64,000 bases of DNA from Massalongia carnosa (taxonomy: Eukaryota), in assembly GCA_965645245.1 (NCBI GenBank), contig OZ287071.1:930001-994000 (forward strand), in the 5' to 3' direction. The notes under the pieces are model-generated. The model saw only the letters and a program-made list of their open reading frames with translations. It was not told the DNA's origin and did not search any database. Both the position numbers and the translations under genes were made by a program. Of the stretch, positions 1 to 64,000 are shown in pieces (within the stretch, counting starts at the first letter, position 1; every line of letters starts with the position of its first letter).

Positions 1-1482
1 ATCATTTGAGGGCAGGAATTCAAGATGAGTTCTCGAGCAGAGAACTTACACAAAGTATCAGGAGCAGTTGGCGCGCCGCATCTCCACCTTAACAAGTGCT
101 CGATCATCTCCAGTCGGTCATCACCCTCCACATACTTGAACACATCATCGATTGGTTGACCTGCATTTCCCATGATTCTCCAACCATCTACATCACCTTC
201 CCAAGGATTGGTAACACTATCGAACCACCCGGGCTCGTCAGATCCGGGTATAGCTGAATATGCCCTACTATGCGAGAACATTGCCGGATGGATGGGTTGT
301 TGTGGTAATGAGACATTTGCTGGATCGCATTCCCCGGGAAGAAGAGTTATCGGAATTGACGGGAGGAGAGTAGCAAGAAAGTTATCAAGATGAGCAGTCG
401 GGACGGGGTTGTAGGCGGTAGCGTCGTAGCCGTATTTCTTATTGGCTTTCTTTTCTGGCAAATCATCCCGAGAGGTCAGGAGAATTCCTTCGCTTATGGA
501 GTTTCCTGCGATGAAGAGCCGTGAGATTTTGCACACTTCTTTCTGGATGGAAGGGCCGCACGCTTCGCCGAGAAGATATTCCATGAAAAGATCAAGGGCT
601 AGGGTGTCCGCATGATCTCCATTGAAACCCAAACCGCTCACGATTGCTATTTTTCCGCCTTCCATCCGGCTTCCTTCCGCCTTGATTTTGCTTTTCTTAT
701 CATTACTAGCTAGTGCAACTGAACCATCATCTCGTTCCCAGCGCTGCGGTTGTCTGGGAAGGTCGGGAATCTTCAAATCCAGAATCTCAAAATCTCCGTT
801 TGCATTCTCAGTTCCCATAACCGCTATAATACAACCCGTAACGAGCATGGATATTTGTAAAGGTGTTCCAATTAGTCGAAGGCGTCCTGATTCGTCCTCG
901 AGCATGGTCTGGTCTTGACCGGACGGGGAGACATATTTCGTACGAGGTGGAGGTGCAGAAATCCAATGCTACGATACATTGAGACATTTTACATGCAAGT
1001 GGTTTTGGAGGGGTACTGAACCTACGTCCTTCGATATATCGTCCAGGATATTAGGCTTCAATGGCATGTCCATGTAGACTGTGCCTGCAACCCAGCAGAG
1101 CTCGCCCTGCCTAACATCAAGTACCCTATCAACGCGACGTACGCTCTCGCCTGCTATCTGTAATCCTCGCACCAGTCATTCCAGTAACCTTAGCGAAGGA
1201 TACTCACCTCGAAATCCTTCCAGCTTTCTTTAGCAATGGCTTCTACGGCAGGCTTAAGCTTTGCAAGCCGGACATAATACATGTCTCCATATTGCTGCTG
1301 ATAGTGCTTCTGGTCACCTTTTGCAAGCCGAAAGGTGTGGAGGGGGTTGTAGGAGGACAAATGGCGATGAAGGGTGGGGTATTCCTGGCCTCTTAGAAGT
1401 GGTGAGTCCTAGAAGACGAGGCTAGGTAGATTATCACTTACGATGAAGGTTGTAAAAGGTCACTAAAATCAGGTTGTTTCAT
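1..1482 (-). CDS. POL31: DNA polymerase delta small subunit (Pol31/Cdc1), intron-containing, 3' end outside window
   Basis: Manual minus-strand translation gives YKQQYGDMYYVRLAKLKP, ELCWVAGTVYMDMPLKPNILDDISK, MLEDESGRLRL, LIIAGNS, PGECDPANVSLPQQPIHPAMF and VTNPWEGDVDGWRIMGNAGQPIDDVFKY. ATG at 1482; GT-AG introns present. Confidence 0.9.
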
Positions 1483-1562
1483 TGCTACCTCGTTTCCAGA
1501 CCTGAGCAGGCAGATTTGATACTGCAGACGACGGTGATAACTTACATACCCCAAAAGACGTG

Positions 1563-1575
1563 ACGCGAGTCGCGT
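1563..1575. promoter_or_regulatory. Pair of MCB-like (ACGCGA/TCGCGT) cell-cycle boxes upstream of POL31
   Basis: ACGCGAgTCGCGT lies ~80 bp upstream of the ATG of a replication gene. Motif match only. Confidence 0.35.
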
Positions 1576-2294
1576 TGAAATGGTTAGGTTTAATCACGTG
1601 CATTATCCACTTCTTTATTTTCAAGACGTGCTGATATGCAAGTCTCAGCGTATTTTCAGAAAAACCTCAAGTGTAGTCATTTAATATAATTATAGTTAGA
1701 TTAGCTAAAGTGCAATGAGACAGATACAAATGGCTCCTTAGGCCTAAGGACTTTCATTATCAAAAGACATAGCTGTTCCTTGAACACATTATAGCTTCTA
1801 ATGCAAGGTCAAAACAAAATTGTTGGACTAGCGTAGTTCCTGTTACAACTTAGCCTCGAAGGAGATAATCAAGTAATAAGTTGTCCTCTCATCAATAGTC
1901 CGCCTGGAATAGCTTGTTCACAGACAGGTCTGAAAGATGGAGATGTCTCCGCCTCGTTAATGCGCAAAGTCCCACAGTTTCTCGCTCAAGAAACGGGTTC
2001 TTGTACCCAGGGGATTGGAGACATTGGGTTCTAATCTAGCGTTTAGCTTGTGATCTACCAACAATGAGGGATGCTGTTGGAGATGTCGTGTGCCTGTTCA
2101 GAAACGCATGTCGCTACCATATTCGAGTATCTAAAACGGAAACCATGTAGCAAAAGGATTCCTTTACCTTGATCAATACAACCTAATGCTGGTGCTGTAC
2201 TTTGCCTACTCTAACAGATATCAATAGAGTAGAGTACATATAATACAACATACCCAAACTCCACAAATGTCTCGGCTCCGCTCAAAGCTTCTCC

Positions 2295-5200
2295 TCACGG
2301 TTCAATCGTTTGCAGATGTTTCACTTGCCATCCGTCTTGCTCCTCAAACCATTCTTTCCTCTCGCCAAGGATCGCAATGCTGGCCTTGCTCATTCCTTCA
2401 ACAAGATATTTCTGCGCAACTGCATGAATATCCCTCTTCTGAACGTCAAGGAGTTGCTCTCGTTTCCTTTGCTCCATTTCTTGGTCTACTTGGCTCAGGA
2501 ACCTTGTCATACCCTCGTCGCTTACGCTTTCAGGGGCATCAATTCCTTGAAAGACGCTTATTTTCGCCTCTTCTAGATCTTGCTTCGACCATTCCTTTTC
2601 TTGAGCCCAGCGCCCTGCATCCTGTATTATTTTTAGTGTATTCTTTGGGTTAGGGTCGCGGTAGCTATAGAAGCCAAAAATGCCAGATATACCCCGTGCG
2701 TATGCACCACCACCGTAGGCACCGCCCTTTTCGCGGATCTCATGATGTAAATGTTTGTGGGTGAGAAGCTGGGACAGAATTTGGAGCGGTGCACTATCAG
2801 CATGAACGTAAGGAACAGTGGACAGGGCAGCCCCAGAATAGTAAACTTGGTATGGAAGGGGAAAAAACGTTCTCGAGCTGAAGGCGTCTCCGGGTATGTT
2901 TGGTTTGGGGCCAGGTATATCTGCTGCTGAAGGAAGAGTTGAAAGAAACGTTTGAAGAGCCGCTTCGTTGAAAGCAGTTGACTCATGTCCACACGTAATT
3001 GCTGTCCGAAGATTGGCAGAATTTGAGATTGCAAACTGCTGTATGACTTTAAGCTTTGAGATAATGTCCCCCAATCCCTCAAAAATTGAACGCCTTGCAA
3101 GACTAGCATAGTACTGAATATGTGTTAAGCCGCTACTCTGTTCATTCAGTAGGCCCTGCGGAGTTAGATTTGTTTCCGCATAACGTCGTGCATAAGAATG
3201 TCCAGACCCCGCTATGGTATCCAAGGCACTATTAACATCGCCTTGCAATAGCTGTAAAATCTGGCTTTCGGCGTCGGCCCCATCGAAATTTGTTTCCTGA
3301 AGTATCATCCGGAGAATATCATACATTTGAGGGATATTTTTATCAAGAGCACTGCCCGCAAACAGCAAACCCTCCATCGATTCAGTCAGTTCCTGTGGCG
3401 AGGTCGATGCATAATAAGACGTTCTGATACTACCAGTTTTTAGCTTAATAAAGTCTTCAATTTCTTCCATTGTCTTCTGTTTTGTACCAAGCCGCATAAT
3501 AGCATCAGTGAAAAGTGGAATAAGTAACCTCAAATCTGAAGGAAGCCCGTCGAGCCTGTTGATAGCTTGAAAGTACGTCAACCCGTTTGTATCTGCTTCT
3601 CTCCATTGAATTTTGGTATCCCTTATGACTGAGTCTCGCGTTGCCTTATTCCCAACTCTCCGGGGAATGTCCTGTAGGTGAACTGAAGGCAAGCAACTAA
3701 GATCTTGATTACTCGCAGTCTCTTGATCCTTGAGTAGTTCAAGTTCTCGTGACTCCAGATGCTTCCGGGCTTTGATTTCACCACCAAGCGTTGTAGACGC
3801 CTCTGATATTTTTAGCGCCAAACGGGCGTTCTCGTCTGCGACTAGATCATCTCCATATTTTTCCGAGGGCTCCATGGTGAGAGTCAAGGTATTATCGTTT
3901 AATAGATACTTTTGGAGTAGGCTCTCAAGATATCCTCCTTGCGCAGAGCGCTGCTTGAACGATGTGACGGTTTCATCCCACGCAAGTGCGTCAAAGGGGT
4001 CAACGCCGTTAAACCAGCCGGGCTGTAAACGTTGCATCAAGTCAATACCAAAAGTAGCCGTCTTATGCTTAAGAGCAAGCTCAAGTTGGTGAAGTAATCC
4101 ATCAACCTTACCGCTATCAAATCCCTTACGGTGGACTTTAAGCAGCGTAGTACTGATGACCTCCTTTACCTTATCTATGTCTCCCCTTTTTACCCCACTT
4201 AGCCCAATTGAGAATAGTCCAACCTTTCCGGCTGCATCGTACCCGGTGTTCGGACTCCAATCCGGACCTAGACCGGCTTCGATAAGATTTTTATGGAAAG
4301 GTGAACCATAGCCGTCAAGTAGCAGCGAAGCCATTATAGCGAGGGAGAATTTTTCCAGCACGTTCGACGTATCACCCATCAGCCAAGTAGTGGATGTCTT
4401 GTACTGCATATCTCTATCCACCAAAGGGTCCACAGGGCCTCTGACAGTATAGCTTAAAGGGCCATTAAGTAGACTTATTGGCACCTTGATTGTCTTGTCT
4501 ACATCGGTTTTTTCAAATTGATCCAACCGCTGGCCAACTTCAAGTAGATGGTCGGCAAGAGGGATGTCTCCATAGGTAAATAGCTTGGCGTTGCTAGGGT
4601 GATATTTTTGAGCATGGAATTCTTTCAGATCCTTATATGTTAAGTCGGTCATCTTCTGAGGGTCTCCGCCAGAGTTGTTAATATCAGGGAAGATATGGTC
4701 TTGAAATTTAGTGTAGTATAAATAGCTTGCGTCCGAAATCTGACCCTTCATTTCATTATACACCACCCCTTTGAAAACTAGCTTAGTATCTGAACCATCT
4801 ACAGCATTTTGATCCACTGCTAGAGGGTTCTCTGGGCCTACCCTCCATCCCTCCTGGGCAAAATCAGACTCATTAAGCAGCGGATGTAAGGTAGCATCTA
4901 GATAGACCGACATCAGATTACTAAAATCCTTTCGGTTTGTCGTTGCAAAGGGATAGGTAGTATGATCCGCAGAGGTAAAGGCATTCATAAAATTGGAGAG
5001 AGAGCGTGGTAGCATCTTGAAGAAAGGATCGCGGATGGGGTATCTGCGGTTTTTGTTAGCGAGCATGACTTTCTCCCAGACACCAATCTGAATACTTCTC
5101 ACTTCCACATAATGTCGTATGTTCGAGTATGTGGGGCACGCCAGTGTCATCTGGGGGATTAGTCTTAAAACCAATGGAAAAGACATTATTCCTGTCGTCC

Positions 5201-5442
5201 CTGGCCACATGGAGATATTCAGCCCCTGTTTTATTATGTTGTAGATGAACGGCCGTAAGTTGTAGTTCAGGTATGTGCTTTGTACGCTGCAAAGTAAACC
5301 CACAAAGCTGTTCTCCGGGCTTTGAATGATAGCCTGAATTAGATAGGGTAGCATATCTTGGACGTTGCAAAGAACGCAGAGAGAGTGAGTTCGAATTTGT
5401 AAGCCAACCAAAGGGTCTTCTTGGTAAACGCGAGCGCAGCAT
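2295..5442 (-). CDS. CYM1: Mitochondrial presequence protease (pitrilysin M16C family)
   Basis: Exon 1 has the presequence-like [10 protein letters not shown] and the inverted zinc motif [16 protein letters not shown]. After one intron (~5048-5093): [51 protein letters not shown]. Confidence 0.95.
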
Positions 5443-6087
5443 TTTGGCGACAGCAGCGAAAGTGCCGCCGTCGGTCAAGCTCCTGATATTCTGGGAGGGC
5501 AGGAGGGTTAGTTCACTTCCCTTTTATTGGAGTTTCCGGTGTTTAGTCAGCAACCTGCAAGATTCAGCGGCAATCTAAACTCTCTACGCTGTGGGTTTCT
5601 ACCAACCAAATGTAAGTATTCAAATGTAGAGATTTTAGGTCATTCCTTGAAGGAAATTTACAAAATCATTTGTACCTCTAGGCTTCGCATTCAAGTATTG
5701 TATTGGCGTTGAGCACCGTGTTGGTTGGCGCGAGTTGAAGGACGGACTTTCGAGATCAAGAGTGGAAAGCTCCGAATGAGCCAGCACTTCATTTGGACTA
5801 ATCTTTAGTACTGCCTGAACTCTAGGTGCCAGCAGCTGACTCCAGTGGTGACAAAAACGCTGGATACTTCACCAGCAGAGATATTTCTCTTCTGCAGCTT
5901 TCAGACTGCCCACGGCAACAGACCCTGTTCAAGCTTGAAACGCGACGAACCACCAAGCCTACTACAACATTAATACATAAAACTGTCACTACTCAGAGAC
6001 CCAGCTATTACAACGTACACATCTAGATATTTAGCTACAAATAGAAAGAAAAGAAGCATCCAGAAAAATCTCAGTATTACGTCAACT

Positions 6088-8024
6088 ATGGCAGGGGCCA
6101 ATTCTCAGCCTCCTATTGCGTCTCCTGTTACACGCTCGTCACCACTTGTTAATGGTAGCACCGCCGTGGATTATCTTAATGGTCATGGTGCTCTTCCCGA
6201 CTCACCAGCGTCTAGTTCTGGGCTCGCGCCTCCAACCTCGAAGAAAGGAAAGAATAGGAAAACTGCGGATCCGAACGAGACGGGCAAACTTCTTGCTGCA
6301 AAAATAAACCAACTAGAGCTTGATGCTGCGGGCGATAAGGAGCAGGAAGCTGAGATTGGTACGTACCATTTCTCCTGCTGTTTCTCGTTATGTTGGCAGA
6401 CTGCGCTGCCTTCTCTTGACAGAATATAAGAGTTATGGGTTCTCCTATAATATATTGAGAATTGTGCAGGGATGTTTGGAGTGCTTTCTTTACATTGCCC
6501 AATTATTTTGCTTATGGGTGCATAAAGCAGCTCAAGCTGACGAAAGTGCCCTTTGGGCGTGTCTATGATATAGAGCGTGAAGTAAAGAAAGCAACTCGGG
6601 ACCTCTCCAGCTTACTCCATGGTATGGAATCCCCTCTCTTACGCCTCGAGGCTGTACAGAAAAAATATACGGAACTTTTGGCAGACATGAAAAGGCTAGA
6701 TCGAGAGAATGTCAAGAGTAAAAAGCGCGCGGATCAGTTGCAGAAGGAACGAGACCACGGGCGCTCTGAACTGAGTAAGACCGTTAGCATGAAAGAGAAG
6801 CTGGAAAAGTTGTGCCGGGAGTTCACTCGGGAGAATAAGAAGGTGAAGGTGCGTGTTGGATGAGCTCACCAGTTGGGGTGTTGTGAGCTAAGAATCAACT
6901 GATTGGTGATCTTCGACTCAGGACGAATACAAGAAACTGGAAGATAGCGAGAAGAAAAGCCGTGAAAGTTTAGGTGAAAAGTTTGAGGGCATTCTTTGGG
7001 ATGTAGAAGGCGTCATTGAGCAGACAGACAGTCCAGAAAGTCAAAAAATGAACATCGAAATGGATGAGCTGTACGTTTTACCAAACAGCAGATGCCTCTG
7101 GATGGACACTGATATTTAGTTTTGCAGATTTCGACTGAAATTCAAATCTTTCGTTGAGCAATACGAACTTCGCGAGCTTCACTTTCACTCCCTCATGAGA
7201 ACCAAAGAATGCGAGGTCCAGTATAGCCTAGCGCGCTTCGAGCAGCAGCGAAAGCTTGCGGATAATGAGGCGACCAGATCTCGTACCTTAAGCGCACAGG
7301 TCTCAACCTTCTCTCAAACCGAAACTGAGCTTCGAAGCCAGCTGAATATCTACGTGGAAAAGTTTAAACAGGTACGCCCCTTAACCCCCCCGCTTTGAAC
7401 ATTTGAAATATTGCTGTGCATAAAGCAGTTTTCATTTAACATAAGAGTACCTTATGATCATTAGATACAGTTATCAAACTTTAAGGTAATTTTCTAATGC
7501 CACCCCAATCTCAGGTCGAAGATACCCTCAACAACTCCAACGACCTCTTTTTGACCTTCCGCAAAGAAATGGAAGAGATGTCGAAAAAAACGAAGCGCCT
7601 CGAAAAGGAGAATCTAAATTTAACTCGAAAACATGACCTCACGAACCGGAATATTCTGGAAATGGCCGAAGAGCGAACGCGGGTGAATAAGGAAATGGAA
7701 ACCTTGCGCAAGAAGAACAATACCCTCGAGAGCGTCATCCGTCGCATGCAAGACCAAGGGAGAGCGCCAGCAGCAGGGAATGTAATTGAAGGTGATGAAG
7801 AAGGCACGGAAAGTGAATACGAGGAGGAGGAATACGACGAAGAGGAGGGCAGTGAAGAAGGGGGGGAGTACGATGATGACACTGAAGAAGAAGCATTGCA
7901 AGCGCAAGTCGGGACACTTCCGACCTTCGGTCCAGTGCCTCCACCCCCGCCATCGACTCAAGCCCAGATCAATGGCAAAATTCATACTGAAGCAAACGGG
8001 GTCAGGGCAGCAAAATTTGTTTGA
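6088..8024 (+). CDS. Taxilin-family coiled-coil protein (multi-exon)
   Basis: Exons encode KEKLEKLCRE, YELRELHF, ELRSQLNIYVEKFKQ|VEDTLNNSNDLFLTFRKEMEEMSKKTKRLEKEN and an acidic C-terminal tail. Confidence 0.85.
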
Positions 8025-8200
8025 CAAGTCCTGTACGTCGTTGGTGAGTAAATGAAAGGCTGTGTCCCCAGGGTCTTACCAGAATGGCAACCCTAATATG
8101 CCTCATGCTTGGAATTAGCATGTAAAGAGTAGCTGAAGGGGATCAGAGCATTCGCGGCATCGACGCACATCAATCAGGAAACTGCTTTGTCCATTTATCT

Positions 8201-9259
8201 TTACAGTTTGCTTTCTCGTCTCCCTTCAACATAACCCTGCCCCATTCTTAGCATCCCGACTGCTTCTATAACCATCTCATCGATAATCTGCTTTGCAGGT
8301 TTAATATCGTCGATCACAGCAGCGACCTGCCCCATCAGAAATGGAAAATCCACATCTTCGCCGTCATCCATATCCTTCTCCATTGGCACCAACCCCTGTT
8401 CCGTCAACTCCTTAATCTTCTCCTCCTTCGTCTCCCACGCAGCAATGTACTCATTCCTCTTTACCCTCAACGGCCGTCCAGTAACCACCAACGTCTTGAC
8501 CGTATCTTCCCACCCTGCCCCCATCACAGCCTCCTTGTGCATCCGACTCGCCGCCGCCTCCTCGGAGGCCACGAATCTTGTCCCGACCCAAACCCCCACG
8601 GCGCCCATCATCAGCGCTGCGGCTAAGCCCCTCCCATCCCACACTCCTCCCGCCGCAACTACCATTCCCCCCCTACCCCCAAGCATCTTAGGCCTATACT
8701 TCCGTGCCACATCCACACAAGCTGGCACTAGGATATTACCTGCTACCTCGCCCGTATGCCCGCCTCCTTCCCCGCCCTGCGCGCACACCACGTCCACGCC
8801 AGCCGCAAACGCCTTTTCGGCATGCCTCGGCAAACCGACCATATTCATCACCACCACACCGCCCTCATGCAGCCTCTCCACCACCCGTCGCGGCGGTACT
8901 CCCACCGCGCATACGAACAGCCTCGTTCCCTCCTCCACTATCACCTCTACCAGCTCATCCAACCGGCCTCCCGTGTAATCGTGATTTGTCTTCCGCGCTC
9001 CAGCCGCCAACGACGGCAGCGCGAGATCGACGCCAAAAGGCAGCAAGGGGTGACGGAGCGCGAATTTGAGCTCGCGGATCATGGCGCGGAGCTTCTCGGG
9101 GGTATAACCTAGGCCACCAACGACGCCGAGGCCGCCGGCGGAGGAAACGGCGGCGGCGAGGGGGGCGGTGGAGACGTGGGCCATGCCTGCTAGCAATATT
9201 GGGTGAGTGATGGAGAGGAGGCCGCAGAGAGGGGTTGTGAGAAGCAGGCCAGGGGCCAT
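8201..9259 (-). CDS. Nitronate monooxygenase / 2-nitropropane dioxygenase family
   Basis: HPILLAGM, LAAAVSSAGGLG, CAQGGEGGGHTG, VAAGGVWDGRGLAAALMMGAVGVWVGTRF. Likely ATG at 9259. Confidence 0.9.
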   Translation of the reverse strand: MAPGLLLTTPLCGLLSITHPILLAGMAHVSTAPLAAAVSSAGGLGVVGGLGYTPEKLRAMIRELKFALRHPLLPFGVDLALPSLAAGARKTNHDYTGGRLDELVEVIVEEGTRLFVCAVGVPPRRVVERLHEGGVVVMNMVGLPRHAEKAFAAGVDVVCAQGGEGGGHTGEVAGNILVPACVDVARKYRPKMLGGRGGMVVAAGGVWDGRGLAAALMMGAVGVWVGTRFVASEEAAASRMHKEAVMGAGWEDTVKTLVVTGRPLRVKRNEYIAAWETKEEKIKELTEQGLVPMEKDMDDGEDVDFPFLMGQVAAVIDDIKPAKQIIDEMVIEAVGMLRMGQGYVEGRRESKL

Positions 9260-10559
9260 TTTGTGGGAAAGCGGGTTTGGGAGGCCTGATGGGGAACCCT
9301 TGTTTGTAGCTGGGTCAGGGATGGGGTGGATTTGAAGTTCTCGCGTCGAGAAGCGATGCTGACCGAGGTCATGGTTCAAAAACTGAATGGGATTTCGTCC
9401 TTAAGGTAGATCAGTGACTCCCGTGATGGTTTTTTCATGGTTCCTTCCTTCCTAAACGGATAATATCGCAGGTAAGCAATGTATCAACGAGCCGAGGTTT
9501 ATATGCGCACCTTACATCACCCAGCGGAGAGTAGGGCTCAGCCCTTGCACTAATCCATTTCTGCATCTAAAGTGGCACTAGGTATCATACTACAGGTACA
9601 ACTAGTTATACAATATACAACGCAACTAGCCGCTATATTAGGGAGTAAGACAGCTTCTCCTGGGTTTCTAGGCGTAAATACAACATTCAGTACACTAAAG
9701 CTCTATTTCAAAGCTACTCGTATTGTTTAGTTGTTTTCTTACATGAGAACCACTCCGCTTCTCCTCCGCTTCAGCCCGCCAGCCACATTGCTGGTCGATC
9801 ACGAGGGCCTGCCGGATCAAATCGGGGTTACTCTCTCCAGAGAAGGCCACCGACCCCCTTTCGTGCCCCTTCAATAGATCATTAGGTATCTCTTTATCAA
9901 TGCAATCATTCTCCTTGAATTCCATTTACAATTTCGGAAACAAACCCCTTAGGTCCATTCAGGGCCATATCATGAAAATTTCCTGCTCGCGTTGGCTGGT
10001 ATCGTATTTTCTTTTACTCTGCTCTCCTTTAGTGATTTGCTTTCGCTATATGGTATCTAAGGGGGTGAGGGGGTGGATTCGAGATCTAGCCAATATGCGT
10101 GGCTTGGCGCTTCCTTGTATCATGCCGTGCGCCACATGTGTGCTTCCAAGCCTTCTGTCTACAAAGCACTCATTCTAGATTAGACGCCCCTTTTGCATCC
10201 CTGTAGGTAGTAACATGGATTTTGCTGCGAGTAAAAAGAGAAAAGATTAGGATGGGCTTGAACAAGGAGGAGCAAAACCAAAACCTACATCGTCGCAGAA
10301 ATAAACAGGAGTGGGTAGGGTGGAAGTTCGGGGAGATTTATCGAAAAGCCACTGCTCTATATCTAGGCGAGTGTAAAAATTATTCAGTCCTTAAACGGCA
10401 ACGAGCAGTCTTGAGAAAATTCAGCAACATATCCCATCAGACCCCCCCAAATATAGAAAAGCTGCATATCTTCATATATCCTGCCCCCTTCTGATATTAT
10501 AAAATTACATCATTTGTATCCAACCTCCGTTAGCGCCTGATGCCCCCCTAAAAGTTCCC

Positions 10560-12842
10560 TCATCGTACACTCCTTGCACTAAGGCTCGCAAATGCATCGG
10601 GACTGTGCCGTCCAAGTTGGAACCCCCCAATATCAACGCCTTCGTGACTCGCGTTTCTTCCCACGCCGTTTCCGTTCATGGTCCGAGCCCCACCGCCGGC
10701 AACGTTTATGGGTGCTGGTAAGGCGGCAGACGCAGTGCTTGAAGAATTTTGATTAAATGGGTTTCTGCTACCTGAGGAGAGTTGCAGGGGCATAGTGACG
10801 CTTCTTTGCGCTGGCTTTGGGGTAACACCTTCGGAGAGGGTGGGTAAGGGGTCGATTTTGGTTGTTAGTGCTGAGGAAGTCTGATTGGCGGAGTTATCGT
10901 ATTGGTAGGCGGTGGCTTGAGAGGAAGGAGCCAGATGTGGGTAATTGTATAGGGCCAAAATGCTGGATTTGTTGATGCGGCCGGTTTGTTGGGGCTGAAG
11001 AGGTGGCGGTGTGTAATCCATATGTTGGGAAATCTGTGGTGGTAAGTGAGGTGTGGGTTGAAGATTCTGAGGGTTATGCTGGTTTAGGGAGGGTTGTTGA
11101 ATGGCGTAGGGGTTTGACTGTAGAAAGTTTTGCGGTTGGGTGGTGGGTTGAGCGTATACTATGTGTGAATGGGTTTGCATCTGGATTTGAGATTGATGAT
11201 GTTCTGGTTTTTGCAGCTGTGAGTAATTATCCGGGAATGGCGAAGAATGCCCGTTGATAGACTGCTGAAGTGTACCAGCTTGATTGGAAATCTGTGTGGT
11301 TGCATAAGGATTATACAACGTTCCAAAAGATTGTTGCTGAGAGGCATTTGGGAATGGGCTTGAAGGCAAAGATGATACCTGCGGCGCTGTGAAAAATGGG
11401 TTATAATGAGCGGTTTGAATTTGCGTGTGTTGCGCGTACGGGTTAGATTGAAAGTACTGATGAGGGACCTGAGGCACAGGAGGGGTCATGGATTGCTGAA
11501 GTCGTGGTTCGGAAAGGGGCTGGGGTTGGCTCGGATATCCACCAGTGGCATTAGGAAATAGGGGTTGCGATATTTGCATGCCCTCGAAAGCCCTTTCCAC
11601 ATTGTATGTAGCACTTTGTGGCTGGGAAGTCTCAAGTGCATTATATAGTTGGGTTTGGAAAGGGTTCAAAAATGGGACATTGCCCGTATCCCGGTCTTGT
11701 GGCTGAGCAAAATTTTGAGTTTTCGGTGGTCCACCGTAGCTGGCCTGCGGTAGTGGAGCTGGCTCATTGGCTGCGGCAGAAATTCCAAAGGCCAGCCCCG
11801 ATTGCTCCCTGTTGAAAAGTAAAGGCTGGCTGACTGCGATATTTCCGCCTTGCATCGACGTCCTTGCCCCTGAAGTGGGGGCACTTCCTTCTCCCAATCT
11901 GACAAGAGACTCGATTGCTTGCTCAAGATTGCCACTTAACCCTTTTAAAACATTCATGTTGCGTTTTTCATCCGGGAACCCCATATCTCTTAACGTAGCC
12001 AATTTCGATTCCAAGTCTTCTCCGCCGCCACCTACGCTGACACCAAATACCCGAGATTGTTTATTTACCCGAATAGGTGACGAGGGAAATCGATAGCCAT
12101 TTGGATCATCAGGGGATCTTGGAGGAGAATTGGAGTCTAGCTTCGATGACGTAAAAGCCGATGATCGAGATCGCAGTCCAAAACCAAAACGTTTCCCAGG
12201 CTTGGGTGGTAAAGGAGGCGGCTGATCGTCCGAGCTACGGGTGCTATCAGAATCCTGGCGCTGAGCTGCACGGGCGGATCCTCCAGAGAAGATTTGCTGG
12301 TCATATTTCTGCCTTATAAACCTCTCCAATGCCGCATCTACCTCATCGACATCAAGGGGAATCGCTGGCTTGGTATTTTGAGGATTGTAGATGCGGTTGG
12401 AATTGACATTTCCATTCCGCTTCATGCTCTAAAGCTAACATCAGCACCAGCATAATTATCGGCTTAGAAGCTCTTACATCAACTTGATCATTTGACCAAC
12501 TATCCATGCTCAACGATTTGACCTTTGATATGTGCGTCCCAAGCTTCCGATGGAGAGAGGCGCATCGCATGCACAAAAATATTCCAAGCTAGAAGCCACG
12601 GCTGTTAGCAACTGCTATATCTATACTAAGCGCTCCGAATGCAGTTGATAGCTTACACTCCAGCTTGCCCATCCTATGGAGGAAGATTTAGTCTTTACTA
12701 CATACCGGCAGACAGGGGAAAAGATACCTGGGTTTCTGGCCTGGCACTCAGCGCATCTATCATTTCCAGGTACTGTTTTAATCAACTCTTGCAAGGCTCT
12801 TTCGTTACGCGCCTGATGGCGCTTGCTCAAGGAAGTTGTCAT
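10560..12842 (-). CDS. ArfGAP + UBA domain protein (Gts1/Ucp3-like)
   Basis: Exons encode GNDRCAECQARNP, WASWS and CMRCASLHRKLGTHISKVKSLSMDSW (ArfGAP zinc finger), the UBA-like LATLRDMGF...GNLEQAIESL, and a Q/P-rich tail with NPF/NPY motifs. Confidence 0.88.
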
Positions 12843-14237
12843 AATGGGGTTCAGTCAGAGTTGTGGACTACTCCAAATCCACATTCACCACGATTCCTTA
12901 CTCTAATTAGTCATTCAATGAAAGGAGGCTTGCGTAATTTAGTGATATGTAATACATAGAAGAAATAGGCAACACTGTCCTATGTACGAGCGCAATATAA
13001 TATGCTCTTCATCGAAAAGGAGAAATGTTGACGATGGTTGGCAGAAAGACCAGACACGGCCCAAAGAACCCTAATTCGCTAGTGGGTAAGCGCTAGTCCT
13101 TTATTGGCTTCACACATTGTCCAATTAAAGGAAACCTCCGGCACCGAGTTTTCATTTAACTTATGTATGAGTACTCCGTATTATGTGTCAATACATCTTC
13201 AGCCTTTTGCTCTTTAAGCAGCCAACAGTCAACCTATGCACGCCTCGTTGCAGAGATTTTGGACATGAGTTGCTACAGATTGAATACGGCCTATTACTAA
13301 TCATAACTAGCACCTCTCAAAGCAAACCAAGATTTCCATTGTTACATGTATCGAAAAAGGAAGCTTTTGAAGTCCGATTTAGCCCTCTGGTCATGTCAAG
13401 CCAGAAGTATGGGGCTGCGGCCTAGCATTTCATTCGAGTATATCTCAAGATATGGCTAACCCAAAGCTCACGTAATATGTTAGCACTATAAGCCCTTTTG
13501 CTTATTTGGCGTTTTATGTTAGGATAAGATTCGGCATTGATCACTGTTGTTTCATTGACCCTAAGTTCCGGGTTATAGTCCATATTCTGCTTTATCTGGA
13601 GTTTACACCAACACTTATTGTATTGTGGCGGATAAGCTGTTAAAATTCTCCAAACGTTTAAGCGCCTGATCTATGTCATATATCTGGTTATAAGAATGAT
13701 TGAAAGGAATGGATTAAGATCTCAACGTCTTCAGGGATTGCGTTTTCACCTACGGTTCCGTTCTTGGTGGTATAATGAGGGCCTGCGGGAACAAACCTCT
13801 TCTCCATTGGAAGAGTGAGACGAAAATAATATTTGCGATGTTAGAAAGCCAACACAACCATCTCTTTGCACAAAAGGCCTACTACACAACGAATTCCGAA
13901 AGTTAGAAATAATGCCTTGGGAGATTTGGTCACATCGCTAATGTGGCAGATCGCCTTACCTTGAGCGATTTACTGCCTGGTGGACCCAATGGAGGAGGCT
14001 GGCAAGCTATGCTTTGAAAGTATTCATTAGAGTAACGATTGTTATGAATGAAGACTTTATTGCTCAGCAAGGTGATCGCAGAGTCTAGTCTATGGCATTT
14101 CCTTAAGAAATATTGATTGCAAGGTATCATCTATGAACTTATGCAATAGAGAAAGACAGCAACAATATCGAACCTTGTCCCTCCACAGACCGTCGAGGAA
14201 GATAACCGTCCAGGCAGGCAATTGTTAAGTCTCAACG

Positions 14238-14644
14238 CTACTTATCTGCAATGGGGAAGTCCTTGCCGGTTGTGCTCTTGTACTTCCCACGAATAAAGTC
14301 GGAGATCTGCTCGTCCTTTGCCTGCTCGATGGCCGACTCGTTGCTTTGGTTCCCACGTCCCATCGCTTGCTGGGCATAGTCCACTCCTATTTATAGGAGC
14401 AAAGCGCTTGTCAGTCACGTTATTTCAAAGAGCAGAATGGAAGAAAGACACTTAACGGACCTTTATCAAGGAAGTCCTCGTTCTTCTCACTCTCTGGACC
14501 TCCTCCGGCAGCCGCATTGAGCTTGTTACCAATACCACCAAGGAATCCTCCACCACCTTCTGCTTTCTCAGTGGGTTGGCCTTGCGGGCCGCCCTCGACC
14601 TGCTTCTGTTCGCCCGTACCGGCAGCTTTTCTTAGGTAATCCAT
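14238..14644 (-). CDS. Small conserved hydrophilic fungal protein (two exons)
   Basis: MDYLRKAAG...GFLGGIGNKLNAAAGGGPESEKNEDFLDKG, one intron, then VDYAQQAMGRGNQSNESAIEQAKDEQISDFIRGKYKSTTGKDFPIADK*. Confidence 0.8.
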
Positions 14645-15339
14645 ACTGCTTTGATTCAACGTTTTGAGAAGTATGTTTTAGGTGCTTACTGTATGTGTGA
14701 AGTTATCAGGGTTGTGATCTGAGGAAAAGAGGCAAAGTACTTACTGTTTTCCAATGACGGGGGGTTTTGGAGGGTTATGAGGAGTAGGGTGAGAGCGGGG
14801 CAATCAGGTTATTTGTAGTCGAACGAGTACCTCCCTTTGTTAGACAAAAGTGAATCCGGTTTATCTGCCTAGGCTTAGGTACTTACGATGTTACTCCTAA
14901 TGGCACCCTACAGATGACGTAGGACAAGGTGTCGATGTTTCAAGAAATGACCGGCCAAGCACGAAGTCCTAAGGCCAAAGTTGCCTGAAGGTATATATGA
15001 GCAAGTGCCCAGGTACTCGTACAGTGCTCATGCAGCGGGGCAAGTTCAGGAGCCTTGGTGGGGCGATCTCTAAACTTCTTTTCGCACCTCTCGACGGATA
15101 TCCAAAGTCATCTCATCTTTGCACATCCAGCAGCTTGTCGGCCTGGTAAACTGACTTTGCATTTGAATCTGCCTACAATACTATCTGAGTTACCCTTTTG
15201 TGGTACGTAAGGTTACACGGAGTGACTATTTCCTTGATAAAAACCCGGTGCACCTGTGATGAAGCAACTACACCTTTAATCACCCCCTTCGCAATAGAAT
15301 ACCCACTAGATCCTTGAATTGACCTATTGATACTAAAAG

Positions 15340-16491
15340 ATGTCTCCTCGTCACACAATGACACCAGTTCCCATCACCATTGTGACAGGATTCTTGGGTT
15401 CCGGGAAAACGACCGTGATCCTTAATATTATTCCCCAACTGCCTAAGAGTTATAAACTTGCATTACTCAAAAACGAGTTTGGAGACGTGGCTATTGACTC
15501 TCGGCTGGCCGCCTCATCTGCAATATCTGGTGTTCAGGAACTTCTCAATGGATGCATATGTTGCAATCTGGTTGGCCAACTCGGAGACGCCCTCGACACC
15601 CTTCGCACCGATGTTGTCCCGGATCGTATCATCATCGAGACAAGCGGCAGTGCGTTCCCAGCAACCTTGGCCATGGAGGTAAATAGACTAGGCAGGGAAT
15701 CTGGTCATTATATCCTAGATGGTGTCATTGTCGTTATAGATGTTGAAAACTGGAAGGGTTACGAGGATACAAGCTATACAGCCAAACTTCAAGCTCGGTA
15801 TACGGACTTGATCGTCTTCAACAAATGGGAGAATGTTGATGAAAGGAGATATGAGGACTGCCTAGATAGAGTTGGAGATCTGGAAATTCAGGTTGCCCAT
15901 GTAAAGTCTAACAAGGGGCATGTCGATCAAGGCGTACTGCTTGGCCTAGACAGCGAGTTGGCAAAGAACCCTCGCCCTTTTTTACAGCCGCATAACCTTG
16001 GTCAGCATAACCACAGTCATGCTTCTGATCACCAGAGCGAAGTCGAAGTTCTTTCGGTTTCCCTATCGTCCGGAGGAGCATCACAGGGTGTTGATCTCGA
16101 GGTCTTGGAAAAGTTCCTAGCATCGGCACCGAAAGACGAAATCTATCGCATCAAGGCCATAATGATGGCCTCTCGTCTTCCAAAATCTTTAGACCTTGGC
16201 GCAGAAGCAGCAACAGGTCCAAGAAATGGATTGAAGACGTGGTACATCCTCAACTGGGCTTTTGGGCGCTGGACCTTTACGCTATTGGGTCCTCATTTCC
16301 GAGAAGAACTAAGTAGTGACTCCTTTACAGCAGAGAATGCTGGTAAAATAGACAATAGTATTCTAAGAATGACAATTATTCTGGCACGAGGTGAAGCTGA
16401 ACGCTGGAAAGCTCGCATTGAATCTGGAGGATTTATAGAACATGAGGGCAATGATGAAGACAGGGCGCTGCAAGTTGAGAGGATAATGTAA
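15340..16491 (+). CDS. CobW/COG0523 family P-loop GTPase metallochaperone
   Basis: VTGFLGSGKTT, LKNEFG, ELLNGCICC (CxCC), IIETSG, FNKW and a His-rich linker HNHSHASDH. Confidence 0.92.
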   Translation: MSPRHTMTPVPITIVTGFLGSGKTTVILNIIPQLPKSYKLALLKNEFGDVAIDSRLAASSAISGVQELLNGCICCNLVGQLGDALDTLRTDVVPDRIIIETSGSAFPATLAMEVNRLGRESGHYILDGVIVVIDVENWKGYEDTSYTAKLQARYTDLIVFNKWENVDERRYEDCLDRVGDLEIQVAHVKSNKGHVDQGVLLGLDSELAKNPRPFLQPHNLGQHNHSHASDHQSEVEVLSVSLSSGGASQGVDLEVLEKFLASAPKDEIYRIKAIMMASRLPKSLDLGAEAATGPRNGLKTWYILNWAFGRWTFTLLGPHFREELSSDSFTAENAGKIDNSILRMTIILARGEAERWKARIESGGFIEHEGNDEDRALQVERIM

Positions 16492-16601
16492 AGGGTAGAT
16501 ACAAATGCCAAACGCTCAACCAATAAGGAGGCTAGCAAAGTGAGACCCTACAACTAGGATCTTCCGCTGAAGGTAGGAACTGAAGAAGCAAACTGAGTCA
16601 C

Positions 16602-18200
16602 CTAATTGAAGGTAATCTTTTGTTTAGTCAAATCCCGAAAAATATCATCAAGAACCTGCCGTTTCCGCTTTCGACTTTCATTTTCTCCGCCATTAGCCTC
16701 TTGAGTTTCCTCGTTATCAGCTTCCATTTCTTCTTCGGTTTTTGGCTTCCACGCTCGAATCACGCCATCAGAGTGCGCAGAATATACCTCCACGTTCCCT
16801 GCTCTCCAGCACAGCGATGTGGTTCTTCCTTTAGTATTCCGCTGTCCTGTACTTCCTCGCGCTTGAGCAATTGTCGCCTCAGGGACACGAAGCCTCTTGA
16901 GAAGGGTACCCTCGAGCAAATCAAACATGAGAATTTCCTTCTCGTTCGGATATACCATGACATATGTGCCTAGAGGTACTACATGGCTTGGTACAAGCAT
17001 GGGTAGTAGGGTTGAAAGATGAGTATTCTTGATGATAGGCCCAAAATAGGATAGGGCGTTGGCGCCAGTTCCCGCATCCCACACCCGCACCCGTTCATCA
17101 TGACCTGCGGTGACGAGATATTTTCCATCATCGGTCCATACTATGCCATTGCATGCTCCCACGTGCGCTTTTCCCCACTCCCGAGGCCGCGCATTCTTTC
17201 CCAAGCCATCTTCGCCCCCGACACCCACAGAGTCTTCCAGGTCGAGCACACCCAGACATCCCACGCTACGGCGAATATCCCACAATCTGACCGTTCCGTC
17301 AGAGCCTCCACTTGCGAGGATGTGAGCGTCACGTGGACTCCATGCAACAGACAGCACGGCACCCTGATGACCCGGCAGCGAATGTGCACTGGCCCCCGAG
17401 CGCAAATCCACAAGCCTGACGGCTGGGTGTTGAGTCGCACAAGCAACAAGTAGGTGGTCGGCGATGGGAGAGAGCGCGTGGGAGTAGACTATGGAATTTA
17501 GGTTAAAGCTTACGGAAGAGGTCAAGGTTTCAGTCGAATATATTTTCAATTTGTGGTCGTAGGAAGAGGAAAGAAAGGCCAGAGAGTCAAAGGGGTAGAA
17601 CGAGAGATGCGTGATACCGTATTTGTGGGTCGAGGCGGAGGAAGACCTTCCGACGTAGTCATTATCAGCTGCGTGCCCTTGTTGGGGAACAATAGGCTAA
17701 GGAAAAAGGAGTTACTTCCGAAGCACACCGATTGGGCAGTAGGTGAATTGCTTCTGCGGGTTCTCCACGCTTTCCAGGTCCCACTGGAGAATCGACGATT
17801 CCGCGCCTCCAGAGAGCATACTTTCCAAATGAGTTAATCAAAATGCTTCCTCACCTTCCCAGTGAAACCCATTTGGCAAGGAAAAAGAAGCTCACTATCG
17901 CCCCTCGAATCTATCAATCGTCAAGCAATTTACCCCCGCCATATGCGCCCATACACTTTCACTCGTCGAATCCGTAGTCACCTCCGAAGAAGGAGGGATA
18001 GCTCCTCCTCCTTTTCTCTGCGACTTAGTTCCATTCTGCTGATTGTGCGTCTGCACACTGTGGCCGCTGTTGCTATTGCTACCGTCAAAGCGGATTTCTG
18101 GGGCAATATGTAGCGCGTGCAAGAGGCGGGTTGTCTCGGCGCGTTGAAAAGCCTCAGGACTTGTGATTCCGAGGGCGCGAAGAAAGACGTGGGAATTCAT
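16602..18200 (-). CDS. WD40 protein, Rad28/CSA (ERCC8)-like
   Basis: WAHMAGVNCLTIDRFEGR, LPGHQGAVLSVAWSPRDAHILASGGSDGTVRLWDIRR and YPFDSLAFLSSSYDH across several exons. Confidence 0.82.
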
Positions 18201-18389
18201 TCATGAGGAAGTATGATTCTTGGGAATGGAGGTGACTTTGTTGATGGCATAGGTGTCGAGGGTGTGCAACGATAGATAATGCGGCGGAATGACATCTTAA
18301 AAGGGTTTAGCGTTGAATATTTTGCAGCATAAATCTCCTTCCAGATCACCACTAATTACTTACGCACAAGTAATATATTTTCTCTATAC

Positions 18390-19051
18390 ATGCCACCATC
18401 AACCTACCAAGTCCTTTCCTCACACCCATCCTCCCCCCCTAGTTCCTCTCCTCCCTCCCAAACCCACAGAAAACGTCAAGCCACCCTCTACGACGCCGTT
18501 GCTAGTATCCCTATCCCACCCCCCACATCCACAACCAACATTAGCCCTGACCCTTACGTGCAGGCCGTGTTTCCTCAACCGGCTTTCTACCCGCTCACTC
18601 CCAGCCCCCCAAAACCCGCGACACAGCCTCTACAACCCGCGTTGCTGTCCCTCCCGAGGAAGTTCTCTTCAGACGCCGCTCCGCGCCCGATCGCTTCGAG
18701 GAAAATGACTTCTACTGGTCCGACTGCAACCTTGCGCCGGGCATCGAGTTGCCGGACTCGGATCTTTTGAAGGCGGTGCACGCGTACGCGAGCTGCTTTT
18801 ACAGCCGACAGGGGGGCGAGGGGGATTTTAGCAGCTTGGACGAGACGGCGCTATTGGGGGTGGGTGTGCTGTTGGAGACTTGGGCTGCGAGGGTGGGGAG
18901 GAGGGAGAGAGGAGTTTTTGTGGAGGGGGTGGAGGTGGATAAGAGGAAGAGAGGGGTGGGGGTGGAGGAGGAGGAGGAGGAGGAGGAGTGGGGGGGAAGG
19001 AAAAGGAGGAAAGTTAGACACAGGAGGGAGGATGAGGTGGGGGATGGATAA
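18390..19051 (+). CDS. Rrn10-like (UAF subunit family) protein, one intron
   Basis: RKRQATLYDAVA, intron ~18504-18561, then GRVSSTGF...PEEVLFRR...LPDSDLLKAVHAYAS...SLDETALLGVGVLLE. Divergent from the WD40 gene across ~190 bp. Confidence 0.6.
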
Positions 19052-19518
19052 ATCTTTGGGTTCTTTGGTCTTATTGAGCCTCCCTGTTCACCCGTTTTGA
19101 TTCAGCCTGAACGAGCAGGCTCTTTGCGCCAAGGACGCTTACCAGAAATTAATATGGCCGTACAACCGCAACTTAAGCAGCAAACTCCCTCGAAACAGCG
19201 CCCTTCCTCGCAGCTATCTCCGAAGCGTCCCACGACGACTCGATTTTAGAAGATGCCAGTCCTGGAACTCAAGCCAGCAGATGTACCTGAGGTTCATAAT
19301 ACCTTGTTAGGGCCTCGTTTTTCGGCATTTGCGTGGTTTGGTGGGTGGTACTTGAGGTTCCGCTGCAGAGTGAGTGCGATTTTTCTTTCCTTTTCTCTCG
19401 AGAAGGTTTAGAGATCCTGATACATTATTTGTAGCCTATTCAAAGCTGGAGCCGAGAGCAATCTACTACGGTAGCTGTTTCTTCCAAGGTAAGAGTTTTA
19501 ATTCAACTATCATCCAAC

Positions 19519-20446
19519 ATGCGCTTTCTTCTTCATTACGTCGGAACCACATATTTCGTCACAATCAACGCCTCTACGCAAACTGAAAATAACCTTCAAG
19601 ACCTTAGGGTGACCCCGCCTGATTCCGCAGAGGATTCGACCACCAAAAACCTATTTATCGCCACAGGTGATTTGAAGAACGAGGGCTCCGATGATTTTGA
19701 CTTGCCTAGCCCAGTGAGCTCAGACGTATCGCTCGACATAACGATAGCCGATACTGCAATCAGGCAAAATACGTCTTGCTCAGATAAATTAGGCGCGAGA
19801 GATGAGTCAAATGACATACACATCGGTAGGTAACGCTTTCTCTCACCCCTCGAGGGCCTCGATTAACACTATATTCCACTCATCGAATATTTTTATTATA
19901 CAGCTAAAGAGGCCCCAATCTGCCCTGCTCCAGACAACAGCCTCGAAGCTCCCGAAGAATCTGACCTTGAACTGACGCCTGAAGAGCGGTTCAAACCTCC
20001 CAGTTGCCGTAAACCCCAAGAAAAACTCTACGACGGTTTTAGAAACCTCTGGAACAGTGTCAATCTTGGAGGACCTATGCTTCCGCGGGAGCCCCAATGC
20101 AAGAGCCCGAACAAGAAAGCGGCGTGCTGCAAAGGCAAACTAACTCCCTATTCATGGCCTGATCCACCCGGCGCTCTGGGTTTCGCAAAAGATTGTGATT
20201 GGTGTAAGAGAGTTTTTCTTCAAGTCCTCGCTGGCGCCTTGTTCGAACTCGGGACAGATGCGCTGACGCGGCTGCATGTAGACCCAAATTGGAAATGCCA
20301 TAATACAGCACAGTTTTACATTTACTGCTGTGGGGACATCGTGGATGAGGTGAGACTTCTATGTTGTTTCTCTTCGCAATGAATCCAACCTAGATCATGC
20401 TGAGCTGAATTTTAAACTATAGTATCGTGATGGCGCAAATATATGA
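19519..20446 (+). CDS. Putative small secreted Cys-rich protein (4 exons)
   Basis: Weak signal-like N-terminus MRFLLHYVGTTYFVTINA and an acidic linker. Manual splicing gives ...QCKSPNKKAACCKGK...KDCDW|..PNWKCHNTAQFYIYCCGDIVDE|YRDGANI*. Confidence 0.55.
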
Positions 20447-21236
20447 GCTCGAGTTTCCCCTTCCTCTTGCGGTTCATTGTAGAATCCATGGGTGGAGGCT
20501 TTCACGACGGCGAGGCGACTGACCTCTCGAATAGGCACGGGCTACTCGCATAGGTGTTTTTTGCGAATGAGTTAGATTCAAATTCCGGGAGAAGAGAGAC
20601 TTGTGACAGGCTTATTTTTACGAAATAGTCAAGAAGGTTTGATCCTAATGCGAGAAACGATATTTTTGTAGTATATTTTGCCTCTTTGTTTTTTGGAAAC
20701 CTGCAACTTGTGATCATTTTTCACACCATCAAGCCTCTACAAATTCCAATACATCTTGCCTTCCTATATAGCTTTCGGTCAACCCTTGTCATAAATTCTT
20801 CCCTTCGATCATGTTTTCTGCTACTTCGTCGAGGACTGACTTTTCAGAACGACACAGAATCAATCGATGGTTATGGATTCCCGGCATCGGTTAAGGGTCA
20901 CTTTACTCTGCTGCGGGCTGTGGACTTTTCTTTGGGATTGTGCCGTGTCATATTTAGCTTGTCGACGTGGCAGCTCGTCTCGCAAGAATCTGTAGGAGCA
21001 GCCAGTAGTCAATCATCGAACGATCAGTATATTATGCGTGTTGTAAGCCATATTTTCACTTGTCGTCAGCCTGACTAAATTACAATTACACCTAGCTCTC
21101 CTGTTGGTTGCAGACTTTCTTTGGTCTTGTAGCCTCTGTTCTCTGCTGAAGATATGGGACTTCAGAAGAATATTTGCCTAGGAAGATAGATGAGTTGACT
21201 ACTCTGGCCCTCTCTAGGTATATTATCTTCCTAAGG

Positions 21237-22637
21237 TTAGTCAAGGCGCCGCTGTAAACGGTCAAGTTGGATCGTCCTTGCCTCGATTTGCGCCATCAGA
21301 GAATCTATTTCGGCTCTAAGAACGCCGGTGCCCGTCATCAGAGAATCTATTTCAGCATTCTGAGAGTCGGGTCTCGCGCCTAAGGTTTCCATTGCCGCCT
21401 GTGCTGATTCCATCGTCGCTTGCGTGAAGTCTGTTACAATCTGTAAGCTTCCTCCGCTACGCTCCATAGCTCCAGAAAGGTCTCGATAGATTTCTTGACG
21501 CAACTCTTGCTCGTGTTGCCACAGATCAAAGGTCGCCTGCCGCTCCTGGTACCCACGGTCGAACGAATGTTCTTCATCTTCGAAGGGGTCAAGCTCACGA
21601 TTGGATGTTGTTGGGGCATTGTACCACTGCCGAAATGCTGGGAGGTCGGCTTCGCAGGAAGTTACCCATACGCCTTCGGATTGATCTCTTTCGTTACCGA
21701 AAAGCCTTCGTACGTCGAGACATACACGTTCTTCTTGGTTAGTAACGAGTTGGCTGATGGTATCTTCTCCGTTTCTATTTTGATTCTCGCCATGTCGTGG
21801 TGCTTCGAGTGTTGTTACATGTATCACCAAACCAGCATCATGGACAACCGGTGAGGCCCGGAGGGCATCGTGAACTTCTAAGACCGTATCATCAAGTTGT
21901 AAAGAACTTGCCATATATGGGAACACGTAGACTGGGCCGAACCCTTCAGTTGCAGCTAAATTTTCTTGCGTCCAACGAAAGGTCAGTATCCTTCGTTCAG
22001 AGTCTATCGATTCAATCTCCTGATGAATCTTCTCTAAAGTCTCCGCTGAGGGCTCCTGGGTTTCATTGATATCTCTTTTTATTAGAATGAAGCTGATTCT
22101 AATCAGTGGATAGACAAAGCGTGTCCCAGGAGGCACAACAAGACGGGGTGTAAACGTTGGCAGAACGTGCAAACGTGCTCTACACATCGGACAGCTGCAG
22201 TTGCCGTTACCTATCCATTGTCGGATGCATTCTCGGCCCATGATGTGGGCGCAGGGAAGCTGGATCGGGAGCTCAGGAGGACGAGGATCTGTGTCTTGAG
22301 CGTTGGAGGTTTGATATAATTCCAGGCAAATTGGACATGATGACTCGTCTGCCCGAAGTTTGGTGATCTCGACTAGGGGTAGTCGCAAAATATAATTCCT
22401 TACATCTTCTTCGTTCATGACTTCTTCTTCGCTGCTGATTTCCGTATCTCCCCATTCGCCCTCTTCGCCTTCTTCTTCTCCACCTTCTTCCTCTCTGTCT
22501 TCTAGCCCTTCGCCTTGTCTAGCTCTATTCTCGACATTGCTAGAAGTAAAGAAGAGCTCAAGACGAGGGCCAAGAGCGCTAAGAGGAGATGGTCGTCCAG
22601 TCTCGGAAAAACCTGAAGGAGGGGCATTTCCATCCAT
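21237..22637 (-). CDS. RING-finger domain protein
   Basis: CPICLELY...LPCAHIMGRECIRQWIGNGNCSCPMCR. Long uninterrupted ORF; first ATG at 22637. Confidence 0.75.
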   Translation of the reverse strand: MDGNAPPSGFSETGRPSPLSALGPRLELFFTSSNVENRARQGEGLEDREEEGGEEEGEEGEWGDTEISSEEEVMNEEDVRNYILRLPLVEITKLRADESSCPICLELYQTSNAQDTDPRPPELPIQLPCAHIMGRECIRQWIGNGNCSCPMCRARLHVLPTFTPRLVVPPGTRFVYPLIRISFILIKRDINETQEPSAETLEKIHQEIESIDSERRILTFRWTQENLAATEGFGPVYVFPYMASSLQLDDTVLEVHDALRASPVVHDAGLVIHVTTLEAPRHGENQNRNGEDTISQLVTNQEERVCLDVRRLFGNERDQSEGVWVTSCEADLPAFRQWYNAPTTSNRELDPFEDEEHSFDRGYQERQATFDLWQHEQELRQEIYRDLSGAMERSGGSLQIVTDFTQATMESAQAAMETLGARPDSQNAEIDSLMTGTGVLRAEIDSLMAQIEARTIQLDRLQRRLD

Positions 22638-23820
22638 TGAAGTTGCTGAAGGAATCTTTTGGCGAGGCAGATCGAGCTTCAAATGAGCCTAGGAAGAGGC
22701 GCTTACGTTCATTAAGGTTACTCGTTCTAATATTGATTCGAATCGGTGCGGTGAGTAAGTTGATGTATATGTAAGGGGGCAGAAGGATATGTTCAGGGCT
22801 AAGAGATTGTGGAAAAACGGAGTTTTGAAATGAAAAATGTGAACTGTCTTATGTGTTTGGTGACAACACTCGACTCTCGGTTCTGGGTAAAGAGTGAAAT
22901 AGGACAAAGAAAGACAACACAAGGCTTTGATCAAAGATATGAAAGACAGAGAATGTCGTAAGTTCTTTGTGGCCTGGTCGAGGAAGCAGAACACTTGTCC
23001 GAGTTAATTCAACAAAGTGGTGAGGCTCAGAGTGGATCACATTCACCAAGAAAACGGCAATCAAATTGTCCCAAGCGGGGGATTATCAAGAAACGAGAAT
23101 AAACGATGGAGTTGCGGTTCAAGATGGCTAGCTATATACTAACCACAATGATTGCTAGCACACTAAACAGAACAGTAGCTTATCACCAGGATTCGCTGAG
23201 TGAACACTCTAATCACCGTCCCAGTGCCCTGCGGGAGCTTAATCACTAAACTCACCTGGGAGTACAGCTCCAGCCTCTAGGTTCAATAGTATACTCAGTA
23301 AAACGAGCTGTGGCAGAGCTGTTCAGAGCTAGCTTATTTGGTTTTTATGATGAGGCCTAGCTATCTCATTTTGAGGTGGTCAGTGCCTGAGCGGTCCAGC
23401 GTCGTCGATCCTTCTGGGTTGATGTCATTTACCAGGTCAATCACTTCGAGACCTCTTGGGAGGTGAAGATAACACGTACCTGTGTCATCAATACATTTTA
23501 TATGTTGGTAGAGAAAAACGAGCGTACGAAAGTATGGTCTACCCCTAACCTAACCTAGAAGATTAGGGTTTTGGTATCACAAGATGCTGTTTCAGAATAG
23601 GAAAAGCGTAGGACCAATGCATCTCATCTACTCCTAGGAACACATTCTCATCATCCGAATAACTCGCCCGTGGGGGTCTAGATTCATTAGGAAAAGGATG
23701 TGAAGAGTAAAAAAGGAGGAAGCTGCTATCTCACGAGTCCGAGATTAAGCTTATACAATATTCAGACGAGCTCGTTCGAGCAGGCTCTCATAATTACGGC
23801 GTTACGGATAACGTGTAAAA

Positions 23821-24511
23821 ATGGTGGATCACAACTCATGTTGATGCCCAACGCACGTGCTAATCACTTCGACAGGCACCCAAGAATCTCCCTCCTTTAG
23901 CGAAACAGTCTCTCATCCTCAACTACTTGCAAAACTCCCTGACCGTGCATTCGCTCAAAGACCTTGAAAAATACCTCCCGTCGGTGGCCTCCATTAACGG
24001 CATGCAAGTCAAAGAGTATCTCCAAGCCCTCAGCGACGAAGGGAAAATCCGCGTGGAGAAAATCGGCTGCGGCAATTGGTACTGGAGCTTTCTCAGCGAA
24101 GAGAAGAAAACGCGCGACAACGTGCTTGAGCAGCTGAGGGAAGAGAAAGACAAGATCGACGCTGCAATGCAAGAACTGCGTGAGAAAGTCACGGAGGCTA
24201 ATGGCCTGCGAGAGGAAGGGGAGGAAGGTAGAGCGGAGCTGGTCACCGTACAAGCCGATTTGGTGCAAGAGGTCATCTTATTGAAGGAAGAGTTGGACCA
24301 ATACCGGGACGGCGATCCTGGGGAATTGGACAGGAAACGGGAAGAGATTCGGGCTTTCAGAGCGAAGGCGGAGCAATGGACGGACAATTTAGGAATCCTT
24401 GAGGGGTGGTTGGCAAAGGCTCTGGGCGGTGATAGGGAGAGGATGGAGGGCATTAGACGGACGTATTACGGGGATGAATATGTAGAAGGGGAAGGTTTGA
24501 AGGAGTTGTGA
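23821..24511 (+). CDS. MND1: Meiotic nuclear division protein Mnd1
   Basis: HSLKDLEKYLP, MQVKEYLQALSDEGKIRVEKIGCGNWYWSF, AEQWTDN. ATG at 23821 followed by an intron 23824-23875. Confidence 0.88.
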
Positions 24512-25853
24512 AGACATAAGGTAACATATTTTAAAGTATTTACGGATAGGAGTTAGTAAAACATAAAGCTTCTATGGAATTTAGCTGCGCAAGTTAAATT
24601 AGGTGTTGAGTCAAGCAAAACAAGACCTACGCGACTAGACATGCCATGTTAGAGTCGATTTTTGGGAGAAGGTGTAGGATGGATGACTAGTAGTTTGATG
24701 TGGGTTGAGGCATCGAGTTAGAAGGCTTTCTAATTACTTAAGAGAGCGCGAAGAGGGAACTTATTTGGGGGTAGATCCAAACATAGAAAGGGAGGTTGAC
24801 TGACAAACAAATCTGTCCGGTAAGGCACTGACATGAAGGATTATGTCATCTGGTGTTTTAATTTGTATGAATTCGACAAAGATGTGTGGAACATCTTTGG
24901 CTACGGAGTACATACTTTGCCATCAGTTTAACTAGTTAGCAAAATGAAGGAGCATAGGAGTGAGTAACTACATTGTGCGTTAAGAACTAGGCCTGGGAAA
25001 GTAGCGCTAGATATTTCAACCTAGCGATATATATCATTTAGCGCTATTTATCGCTATATATCAATCATTTTTATACACTACACCCTGTAGATGATCAAGA
25101 TTTCTTTCTGTATAATATTAATAGTATTGATGCAGCTATTCTACGTTCCTTTATTATCTTTTGTCACCTTCTTGTCATTCCTTCATTGTCGTTGATTATT
25201 TTTTACACTCGGACGCGGGCGGGCCGAGCCCAAAAAAAATCTCGGTAAGTTTTTACTTGCCTCAGTACCTCAGACCTGCCTTGCCTTCGCCACAGCTAAG
25301 CCTTTTCGGATTAGTATATAATTAGTCAGAAGCTAAGTCAATTTAGTTAAATGTTTAACTGTTTTAGGATAAGATTCTATTTAGCTTACTACGCATGCTT
25401 CGGGCGGCAGGTCTGAGTTCAAAACTCTGTAATTTTGTCAGGTTCTCGTTATTTTGGTGACAACACACGTAAGTTTAGCGCTTAAGATTTAAAATCATCG
25501 TTTTTCACGTTTAAGATAAGATCAATGACAACGCATGATAGTTGTAATATAATACGTTATTGTCGTCGCTACTTAAAGATATGCTTTATTAAGTGATCTA
25601 AAATTTAAACATCCTGCGTGCGTTGCGCAGTTATCTTCATCATCGAGCAACATCGACTCAAATTGACTCTCAAATCTCGACGACAGCACAACAACTTCGA
25701 ATTGAGTCTTGCTCTTCAATTCAACAATCGGCGCTCATATTCATCATATTGCCTTGGCGGACATGTTATCGTAGTTCTTCAGGACTTCAAACTCAAAAAT
25801 ATAGTCGTCGTCCTTGCTAGCGTGCTTTCTTGTTGTAGCGATATTACATCAAT

Positions 25854-26223
25854 ATGAGTGACGCGATACAGATATTGACTCGTGAGAAGATCGAGAGCGT
25901 TGTTGATCAGTATTTCGGATTTCGTCCAAAGAGGAAGCAGGTGGATGCGCTTCATCATCTGTTGTGTGATAGGATGGATTTGATCTTGATAGCAAAAACA
26001 GGTTTCGGAAAGAGCATACTGTTTCAAGCTGCTTCTTTGATGTTTTCGCCTTGCAAGTCAGTGTTGATAATCATGCCTTTGATTGCACTGGAAGAGGAGC
26101 AATGTGAAAAAAACCTCTTCAAACGCCTCGTCGACCTTCACCGGAGTTAACGTCTATCGCCTCAAGGGAGCTGCCCGATTCTCGCTCCGGGCGAAAAAGA
26201 AGGCGACCAGCTTACCTGGATGA
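25854..26223 (+). pseudogene. RecQ-like SF2 helicase remnant (N-terminal motifs only)
   Basis: FGFRPKRKQVDAL (Q motif), DLILIAKTGFGKSILFQ (motif I), IIMPLIALEEEQ (Ia). Breaks off near 26110, before DExH; a possible C-terminal remnant ends at TGA 26221-26223. Confidence 0.8.
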
Positions 26224-26290
26224 GTGATGGCGGACAGCAAAGCCGCGCGGCGCGGATTTGCTCCTCCGGTGAGCGATGAATAGAACGGGT

Positions 26291-28646
26291 TTAATCAACA
26301 AACATACCGCCTGAGGGTTCCAGCGTACTTGCTGGAAGGGTGAGGCTTTCAGGTGCTTCACTGGTTTCGTTTGCGAGTCCAAGTTCAACATCCTTTTCAT
26401 GATCGTCAAGGGGTACCGTTTCACTTATGTAATGTCGATTGTACTTCATCGAGCTCTCACCCAGGCGAGCGAGGCCTTCCATATAAAGGTTAACTGTCGG
26501 ATTCATCGAAAATCGATTCCCATTGACCTCCACGAGCGACTTAGAGGCCAGTTGCAAAGCCATACTCCATATGTCCTCGGCGGCGGATTTCGCGGAATGT
26601 TTTGAAGAATTAGCCCTTCCGAACATAAATTCGACCGCGGCTTTAACTTCCAGTAAATAAGGCCCGTTCATTGCCCAGTCTTCCAGTAATTTATCGCTAT
26701 TCTTCGAAAAAAAAGATCGTTCTCGCTGAAATGTCTTAAGATTATTGTTTAATAATTCCAAAAGCCGATCGGTTTCATAATTTGAATCCTCATTGCCTCG
26801 TAGATTGACTAAACTGTTAGCCAAAATTGCATCTTGCAGCTCCAGGGTCGCAGCCGGTGAATCGGTCATGTGAAGAACCCGTAGCAACACCTGCGCGTAA
26901 TTGGGAGTTCCAGCCGACTCTGCTTGAAACATCATCATCACCTGACGCAGGGCCCGTCGAAGCAGTCCAATATCCGCATGTTTGATGGCATATCGAAGAG
27001 TCAAATACAGTTCCACATGGGCGCAAAAATTCTGATGATTACGAAATTCTTGATCGAGCGCTGGCGGTTCGGCATCAGCTGTCGTCGACGGAGGCGGCGC
27101 GTGGATTTGATCATTTATTCGAGTCAGGGCATTCATCTATGACCTTGACACGCTGAAACACTGTGCCTCAAACCAATGTATGGTATCTTAATTCGTGTGA
27201 ATGAACATTTCTCACGTCGGGCGAGCCGAATCCACGTGCCAACGATGCGAGCTTGATACTGTGAATGATCAAATCCTCCAGCGCCTGAAAGTCGTTTGGT
27301 TGGACTACCCGAGAATGGCCCCATCGATCGGCGGCGTACTGAAGTGTGGAGGGGTCGGCAGGTCGGGCCTGACCCCAATGTATGCTAGGAAATTTGAAGT
27401 CGCTGAATTTAGCGTTGTAAAGGGCTTGAATTGCCGACTCAACATGATGAATTTGAATATTGATACACATTTCATCAGTTTCAAGTAAACAGTTTGAAAG
27501 AATGGTCGATGCTTACCTGCGCATCTATGTTGTCTGGTTTTAATCTTAATGCGAGTTCCATGGCGGACAAAGGATAATTATCAGGTTGCCACATATCCTG
27601 TCTCAAGGTCGTTGCCCCAAGGCCCTGTCCTTCAAACATTAAGGCGGTCGTAATTGATCGAAACTCTCTTACGTCACCGATTCTCTCGCCTCTTCGACCT
27701 TCCGCATAATCAAAATTATCATAGGTTACAACTGTAGTTGAAGCCCGCCCTATCGTCCTTACCTTTCGCGCCGCTTCGTCGCTTAAGGTTGACATGCGCC
27801 GTTGAAGGGTGGGATACGACATTGTCAAGCCAAGTTGACATAAAGTATCCAGAACCCTGCGCCTGGCGCCACCCTGATAGATATAAAGACCCATGATGCT
27901 CTGAAAGTTTGTTGACGTATTGGGGCGCAACATGTGACAAAGAAGGGACAGTATAGTCAACTGCCGTCCGGCCGGAATAGCGCGCTGAGAATAAGTGGAC
28001 TCGTCTCGGTGAACATCGCAACAGGCGCGCTGAATGAGATCTATCCATCGTGGCGCCTTACTCGTGATAACCGCCGCGGCGCCCTTGAAGCTATTTAAGG
28101 TGCCCAGCTCGTCGGTCTCCGAAGGCGGGTGAAAAACCCCAAAGGCGGCCGTAGCAATCAGTGCATTGAGCTCCGCTCGAAGGGCCTGCACGACCCAAGT
28201 CCAACCCTGTTCATGAAGAATGGCTGCTGCTCGATCCTTCCCAATAAGCTCACCTAGTCCTTCGTCTTTCATCATTTCAACATAGGCGAAATCCATAAAT
28301 TGAGCCTGTCCAGCCCGCATGCGGTGACGCCCTCGATATTTTAGCAATGTAGAGAGAAAATCCTTGATTGTCCATTTCAGGTTCCGAATATGCTCCATCA
28401 ACTCAAGAAGTTTACCCCAATCATCCAAACGACGTCGTGATCGTCCTCGTCGTTTTCGGCGTTCCTTAGATCGCCTTGAGGACGACGCACGGAGGAAGGA
28501 ATCAGAATAATCATGACCGCTGGAAGTTGATTGAGGGCGCCTTAAAGGAGTTTGGCTTTCTGGCAGTGAAGGGTTGAAACTCTCGAGGTCAGGGGACTTG
28601 TCAAATGGTCGGTGGGCGAGGAGGCGCTGGCTTCGGGTGAGGCCAT
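26291..28646 (-). pseudogene. DUF6589-like putative DDE transposase (Academ/Dada-type), frameshifted, central part missing
   Basis: FQSIMGLYIYQGGARRRVLDTLCQLGLTMSY, VVTYDNFDY, LRYAIKHADIG, NYAQVLL, AILANSLVNLRG...YETDRLLELLNNNLK. One GTAAGC intron near 27516. The expected GDQ/GxxH segment is not seen. Confidence 0.65.
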
Positions 28647-28854
28647 GATGAAGTCAATGTTTTTTTTTGCGCAGGGATCGCTCGATGAAGGCAAACTTCT
28701 GTGGACAGGTGACCTTTCCTTTGTTTACATACGTTGTACCTATCTACTCCGTACAACTGCAGGGTATAGCCATGTAAGTTTATGCTGCGCTAGGTCGATC
28801 CGCGCCGCGCGGCTCCATTAACACAAGAGACTAGCTCAAAAACAGGCACGCTAA

Positions 28855-30323
28855 CTAAACAGGCTTGACGCAGGCATAATTATTTACGAAAAAACTATCC
28901 TCTCCAAACATCAATCTCTCCGCCATTTTCACTCTTCCATACGCGGCCTTGAAACTGCGCAAAGCGTTCAACCTATGGTTCTGTATTGCCTCTTGCTAAC
29001 TTGCGATCTTCTCCCAGTATTACGTTTGCCTGCGCTTGAACGACAGGGTCCTCCCAGCTTGTCCGACAGACGAGCGCGTGACTGATAGGAGAATCAAGCC
29101 AGAGCTGAGTGGATGGTGGAAACTTATGGGATAGGCCCGCGTCAGACGGTTCTGCCTTGGTACGTCGGCGTGCAAGAAGAGGGCGAGACGCTGGACAATG
29201 TCGAGTCCGATAAATGGAGTGACCTCGCAAGGGCGCATGCTAGTCAAACAGCACCCAGAGTCACTCCTTCAGGACTCACGAATCGATTTGGGCCGTTTCC
29301 TTTGTTTGGAGTCGAACCATGAAGGATTTCTGGCTTCGTGACTCTCACGTCTCCTCTTTTGCAGGGAACAGGAATAAAGTCTCCAAACCGAGCGGCATCC
29401 TCTTTGATCCATATTTTTTCAAGGCCATGTACGTGTCCATCCGGGACCTCTCCACGAGCGCACATGTTATTCCACCACTGGGCAATGTGTAGATGAAAAC
29501 CAGGGACTATTTTAGTGCACCCCTCGGCGGTCTCATCATCAAGCGACACCGAACCTTGAATGATGTTGCCCCCATGACCATTATCCAGATATTTTGGTAC
29601 GTTAACATCAATATGGCGAAAAAAAGTTGGATCTCCCTCCCGTGTATACTTCGCGTAATACGGATATGATACCAATCGAATATTGCGATCGGGACGGAGG
29701 CACGCGTACAGTGCCCAGTATTCGATGTCTTGACGGATCAACTGTTGGGTTAAAGAGTAATACATAGTTCGTAACCATCCACGATTCGACTGACCATTCC
29801 TCTCCCGCTGATGCCACTGATAAATGTCGAACTCTTCGAGTATCAGATCTCAGATTCCGGTCTCTACTTCGTCTTTGGATTTTATCCCTTTCCACAACCA
29901 ATCAAACATGTCTTTAACAATTAGATTTCCATCTTTCATCCAGAGATCCCAAGCGAACTCTCCTCCAATCTCGTCGACTATGATTTTGGCTTGCTCCTCA
30001 TTGAGCCCTCTTATCAGAGATGATCTCGTTGCTCGTTTGTAATAGACGCCAAGAGCATCATCATCAACCCTCGGTCTAGCACATAAACGAAACCAGAAGC
30101 TTGTCTCCCGTCCTGTTTTCAGATCATCGAGGTTGGAACGATGATGATGACAAGACTTGAGCCTCTGCCTTAACTATTCTGCATTCAAATTATTGACTTG
30201 AAGACCGAAATGTCCGCCTATAGCTAGAAGATGACGATAGCAGACGTGAGTTAACTCCTCTCTGTGGATAACTGCAGACATTGTTTTTCTAAGAGTGCCT
30301 AGATACTCTGCGTCACCTTTCAT
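28855..30323 (-). pseudogene. 2OG-Fe(II) dioxygenase (PhyH-like fold) cargo gene with stops, frameshifts and an internal inversion
   Basis: EEFDIYQWH...GWLRTMYYS...FFRHIDVN (HxD), IQGSVSLDD, IVPGFH, GDVRVTKPEILHGST (distal His). The next residues RQTVLPWY lie on the opposite strand (29134-29294). C-terminus ...ERLMFGEDSFF. Confidence 0.7.
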
Positions 30324-31217
30324 TCCTGCCGCTGAGGCAGTCTTTTACAATCCGGCCTTCCTTTGAAGAATTTAAGTGTGAAGGATTTAGCTTCAAGATA
30401 GACTACAAAGCCGAGGTCCAGCTCCCGGCTGGCGATCCAGAAGACCCGACAGATTTTTCAGGTTCTAGCAAACGCGGCAAAGCTGCAAAAACCTCCAAGG
30501 ACATCAAGACCCCGAAGGCCGCCAAAATCAAAAGCGCCAAATCCAACCTTGGACCGGTAGAGGCGGCCAATAAATCAGCGAAAAAGGCAGCCAAAGGAAG
30601 AAAGAGGTATAGACCACATGTCATGTGGCAAATCCGCGCAGTGCGGCTTTGCCGTGGATAGTCTAGCTATAGAGATGCACTAGCTAATTATGAATCAATG
30701 ACCGACTGCAACCGACTTTCTCTTACTATTTTTCGTGACCCAAATCGATGTCCATTGTAGACTGAGACCCGGGCTTTTTGTCCAGCTTGCATCGAGTTTA
30801 AAAAGCATGCTCGCCATCCCTTGATGTCGTTCTTTAGTGCACATATTCGACCGCGAGGTTCCAAAACATAAAAATAACACATATAAAAAACGGCGGTATG
30901 GTATAACATGATTGAGTTGATATTTTACAATCAATCGGGTAAGGCCGCTCGATAATTAAGTATTATTTCATTTATTAAGCAAACCTGCCCGTATTATTGA
31001 GTTTTGTCCTCAGACGTGTAAGCACAGCGAACTTAGTAAGCAAAGCCTAACTTTAAAGGATTAGGCATATAAGCTAAATAAGTTAGCGCCGAGTTAACCG
31101 AAAGAGGTTAGTGCAGGTGAAAGCTGTGCCACAACACGTCTGAGGTACTGAGGCAAGTTTTTACTTGATTGTAGATGACCCCAAGGCGATACATACATGA
31201 TTATATCATCTACTATT

Positions 31218-32096
31218 GATGATGATGATGATGTATTCATACTCCGATATGTCACCGGCCGTAGGCCGGCCCATGCGGGCAAAGCTATCTAATTTATGTT
31301 ACATGGAAAACCTTTTGCAGGTGTAAAAACCATATCCCTTGATATCTGTCCGATGTGATACCGGGTCGATGTCGGACAGGAGACGCAGAGCGAAAATATT
31401 GTGAGAAGTGTGACGCCTTGTGAGATGGGAAGGAAAAGAGAAGTGAAACTACTGTTCATTGTACAATAGTGTAGATGCCAGTGAGAATTGGGTCAGTAGA
31501 CCTGTTTTCATTAGCCAAGCAGTTAATATCTTTAGAGTTTTTGATGTTTCGGTTAGCTGTTGATAGTTGTTCGTGCCAGCGGCGCGAAACATCTATTCTC
31601 TATTGTCAATAAGTCTACAGAACATAATTACGTGTTCTGGAGTTTGTCTGTGCCAGCCACATGGGCAGGCCAGTGAGGTGACGGCGGGGACCCGTCGCTG
31701 GTAGAGGAAGTCAGCTAGACCGATCTTGCCGGTGCGGATCTGTGTTGTCAGGGCGCTTTCTGCCTTTTTTAGCAGCGTGTGTACTTTCAGTCGTTTTTTG
31801 CTCAGTGGGACTGATTGCGCTATAGAGGGTTCGGTGAGGCGATTTTGATATGCGCTCCACGAGTCGTTCCAGACTTTCAGCTGTCGTGCTTTAATTGTCT
31901 GCATTTGTTTTTGACGAGCTAACGCTGCTACGGAGACTTCGCGGAGATGCGCTGAGGGGGTGTCGGACCATGGTGGGTGTGCTTTGGGTGGTTGAACGAT
32001 TTTTGCGTTGATCAGTAGGTTTTTGGCCCAGTTGTGCTTCAGCTCTCCCGGAGTGGATTTTTGAAAGTGTTTGCGACCTGCTTGCCTCGGAGTTTG
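31218..32096 (-). mobile_element. 5'-truncated Tad1-like LINE (ORF2 C-terminus + 3' UTR)
   Basis: KAESALTTQIRTGKIGLADFLYQRRVP...CPCGWHRQTPEHVIMFC and an (ATC)n tail. 13-bp TSD ATCATCTACTATT at 31205-31217 and 32097-32109. Confidence 0.9.
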
Positions 32097-32138
32097 ATCA
32101 TCTACTATTAGTTTGACAGAAATTCTTAAATCAAAATT

Positions 32139-33407
32139 ATGGGAAACATCAAAGGCCCCGTCCACGAGCAGTTCACCACCGAAGCCAATGAGCTAGGTGC
32201 CTTTAAAACCACCCGCGTACGATGCAAACACTGCGGCCATTTCCTCGTTGAGCAAGCAAATAGAATGACAAATCATCTCGAGAAATGTCTTCCGTATAGG
32301 CAGTCTTTAGCAAGAAAAAACAAGACTACGGATATCAGCGCAAACGTTCATAAGTGTGGACCGATCGAGCAACAGAGGTTGGACAAGCTGGCAGGCATGG
32401 CAATCTTGGCTGAACGACTTCCATTCAGTACTCTTGATAAATGGATCAAGCCTGATTTGTGGGAATTCATTCATGCATTGAACACAGCATATAAAGTTCC
32501 TAATCGTCATCGTGTTGCTGAGGAACTACTTCCTCAATGTTATAATCAGGTATCGTCAGATGTCAAAGAGCTTCTAGGAGATGTTCAGTTCCTCAATTTT
32601 GTCTGTGATGAGTCCGATGATAAAGCACGTCGTCGCATAGCAAATCTATTAGTAAACACTCCTCAGCAAGGTGCATTCTTCTTACGGAACTTTCATACAA
32701 AAGACAAAAATCAAACAGCGTCCTTCTTGACTTCTCTTATTATTCCGGAAATTATCGAGGCTTGCAATAATGATCTCAGTCGCTTCAATAGTTTAGCTAC
32801 TGATACTTGTGCAGTCATGAGAGTCATGCATCACTTGATGAAACAAGACCCACGATTTTCTCATGTGTTCTTTGTACTTTGCGACTCTCATGAAATTCAA
32901 CTATTGATTAAACAGATTCTTGAATTATTATACTATGCAAAATTGATAAAAAATGCGCAAATTATTGTTGCTGGATTTGCTCATAGCAGATTGCAATTGA
33001 GTATTCTTTGAGAGCATCAGCAATCTTTGTACAATGAAAAGATCATGTCTTTAATTATTTCGGTTATTACACGATGGGGAACGCAATATGACCTCTTTAA
33101 ATCCTTGCTTCGATTTAAGGATGCACTGAGAGCTTATGCGGCGGACACTCGTGCTTCTCTTATGTTCAGTAAAAAGACATCTTCTATTGGCTATTTGATA
33201 ATTTGTTTTGACAAGCTATCAGGGAAATCTTGCGTCTCATTCATGAAGCCCAAAAACCATCTGAGTCAGACGGATCACACTTGGGTCATGTAATCAAACG
33301 ATGATTTGACATTAAAGGAGCACTCACACGCTTGAAGGATCGACTCGGCAATCCTTTCTTTAGTTTGGAGGAAGTATGCAGATTCGATGATATATGAGAC
33401 GATCTCT
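32139..33407 (+). pseudogene. hAT transposase, N-terminal part (BED zinc finger, DDE core)
   Basis: RVRCKHC...RMTNHLEKC, NFVCDES, LATDTCAVM, LCDSHEIQL (CxxH), VITRWGT. In-frame stops; interrupted by the LINE. Confidence 0.88.
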
Positions 33408-33418
33408 GAGTGGACGCG

Positions 33419-34882
33419 ATGAACATTCAACTCGAAAACACGTTCGTGCTCGCGCACGCGGAGCAGAGAGATCAACTGCTGTACAAGATAGGTGACTATC
33501 TGATAGGCATAGGAGACGGAGGGGAACCGGAGGGAACAGGGATTCTAGAGGAGGTGAGAATTTTTCTCGATAATCAGAGAAGCATCGACAACGACAACGA
33601 AAACATACCGAAGCCCATTTACGACACCCTGACTGAAATACAAAGAAGTCTAGCCCGTATCGAAAGTGCTAAGACAGCCACAACAACCACAAACAGCTAT
33701 TCCGCAGCCGCCACCAGAGGTCAAGCCTCCGAGGCCCCCCCGATTCCCCGCCGCACCAAGCCAATCACTTCTTCAAAACAAACCGAACCCTCACCACAAG
33801 AAGTTCGTCAGGCCAGAGCAATGACCGTAGTCATTTCCAGCGCAAGCGACAAGGAAAAAATAAAGAACATGCCCACAAAAGATCTCGTGGAGACACTACA
33901 AGCAGAAACGGAGGGGATTCGGGGAGTATCGCGACTCATCAGCGGAGATCTCAAAATTCACACTGAATCACTAGAAGTCAAAAAGACTCTACAAGAAAAG
34001 TCGGAATAGACCCGAAAAATAGCCGACTCAGCGGCGATTAAGACACGGACATACTCGGTCAGAGTAAATGGTGTCAAGATGGAACACATCAAAACCGCCA
34101 ACCAATCGCAGGTCATAGGGTACCTGCAGACCACTAACGCACGCCTGCACCCGGACCTGCAGATAAAGAAAATTGCCTGGTCCACCAGGGCTATAAGGGA
34201 AAAGAAGGCGCTACATATGGAAGTCGCCACCGCCGAAACGGCCAATCGGATTATAGCCGAGGGTCTCATAATCGACTATGAAATCAAAGACTGTGAAAGA
34301 TTCACAAAGGGATGCACCATGACGCAATGTTTTAATTGTCACAAATATGGTCATATAGTTCGATCATGTCCCAACCCCACCGCCTGCGGTCACTGTGCTG
34401 GGGCTCACCCTAGCACCGAATGCAACATGGAAACAACAGGTAGATATCGAAGATGTGCTGCATGCAGTGAAAAGGGACACGAAGCCTGGTCAACATCCTG
34501 CGAAATCAGGAAAGTCGAAAAACGCAAAGCAGAGAGGGCCATGCAAAAACGGGTCCCATTCTACCTAGTAGTCGCCCCCGTACCGGCCCCGTTCAGGTTC
34601 CAGAGCGAAAACATCAACCCGGTCCTTGGCAGCACAAACAGCAAAAAGAGGAAAACCGCACCCCCCTCCAATACCCCCCCGAATCCCCCACGAACGGGAA
34701 CATCCTGGGCTGACACAGGCATCATGAATCCAGAAAACATGACAAAGGCCCTTGCAAAACCAGTTGTAGGTAGACCCCCACTCAGACCCCGAGCTGTATC
34801 TACTGCCCCGGCGATAATCAGAGCAAACAACACCACCAACGACCCCTCGACCTCCCAGGCCGAATCAATGGACGTCCTATGA
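33419..34882 (+). pseudogene. LINE ORF1 (gag-like, three zinc knuckles)
   Basis: QCFNCHKYGHIVRSC, CGHCAGAHPSTEC, CAACSEKGHEAWSTSC. Premature TAG at 34007-34009. Confidence 0.88.
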
Positions 34883-35077
34883 GGGACACGAAATCTCTCT
34901 CCATATTGCAGTACAATGTCAGAAATGACAGAGTGAGTACAATGTTACCCCTCTTAGCCGATCCGAACACTCAGGACGTCCTATGAGGGACACGAAATCT
35001 CTCTCCATATTGCAGTACAATGTCAGAAATGACAGAGTGAGTACAATGTTACCCCTCTTAGCCGATCCGAACACTCA
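34870..35077 (+). repeat. Exact 104-bp tandem duplication at the LINE ORF1/ORF2 junction
   Basis: GGACGTCCTATGAGGGACACG...CCGAACACTCA at 34870-34973 and again at 34974-35077. Confidence 0.92.
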
Positions 35078-38000
35078 AGACTATGACATTATCGCAATTC
35101 AGGAACCCTGGCGCAATCCATCTATTCCTACCACGTTAAGCTCTCATCAAAGTGGGTTCATTTATTATATCGCCCAAATGGAGACACCAGAGTGTGTTTC
35201 TACATAAATGATACTATTGACCCTGATAGCTGGGAAGTAGAGTATCCGTCGGCCGACATGTGCACCCTAAAAATTCGAATGAAAATTGGAAACACATCAG
35301 ACGTGATCCACATCCACAATGTGTATAATCCCTCTCCCATTTCCTATTCTTCTATAGACAGTCCGTCCACGCTAGCAACAGTGAAACGCCAATTAATTGC
35401 AGAGACAAAACACATTTTACTGGGCGACTTCAACCTACATCATCCATTGTGGAATCATTCGTCGAGGCCTACTCAACATGCGGAGTCGGAACAATTACTG
35501 AACATAATTGAAGAGGCAAATCTATCACTAACACTTCCAAAAGGCACCATTACATGGGAGGCTAGACAATCGTCTAGCACAATCGATCTTGTATTCATGT
35601 CAGAAGAATTAACGGATAGACTAGAACATTGCATGTCAAGACCGGAACTCAATCAGTCGTCCGATCACATTCCGATCTCCACCCGAATTGCGCTGAACAG
35701 TGAGGTTCAAACAATCAGAGAACGCAGGGCCTGGAAACTGACGAACATGAGAAAACTGAGAGAAGCGGAAAAGAGGGCGCCCACCCGAAGACCCCCCGAT
35801 CCCCCGCCGAAATCGATGCTTACACCGTGTCAATTCAAAAATTTCTTCAAGAAGTGATAGAAACCTCTGTACCTTGGGCTAGACCCAGTAAGTACGCCAA
35901 ACCCTTTTGGAATGATGAATGCAGTGTGATCACGAAAGAAACTCGTAGGCTCAGACGTGTCTGGTCCAATTCCAGAGACATTTCTGATTGGATAACATAC
36001 ACAAAATCCAATCACAGAAAACAAAAATCATTCAAAAGGCTAAAAGACTGTCGTTCCGCAAGGAAATAGAAAAAGCCACCGAATCGCCTACTGGTCTCTG
36101 GCGACTAGCCAAATGGGCGAAAGACAAAAGTGACCAGACAAGAAAAATTCCGAAAATGCCCAATCTCGTTCGAGACAACCAAGTAGCAGAGACGTTCGAG
36201 GAGAAATCGGACATGCTAAAACAGAAATTCTTTCCACCCGCCCCTCCGGCCGACCTCAGCGACATAGAGGGTTCATTTTACCCCAGCCCGCCACAATGTC
36301 CAATGATCATAACCAAACTAGAGGTGATGGAAGCCATACGCCGACTCAAGCCCGATACGGCCCCGGGTCCGGACGGAATAGCCAACAGAATTGTAAAGGC
36401 ATGCTCGGAAAAGCTAGTCGAATTACTCACCCCACTGTTTCAAGCATGTGTAGAACAAGCATATCATCCTCGTCCATTCAAAACCGCCAACAAAATCACG
36501 CTCAAGAAAACAGGCAAGGATGAATATTCGGCCCCGAACGCCTATCGACCCATAGCACTCCTAAACACGCTTGGAAAAGTAATGGAATCCATCATGTCAC
36601 AAAAAATAACCCATCTAGCGGAAACCCACCGACTCCTGCCCGACACCCAGATGGGCGCCAGATGAGGAAGATCAACCGAATCTGCACTAGAATTGTTGAC
36701 TGAACAAATTCATACAGTGTGGGGCCAAGGCACAGACAAAGTAGCCACATTATTGAGCATGGACGTAGCAGGAGCCTATGACACAGTGACACATCGAAGA
36801 CTGATTCACAATCTTCGCAAAAGGAAAATCCCAAAATGGATCACTGACTGGGTGAACAGTTTTCTGAATGAAAGAACCACTACCCTGGCGATTTACAGCC
36901 GAGTCACGGGCATATTCGATGTAAAAACCGGAATCCCACAAGGCTCCCCCATTTCTCCTATTCTTTATCTGTTCTACAATGCAGACCTACTAGACATATG
37001 TGAAAGACCAGGCAGCAATACGAGTGCTCTAGGCTTCGTAGATGACATCAATGTGCTAGCATACGGAAAAAGCACCGAAGAAAATTGCAAGACGCTAGAG
37101 GTAATTCATAAAAAATATGAAAAATGGGCAAGTCGACATGGTTCAGTCTTCGCTCCGAAGAAATACGAATTGATACATCTGTCAAGAAATCCGAAGAAAT
37201 TCAACATGTTCACTGTTATTCAAATAGGAAATAACATCATAAAACCAAAGACAGACATCAGAATTCTAGGACTTCAAATCGATTCAAAATTGAAATGGGG
37301 TGCTCACACAAGGAAAATCCAGGAAAAAATGACAAAACAATCCAGGGCATTGACAAAAATATCCACCTCCACATGGCGCGCCACTCTTCTAAAGGCACGC
37401 CAGGTTTACACCGCCGTAGTCCGGCCGGCCATGACGTACGGCTCCACCATTTGGCACATGCCAAAAGAAATTCAAAAATCAAACGTCATCTCAAACAAAC
37501 CGGCTGTCATAAAAACCAAATGTCTAAGAAACATAGCCGGAGCCTTCAAAGCAACGCCCATAGCTGTACTAGAAGCAGAGACATTTATAGCCTCAATTGG
37601 CATATATTTAGATCTACTACAGGCCCAGACCAGACAACGCCTGTGTCGAAATGGCCAAAAGAGTTTCATCACAAATGCTTGCAACAAAATAGCCAATAAA
37701 CTTCGAGGTCGGGCAGGACGCAAGAGGGCCCCAGTCATCACTCCAGGAACGCTGAAATACGCCTGGGCCAAGAGAATCACATCGGAGGCACATAACCCTC
37801 CAACACCGACACCAAATCCACCATGGGCCGAATCCCCCCCGAATCTCGCCCGAGAAATAGGGGAGGCACGCGCCGCTCATAACAAAATAACTGCTCAAAT
37901 AAAAAAACGACACACAGTTGCATGGCAGGCCTCGTGGAGATCATATCAGGAACGCACACCCGTTCCCACCCCGGCACAATCAGGTTCACTCTCCAAAAAA

Positions 38001-38336
38001 CGCATCAAATTGCACGAAACTCTAGCCAAAGCGGAGAGCGCGCTAGCCATTCAGATACGCTCAGAAAAGATAGGCCTAGCCGCCTTCCTATATAGACACC
38101 GAGTCCCAGACGTCTCGTCCCCGAACTGCTCATGCGGCTGGCACAAACAGACTGCAAAACATGTGATCATGTTGCAAACTCAACGACAACAGAAAAACTC
38201 TGCTAAATACGATAGGCACAAACAACTATCGATTAATCACCGAGTCATCTAAAGCAATGAAATTAGTCACAAAGTGGCTAATGAAGACAGATTTGTTGTC
38301 ACAATTTTCGCTGACAGCATAGCATCTATACTGCTA
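34983..38336 (+). pseudogene. LINE ORF2 (APE endonuclease + reverse transcriptase + zinc knuckle)
   Basis: LQYNV, IAIQEPW, LLGDFNLHHPLW, TIDL, SDHIPI; APGPDGI, YRPIALLNTLGK, GIPQGSPISP, FVDD; CSCGWHKQTAKHV. Several frameshifts and a TGA at 36663. Confidence 0.92.
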
Positions 38337-38578
38337 ACAGTAGGCATGCTTTGTTTCATTTTTCATACTTGTCTTAGGTCAAAGGTTTTTTCATGGAGCA
38401 CACGGCTGGGACCCGGAGGGTCCTCGGCCGGACACAGGATTGCATGGTTTTTCTTCCTCAAAAGGTTTTCCATGTACTATAAAACTAGATAGACTCGCCC
38501 GCATGGGCCGGCCTTCGGCCGGTACCACATCGGAATAAGAATAATCATCATCATCATCATCATCATGAGACGATCTCT

Positions 38579-39177
38579 ATCAGCACCAAACAATCGACAT
38601 TCATTCTGTGGCTTTTTTTCTTGATTCGTTCAATGTTGATGAGCCTCTTGCAGCGAAGATTCAGGTCAAAGTATTTTCTTTTCTGCGAAAATACATATAC
38701 TGTAATGATGAAGCTTGGATAAAAATTATAGAAGACTTCTTTCAATTTCGAGAGAAACAGGGAAAATTTAATCGACAAAATCCTTGCGACATTTGGAGTC
38801 TTTCTCTGATGCAACCTTTCAAGCTGTTTTGGCAGCATTGCAAGTCAATTTCATTTTTGCTAGGTCAATTTGCGCATCGTATCTTTTCGACATTTGCCAA
38901 CTCGGTGTCAAGTGAACGTTCTTTTTCGCTATGAACTACATCATTGATAAGTTCAGGACGAGTATGGAGATGGAAAGGGGCAATCAGGCCACTTATATCT
39001 ACATAAATAGTAGGGTACTTCGACGGGTCAAAAAGTCAGCTACTGGATGGTAGGTATCACCTGAATGATGCTGAGGAGCAGGCTTTAGAGGATGATATTG
39101 TCGCAATGTTGGAAGCAAAAGAAGGGATGAGGTCCGATGAAATAGGGATGAGCGAGATGACTGAATTAGTCTTGTAG
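38579..39177 (+). pseudogene. hAT transposase, C-terminal part (dimerisation domain)
   Basis: IHSVAFFLD...FWQ...FAHRIFSTFANSVSSERSFS, resuming directly after the LINE TSD. Confidence 0.85.
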
Positions 39178-39468
39178 GGCAGTAGAATTCCTCGCAATAG
39201 GTATAGTCTATTATAGGAATGATTTTATTCTCAAACCTAGCGATATATATCCGCTACATATCGCGAGGCGATAGTAGCGCTACATTAGCCGTTTCAGGCC
39301 TATGCAGCACCTCCTTGAGCATGGGGGCTGTTTCGGAAGAAAAAAGCCTTCGGGTCCTTCAGAAATCCTTCAAAATGCGCGGCAACCTACTTATTCCAAT
39401 TGTTTATTATCGTGGGCGGAACCGAGTTCTCTTCGGTGTTTGCATGAGTTTTTCTTCCATCTAAATCT

Positions 39469-40428
39469 ATGTTTTTTTTTCCTCATCACCATTTTTCTTG
39501 CTTTCTCTTCATCTACGCGTTGCTTCTCTGCTTGGGGCATGCACGACGAACCTGTTATTGGCCTGATGGTTCGATAGCGAATAACTATGATGCTTGCGCG
39601 CCAACTGGAGATACTGCATGCTGTAATGAAGGCGAGGTTTGCTTGTCCAATAATTTGTGCTATGGCGCCTCCATCGATGTGGTTAGTTTTCTTATGGGCT
39701 GGATTTGAGACAAACCATTGATAGCTCATCGGATCGTCTGTTAGACATACCGCGGCGGCTGTACTCGTAAGGATTGGGACACTCTCGCTTGTGACAGCCA
39801 ACACTGCAGTGACAGTAAGTTCGCAGCCGCAAATCTTCTTTGCTATTTTCTTCGGCTGACGGTGCTATTGCCGTAAGAATACCCAAGCTCTTCAGCAAAT
39901 TTGGTCGACTGCCACATTGCCCCGAAGCCTCCCGGATCCAGGTGGTGTGGCGTTGAGAAAGAGACAAAAGCCTGTGAGATAGGCACCGGGGGTCACTTCG
40001 TGAACTGGACCTTTGCCAGCGCGCTCACGGTCCTTGCGGTGCCAGTGGCGACGTCCACGAATACGTTGCTTTCATCCGGCTCCCCCTCCCCCTCCTCCCC
40101 CTCTTCCGGCGGCCAATTGCCACCAGCTACGAACGAAAACACAAGCAAAAGATCACCGACCGCGATAGCAATTGGGGTAGGGGTGGGGGTACCGCTAGGC
40201 ATCGCCGCGTTAGGATTCCTTCGCTTTCTTCGATGGAGAGAGCGCCGGAGATCAAGGAGTGCGGTGATACAGGAAGGCTTACCGCCGGTTCAACAGCAAA
40301 CCCCACCATCGGCTCCAAAGCCAGGCACGCAGCTAGATTGGAACCGGCAGTATCCGGAGATAGAAGGGAACACAGGAGTGCCAGAGTTACCGATTCAGAA
40401 TGAATCTCGCCATTACGAGATACCGTGA
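39469..40428 (+). CDS. Signal peptide + Cys-rich ectodomain + single TM fungal membrane protein (Mid2-like architecture)
   Basis: RTCYWPDG...ACCNEGEVCLSNNLC, YRGGCT..DW, S/T-rich stalk, AIAIGVGVGVPLG TM, basic stop-transfer and PELP tail. Two introns. Confidence 0.75.
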
Positions 40429-42448
40429 TGGCTCGTATAGATATTGGGTAAACCAATGAAACTTCACGTCTGGATAGCGTTCAAGGTACTCGAATGTTTT
40501 GAGGTTGCGTATAAACAGCATTCATAGTGCCTTTTGACTGAGCCATGATCCCGTGAACGGATTTACGCCCCCATCGCTATCCCAGATCCCCGTAAATCGA
40601 CTCTTAGAGCATACCGTGCACCGTCTCCTTCACTTTCTCTACCTCATCTTTTCCAATCCCGAACGTCCAGCTTCAACCCTAGGGAACTTCGATCTCTTCA
40701 TATGGCCGGTGTATACGCTCTCATTATAGCTATACATAGAGCCATCTCTTATTTCGAAGTGCTTTAGAGATGGAAGTTGCGGGATGCACTTGCAGTTCAC
40801 GACACGACAAACGCTTGCGGAGTAAGGAGTTTGCTGCCGACTCTGACGGACTATTAGGGGTCCTTCCATCTCTCAGAAGTGTAGAGAATATCATCTGCTT
40901 TCATACAATATTCGACTTTCGGTTCTAGTGCTTTCACAATCGAGAAAAAAAGTGCTGATAAGACTTGATGACTTTAATCCAGAAGGGCCACTGATTATCG
41001 ACGACCAGGGTGTCCGGAAGCACAGAGGTAACCGTACTGAGAATCCGCTTTCGTACGGTTTAGGAGCATCCAATGCCTCTTTCTCATGCTGCACTAAATT
41101 TTCTCCGCAGCTTATTCTATCGAGTCGCCGGAATGAGAGATATAATCGGGCAAAGTTTTGCTAGGTTTTCGGAATGAGCAGGATTTAATCAGAGGGTTTG
41201 CATTGCACTTACAGATAATATTTTTGGCTATTTCTGTAGGCTTGTAGAAATGGCACCACCTATGCCTGCTCTTCGTCCGTCAACCTCACCATCGAGTCCA
41301 ATAGAAGCTGATTTGATTTGCCGTCCTTCTCCCAATCGATCCACTACATACATATTTCACAAGCTCTGGGATATAATCCGGCGGACGACTAGTCAACCAG
41401 GCACATTGCACCGTTCTTCAACCAAATCAGACTTCGAGGAGCTAGTTAACTATATCGAGGTGATATGGCCAACTTGTACTTTCTGAAAAGTCGCTTTTAG
41501 ATCGGGTGCGAACAAATAACGATTAAAGCAGTGCTCCGTTCTCTCAATCGTCCTAAAAGCTTGTTCCTCATTGAAGAACGAGAGACCATGCGATATGCCG
41601 CAATCTACGTTAACGGTCCTGGTACACCTCCCCTGAAGAGCCGCCAAAACAAGCCAGCAAGTGGAACAACTCGCAAGACTTCCCCCTAAGGATGGACTCC
41701 ATCATGTGATGTTCTGTGTCGCACTGGCATCTTCGTCGTCGATTCTACAACTATACCTATTCTTTTCGGACTGTATTCGTATTGCCGATGCGATAGGTTT
41801 TAGCGCCGATGCCCACCATAAGAAGCTCTGGTAGCTGTCCGGGCAAGGATGACGCAGCATTAGTTACCGTGGGCTCGAAGGTAGGAGATGAGGGTTCCGA
41901 GTAAGGTTACGATGTAGGAGCTGTCATCGTGGTGCGGCGGTAGGAGATATCGATGGGGTGGATCACTAAACTCACAAAAATGCGTATGGATATTGATAAC
42001 CACCCTTCTTCCCCTCTTCTCTCACTCTAAAACCGTCATGATCCTAAGATTCACACCACGTCTTGTTGGCGTTAATACTGAACAAGCCGTCTAAAATACT
42101 AGGCTTCTGAACCACTTCAGTCAACTCGCTCTACCCTGTACCTTCCAAGAATGGATTTCTTTTTTGATCATCTCCGTTTCCATGAAACTGTCGAGTCTCC
42201 AATAGCCAGATTGCGCGTTACCTGGATCAGAAGCAATTCTTCCATGCCTAGTCTTTGGACCTCCCCACCCAAAAGGCGGATACAATAGGGGAACCTTTCG
42301 ACGAAAGATGCAAATGGAAAGCCGACAATAGCCGAGAATGCCCAACGATTAGGCCTTACGGACCATAACCTTCCCTCTAAACAGGAGCCACATACTCTCG
42401 GATTTGGATCAAGTGCCAGAAGTCATGCGAACAACTTGCCGGAAAGAC

Positions 42449-42554
42449 GTCCGGAGGATCGAGCCCAGAGGATCGAGTCCAGAGGATCGAGTCCAGAGGA
42501 CCGAGTCCAGAGGACCGAGTCCAGAGGACCGAGTCCAGAGGACCGAGTACAGAG
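42449..42554. repeat. 14-bp minisatellite (~7.5 copies of GAGTCCAGAGGAYC)
   Basis: Head-to-tail copies with no spacers. Confidence 0.9.
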
Positions 42555-42800
42555 TACTTTGGATGAGACCCGGCGAACGGTGCTTTTAGGGCCTATGTAA
42601 TAAGCCAAAGCGGGTCAATGGACCCAACCAGGCAGTTCTTGGCAACGGAGGATCTTGCCATATATTCTTTTCTTTCCTCCAGCTCTTCTTCGTTTCGTCT
42701 GCATATTTCCATAAGCTCTCAGCTCAGACTTTGTTTACTTAATTCTGTCTTTCTCCAATACACCGTTCGTACTCGGTGTTCTCAATACGCATAATTCATA

Positions 42801-43983
42801 ATGGGAAGTTTATTCGAGGCCACGCTACCGCAGCTCTGGGTTGAAACCCCGCTCATCAAATCCGCAGCTCTCTCTAAAGCAGCAGGTTGGTAGGTCCTAT
42901 TGATCATCCTTCTCCCCAAACAAAAGAATAACTCATCATCCTAGCCGCATATTCCTCAAGCTCGAAAATCTTCAGCCCTCAGGGTCCTTCAAATCCCGGT
43001 GCGTAAATCGTTGCCTTTAATAGCTTCTACTTCCCTCTCTGTACTAAAATACCCACGCCTCCCAAAGCGGAATCGGTAACCTACTCCTTAATGCTCTCCG
43101 CACGCATCCTCACCCACACCTCACCCACTTCTATTCCTCCTCTGGCGGCAACGCCGGCCTGGCTTGCGTCACTGCAGCCCTTACCCTAGGCCGCCCAGCC
43201 ACCGTTGTGGTTCCCCTCTCCACCTCCTCAGCAATGATATCTAAGCTCCGCCTCGCGGGCGCCACGGCCGTGATTCAGTACGGCCCCACGTGGGTGGACG
43301 CAGACGCTTACCTGCGGAGGGAGATCTTATCCCAGAATCCCTACGGCGTGTACGTGCCCCCGTTCGACCACCCGGACGTCTGGGCCGGAGCGGCGACGCT
43401 GGTGGGGGAGGTGGAGAAGCAGCTAGAGGGGGAAAGGCCGGACGCGGTGGTCTGTAGCGTAGGTGGTGGAGGCCTGCTGTGCGGCATTATCCAGGGGCTG
43501 GAGGAGCGATGGGGCCGGGGCGCTGTGGATGTCTTAGCCATGGAAACAAAGGGCGCCGACAGCCTCGCGCGGAGCCTCGAGAAGGACCATCTTGTCACCC
43601 TGCCCGCCATCACCAGCATCGCGACCTCCCTCGGTGCGGCGCGCGTTGCGGCTCACGCGTTCGAACTCGTGCGCGCGCGACCGCACGTCGTGGTAAGCGC
43701 GGTGCTATCGGATACGGACGCCGTGATGGGGTGTTGGCAATTGGCCGACGAGGAGCGCTTGCTGGTGGAACCGGCGTGCGGGGTTTCGGTCGCGGTGTGT
43801 TTTGGAGGTCGTCTGAGGCGGTTGCTGCCTGGGCTGAACGGGGGGAGTCGGGTCGTGATTGTGGTTTGTGGGGGGTCGAACGTGGGGGTTGAGGCGCTGG
43901 TGGAGTGGCGGAAGGTTTACGGAGGGGTGGAAGGGTGCGTGGGGGGCAACGTAACGGGTGCTGAGGGAAGCTTCGGCATATAA
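42801..43983 (+). CDS. L-serine/threonine dehydratase (PLP-dependent, Cha1-like)
   Basis: WVETPL, IFLKLENLQPSGSFKSR, SSSGGNAGLA, YVPPFDHP, CSVGGGGL, LVEPACG, VCGGSN. Two introns. Confidence 0.92.
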
Positions 43984-44234
43984 AGGGGGAGAGTGGGGAG
44001 GACGAGTGGGTTATTTGATGGAATATTGATAATGATGCGTCGAACAGATGGTTACGCCAATGTATGTTTGCTATCCATTCACCGTGGACCTTGCGTGGAG
44101 ACTCAACAAATGGCAACCGTCCCAAACAAAACCTGGGTATCCCCATTCAAAAATCCATCCCAAGCCCATCCGCCCATTCCAAACACCACGTCAAAAGAAA
44201 CCCCTCTTCCCAAAACATCTCCCAACCCCCCCAA

Positions 44235-45484
44235 TTAAGCCCTCACATTTCCCAACCCCAACAAACCCCTCCGATAATTCCAATAGTTCCTCCGTATCGG
44301 ATCGAACCTTGTCGCCAGTAACTCCAACGCCCGCCCCGCCCGTTCCTTCCCCCCCTCTACCTCCTCCTCCTCAGCATACGCATCCGCTAAAAAGTCTAGC
44401 GCATGACTACTCCGGATCTCGTCCTCGCGCGTTAAATCCGCAAAACCTTCCGCGAATGTTTTTAGCGGGCTAAGGAATTTGCTGTTACTGCCGCTATCGC
44501 TATCGCTGCTGCTGCTATTAGGATGACTGGCGCGACGCCGTAGAATGCCACGAAGGTAGGTCCAAGAGGATTGGTTCTGGGGAGCGAGCTGAATGGCGGA
44601 TTTGGCGTAGGCAATCTCGCGGTCGATGATTTCGGGGTCGATTTCTAGGGAAGAAGATGATGTTGTTTCTCCTTCTTTTTCTCCTCCTCCTCCTCCTGCT
44701 GCTGCTGCGGCGGCGGGTGTGGATGTTGCTGTTGCTTTGCTTGGAACTTCATCCTTCACGATGCTGTACGTGGCGGGGTCCGCGTTGCGGCAAAACACGA
44801 CGAACCAACGATGGTTCCAAGCGCTGTTGTTGCGGACGTCGTCGCGCAGTAGGTCGTCGATGTAGGGTAGCTCCGTGTCCCAGAGGGCGAAGTGGCGTAC
44901 TAGCCATTGGCGGTAGGACCAGACGTGGTAGTTTTTGGCGTCTTGGGCAAACATACGGGCTAGGAAGGGGAGTTCGGTAGGCGGCAGGGTGGGAATGTGG
45001 CTCATGAGAAAATGACGGTGGTGCCTTGTTGAGCATGTGTTAGTTTGAAGGATTTTGATTTGAGGAGTTGGTGAGAAGAGAAAAGATAGGGAAATACCAG
45101 ATTTGGTAGTTTTTGAGATGTTTGAGAGAGATTCCATTGAGCCAATCCAGCTCTATGTGGAGGTCTGATTGCAGGGCCAGGAGGACATTAGCTCTGTAAA
45201 GCCTATTATTGGATGCGCATTAGCACGTAGCAATTCCGAGCCTGCGATGGTAAGCTATCCACTCACCACACCGTGTAATGGGCCGGGTTCATCTTGATGA
45301 TATCCACCGTGAGCTCGAGGACTCTTTCAGACTTCTCATCCTTGGCCATGACGGCTCGTAGATATGACATGGCCTCGCTATAGTCCTCGGTATACGCGAT
45401 AGCGGCGAGTGGATTGAGCCCACCATCGTCTTGAGGGATGGGCAGAACATCTGCCCATTCGTCGGAATCCGCATAAATGCCCAT
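44235..45484 (-). CDS. RAM2: Protein farnesyltransferase/GGTase-I alpha subunit
   Basis: IAYTEDYSEAMSYLRAVM...MNPAHYTVW, KNYQIW, DAKNYHVWSYRQW, DVRNNSAWNHRWF, APQNQSSWTYLRG, DPIRRNYWNYR. Confidence 0.93.
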
Positions 45485-46102
45485 GGCGGCGGGTTCGAAT
45501 GAGCAGAGAGGATTGATCTTCAGCAGTCTTTCAGCTTCCGTGGTTGTTCCATGGGAAGGTCACGTGGGACAAAGATATCCGTAGACCACAAAAGTCGGTA
45601 CATCAAACCATTCCCAACCCGTTTTTCATGGATCGGTACTTTGACATAGCAACATACTTTAAATCACTTATTCGGAAACAGAATTTACATCTTGATGAAG
45701 TTTTCGTATCACCAAACTGATCAACGTATTTAGTTGTCCCTGAGTCCCGAAAAGATCAACTTTTTTGGATCTCGGCGAGTAGGGCTAATAATCGATTAGG
45801 GCTAGAGTATGTGTGCATTAGTGTTCCCACGTACGCTGTATTTGGAGTTTAAAACCCCCCTTCTATAGATCCAAAACAGCTTTTCTGATCCCTACTCTGT
45901 CTCCTATATAAAATGTATGGTGAGTTATTCCGTATTTGTAAAACCCCCAAGCCCATTGAAACTCGTTCCAATGACCTTTTAACGACCAATTTTGCCCATA
46001 AAACCACGGCCTGACAAGCCAGATGATACAATATGTAGTCAAGCATGCGAAATGCCTGTGCATACATACGTTAAGACTTGTGTGTTTGGTTAAGAGACTC
46101 AG

Positions 46103-46794
46103 TCACTCAGGAATCACAAATCCCGCCGCTGTATCTTCAACAAACCTCTTTCCCCCCAACCCTCCATCCGTAACCCCTCTCACAGCATTCTTAAAAAAGA
46201 AATTCCCTCCTTTCGGTACACACAAATCCCTCCCCAAACCCACTTTCCCTTCTCCCTCCTCCTCTCGAAGCACCTGCTCCCACCGGCCCCTCTCCGCCAA
46301 ACTTCCACTCTCAACCCTCGTCGTTCGGTCTCCAATTAAGAACTTTTCATCTACAGTCCCTGTCAAAATCTCAACTTCGTCGAGACGGCTCTCCTCACGC
46401 CAGCTCAGGGCAGTGCCGCACTCGGAGCAAAACCCACGTCGACCTTTGGCAGAGGAGGCAAACTCTTTGAAGGGCGCTGAGGGAGTGTTATTGCTGGACG
46501 AAGAGGTGGATGGGGATGGGCTAGACCAAGTGAGTTGGGAAGGGTGGACGGTCAAGAAGTGGACCAATAGGCTGCCGGAGTGCTTGCGGCATTGGGTGCA
46601 TTGGCATGTGTGAGCCTATTGATATGGTTCAGAAATTGATGATTTTTCTCCGATGAATGCTTAAGGATGTTCGGAACGCGGCGTCAATGAATACGTACAC
46701 CAGGCGGCCACGGTCTATTGACTGGAAAATCAATCGTGTATCGCACTTTGCCGCAAAGACAGCCGCCAGCGATAGGATGCTTCAGGCTAGCCAT
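46103..46794 (-). CDS. GFA / CENP-V (Mss4-like) domain protein
   Basis: GGCLCGKVRY, intron, HTCQCTQCRKHSG, SSAKGRRGFCSECGT. Confidence 0.88.
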
Positions 46795-47225
46795 CCTGTA
46801 GCAGTTGGAATGCCTGGCGAATAAAGCCTCTTAATCAAATCCATAGTATTGATGTGAATCACACATACATATCTACCTAACTTTATGCGTTTAGGCCCTT
46901 CTATGACGTTGTCGCGGTGTATTTACCCGGGGCCTTAGCGTGTACCCTTGGCGTTGTTGTAGTTTTTCCTCGCCAACGGCTTAAATGCTCCTTGGGCCTT
47001 GACTCGTGTACTATCAAAAAACTGTTTTGACGGTGCGAGTATCGAGCATAGACAAGGTGTCAAACTTTAGCATTATGTTTGCCTGCAAAACTCTTACGGG
47101 CCAGCCTCTACATGCATGGTATACCCAAAACTCGCAGACCAACCAACCTGCCTGTAAGCTGTGCAAAACCGCTGTAAGAAACAGCCCCCAGCGCCCAAAA
47201 CTCCCCAACCCCCAAGGGATCCATT

Positions 47226-49624
47226 TTACTTTTGGTACAAGGGTAAGCTCTCTCTCAGACGCCGCGAATCATCTAAGCGTGGTGTGGCACACGGTTCGTG
47301 ACGGTCATGGTGTTGATATGGGAAAACATCATTAAGTATGGGAGCGGTTGGTTCGACAAACTGAGGAGGCTGGCTGCCGTTTTCCGCCACCACACCATCC
47401 TGGAAACCATCAGGTGAACTCGCTGCTAGCTGAAGACGTCGCCGTTCTAATTCCTGCTTGTCTGCTTGAGATCCTATAGATGAATAAACGGCAGCATTGC
47501 ATTCTAAACTTGTCTGATAATGATCGTTTTCATAATTTGTGGCGGGTGTGGCCAGGAGCCGTGGTGCAGCTCCATCAAACTCAACTAGACATTGGTTGGC
47601 GCGTACGTTGATAGGAGTGAAGTCTCCATCATTAAAGACTTCGGGAGCTGATGGCTGCTGAGCTTGCATTTCCGAGGATAAACGTTCATCATACGTTATG
47701 GGTGAACTCGGTAATAGGCGTTGTTCAGCTCTTCTGATTCGAGACTTTTCATCCACATCCTCTTCAACAATTGGTGGGGGGACAGTACTCGTTTGCCAAT
47801 ACTCGGATTCGGTTTCTGTGTAGTGTATGTCACTATAGGTTTGAAGATTGGTCTGGTAGTCGACATCTTGTGGGAAACCACCATCCCGCTCTTGGACTAT
47901 GGAAACAGCAAAGCCTTCCGTGGTTTTATCATCATCAGAACCATTTTGCATCTCTCCGTGTGACGTATCAAAAGCTCGGGATCCGTTGGTCTGCCGCCCT
48001 CGTTTCCGTCCACTATCATGAGTGCCTACAATGACCTCGAATAAACAAGCAACGACCCCCTTCTCCCGACGGATCTGCTCTGTTATAAGGATATCAAGTC
48101 CAGGGGTTGGAGAAAAGCCGAAACGTCCCGAGCGCTCTATGCCGCTACTTTTGTAGTCCCCATAGCCGTACGTAGACGTTCCGGTAGTCATGTTGAGCCG
48201 TGGGAGAAATCGATCTTGCCCGGTGATCCTCCAACGCAGGTCTATCACAACCTCGATAAAATACTTAAAGGTAATCATTGCCCCTGGTACAGTAGAGACA
48301 GTAGGAAACAAATCATCAGGAACCTGTATCGATGTTTTGGTGAAAAAAGTGAGTGATTGTGGATTGACAATGAGCGGAACAAATTTTTGAGCAAGATCCT
48401 TTCGAAAACCGCTACTCGAACCTGCCGAGGACAAAGAAAGGCCTCCCAGGCCAGTCCGCGACTTGGGGTAGTAATCTTCATACTGTTGCTTACTTTTGCT
48501 TTGTGACAACCCAAGGGGTAAGGCAGGATGAGTATCCACCTGCCCCTCGCGATACATGGTAATAATTATGCCTTGCAGGTTTTTAATAGGTTTGTTATGA
48601 ACGATTGAGATCTGGACTGCTAACTTATCCCCAGGGAGATAGCCGCGGCGTAGGAGCTCAACGGTGGCGGTGGCCGTATGATCGGCAAGCTCGCCATTAC
48701 TTTTTGCTAATGGCCGCGGTGAACCTACCTGATGCGTTGAAAAACTACTACTTGGGGCGCTCGCGAAGCTTCTTGTGCTGGGAACAGGACTTCGTGGCGG
48801 TTCATGGGCATTGTGAGGATTGGGAGAACTGAAGCTATTGGCGGAGCTTTGTAGCCCGCTACTCAGTTGAGTTTGGCCCTTTCCATTGCCCGATGATTTG
48901 ATCGTTTTCCTTGCGCTCATTATTGTCATTGATCTTCTTGAAAGTGTTTCCATTGAAACCACACGAGGCTTCGGCCGCGGATATGCCGCTATGTCAACAG
49001 CCTCCACGAGCTGAATCTTGCGCTCACATTTTGCAATGGGAGCGATAGTTGTAGGACGTGTCAGAGTTGATGTTAACATGTAGGAGATGGTGCCGCGTTC
49101 AAACTAGGTTGAGAAATCAGCTTAGACCATCATAAAAGGTAAATGGTACAAACACTGATACTGCTCGGCAGCCCTTTGGATGGAAGTTCAAGAATAAACT
49201 GGAATACAAACGAGCCGGCTTCCAGTCGTCCTTCGCCGCAGAGGGTAACCTCGTTTTCAAAAAGAGATGCAAAGCCATTACCAAAATATTGGCAGCCGCG
49301 TTTTCCCGTACCCCCACTTAAAAGTCGTTCCTCACGGGAACTGTCTTCGCCTGGAAGCTTTGCGCTGGTAAAGACCTTAACAAAGCCATGTAAACAGACA
49401 ACAAGATGGGTGATGCGGATGGGCTTAGCCACAGTCAGGATGACTGCACCTTTTACGGTATCTCCTGGGGAGTATCTTCGATGCGGCTCATCGGGCTCGA
49501 CATAGTACTGTGCTAGATTGCGTTTTCTCGATGTGAACGGCGCGGTGAATTTGGAAAGGAGGACTTTCGATTTCGACAGCGTCTGCACGAAGTCTGGGGT
49601 AGTAGGGTCGGATAATCCAATCAT
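47226..49624 (-). CDS. palF: pH-response arrestin-like protein PalF/Rim8
   Basis: EPHRRYSPGDTVKGAV...KPIRITHLVVCLHGFVKV, GLPSSI|.FERGTISYMLTSTLTRP, YEDYYPKSRTGLGGLSLSSAGS, DKQELERRRL, PSAP motifs and C-terminal ESLPLYQK. Start codon uncertain. Confidence 0.9.
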
Positions 49625-50152
49625 TATCGTTTCGCTCTGAGCCCCGTCATCTGGTGGTTCCTCTTGCAGACGGGAAGTTGGATGCTGGAATTGTTCAGCG
49701 CATACGACAGTACTCCTGACAGCAACCAGGATAATCAGTAAGGGATGTTCGATACATCGGAGACAACCATCTCGAGGTGAAGATGAGCGTGTCGGAGCTG
49801 GCAGTTATAGGCAACTTTAAAAATATAGGAGTAGAAATAGAGATGCGAAGGTTGCACGCCATGGACTTTGATAGAACACGAGCCATGGCTGATAAGACAA
49901 GCAGCGACAGCCAGCAAAGGTGGCATTTGGGGGTGGAACAATTCCAACGTACGGGCAGATCTGACATCTGGTAGATAGCTGAAGAGGTATAATATGTGAA
50001 GGAATGATTATAAGATACAAGGTAAGTATCAATTATTGGTATCATTGATTAAACCACACCGTCATTCATCATCGATCACAAACCGCAGTCCCCAATCCCC
50101 GATTTAGGCAAGACCGAGTGATCGAAGGGCCGAAGGTGACCCCCAAAGCAAA

Positions 50153-50551
50153 GCCAAGCAATTGCAAGCCGCAATCTTGGACTGTGGATTGATGGACGAA
50201 CGCCAAGTCAATGAATTGAGATCTGACGAAATTTGAGCTTGACAATGAAGTCTTTAGCCTAACTGAAGAGGCGGAGATGAAGTCCGCTCCCGTACCGATT
50301 CGGTGGCAGCTGAAATGTTAAGGATACCTAAAACAGATACCTAAGGATAGGACTGAGGTCCCAGGCACGTGCCGGCCTCAAATATGGATAGGACGGGTCA
50401 CGAGGAGATTGTTATCAAAGCAATTCGTGCAGAATCGACCGTGGCCGAGGGCTTCATACAGAAGTTATCAATTCTTTAAATCGACATTGGACGCGGATGC
50501 ATATATCAGGTACGGAAAGCATAGGTTTGATTCTCTCGATTGGATCCTGGC
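50153..50551. promoter_or_regulatory. Three PacC/Rim101 consensus sites (GCCARG) upstream of palF
   Basis: GCCAAG at 50153 and 50202; CCTGGC at 50546. Confidence 0.4.
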
Positions 50552-53500
50552 AAGCCATCATTGATGATAGCTAACAAACAAGTCTGTACAGAGCATGCAG
50601 TCTCCAAAAGTTACGCTTGAACCAGTAGAAATATGGGATGCCAAAGGCTGATGATTAGGAAATCACACCCATAATAGTCACTGTAAACTGTCTGAGCTAG
50701 GAGTTACTGCTCTTACATACATCAGCTGAACATTAGCTTCCGCTACCTGAGTTGCACAGCCTCCCCCAAGAAACGTTTCGGAGCAACAACAGGCCGCGTA
50801 AGATAGAATTATGTTCATTCTGTCGTCTTGCCAAAGAAAATTCGTGCGTTTTAAGCGGTGTTTATGGCCACAACGGCTTTCGGGAGATAGCTGAAGCAAA
50901 TGCTCGACGTGGTGACGTGTTTAAAGCCAACTTGTTGAAATAGCCTTCAAATGCCCTCTGGGACATTCAAATACCCTATTTCATGCGTGCTCTGCATGTT
51001 CTTTGACAAAACCAAGTTGGAAGCTTCAGCCAGGCCCACCAACAGCTCTGATTCGTCTAGGTTCTACTTCTCGATCCGTTAACTCTAGCTGTTTATGGCA
51101 TCGATCCAGATTGCTATGTGACTATTGCTCAATTGCTTGTTCTGTTTCGTGCCCTATTATTGTACCGTGTCATTGACTTCTTGTTGGATCTATCGAGATA
51201 GTTGCGGTCCAGATCCCTTTGTCTGTTGCCGTTGCACCGACTATTCTACATCTGCTGACTTCGAAAGCTAGGTTAGAACAGCGCAGCTAGGTTGGTAAGA
51301 TATTGATGATAGCTGTAAATTTCAAGTATGTCTGCAAAAGCAAAGTGATAACTGGCCCGCTTTCTTGAAAGCCTTAAGAGTCCGCTTTGCGAATTTTTGG
51401 TGATGAATGAAGTTCAACTTTTCATTGTCGTGCTTGTTCGCCTATCTAAAACTTATCGAGGTAACGATCTCGTCATACTTGGCTATCATGTCCTTTTGAT
51501 CAGTTTTTGATTTCTTGCAATTCTGCTCTTATAGGTTCTTATAACATGTGCGAGGAAATGTAACCATAAGAAGCTAATTTTGCTTGGCATGGAAGGCTTT
51601 GCGAGCTTCCAAAGGCGACTGCAAAGTTACAGACATTAAGGATACGGCAGCTGGAAAGCATTATATCCCTAGATTAGTCGTCACCTTTGTTCTAAAACTT
51701 CAAGGAAGATTTGCTTCATATCGTTGCGTACTCTGTTACTCCCAAGATATTGTCGAGTTCAGGTCTCGAATGACATAGATTAAACTGAGCAAGAACTGTC
51801 CAAAGCCGCTGAAAGCATGTGGGCATTGCATTGTGCAGCTTTCAACCTAGCATCACAGAGGAACCTAGTGATGGGTCCGGCTCCAGGTTCAAAATGCTAA
51901 GTAGGTAATCTTCAATCTTTGTGGAGACAGCTTCTGAACAATATCGTAACGATCAAATGCTGTTATCAAAGTATTCTAACAAGTTGAAATTAAAGTGACG
52001 TTTTACTATTTGATTCGTTTTCTTCACTTCAATTGAATCAAATAAGACATACCATAACACGCTACTCATATCTTGCCACGAAACTGAGAAATCAATGCTT
52101 TTATTGTGAGGGATTTTCATTCTCGGCTAGAAGCACTCTTCAGGATACAGTAGCCTTTCAAGGCGGACTCGGTTAAATGATTGAGACGTATGTTGTTGGG
52201 CCTTAACTAACGAATGGCCAGACGGTCGTTGGGATTGGTCATGAGGATGGAGCATTACGTTTGCAAACCCTCCTAAGGGGTCTCAATTGCATCCTAAATC
52301 TACATACCGTTTCGAAAACGTCAATCCCCCGACGGGAAACGATATGACTTTGGCATCACACAAGCTCAAATTACAGCTTGGAGATGGAAGTCGGAATCTT
52401 GCAGCTTGATGGCCACGATGGTTGATCGCGAAACCAGAGAAACATGCTAGTGGGCTTGAAAACATGACCAACGCTAAACGTGTCTCATGGTATTTACCTC
52501 CGATCGGGGTCTCTTACTTATCACCCGCAGTAGTGGGAATTGCGTGCATAGAGACCCCGAAAAGCCTCGTCCAACGTCAAAAGCGGACAAAGTCTAATTG
52601 TTGCATAGGCGAAACACAGCAGCTTATTCGAAGCGGTTTTTTGGTGGGTAGTGGGATCACTCGGGATTTGAAGGGCCCAATTTTCACCTGATCCTGCAAA
52701 AAAGTTCTTTCTAAGCATAGGAGAGGAACCTATGACACCAAAGCCGGCAAGGAACTCGATTATTGACACTTGCTTAGATAGCGAGTTACGAAACAGGTAT
52801 CCTCCTAGAGTCAGCCAATTTTTGAGAGGCTCTTGACCAAATGGGACTACCAAAGAAATCCTCCGACATCGTGGCCCCATCTGTCAGATGACAGCCAGGC
52901 CAACACGATCATGCAAGCCGCAGATGCGGCGAGGCGAGGGGATCTTTTCGAAAAATTCTCCTAGGCCGTCGGCACCCTCATTTGAATCCGAATGCTATTG
53001 GTCCGAACTGAAAAGAAGCGAAACAGCAGATGCTGACCCACACATGCAACGACTTCCACGTGATAGGAAGGATTCATCCGTATCGTAAACGAGGCTAGCC
53101 ACGAATCGCACCATCGTTGGTGGATGCAGCTTCCTTGGTGGACTTCTTTTCAGCCGTGTAAGAAAGGTTTGCCACCCGTCTCACCAGAAGGCAATCAAGG
53201 TTGAGAAGCCAAGGCTTTTTCGACTCTTCCGGTGGCAGGACCAAAGGATGCAAACTCCCCATGACGAGTTCAGGTCGAAACGTCTTTATTTGACGTAATT
53301 AGCTAGAATATACCCTTCAAGTTAATTGATTTTTAGATAAAAGGAAACGAGTCAAAGTAGTGTATAGCTAATCATAGTAGGTAGAAGAGATACAGCCATT
53401 CGGTTAGCAGGGCTAGGCAACCAACACCCTTACTCAATCCGAATTCGTCTCGATCTCTGTACTCTCGACCCAGGATGAATCTATAGGATATTCGTCGATC

Positions 53501-53797
53501 CGTTCATATCATTTCCCCAGAAATCTTAAGTAATGTTAATGGAAAGCAGGCCTTGAAGGCCGCCGAAACCAGGAAAGGGCAATTAGCAGCGGACAGACAC
53601 ATGCAGAAGTTTTTCCACCAAATGAGATCAACATTGCCCTTCTCTTTCCCACTGCTTCATGAACATCTTCTCCATCCTCCCTAATACTCAATAAAGATTT
53701 TCACACCATTCTTTCCAGGCCTAAAGTTTCCATACCAATCAATTCTTTCCCCCAATCCACGCTCACCACACATCCTCCACGCATCACCCACACATCA

Positions 53798-54547
53798 CCC
53801 GCTCATATCCCTCACCAGGTAGACGGAGTTCCTTATCCCGCTACCAGCCAATCCAACCCTCTACTCCCTTTCTGGTAACGTTATGGCATCCGTGAGCTTG
53901 CGATGACGAAAGCAACCACGCTGAATACGGTATATTTGCGAATGGATGCGTGTAGAACAGATCTAGGGTTAGGAGGGTTTTATACGCACAAATATCGATG
54001 GGGGAGGGGTAGAGAGAGAACACGAGAGACTCGGTAGATGACTTCTATTGCCCCTCGGTCTCCTTCTCGTTCCTTTAGACTAATTTTTGTCGATGTAGGG
54101 AAGGGGAGATGGAGGGGGGTTATGGAGTGGGAGGTATGATTAAGGGAGAGAAGGACGACAACGGCTAAGTACGCAAGTAGGTATCTAGAGTAGCCATCAT
54201 CCATCATCCATCACCCATCACCCATCACTCACTCATCGAGTTGAAATGGAACGGAAAGGTCAATCTTTATGATGGAGAGGGGTTATTATTTTTTAAAGAA
54301 AAGATTGACGGATGCATTGAACTATACGATTAAGATTGAATGAAGGAGGATGGTTCTCTTTGAACCCAATTCATCTATGTATCCACCGATTTACCTATCC
54401 GCCTATCCATCCATCTATCCCACTCCCCCTCTCTCCCGCCCCCCTTTCGCCCCCCTTTCACCCGAAAGAGAACCTTGGCCGAGTCCTGCGATTTGGGTCC
54501 TTGCTTTGTTCGGTTCGGTTTGGTTGTGCCTCTGTACGAAATAGAGG
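53798..54547 (+). ncRNA. Candidate structured non-coding RNA (unidentified)
   Basis: Cluster of stem-loops whose mismatches are G-U on the + strand; no credible ORF. See findings. Confidence 0.25.
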
Positions 54548-57500
54548 GAGAGAAGGAAGGAAGGAAGAGAAAAAGGAAGAGCGGGAGTAGGTTTGGGAGG
54601 AAGAGGAAGAGAGGGCGGGGTGGAGAAGGAGAAAGGGGATTTAAAAAGGAAAGGCTATTGGAGGACTTTGAAGAACGAATGGAATCTTTTCTTTTCTTTT
54701 CTTTTTTCCTTGGAGAGGAAAAACGAACGAGAAGTTTAAGTTGTGTTTAGGCGGAGAAAGAGGGAGGGAGGATCTACGGGAATACCCATGAGATCAATTC
54801 TCTCGAATCCGAAAAGGAAATGAAATATTGTTGAAAATTGAAGCGGATTTATCAGAAGAAGGAAATTCCAAACGGAGTTTTTGTAATTCTTAGGCTGATG
54901 ATGGTGCTAATCATGAATGAATCCGATAAACTAGATCCGAACGTGACGTCGAAAATAGGTATGCATATTGTTGGCTTCTTGGCTCCGCAGCTTTTCCACG
55001 CGGGATTTCTCATGCGATTTGTTCGATTGGGTGAACAGCCTATCGTCGTTTTAGGAACCCCACGGTTTGTTCATTCGCTGCAATAATATGATGGATTTAT
55101 CAATAGCTGAGAAGCTAGATGGAGGAAGCATTGTCCGATGCGAGGGACGTTGGGATTTTGCAGGGCTGGTGTTTTCGAGAGGAGTATTCAATCGTCAAGA
55201 CTGGCTTTTTGAAAATGGGTTTGCCACCCTAAAGTCGAGGATTCCCTAGCTGTTACCCGCTTGATGCACATTTATGCACACAAGAAATGAGGTTTAAGCG
55301 AGTGGTGGTATACGCAAGAGTATTCGCATCTCGTGATGGTGTTGAGATGAGACGGGAAAGGAAGTTTTCATGGGATGACGTATGCATGAAGGCGAAAGGC
55401 GGAATAGGTGTATGCAGGGACTGCGGGTATCTTCATGCAGGGGAGCTTGAAACGATAGAGTTCTTAGAAGGACGATCTTTTGCTGAGGGTGCCCCAATAA
55501 GCGGGGATACGGTAGATGTATAATGATGGTGGCCTGGTGGATGACTTGTGATCGGATTTCTTGAGGGTGTGAAGGCGGGAGCTGATAAATGATTAAAATC
55601 CATGAAAGAGGATGGGAAGAGAGGCTGAGACTATGGGCGTGATGGTCTAGACTTATCCTTTCCTAGAGCTTCCGAGAGATTTTCATTCAGGCGGGTTGAG
55701 GGTATCGTAGCTATCGCTTCAAGGCGAATCTGGCTGCAACGACCAACGGGGGGGGGGTTGAGTTATGGGCATGTTCAGATAGGCGGAACAGGCTGCGGTT
55801 GGCAAAAGAGCAAATGGCGTTGATATGCGAACAATCCAACAATATGTGGAGCAGGTAACTAGCAGCTGAAAACCCCGAGTTCAGGTATAGCGATTGAGTA
55901 GGTATTGTTGGGGCTGACGCTTCTTCTCCCACTCGTTACGCTGGGCCAAACATGAGATCAGCCTATGGTGGTGACGAGGATGGTACATCCTGGGAAATCA
56001 CCGAATGCAGACTCTACTGCAGATCTGAGTTGCTGGGAGGGTGTGCTCGGGATATCGATGCATATATGAAAACTGACGAATGTGGATGGGATTACTATAT
56101 CTTTGGGCGGAGTGATGCGCGCGTCCCTCCATAGTAGATGCCGTCCCCCAGCCACGATTCATGCGGCGCAAGGGTATGATATCGATTTTCCTCTTCTCGA
56201 GGATTCACTCCAAAACTTGTCATTTTTATATAAATTTTATAGGCTTTAAAATGAAACAGTCAAAGGGGTATATATATTAAACCGAGCTATCTCAAGCCCG
56301 ATTTAGGCGGAGGTCCTATTGCAGCCATGGTCGCCGTGGAACCAAACCAAGGTATGGAAATAACAAAATGAATCTGCTTTACGGGGGGCAGGGAATGCTA
56401 GTAAATGCAGTAATTGAACATAAAAGAATTGCACGGAATCAAGTTCCTACGTTGGGGGCAAGCCCAAAATCTTGATAATGGTTTGGTGAACCAACTTCCC
56501 AAGGATGAGGATGCCTGCTGGCCAGTATCATAAGTCATCCTAGCCATTCGAACTCATGGCATCGCTGGAAAGATTACGAAACGAAAGGAATAATGATAAG
56601 GCAACCATTTGGCATACCATGATACTGTTGAAAATCCGAAGGCTAAAAATGTCGTTGGTAGAGGATGCCAACCTCTTAGTAAGCAATCTTTCTACCAAGG
56701 CAGATGCTTGATATGAGAATTTTCCACAGCATCTGAGCCGATTATTAGCGCTTTTGGCATGTATGTGAAAAGGGGTCATGATCGATAGCGAGGATCACCG
56801 CTGCGGTCCCGCTGTCAAAGCATTCTACCGCTTCACCTAGGTGGTCTACCGGACGCATGGGACAATCTCTAGATGTGATTCAAGTCATATCGCGTAATGC
56901 ACCCCATAGATCTCGTGTTTCGGATGCGGTGCTGTTAGGCTAGGAAGGCATGCCGGCAATGAGAAGTTCCAATGCACCTTACACGAACAGTAGGGTCGAT
57001 CTGTCCAAATCATAGCCCCCGATATGCGAACCCCGCAAACCCTGAAACGTGGGCCATCAATCTTTCAGCTCCCCGGGTCCCTTGAGAAGGTCAGTCGCGC
57101 AATGCGGTTAAGTGCATACGATCGGATTGAATCTGGTCCCCCTGCAGTCCCACTACCAATTAATGACGTGATAATACAATACTCACTCAGGTGGTTTCAA
57201 TGCAAGCTGCACATTTAAACATGTTCGGGAGAACATAGGAATGTGGGGTGCGGCGGGTGAATTGAGGGGTGAACTGGTTGGTGTATGTTCAGGCAGACCA
57301 AGTGCTTATACTCAAGATCTTAGCAGACTGAGAGTGTCCTGGATTGCCTTTCTACAAGGGTTGTTACTGCAAGGATTTTCTTGATGTGCCTGGACCTATT
57401 CCGCCGTATTTGCGCCAAGCCTAATTTGTGAGCATTGAAAGTAGCCCGTACCTTACAATACCTAGCCTTAGCGTAGCACGTGAATGAGTAACATTTTGTA

Positions 57501-60500
57501 CCCAGGGCTTGTTCGATGCATAGCACTCCCGAAACGTAGCATAAAGGGGTCATTCTCGCTTCGTTAGAGCGCTCAAAGTCACAAAGTCGAGTTGCTGAAA
57601 ACTGCCGTTTGTTCGGACTTGTCTCAACTGGGCTTCGAGCCCGAATGTAGAGGTTATTTTGACACCTATGTTGTGTTTCAAAGGGAACACTAGCTATGCA
57701 TCAGCGAGTATTGAAGAATAACTCGTAATCATACCTTGAAATGCTCTTCTTTCAGTGCACCTGCAGCCCTATATGGCTAGAATATGGAGGCAACGAGACT
57801 ACTCCGCTGGCAGATGACTTCCGAAGTTTACGGCTGACCAGAACTGGAGACATCCTTCCATGAGTATCGCCAAAGGATAGGACCCGGTCTTTCTATGGGG
57901 TCGACTGACATAATCCATTCTCTGGCTTTGATTCCAACTGCAAACATGAGAACTGGAACCTTCACCATGTTAGCATTGGGCGCGCCCTTTGAGGTTAGAG
58001 TTTCCTTCGGCTCATCATCTCATTAGCCTTGATTGGTGAGTAGAAGAGAGGTTTGGCGTGCATTTCGTCCTTGTCGGTTTGGAGCATAGGATATCTTGCC
58101 GCTGATAATTTCCCACACTTAACGGCTTGTCCTTACCCTTGCCAAATGTAGCGTACTATTGATTCATATGTCATGATACTGGGCAGAACTATTGAGTATA
58201 GTACTGATATGATGTCGTCCATCTCATCCGCTGCATCCAAACAACCTGCTGTGCTGGCGTTCTATTCTGATTGGCCTGTTTCCTGCTTCCAGGTTCTACC
58301 TGCTGTATTGACGTCCCAGATTCTCCGTGTGAAGTGGAAGGCCGACCTCGGCATCGCTTCCATTTACATTGTCCAGAGTAGCTAGGAGCTACACGTCGGG
58401 AACGCCTTGCTATGTGTCGGAAATTTTATTTGACGTGAGAGCTTTGAAAAAACTCCGAGTCTATTAGTAACCATTAAATTCGCCCTGTCCTTTGATTAAG
58501 AGTGATTACCTCTTTCATTCGAGCATTGTTTTGTTTCACAAAATAAAGACTTGATCCACGAGGATAGCCGAAAAATATAGTTCGGACTTTTTAGCAAGCC
58601 AATTCTACACTGAATGAAGCGCGGAACTTGTTAAGATTCTTTCTAATGCTCAAAAGGCTTCATACTGAATTGGGTGGCTTCCCACAGTAGTTACTCCAGA
58701 CCATAAATGAGCCTTGCCACGGAAGACAAAGGGGCGTCAAGTAAATAGCCGATGATCGGATCTGATATCCGAAAACGATTGAAAATAAGTGTCGTCATTG
58801 AGAAAGCAGCGCCAGTTATATTTGAAATGTCGGTGACATCGTAGTTTAGTCAAGCTTCGTTCCTCCACCGCCATGTTTTGCAATACGTAATTCGTAGACA
58901 GATTCGTTAAGTTTACCGCACATGCCATCCATTTCTTCCCTCCGGTCTTACACTTGGACGCTGTCTATACCGCTATTTGCCTTCATGGCAGAATGCGTAG
59001 TTACACAAGCAATCCTTCGGCTGCTAACAATGTTTCAAAAAAAAAAGGGGTTGACTGCGTGACCGCCGCTAGATATCAGATAAGATTAGAATCAAGATAG
59101 AGTTGATGGCTTACGGATTCGTACCCTCCCTTGATATGCCGCATGATCCTACTTAGGTTAAAGCTTTGAGCAATCCTTCTCAGTAAGACCAGGAGTCATG
59201 GAAGGAGTCGTGGAAGGAGTTGATGACCTAGCGGGTCAGCTGCTCGCTCTAGCTTCCATCTTTGAACGTTACAAGTCATTTGCGTAGTTATTTAATCCGG
59301 GTTAATGACCTGTAAGACTCAAGATGTCCCTCTCCTTTACAAACCCATAAATGTCCTCGTGCTCCTTTGACGAAGTTACAAAGACCATCCTATCAACCAC
59401 GTTGAGTTAACCGTAGCTTTTAGTCACCAAATGAAATTCCAGAAAGTAAGCTTGATTAGGGGCTTTCTTGGTCGCACGAGGCGAAAGTGAATATATTTAT
59501 CCCTATTCCTGGCGTCTGCGTCATCCTATCGAATCTCCTCCTACGAAAACCTCGATTTCCTTGGAATGAGCTCGTCTGTTCACACAAGCCAAAACGGAGC
59601 GCTGGGGAAAATCGAGAACAGTGTACAGTCTTAAAGACCTGTTGCTAAGCTGACAGATTTAAAGCCTTTCTGACCGGACCAAGGTCTGAGAGGCATCTTT
59701 CGTCTTTGAAGCCGGACAAGCCAACAAGGTAACAAAGAAACACCTTATCGCCACCATGAAGCGGGGTTTTTCGTTAGCTTAACCCCGTGCTAGAAGGTTT
59801 AGGTTTAATTCGTGAAGGCAGCGATTCCTTATCCTATTCGCGTGCTGCGGCAATTTGCACAACCTAAGGGTGGATTAAGGTTGAGTAGCCTTCGAAGAAG
59901 CTCCAAAGAAGATTTCGATAGTTCAAGGGCTAAACTTCAGCATGGTTATCCCTAGTATCCAACCGGTTTCAACGGTTGATCCATACATTTGGTAACATCG
60001 CGTGTTCTCGGTCAGTATTGATAGACTGGTTCAATGATACACGGTCCCAAGTGGTTCGGCACATATTATCGTATTCGAATCTCGGGAGCTTGAATCTCTT
60101 CTCGATTCTCAATAAAATAGTCCGGTGAATGATATGATTGATCCGAATCTCTGCTACGACTGGACCATAATGATCTTAAACAGGAGCAAGGATGCTCTTA
60201 TGAAATACCTCGTTAATTAATAACGTAAAAATAAAGAGTTCATAGATAGATAACTGTACAAGCGCGGCAATTTCACCAGGGTTCTTTTCTATCCAGGCTT
60301 GAGGCTTGAGACGAGCCACATCAATATTGCTACCCATGCAATGGCGGTAAGTAGAGAACTGAACTTGTCAGATGATAAACGGCTGAGATCCTGAGACTGA
60401 CAGAGTCCTTGCACTCGGGAGTTAGGACACTAGTTACCGGTTAGTGATGACTTCGATTTATGTTGTATCCTTCGTCACTAGTCCTACGTTATCACCAGCT

Positions 60501-63164
60501 AGCATTAATTACCAACCGATGAAGAGATTCCCCTCCAAAGTGGTCACGACGAAGCTACGCCAACTTAAAGCTTGATGAAATACTTCGTCAAGTACCTAGC
60601 TGGTTGTGCCGCCTCTTAAAAATCAGGGACTATCGTCTTTCGCGTCGGTATGCAGGCCTTGCAGCTGTGACCAATAATGTGTGTCGCAAAGCAAGAGATG
60701 GTGGGCGAAAATAGCGTGATATTATTTTGAACGGCTCGATAAGCTCATTATGAAACCTAGGCGCCGGGCCGATGATATGCAGAAATCAGAAAAGGGTAGG
60801 TCCCAGAGTGGAATGAAATGCGAAAACAGTCAGCCAAGGATTGGGCTATCGGGCTCGGCGGATTTGATCTCTATATACACATTCTGCGGCTATCACATGG
60901 TATTCTTGATAGAAAGCAAATTCAGAAACCCGAAGCTCTTGTGAAATGTGCCGGACGGGATGTTTGCTGAAATTGCAGGAATGGCCAGGGTTCACCTCAA
61001 CGGAGCCCTATGACACACTGCGAATAAGGTTATCTAATGAATGTGTAGACAATCAACTACTCGTTGCTCCTTACCGTTGAGGGGTCAACGATTTGTAGTC
61101 CCTTTGATATAGTTGGGTACTTGCTGCGACTTGGCTGTTGCTCTGGCTTCACAGTTGGTATAGTTGATTTAATACTGGTTTTCATGGTGTGTACTGAAAT
61201 GGGAAATTTCTACGTATTATATTGGTGCCACGTCTCAAGCCGTGTAATTTAATTTTCACCTTCAAGCTGCTGGCTGGTTTTCCGTCATCTGGGCTGTATA
61301 TGGCTAGAGAACACACTAGACGAAAAACAGATAAAGGAAATCAGATAACGACTTCTAGGTAGGCAAGGCGCGAGCGTTTCAACCAGTTCCTCTGAGAGAG
61401 TCCCAGGGTCCTTTAGTAGTCTTGTGTGTTAAATTTTAAGGTCATGACAACCACAGCAGACCCTGACAAGGCACCCGTTGAGGCTGACTTTAAGTTTTGG
61501 CGGTCCATGACGAGTATTGATGATAGCATGAAGTTACTGGAGCGTCCATAAACATTGGTCATATAGCTAAAGACTTCAAGCTGGCCCGACTTCGATGTTC
61601 TTCCTTCCTCAAACAAGTTAACGGCATTGCCGACACAGAGGCAGAGACAATGATGAAGTGGCGGAAAGCGGTAGAAGATCCTACTCCAAGTAAACAAGGC
61701 AAATGCGAATTAATTAGCGAGAAATACAGACTAAAAACTCCTCTTAGGGATAAATGCGCAAGTATGTGACGGGGTTGCAGGATGGCGTTCTTGCAGACCG
61801 ACATAAGACGGGATTGAGCAAGCGTAAAACGCGGGAGACGTTCTGATGACCCTGATTAGCAGCCAAAAAAAAGCTCAGATCCGGGCCTAGTCACGAGGCC
61901 TATTTGCCCAGGATCCGTCCAGAGTGGGACATGTGCATCATAAGGTAGGTCTGAGTCGTTATTTTGAACGTAAGCTGTAATTCACTTCTCATACTCGCAG
62001 CATAATTGCCCTGATGAGTATTGTTTGGAACATTCGTCTGCATATATTAGGACCTGTAACTCCCGACAACCGGGGACAGGCTGGAACAACACGTTACAAG
62101 GCGTCTCTCCTGATCATGCTATAAGCTGTGCTCTTGTCTGTGTGCATGAGTCAACAGTCAGCCATCCGGGGCCCAGAACTCAGGAAAGATGAAGCGTGTT
62201 TTGTGCAAGCCGATCTAGGTTTAATGAGTGCATGGGGAAGGTTTATTTTCGTTTGAGAGAAGGAATAACGTGTAAGTGAAGATCGGAAGACATACGAATG
62301 GACAAGGCTTGTACACACCCAAAAAGGACCCAAGAGCTTCTTTGGCTTGCGTATGCTTATATATCGAGGATATCTTCAGCCAAGGATACTTACCATAGTG
62401 GCGGATGAAACCCCATTTTGGAGTCAATTAACAGCAAAAAGCCATGTGTTCGTCTACAGATCGTTCCACGGGATGGGGTTACTCGGTCTGTACATATACA
62501 TACAGTGTGATAATAGTTCAAGACATTAGAACACGAAGCCGTTATAAAACGCTAACTAAAGCAAGGCCCTCCCTAGCGCGAAACAAACATTACCTAAATT
62601 ACCTAATCTGAAAAGAATCCAGCTAGCGTGCCGTTTTCAACGCCAGCTTTTGTCCTGCGACAGTATAATCCGCTAATGCATCGACGGTAGAAGAACATGG
62701 GTCTGGAGAACAAGCTACATTGATAGTCAATCAGGGATGGTGACAGGTTAGCTGGGCTGACGACCTTCCCTTTGGCCTAGCTTACTACGCTATGCCCTAC
62801 TTTGCTCAGAGATATTCATATAATACTGCAATGGCTTTCCCTCATTTCACGTCGGCACGATTCCATATTACTTGGTAATTGGGTAAATCTTACTTGGATC
62901 TCTCTCTCTATACTTCATTGGTTCTGCGTTGGGAAGAAAGCCATCTATCATTTCACTTCCCCTCCCGCTCTTCTCTAGAATCTTCTCCTTCAATATCATT
63001 GCCAGCTCTGCGCATCGCACAAGACGGACCATAGGTTGCCTTCTCTCTTGGATCCCACTCATCTCAACCAGAGGATAGAATGATAGGTTCACTATTCCAG
63101 TAGACCCACTCAATAAATTTCTTCGAATCCTTGCTTATCCCGTTTTCTCTGGACCGTTTTCAAT

Positions 63165-64000
63165 ATGAAAGCCACAAGCCAACAAACCCCCGAAAAGGGT
63201 GCTGGTAACACGACTGTAACTTCAGTCAAAGCCACCACCAAAACCATAACTACAGGTGGTCCCAAGTCTGGAAGGCGGAATGGTGCTGCAAATGGAGCCG
63301 GGTCTTCATCGGATCCTCCTCACGTATGCGGCATTTGCAACAAGTGTTTTGATAGAAGTAAGTCCACGCTGTTTGTAATCTTGATTTGATTTTCTTTGAG
63401 CCTTGTGGGTATATGGTGGAGGTGAAAAGTAAAAAATATAGCGCTGATATGCGAAGCCTGGCTTGATAATCGACTAATAAGGGTTTTCAGGAGACCTTCG
63501 AGACCGCCACAAGCGGCGATGTGCGAGATCAGCCACGAAAGTTAAAGTATCCAAACGAAAGTCTTGCCTTGCATGTGCCCAATCAAAACTGGGTTGCGAT
63601 CTAGATACACCAGCGTGTTCTCGTTGCGTTAGTCGAGGTACGAACTGCGAGTATGCGGTACCACCACCATCTGCCCTTTCATCCATTGGCGCATCGGGAG
63701 CGAAAACCGCATCGGCCAGAACCGTTTCTCAGTCCGCTATCCATGCCACTCATAGAGCTTCATCCTACGCCAAACACGGTCGTGGAGTGCCCTACCATGC
63801 CAACTGCCCGAGTCATCCGGTAGAGATGCCGTCCATACCACTCACATCCTCTTCAGCATCGGGATATCCAACCCCACCTTTCCAAGAAACTCTGATGCCT
63901 TGGTATGATAATTTTCAGGGTCATCAATCCTTCGACCTTTTTGGCTCCTTGACGTCACAGCCCTTCTTGCCTCACGTTCCCTCAACGCCTTCTTCGGCAC
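63165..64000 (+). CDS. C2H2 + Zn(II)2Cys6 transcription factor, 3' end outside window
   Basis: HVCGICNKCFDR|RDLRDRHKRRC and RKSCLACAQSKLGCDLDTPACSRCVSRGTNCEY. Intron ~63358-63490. Confidence 0.88.

What the first reader, a model, noticed from the sequence alone, without database searches (positions are those of the whole stretch)
25258..31155. AcademH-like transposon in an ascomycete carrying a 2OG-Fe(II) dioxygenase cargo
Seen: perfect TIRs and a flanking direct repeat enclose a RecQ-like helicase remnant (+), a convergent DUF6589-like transposase (-) and a PhyH-fold dioxygenase with HxD...H...R (-). Known: AcademH elements encode a transposase plus a RecQ-related helicase and make 9-10 bp TSDs; fungal KDZ/Plavaka transposons travel with TET/JBP 2OG dioxygenases. 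Inference: this is a deletion derivative of a helicase + transposase + dioxygenase element whose oxygenase may act on nucleic acid or chromatin marks (e.g. countering silencing). I do not know this combination as described, and the substrate is unknown.
Basis: partly seen in the sequence, partly recalled or inferred. Interest (0 to 1): 0.82.

Follow-up and report, generated by a model that had tools for sequence, protein, structure and literature searches.

The report
Dead Academ-type transposon carrying a dioxygenase
This is a broken copy of a multi-copy jumping gene of a lichen-type fungus whose intact relatives encode a cut-and-paste enzyme, a DNA helicase and, unusually, an iron-dependent oxygenase that also rides inside unrelated retrotransposons, so the oxygenase looks like a tool that mobile elements pass around.

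Summary
The element at 25260-31153 ends in perfect 16-nt inverted repeats and sits in a 13-nt direct repeat. Public contigs of the same and a related fungus hold the precise empty site.

It contains:
- an 88-residue RecQ-like helicase start;
- a DUF6589 gene;
- a PhyH-type Fe(II)/2-oxoglutarate dioxygenase gene;
- the tail of a fourth gene.

All four are broken, so this copy cannot move on its own.

The family is real and multi-copy. It has MITE-like and internally deleted derivatives. Relatives in lichen metagenomes (L001-L003) carry the same terminus next to the fourth gene and an intact long dioxygenase ORF. L001 also has an intact DUF6589 gene.

DUF6589 folds as a DDE transposase with an insertion domain (Hermes Z 11.1). 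It shares three signature motifs (DNxD, GDQ, DxxxE) with a published Academ profile, compared by eye. An AcademH-like classification is therefore supported; the duplication length (8, 10 or 12 bp) is unresolved.

New here: homologues of the dioxygenase are mostly TE-borne. Eleven of 51 loci place it beside Ty3/gypsy gag-pol, and its catalytic residues are invariant. Its fold neighbours are small-molecule hydroxylases, not TET/JBP or AlkB. The substrate is unknown.

The parts
25247..25259 (.). Left copy of the 13-nt direct repeat AAGTTTTTACTTG. This is the target-site duplication; its last 1-3 nt may belong to the terminus.
   Evidence: D9. The empty-site joint 25246->31155 has 13 shared letters.
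25257..25278 (+). Left terminal inverted repeat. The perfect 16-nt core is 25260-25275. TTGCC is shared by all five termini seen.
   Evidence: (I2).
25269..25417 (.). Left fold-back end. The inner half of the TIR (25269-25280) is repeated inverted at 25406-25417.
   Evidence: MITE-like joints at 25399, 25408 and 25410.
25854..26111 (+). 5' remnant (about 88 codons) of a RecQ-like SF2 helicase gene, cut off by a deletion at 26111.
   Evidence: Pfam DEAD 4.5e-7. WRN, RecQ, RECQ4 and RECQ5 are the best solved relatives. Contigs of X1, X3 and X4 run on with other sequence behind 26111 (table 7).
26237..26261 (.). Palindromic GC-rich 25-nt motif, 30 nt behind the stop of the DUF6589 gene.
   Evidence: (I1, I5).
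26291..28646 (-). DUF6589 (Academ-type DDE transposase) pseudogene. It has a 1-nt deletion at 28570, lacks about 106 codons including the GDQ-type motif, and changes frame near 27258 and 27181.
   Evidence: Pfam. Alignment A2. tblastn with the L001 protein. table 4.
28798..28814 (.). Partial copy (17 nt, perfect) of the palindromic motif, behind the dioxygenase gene.
   Evidence: I5.
28888..30383 (-). PhyH-type Fe(II)/2OG dioxygenase pseudogene. It has an in-frame TAG (30174-30176) and TGA (29850-29852), an inverted segment at about 29130-29300, a frame change near 28991, and its 5' part is deleted.
   Evidence: Opposite-strand joints at 29129/29294 in X1, X4 and X5.
30260..30661 (+). C-terminal remnant of the fourth gene ('gene3', Lys/Ser-rich, no Pfam family). 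It is divergent from the dioxygenase gene. The deletion junction lies near 30345-30383.
   Evidence: tblastn with the L001 and L003 gene3 proteins. (no family). Contigs end at 30345/30348.
30628..30652 (.). Third copy of the palindromic motif, at the end of gene3.
   Evidence: (I1).
31008..31145 (.). Right fold-back end. 31008-31018 is the inverted copy of 31135-31145.
   Evidence: MITE-like joints at 31016, 31025 and 31035.
31135..31156 (-). Right terminal inverted repeat (perfect core 31138-31153).
   Evidence: (I2).
31155..31167 (.). Right copy of the 13-nt direct repeat.

Best explanation
The region is a dead, non-autonomous copy of a multi-copy cut-and-paste DNA transposon family of lichen-forming ascomycetes.

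Intact members encode four genes between about 20-nt terminal inverted repeats with fold-back subtermini:
- a Lys/Ser-rich protein of unknown role;
- a long (about 880 aa) PhyH-type Fe(II)/2-oxoglutarate dioxygenase;
- a DDE transposase, about 800 aa (Pfam DUF6589, here assigned to the Academ type);
- a convergently oriented RecQ-like helicase.

Shown here: the ends, the duplication, the empty site, multi-copy status, the deletion derivatives, the DDE fold, and the conserved position of the dioxygenase next to one terminus.

Inferred: the transposase binds the repeats, cuts the element out and inserts it with a staggered cut of 8-12 bp. The helicase helps to process or repair DNA during this. 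The dioxygenase is a catalytically active accessory factor that benefits the element. Its substrate is unknown; it most likely hydroxylates or demethylates a host or element macromolecule.

The same dioxygenase family is also carried as an extra ORF by Ty3/gypsy retrotransposons, so it behaves as a module exchanged between TE classes.
For: Ends and insertion; empty-site joints in X1, X4 and X3.

Multi-copy family:
- Summed contig depth over the two ends is about 25-30 times that of the flank.
- MITE-like joints: 25399->31016, 25408->31025, 25410->31035.
- Four other internal-deletion joints (all).
- Dioxygenase fragments at 90% identity or more on six different Mb-size contigs.

Relatives:
- L001 has the identical terminus at 5710, gene3, an 879-aa dioxygenase ORF and DUF6589 (E 1.5e-60) in the window's order and orientation.
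- L002 and L003 have a related terminus, gene3 and the dioxygenase.
- The same palindromic motif follows the genes in the window, L001 and L003, and a weak copy (6 of 25 mismatches) follows the dioxygenase in L002. It is found in no other of the 51 loci.

Transposase:
- AF2 model: pLDDT 81, pTM 0.80.
- Hermes Z 11.1 (299 aligned), P element 10.6 (340), ISCth4 9.5, RAG1 8.6, Transib 8.5. The top 31 entries listed are all DDE transposases.
- Motifs [YW]DN[FL][DE], GDQ[KL][TS] and D-x3-E match profile nodes 2-6 (f-D-N-w-D), 190-192 (g-D-Q) and 450-454 (D-e-a-l-E) of the Academ HMM in the supplement of PMC5751038.

Helicase.

Dioxygenase:
- H225, D227, H323 and R334 are invariant in 27 sequences, including retrotransposon-borne ones.
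- PhyH-superfamily fold: GriE 6.7e-8, human PhyH 3.3e-6.
- gag/pol lies on the same strand beside it in 11 of 51 loci, and inside 92%-identical 300-nt LTRs in L011.
Against: - Only 1 of 51 dioxygenase loci has DUF6589 beside it. The link to this transposase is therefore confined to one clade, and in L002 and L003 a Helitron follows the dioxygenase instead.
- No locus shows a complete element with both ends and a full helicase. L001 ends 264 nt behind the transposase gene.
- The Academ assignment rests on three motifs compared by eye on 158 of 465 profile positions.
- KolobokH elements of fungi also carry RecQ helicases (PMC9587614 passage).
- The duplication length is ambiguous (8, 10 or 12 bp), against 9-10 bp reported for AcademH (PMC10045372 passage).
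- The empty-site contig has about twice the depth of the unique flank in X1 and X4, so it may be a paralogous copy of a low-copy repeat rather than an allele.
- Nothing shows what the dioxygenase acts on. Its structural neighbours act on small molecules.
Confidence: 0.8

Rival explanations
1. The dioxygenase and gene3 are not working parts of the transposon. They are a captured or nested piece: a transduplicated host gene, or a fragment of another element such as a Ty3/gypsy retrotransposon. This piece happened to be fixed in one lineage of the transposon and has no role in its life.
For: The same dioxygenase family sits mostly in other contexts: Ty3/gypsy in 11 of 51 loci and DUF6589 in 1 of 51. 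Its fold neighbours are metabolic hydroxylases. In L002 and L003 the block terminus-gene3-dioxygenase exists without a transposase gene nearby.
Against: The block keeps its place and orientation next to the terminus in four elements whose proteins differ by 30-40%. The 879-aa ORF in L001 is open. The catalytic residues are invariant across 27 sequences. All three genes of the element share the same palindromic motif behind their stops. The terminus-linked sequences form one clade with SH-aLRT 100 (quick tree).
Confidence: 0.12
2. The element belongs to another DDE superfamily that also recruited a RecQ helicase (KolobokH-like, or a helicase-bearing relative of hAT, P or MULE), not to Academ.
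For: KolobokH is fungal and encodes RecQ. The best structural matches are hAT (Hermes), P element and IS256-type transposases. No Academ or Kolobok structure exists for comparison. The Academ motif match is by eye only.
Against: The doublet DN at the first catalytic Asp, GDQ at the second and D-x3-E at the third are all present in the Academ profile at comparable spacing. The duplication is not TTAA, which I recall as the Kolobok duplication. No Pfam hAT, THAP or MULE family hit the proteins.
Confidence: 0.12
3. The inverted and direct repeats are chance, and the three ORFs are ordinary degenerating neighbours.
For: Short inverted repeats are common: 43 pairs of 12 nt or more were found in 8.5 kb.
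Against: The exact 16-mer occurs only at the two ends. The same terminus is found in L001. The empty site has a single copy of the 13-mer, and MITE-like end-to-end derivatives exist.
Confidence: 0.01

Closest known systems
AcademH lineage of the Academ superfamily (Kojima 2020, Mob DNA 11:15; paper not held, known to me only through citing passages in PMC10045372 and PMC10799480 and from recall)
   Same: A fungal DNA transposon with TIRs, a DDE transposase carrying the DNxD, GDQ and DxxxE motifs of the Academ profile, a RecQ-related helicase gene, low-to-moderate copy number, and a long duplication (10 bp is one of the three possible readings).
   Different: It has two further conserved genes: the PhyH-type dioxygenase and a Lys/Ser-rich protein. 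A palindromic motif follows each gene, and the ends fold back. The duplication may be 8 or 12 bp. Whether Kojima's families include such genes could not be checked.
KolobokH (fungal Kolobok lineage with RecQ helicase; PMC9587614, passage read)
   Same: A fungal DDE transposon that recruited a RecQ helicase.
   Different: In KolobokH the helicase is fused downstream of the transposase domain; here it is a separate, convergent gene. Kolobok makes TTAA duplications (recalled). The C/DxxH signature reported for Kolobok, hAT, P, MuDR and Dada is not evident here: the aligned position reads [GA]xxH in A2.
KDZ / Plavaka transposons with TET/JBP dioxygenases (Iyer et al. 2014, PNAS; recalled, seen only in the reference list of PMC5751038)
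   Same: Fungal DNA transposons that travel with a Fe(II)/2OG dioxygenase gene.
   Different: The transposase family is different, and so is the dioxygenase family (PhyH superfamily, not TET/JBP). No evidence for a DNA-base substrate here.
Orchid Ty3/Gypsy elements with an AlkB m6A RNA demethylase ORF (PMC9289625, abstract read)
   Same: An LTR retrotransposon lineage with an extra ORF for a Fe(II)/2OG dioxygenase, as in loci L006, L011, L018, L019, L024 and L028.
   Different: Those are plant elements of the AlkB family with demonstrated RNA demethylase activity. Here the elements are fungal, the family is PhyH, the activity is untested, and the same family also occurs in a DNA transposon.
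hAT (Hermes) and P element transposases
   Same: RNase H-like DDE core interrupted by an all-helical insertion domain (Z 11.1 and 10.6).
   Different: Sequence identity is only 10-12% and no Pfam hAT or THAP family is hit. The first-Asp motif is DN, not the D-x-W or DE that I recall for those families.

Membership tests
Academ superfamily / AcademH lineage | DDE transposase with the Academ RNase H signature | tested here: met
   The family has [YW]DN[FL][DE], GDQ[KL][TS] and D-x3-E-x2-N (A2 and A3). The Academ HMM consensus (supplement of PMC5751038) has f-D-N-w-D at nodes 2-6, g-D-Q at 190-192 and D-e-a-l-E at 450-454. This was compared by eye on 158 of 465 nodes; no score was computed. In the window's own copy the GDQ region is deleted.
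Academ superfamily / AcademH lineage | RecQ-related helicase gene inside the element | tested here: met
   An 88-codon 5' remnant at 25854-26111: DEAD E 4.5e-7; WRN 3e-5 and RecQ 6e-3. Other copies continue past 26111. A full-length helicase of this family was not seen.
Academ superfamily / AcademH lineage | Target-site duplication of 9-10 bp (PMC10045372 passage) | tested here: inconclusive
   The 13-nt direct repeat overlaps the palindromic terminus, so 12, 10 or 8 bp fit, depending on whether the TIR starts at G, TG or TTG. All five termini share TTGCC. The empty site does not discriminate between these.
Academ superfamily / AcademH lineage | Groups with Repbase Academ/AcademH transposases in a tree or scored profile search | not testable with these tools
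   No Repbase sequences are on hand. Kojima 2020 and Yuan & Wessler 2011 are not held.
Pfam DUF6589 (PF20231) | Match above the gathering score (27 bits) | tested here: met
   Window 26291-27136: 97.6 bits, E 8.5e-28, profile positions 253-410. L001: 205.5 bits, positions 37-410. 9 of 25 scanned relatives matched.
DDE/RNase H-like cut-and-paste transposases with insertion domain | RNase H-like core with an all-helical insertion before the catalytic Glu | tested here: met
   Model of P0199: pLDDT 81. Hermes Z 11.1, rmsd 6.1, 299 aligned. P element Z 10.6, 340 aligned. The top 31 entries listed are all DDE transposases. Foldseek best E 1.7e-3.
PhyH superfamily Fe(II)/2OG dioxygenases (PF05721) | HxD...H iron triad plus Arg about 11 residues after the distal His, on a jelly-roll fold | tested here: met
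   Pfam PhyH 33.9 bits, cut-off 22. H225, D227, H323 and R334 invariant in 27 sequences. Foldseek GriE 6.7e-8, EctD 2.7e-6, human PhyH 3.3e-6. In the window copy the Arg lies on the inverted segment.
TET/JBP or AlkB nucleic-acid dioxygenases | Sequence-profile membership | tested here: not met
   A Pfam scan at E up to 0.1 gave only PhyH. The 56 homologues carry PF05721 or nothing. No TET, JBP or AlkB entry is among the 50 Foldseek rows shown, which by itself does not exclude a distant relation.
Ty3/gypsy LTR retrotransposons carrying the dioxygenase (relatives, not the window) | gag-protease, RT-RNase H-integrase and the dioxygenase ORF on one strand between LTRs | tested here: met
   L006, L018, L024 and L028 domains. 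L011 has 300-nt direct repeats, 92% identical, 10.6 kb apart, enclosing pol and the dioxygenase. The 127-167-nt end repeats of L006, L018 and L024 may be assembly cycles. Overall tally: 11 of 51 loci.

The most novel reading that the evidence does not exclude
A PhyH-type Fe(II)/2OG dioxygenase is an adaptive module for mobile elements. It has been exchanged between unrelated fungal TE classes (Academ-type DNA transposons and Ty3/gypsy retrotransposons, often beside Helitrons). It acts on a modification of DNA, RNA or chromatin proteins to blunt host silencing. This would be a third, independent case after TET/JBP with KDZ and AlkB with plant Gypsy elements and viruses. The conserved palindrome behind each gene would mark the element's genes as separately regulated or separately exchangeable cassettes.
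Probability: 0.2. Interest if true: 0.85.

Novelty: new variant of a known kind. Interest (0 to 1): 0.62.

Why it matters
- It gives Pfam DUF6589, a large fungal family of unknown function, a concrete identity as a DDE transposase of the Academ type. In the library searched here only one paper mentions the name, and that paper suggests these proteins may be virulence factors or regulators.
- It adds two conserved accessory genes and a recurring palindrome to the picture of helicase-bearing Academ elements.
- It reveals a dioxygenase family whose members are predominantly TE-borne across two TE classes, with intact catalytic residues. That makes 'what do transposons gain from an oxygenase?' directly testable with a defined enzyme.
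- For genome annotation, these ORFs should be masked as TE genes, not counted as metabolic or effector genes.

Tried and rejected
Searches that gave little or nothing:
- no whole genome is held for this window, so copies could not be collected from an assembly.
- word-index search with the N-terminal transposase ORF among longer proteins found none.
- the protein atlas gave no usable hit for the C-terminal DUF6589 piece (best score 0.76).
- the atlas only confirmed PhyH.
- the helicase fragment found only 3 short relatives (190-197 aa), so no full-length helicase of this family was obtained.
- a DUF6589 profile against PDB sequences gave nothing (best E 0.55).
- the dioxygenase profile against PDB sequences gave only a weak AviO1 match (E 0.023).
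- no Rfam family in 24000-33000.
- no earlier notes on this genome; no earlier finding holds the words DUF6589 or Academ, and the eight findings shown are unrelated.

Literature:
- Kojima 2020 and Yuan & Wessler 2011 are not held.
- The held supplements of PMC10799480 contain none of PF20231, DUF6589 or Academ.
- Searches for PF20231, for retrotransposon + phytanoyl-CoA dioxygenase + fungi, for PhyH + transposon + helicase + fungal and for PF05721 + transposable elements found nothing relevant.

Sequencing runs:
- No RNA holder is listed among the runs, so expression is untested.

Readings considered and dropped:
- I first read the gaps between the three DUF6589 ORFs as two introns. Comparison with L001 shows that the second is a pair of frame changes and that about 106 codons are missing.
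- I considered that the 28-nt inverted repeat 26234/30628 marks a nested inner transposon. I rejected this because the motif is a near-palindrome that recurs behind each gene in relatives too.
- Four Academ HMM stretches read in search of the second Asp (nodes 16-40, 67-91, 118-142, 143-168) showed nothing comparable.


Full report
**1. What is in the window**

Ends.
- The 16-mer CCTCAGTACCTCAGAC occurs exactly twice in 64 kb, at 25260-25275 (+) and 31138-31153 (-).
- With neighbouring bases the arms reach 24 nt at 96% (I2).
- Directly outside lies a 13-nt direct repeat, AAGTTTTTACTTG, at 25247-25259 and 31155-31167.
- Each end is a fold-back of about 150 nt. The inner half of the TIR is repeated in inverted orientation at 25406-25417 on the left and 31008-31018 on the right. 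The two ends differ from each other but stay self-complementary.
- No other copy is in the window, and no whole genome is held.

Content. Pfam assigns three ORF groups:
- a DEAD-box N-terminus at 25839-26150 (+), E 4.5e-7;
- DUF6589 at 26291-27136 (-), E 8.5e-28, with a weak piece at 27168-27512;
- PhyH at 29244-29849 (-), E 5e-8.

The helicase fragment's best solved relatives are all RecQ-family: WRN 3e-5, E. coli RecQ 6e-3, then RECQ4, RECQ5 and RECQ1.

**2. It is a real insertion of a multi-copy family**

Five sequencing runs hold the left flank. Four of them were laid on 23500-33000 (all as contigs).
- Empty site. Contigs of X1 and X4 join 25246 to 31155, skipping 5908 nt, with 13 letters that fit either side. 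This is one copy of the direct repeat with no element. X3 has a near-identical joint (25244->31162).
- Caveat on the empty site. These contigs have about twice the depth of the unique flank (325 against 153 in X1; 61 against 27 in X4), and the unique-flank contigs stop at 25017. The element may therefore sit in one copy of a low-copy repeat, and the empty site may be a paralogue rather than an allele.
- MITE-like derivatives. Further joints link the two fold-back ends directly: 25399->31016, 25408->31025, 25410->31035.
- Other deletion derivatives: 26162->27506, 27063->27982, 27561->30348, 28645->30002.
- Copy number. Summed contig depth over the ends is about 25-30 times that of the flank. 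This is a rough guide only, not a copy number.
- Independent support. Dioxygenase fragments at 90% identity or more lie on six different contigs of 1.9-3.8 Mb.

**3. This copy is dead**

- Helicase. Only about 88 codons remain. Contigs of X1, X3 and X4 run on with other sequence behind 26111 (table 7).
- Transposase. Compared with other copies, one base is missing at 28570, which separates the ATG at 28646 from the main frame (table 4). About 106 codons present in L001, which include the GDQ-type motif, are absent. The frame changes near 27258 and 27181.
- Dioxygenase. It has an in-frame TAG and TGA. The segment at about 29130-29300 is inverted relative to all 47 homologues that reach it and relative to contigs of X1, X4 and X5. 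The frame changes near 28991. The first 76 codons or more are gone.
- Fourth gene. Only the last part survives (30260-30661, +). The junction with the truncated dioxygenase lies near 30345-30383.

**4. Relatives show the intact plan**

A scan of metagenome contigs with an alignment of the dioxygenase family gave 51 loci.
- L001, from a lichen-metagenome record, carries the identical terminus GCCTCAGTACCTCAGACGTG at 5710 with its own subterminal inverted copy. It is followed by:
  - gene3 (6332-7882, -; no Pfam family);
  - an open 879-aa dioxygenase ORF (8822-11461, +);
  - DUF6589 in two ORFs (11511-12863 and 12844-14355, +; E 1.5e-60).
  This is the window's order and orientation. The contig ends 264 nt later, so the helicase side is unseen.
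- L002 and L003 have a related terminus (3 mismatches of 17), gene3 and the long dioxygenase ORF. They then have a Helitron (Helitron_like_N plus PIF1) instead of the transposase.
- All five termini seen share TTGCC. Because the duplicated target has palindromic ends, the duplication is 12, 10 or 8 bp, depending on whether the TIR starts at G, TG or TTG. The empty site is the same under all three readings.

A conserved palindrome follows the genes.
- Its form is GCAAAGCCGCGC-n-GCGCGGCTTTGC.
- Window: 26237, a partial copy at 28798, and 30628.
- L001: 6177, 11511 and 14356.
- L003: 7269 and 11463, plus two more at the Helitron junction.
- It is absent, at 6 or fewer mismatches of 25, from the other 48 loci and from the rest of the window.
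- Its role is unexplained. It could be a 3'-end or terminator signal, a protein-binding site, or a cassette boundary.

**5. What DUF6589 is**

- Relatives. A full HMMER scan with the N-terminal ORF found 520 relatives at E up to 1e-3 (163 at up to 1e-10).
- Domain layout. Of 25 relatives scanned, 9 carry DUF6589 downstream of the matched region, 15 carry nothing, and one (P0166) is a low-complexity artefact. Full-length proteins are about 600-1060 aa.
- Taxa. Named members come from Schizopora (a basidiomycete), Microthyrium, Sclerophora and Trizodia.
- Model. An AF2 model of P0199 (611 aa; 59-row alignment, deep only over the N-terminal part) reached pLDDT 81 and pTM 0.80.
- Foldseek. The best hits are Hermes (E 1.7e-3), the P element transposase, ISCth4 and RAG1.
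- Realignment:

| Structure | Z | Residues aligned |
|---|---|---|
| Hermes | 11.1 | 299 |
| P element transposase | 10.6 | 340 |
| ISCth4 | 9.5 | 257 |
| RAG1 | 8.6 | 347 |
| Transib | 8.5 | 332 |

  The top 31 entries listed are all DDE transposases, and unrelated proteins start at Z 3.9.
- Conclusion on fold: DUF6589 is a DDE transposase with an insertion domain.

Academ test. I read the Academ RNase H HMM (465 nodes, 44 sequences) printed in the supplement of Muszewska et al. 2017 (PMC5751038). I read nodes 1-40, 67-91, 118-194 and 450-465.

| Catalytic site | Academ HMM consensus | DUF6589 family |
|---|---|---|
| First Asp | f-D-N-w-D, nodes 2-6 (D and N about 0.09-0.10 nats) | [YW]DN[FL][DE] |
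| Second Asp | v-v-l-t-g-D-Q-p-l, nodes 186-194 | l-x-l-x-x-GDQ[KL][TS] |
| Glu | D-e-a-l-E-q-l-i-v-r-d-l-K, nodes 450-462 | [TM]D-x3-E-x2-N-x3-K |

- The spacing is comparable: the first-to-second Asp distance is 137-160 aa in the proteins against 188 nodes in the profile.
- This comparison is by eye, with no score.
- Together with the RecQ-like helicase it supports an AcademH-like assignment.
- A rival remains. KolobokH, also fungal, likewise carries RecQ (PMC9587614 passage).

**6. The dioxygenase**

- The read-through protein found 56 homologues at E up to 1e-3 among 998 candidates. Full-length ones are 470-590 aa. Named ones come from lichen-forming or allied ascomycetes: Caloplaca, Pseudocyphellaria, Endocarpon, Blastenia and Geoglossum.
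- In 27 aligned sequences the residues H225, D227, H323, R334 and T336 are invariant.
- The AF2 model of P0004 (pLDDT 87.9) matches PhyH-superfamily enzymes: GriE 6.7e-8, proline hydroxylase, SnoN and SnoK, EvdO1, EctD, DUF1479 proteins, and human PhyH 3.3e-6. No TET, JBP or AlkB entry is among the 50 rows shown.
- The core is flanked by helical N- and C-terminal extensions. A Cys and a His (C14, H17) are nearly invariant, and a CxC motif lies upstream in the longer forms.

**7. Where the dioxygenase family lives**

Among the 51 loci:

| Neighbour of the dioxygenase | Loci |
|---|---|
| DUF6589 | 1 (L001) |
| gene3 | 3 (L001-L003) |
| Helitron | L002, L003 (and L017, 4 kb away) |
| RecQ-like helicase, 1474 aa, with an OrsD-type N-terminus, directly upstream on the same strand | 1 (L022; RecQ 6.7e-23; pairwise E 9e-6 to the window fragment) |
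| Ty3/gypsy gag and/or pol on the same strand | 11 (L006, L010, L011, L015, L018, L019, L024, L028, L029; weakly L009, L025) |

- In L006, L019 and L028 the long dioxygenase ORF follows pol.
- In L011 it lies with pol between 300-nt direct repeats that are 92% identical and 10.6 kb apart.
- The identical 127-167-nt repeats at the ends of L006, L018 and L024 may be assembly cycles of LTR elements.
- Many of the other loci are too short to judge, and 13 (L039-L051) hold only fragments.
- Tree. In a quick ML tree of 27 rows the three terminus-linked sequences fall in one 12-row clade (SH-aLRT 100), apart from the five rows labelled LTR-linked. The careful search did not finish. The window copy and partial sequences were left out. 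No direction of transfer can be inferred.
- Overall, the family is mainly a passenger of mobile elements of at least two classes. A plant precedent is an AlkB ORF in orchid Ty3/Gypsy elements with shown m6A RNA demethylase activity (PMC9289625, abstract).

**8. Mechanism, with what is shown and what is inferred**

Shown:
- TIRs, the duplication, the empty site, and multi-copy status with MITE-like and deleted derivatives;
- the DDE fold of the DUF6589 family;
- the RecQ-like helicase remnant;
- the conserved block terminus-gene3-dioxygenase(-transposase);
- invariant iron and 2OG ligands.

Inferred:
- cut-and-paste transposition by the DUF6589 enzyme acting on the fold-back ends;
- a helper role of the helicase;
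- a benefit of the dioxygenase to the element.

My best guess for the dioxygenase is oxidation of a host or element macromolecule that affects silencing or element expression (about 0.2). A small-molecule role cannot be excluded from the fold.

**9. Novelty**

- In the library searched, 'DUF6589' occurs in one paper, which suggests these proteins may be virulence factors or regulators, and 'PF20231' in none that is relevant.
- The combinations of PhyH or dioxygenase with transposon terms that I searched gave no fungal case.
- The AcademH paper itself could not be read, so it may already list extra ORFs.
- I rate this a new variant of a known kind.

Noticed in passing
window 31218-32096: A repeat of about 880 bp flanked by 13-nt direct repeats (ATCATCTACTATT at 31205-31217 and 32097-32109). 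It begins with (GAT)n. Contig depth over it is about 500-700 times that of the unique flank in X3, and the empty-site contig lacks it (joint 31217->32120). It looks like a very high-copy SINE or 5'-truncated LINE on the minus strand, 62 nt from the transposon's right end.
   Followed up: partly
window 25017-25246 and 31155-31217: The immediate flanks of the element have about twice the contig depth of the unique sequence to the left, and the unique-flank contigs of X1 and X3 stop at 25017. The transposon seems to sit inside a low-copy repeat.
   Followed up: partly
L002 7468-11283 and L003 11712-15535: A Helitron (Helitron_like_N, DUF6570, PIF1) lies directly behind the dioxygenase gene in both loci. 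It is 95.7% identical between them, while the dioxygenase genes are only 84% identical. Copies of the element's palindromic motif lie at the junction (L003 11717, 11789), recalling the 3' hairpin of Helitrons.
   Followed up: partly
L006 1289-11780; L011 538-11480; L018; L019; L024; L028: Ty3/gypsy retrotransposons that carry a 950-1150-aa ORF ending in the same PhyH-type dioxygenase, beside gag-protease and RT-RNase H-integrase on the same strand.
   Followed up: partly
L022 500-7306: A 1474-aa RecQ-like helicase with an N-terminal OrsD-type domain lies directly upstream of a dioxygenase homologue (34% identity) on an 8-kb soil contig. It may be another helicase-bearing element with the same passenger.
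   Followed up: partly
alignment A1, columns 80-135 (for example L001 about 9850-10060): A CxC motif lies about 35 residues upstream of a nearly invariant C-x2-H, N-terminal to the dioxygenase core. It may be a zinc-binding module; it was not modelled in the longer forms.
   Followed up: no
L003 6686-6702 and 6827-6843: Two terminus-like sequences in direct orientation 141 nt apart, upstream of gene3. In addition, L003 1021-1072 matches the window's left subterminus in the opposite orientation. This suggests stacked or solo ends of the same family.
   Followed up: no
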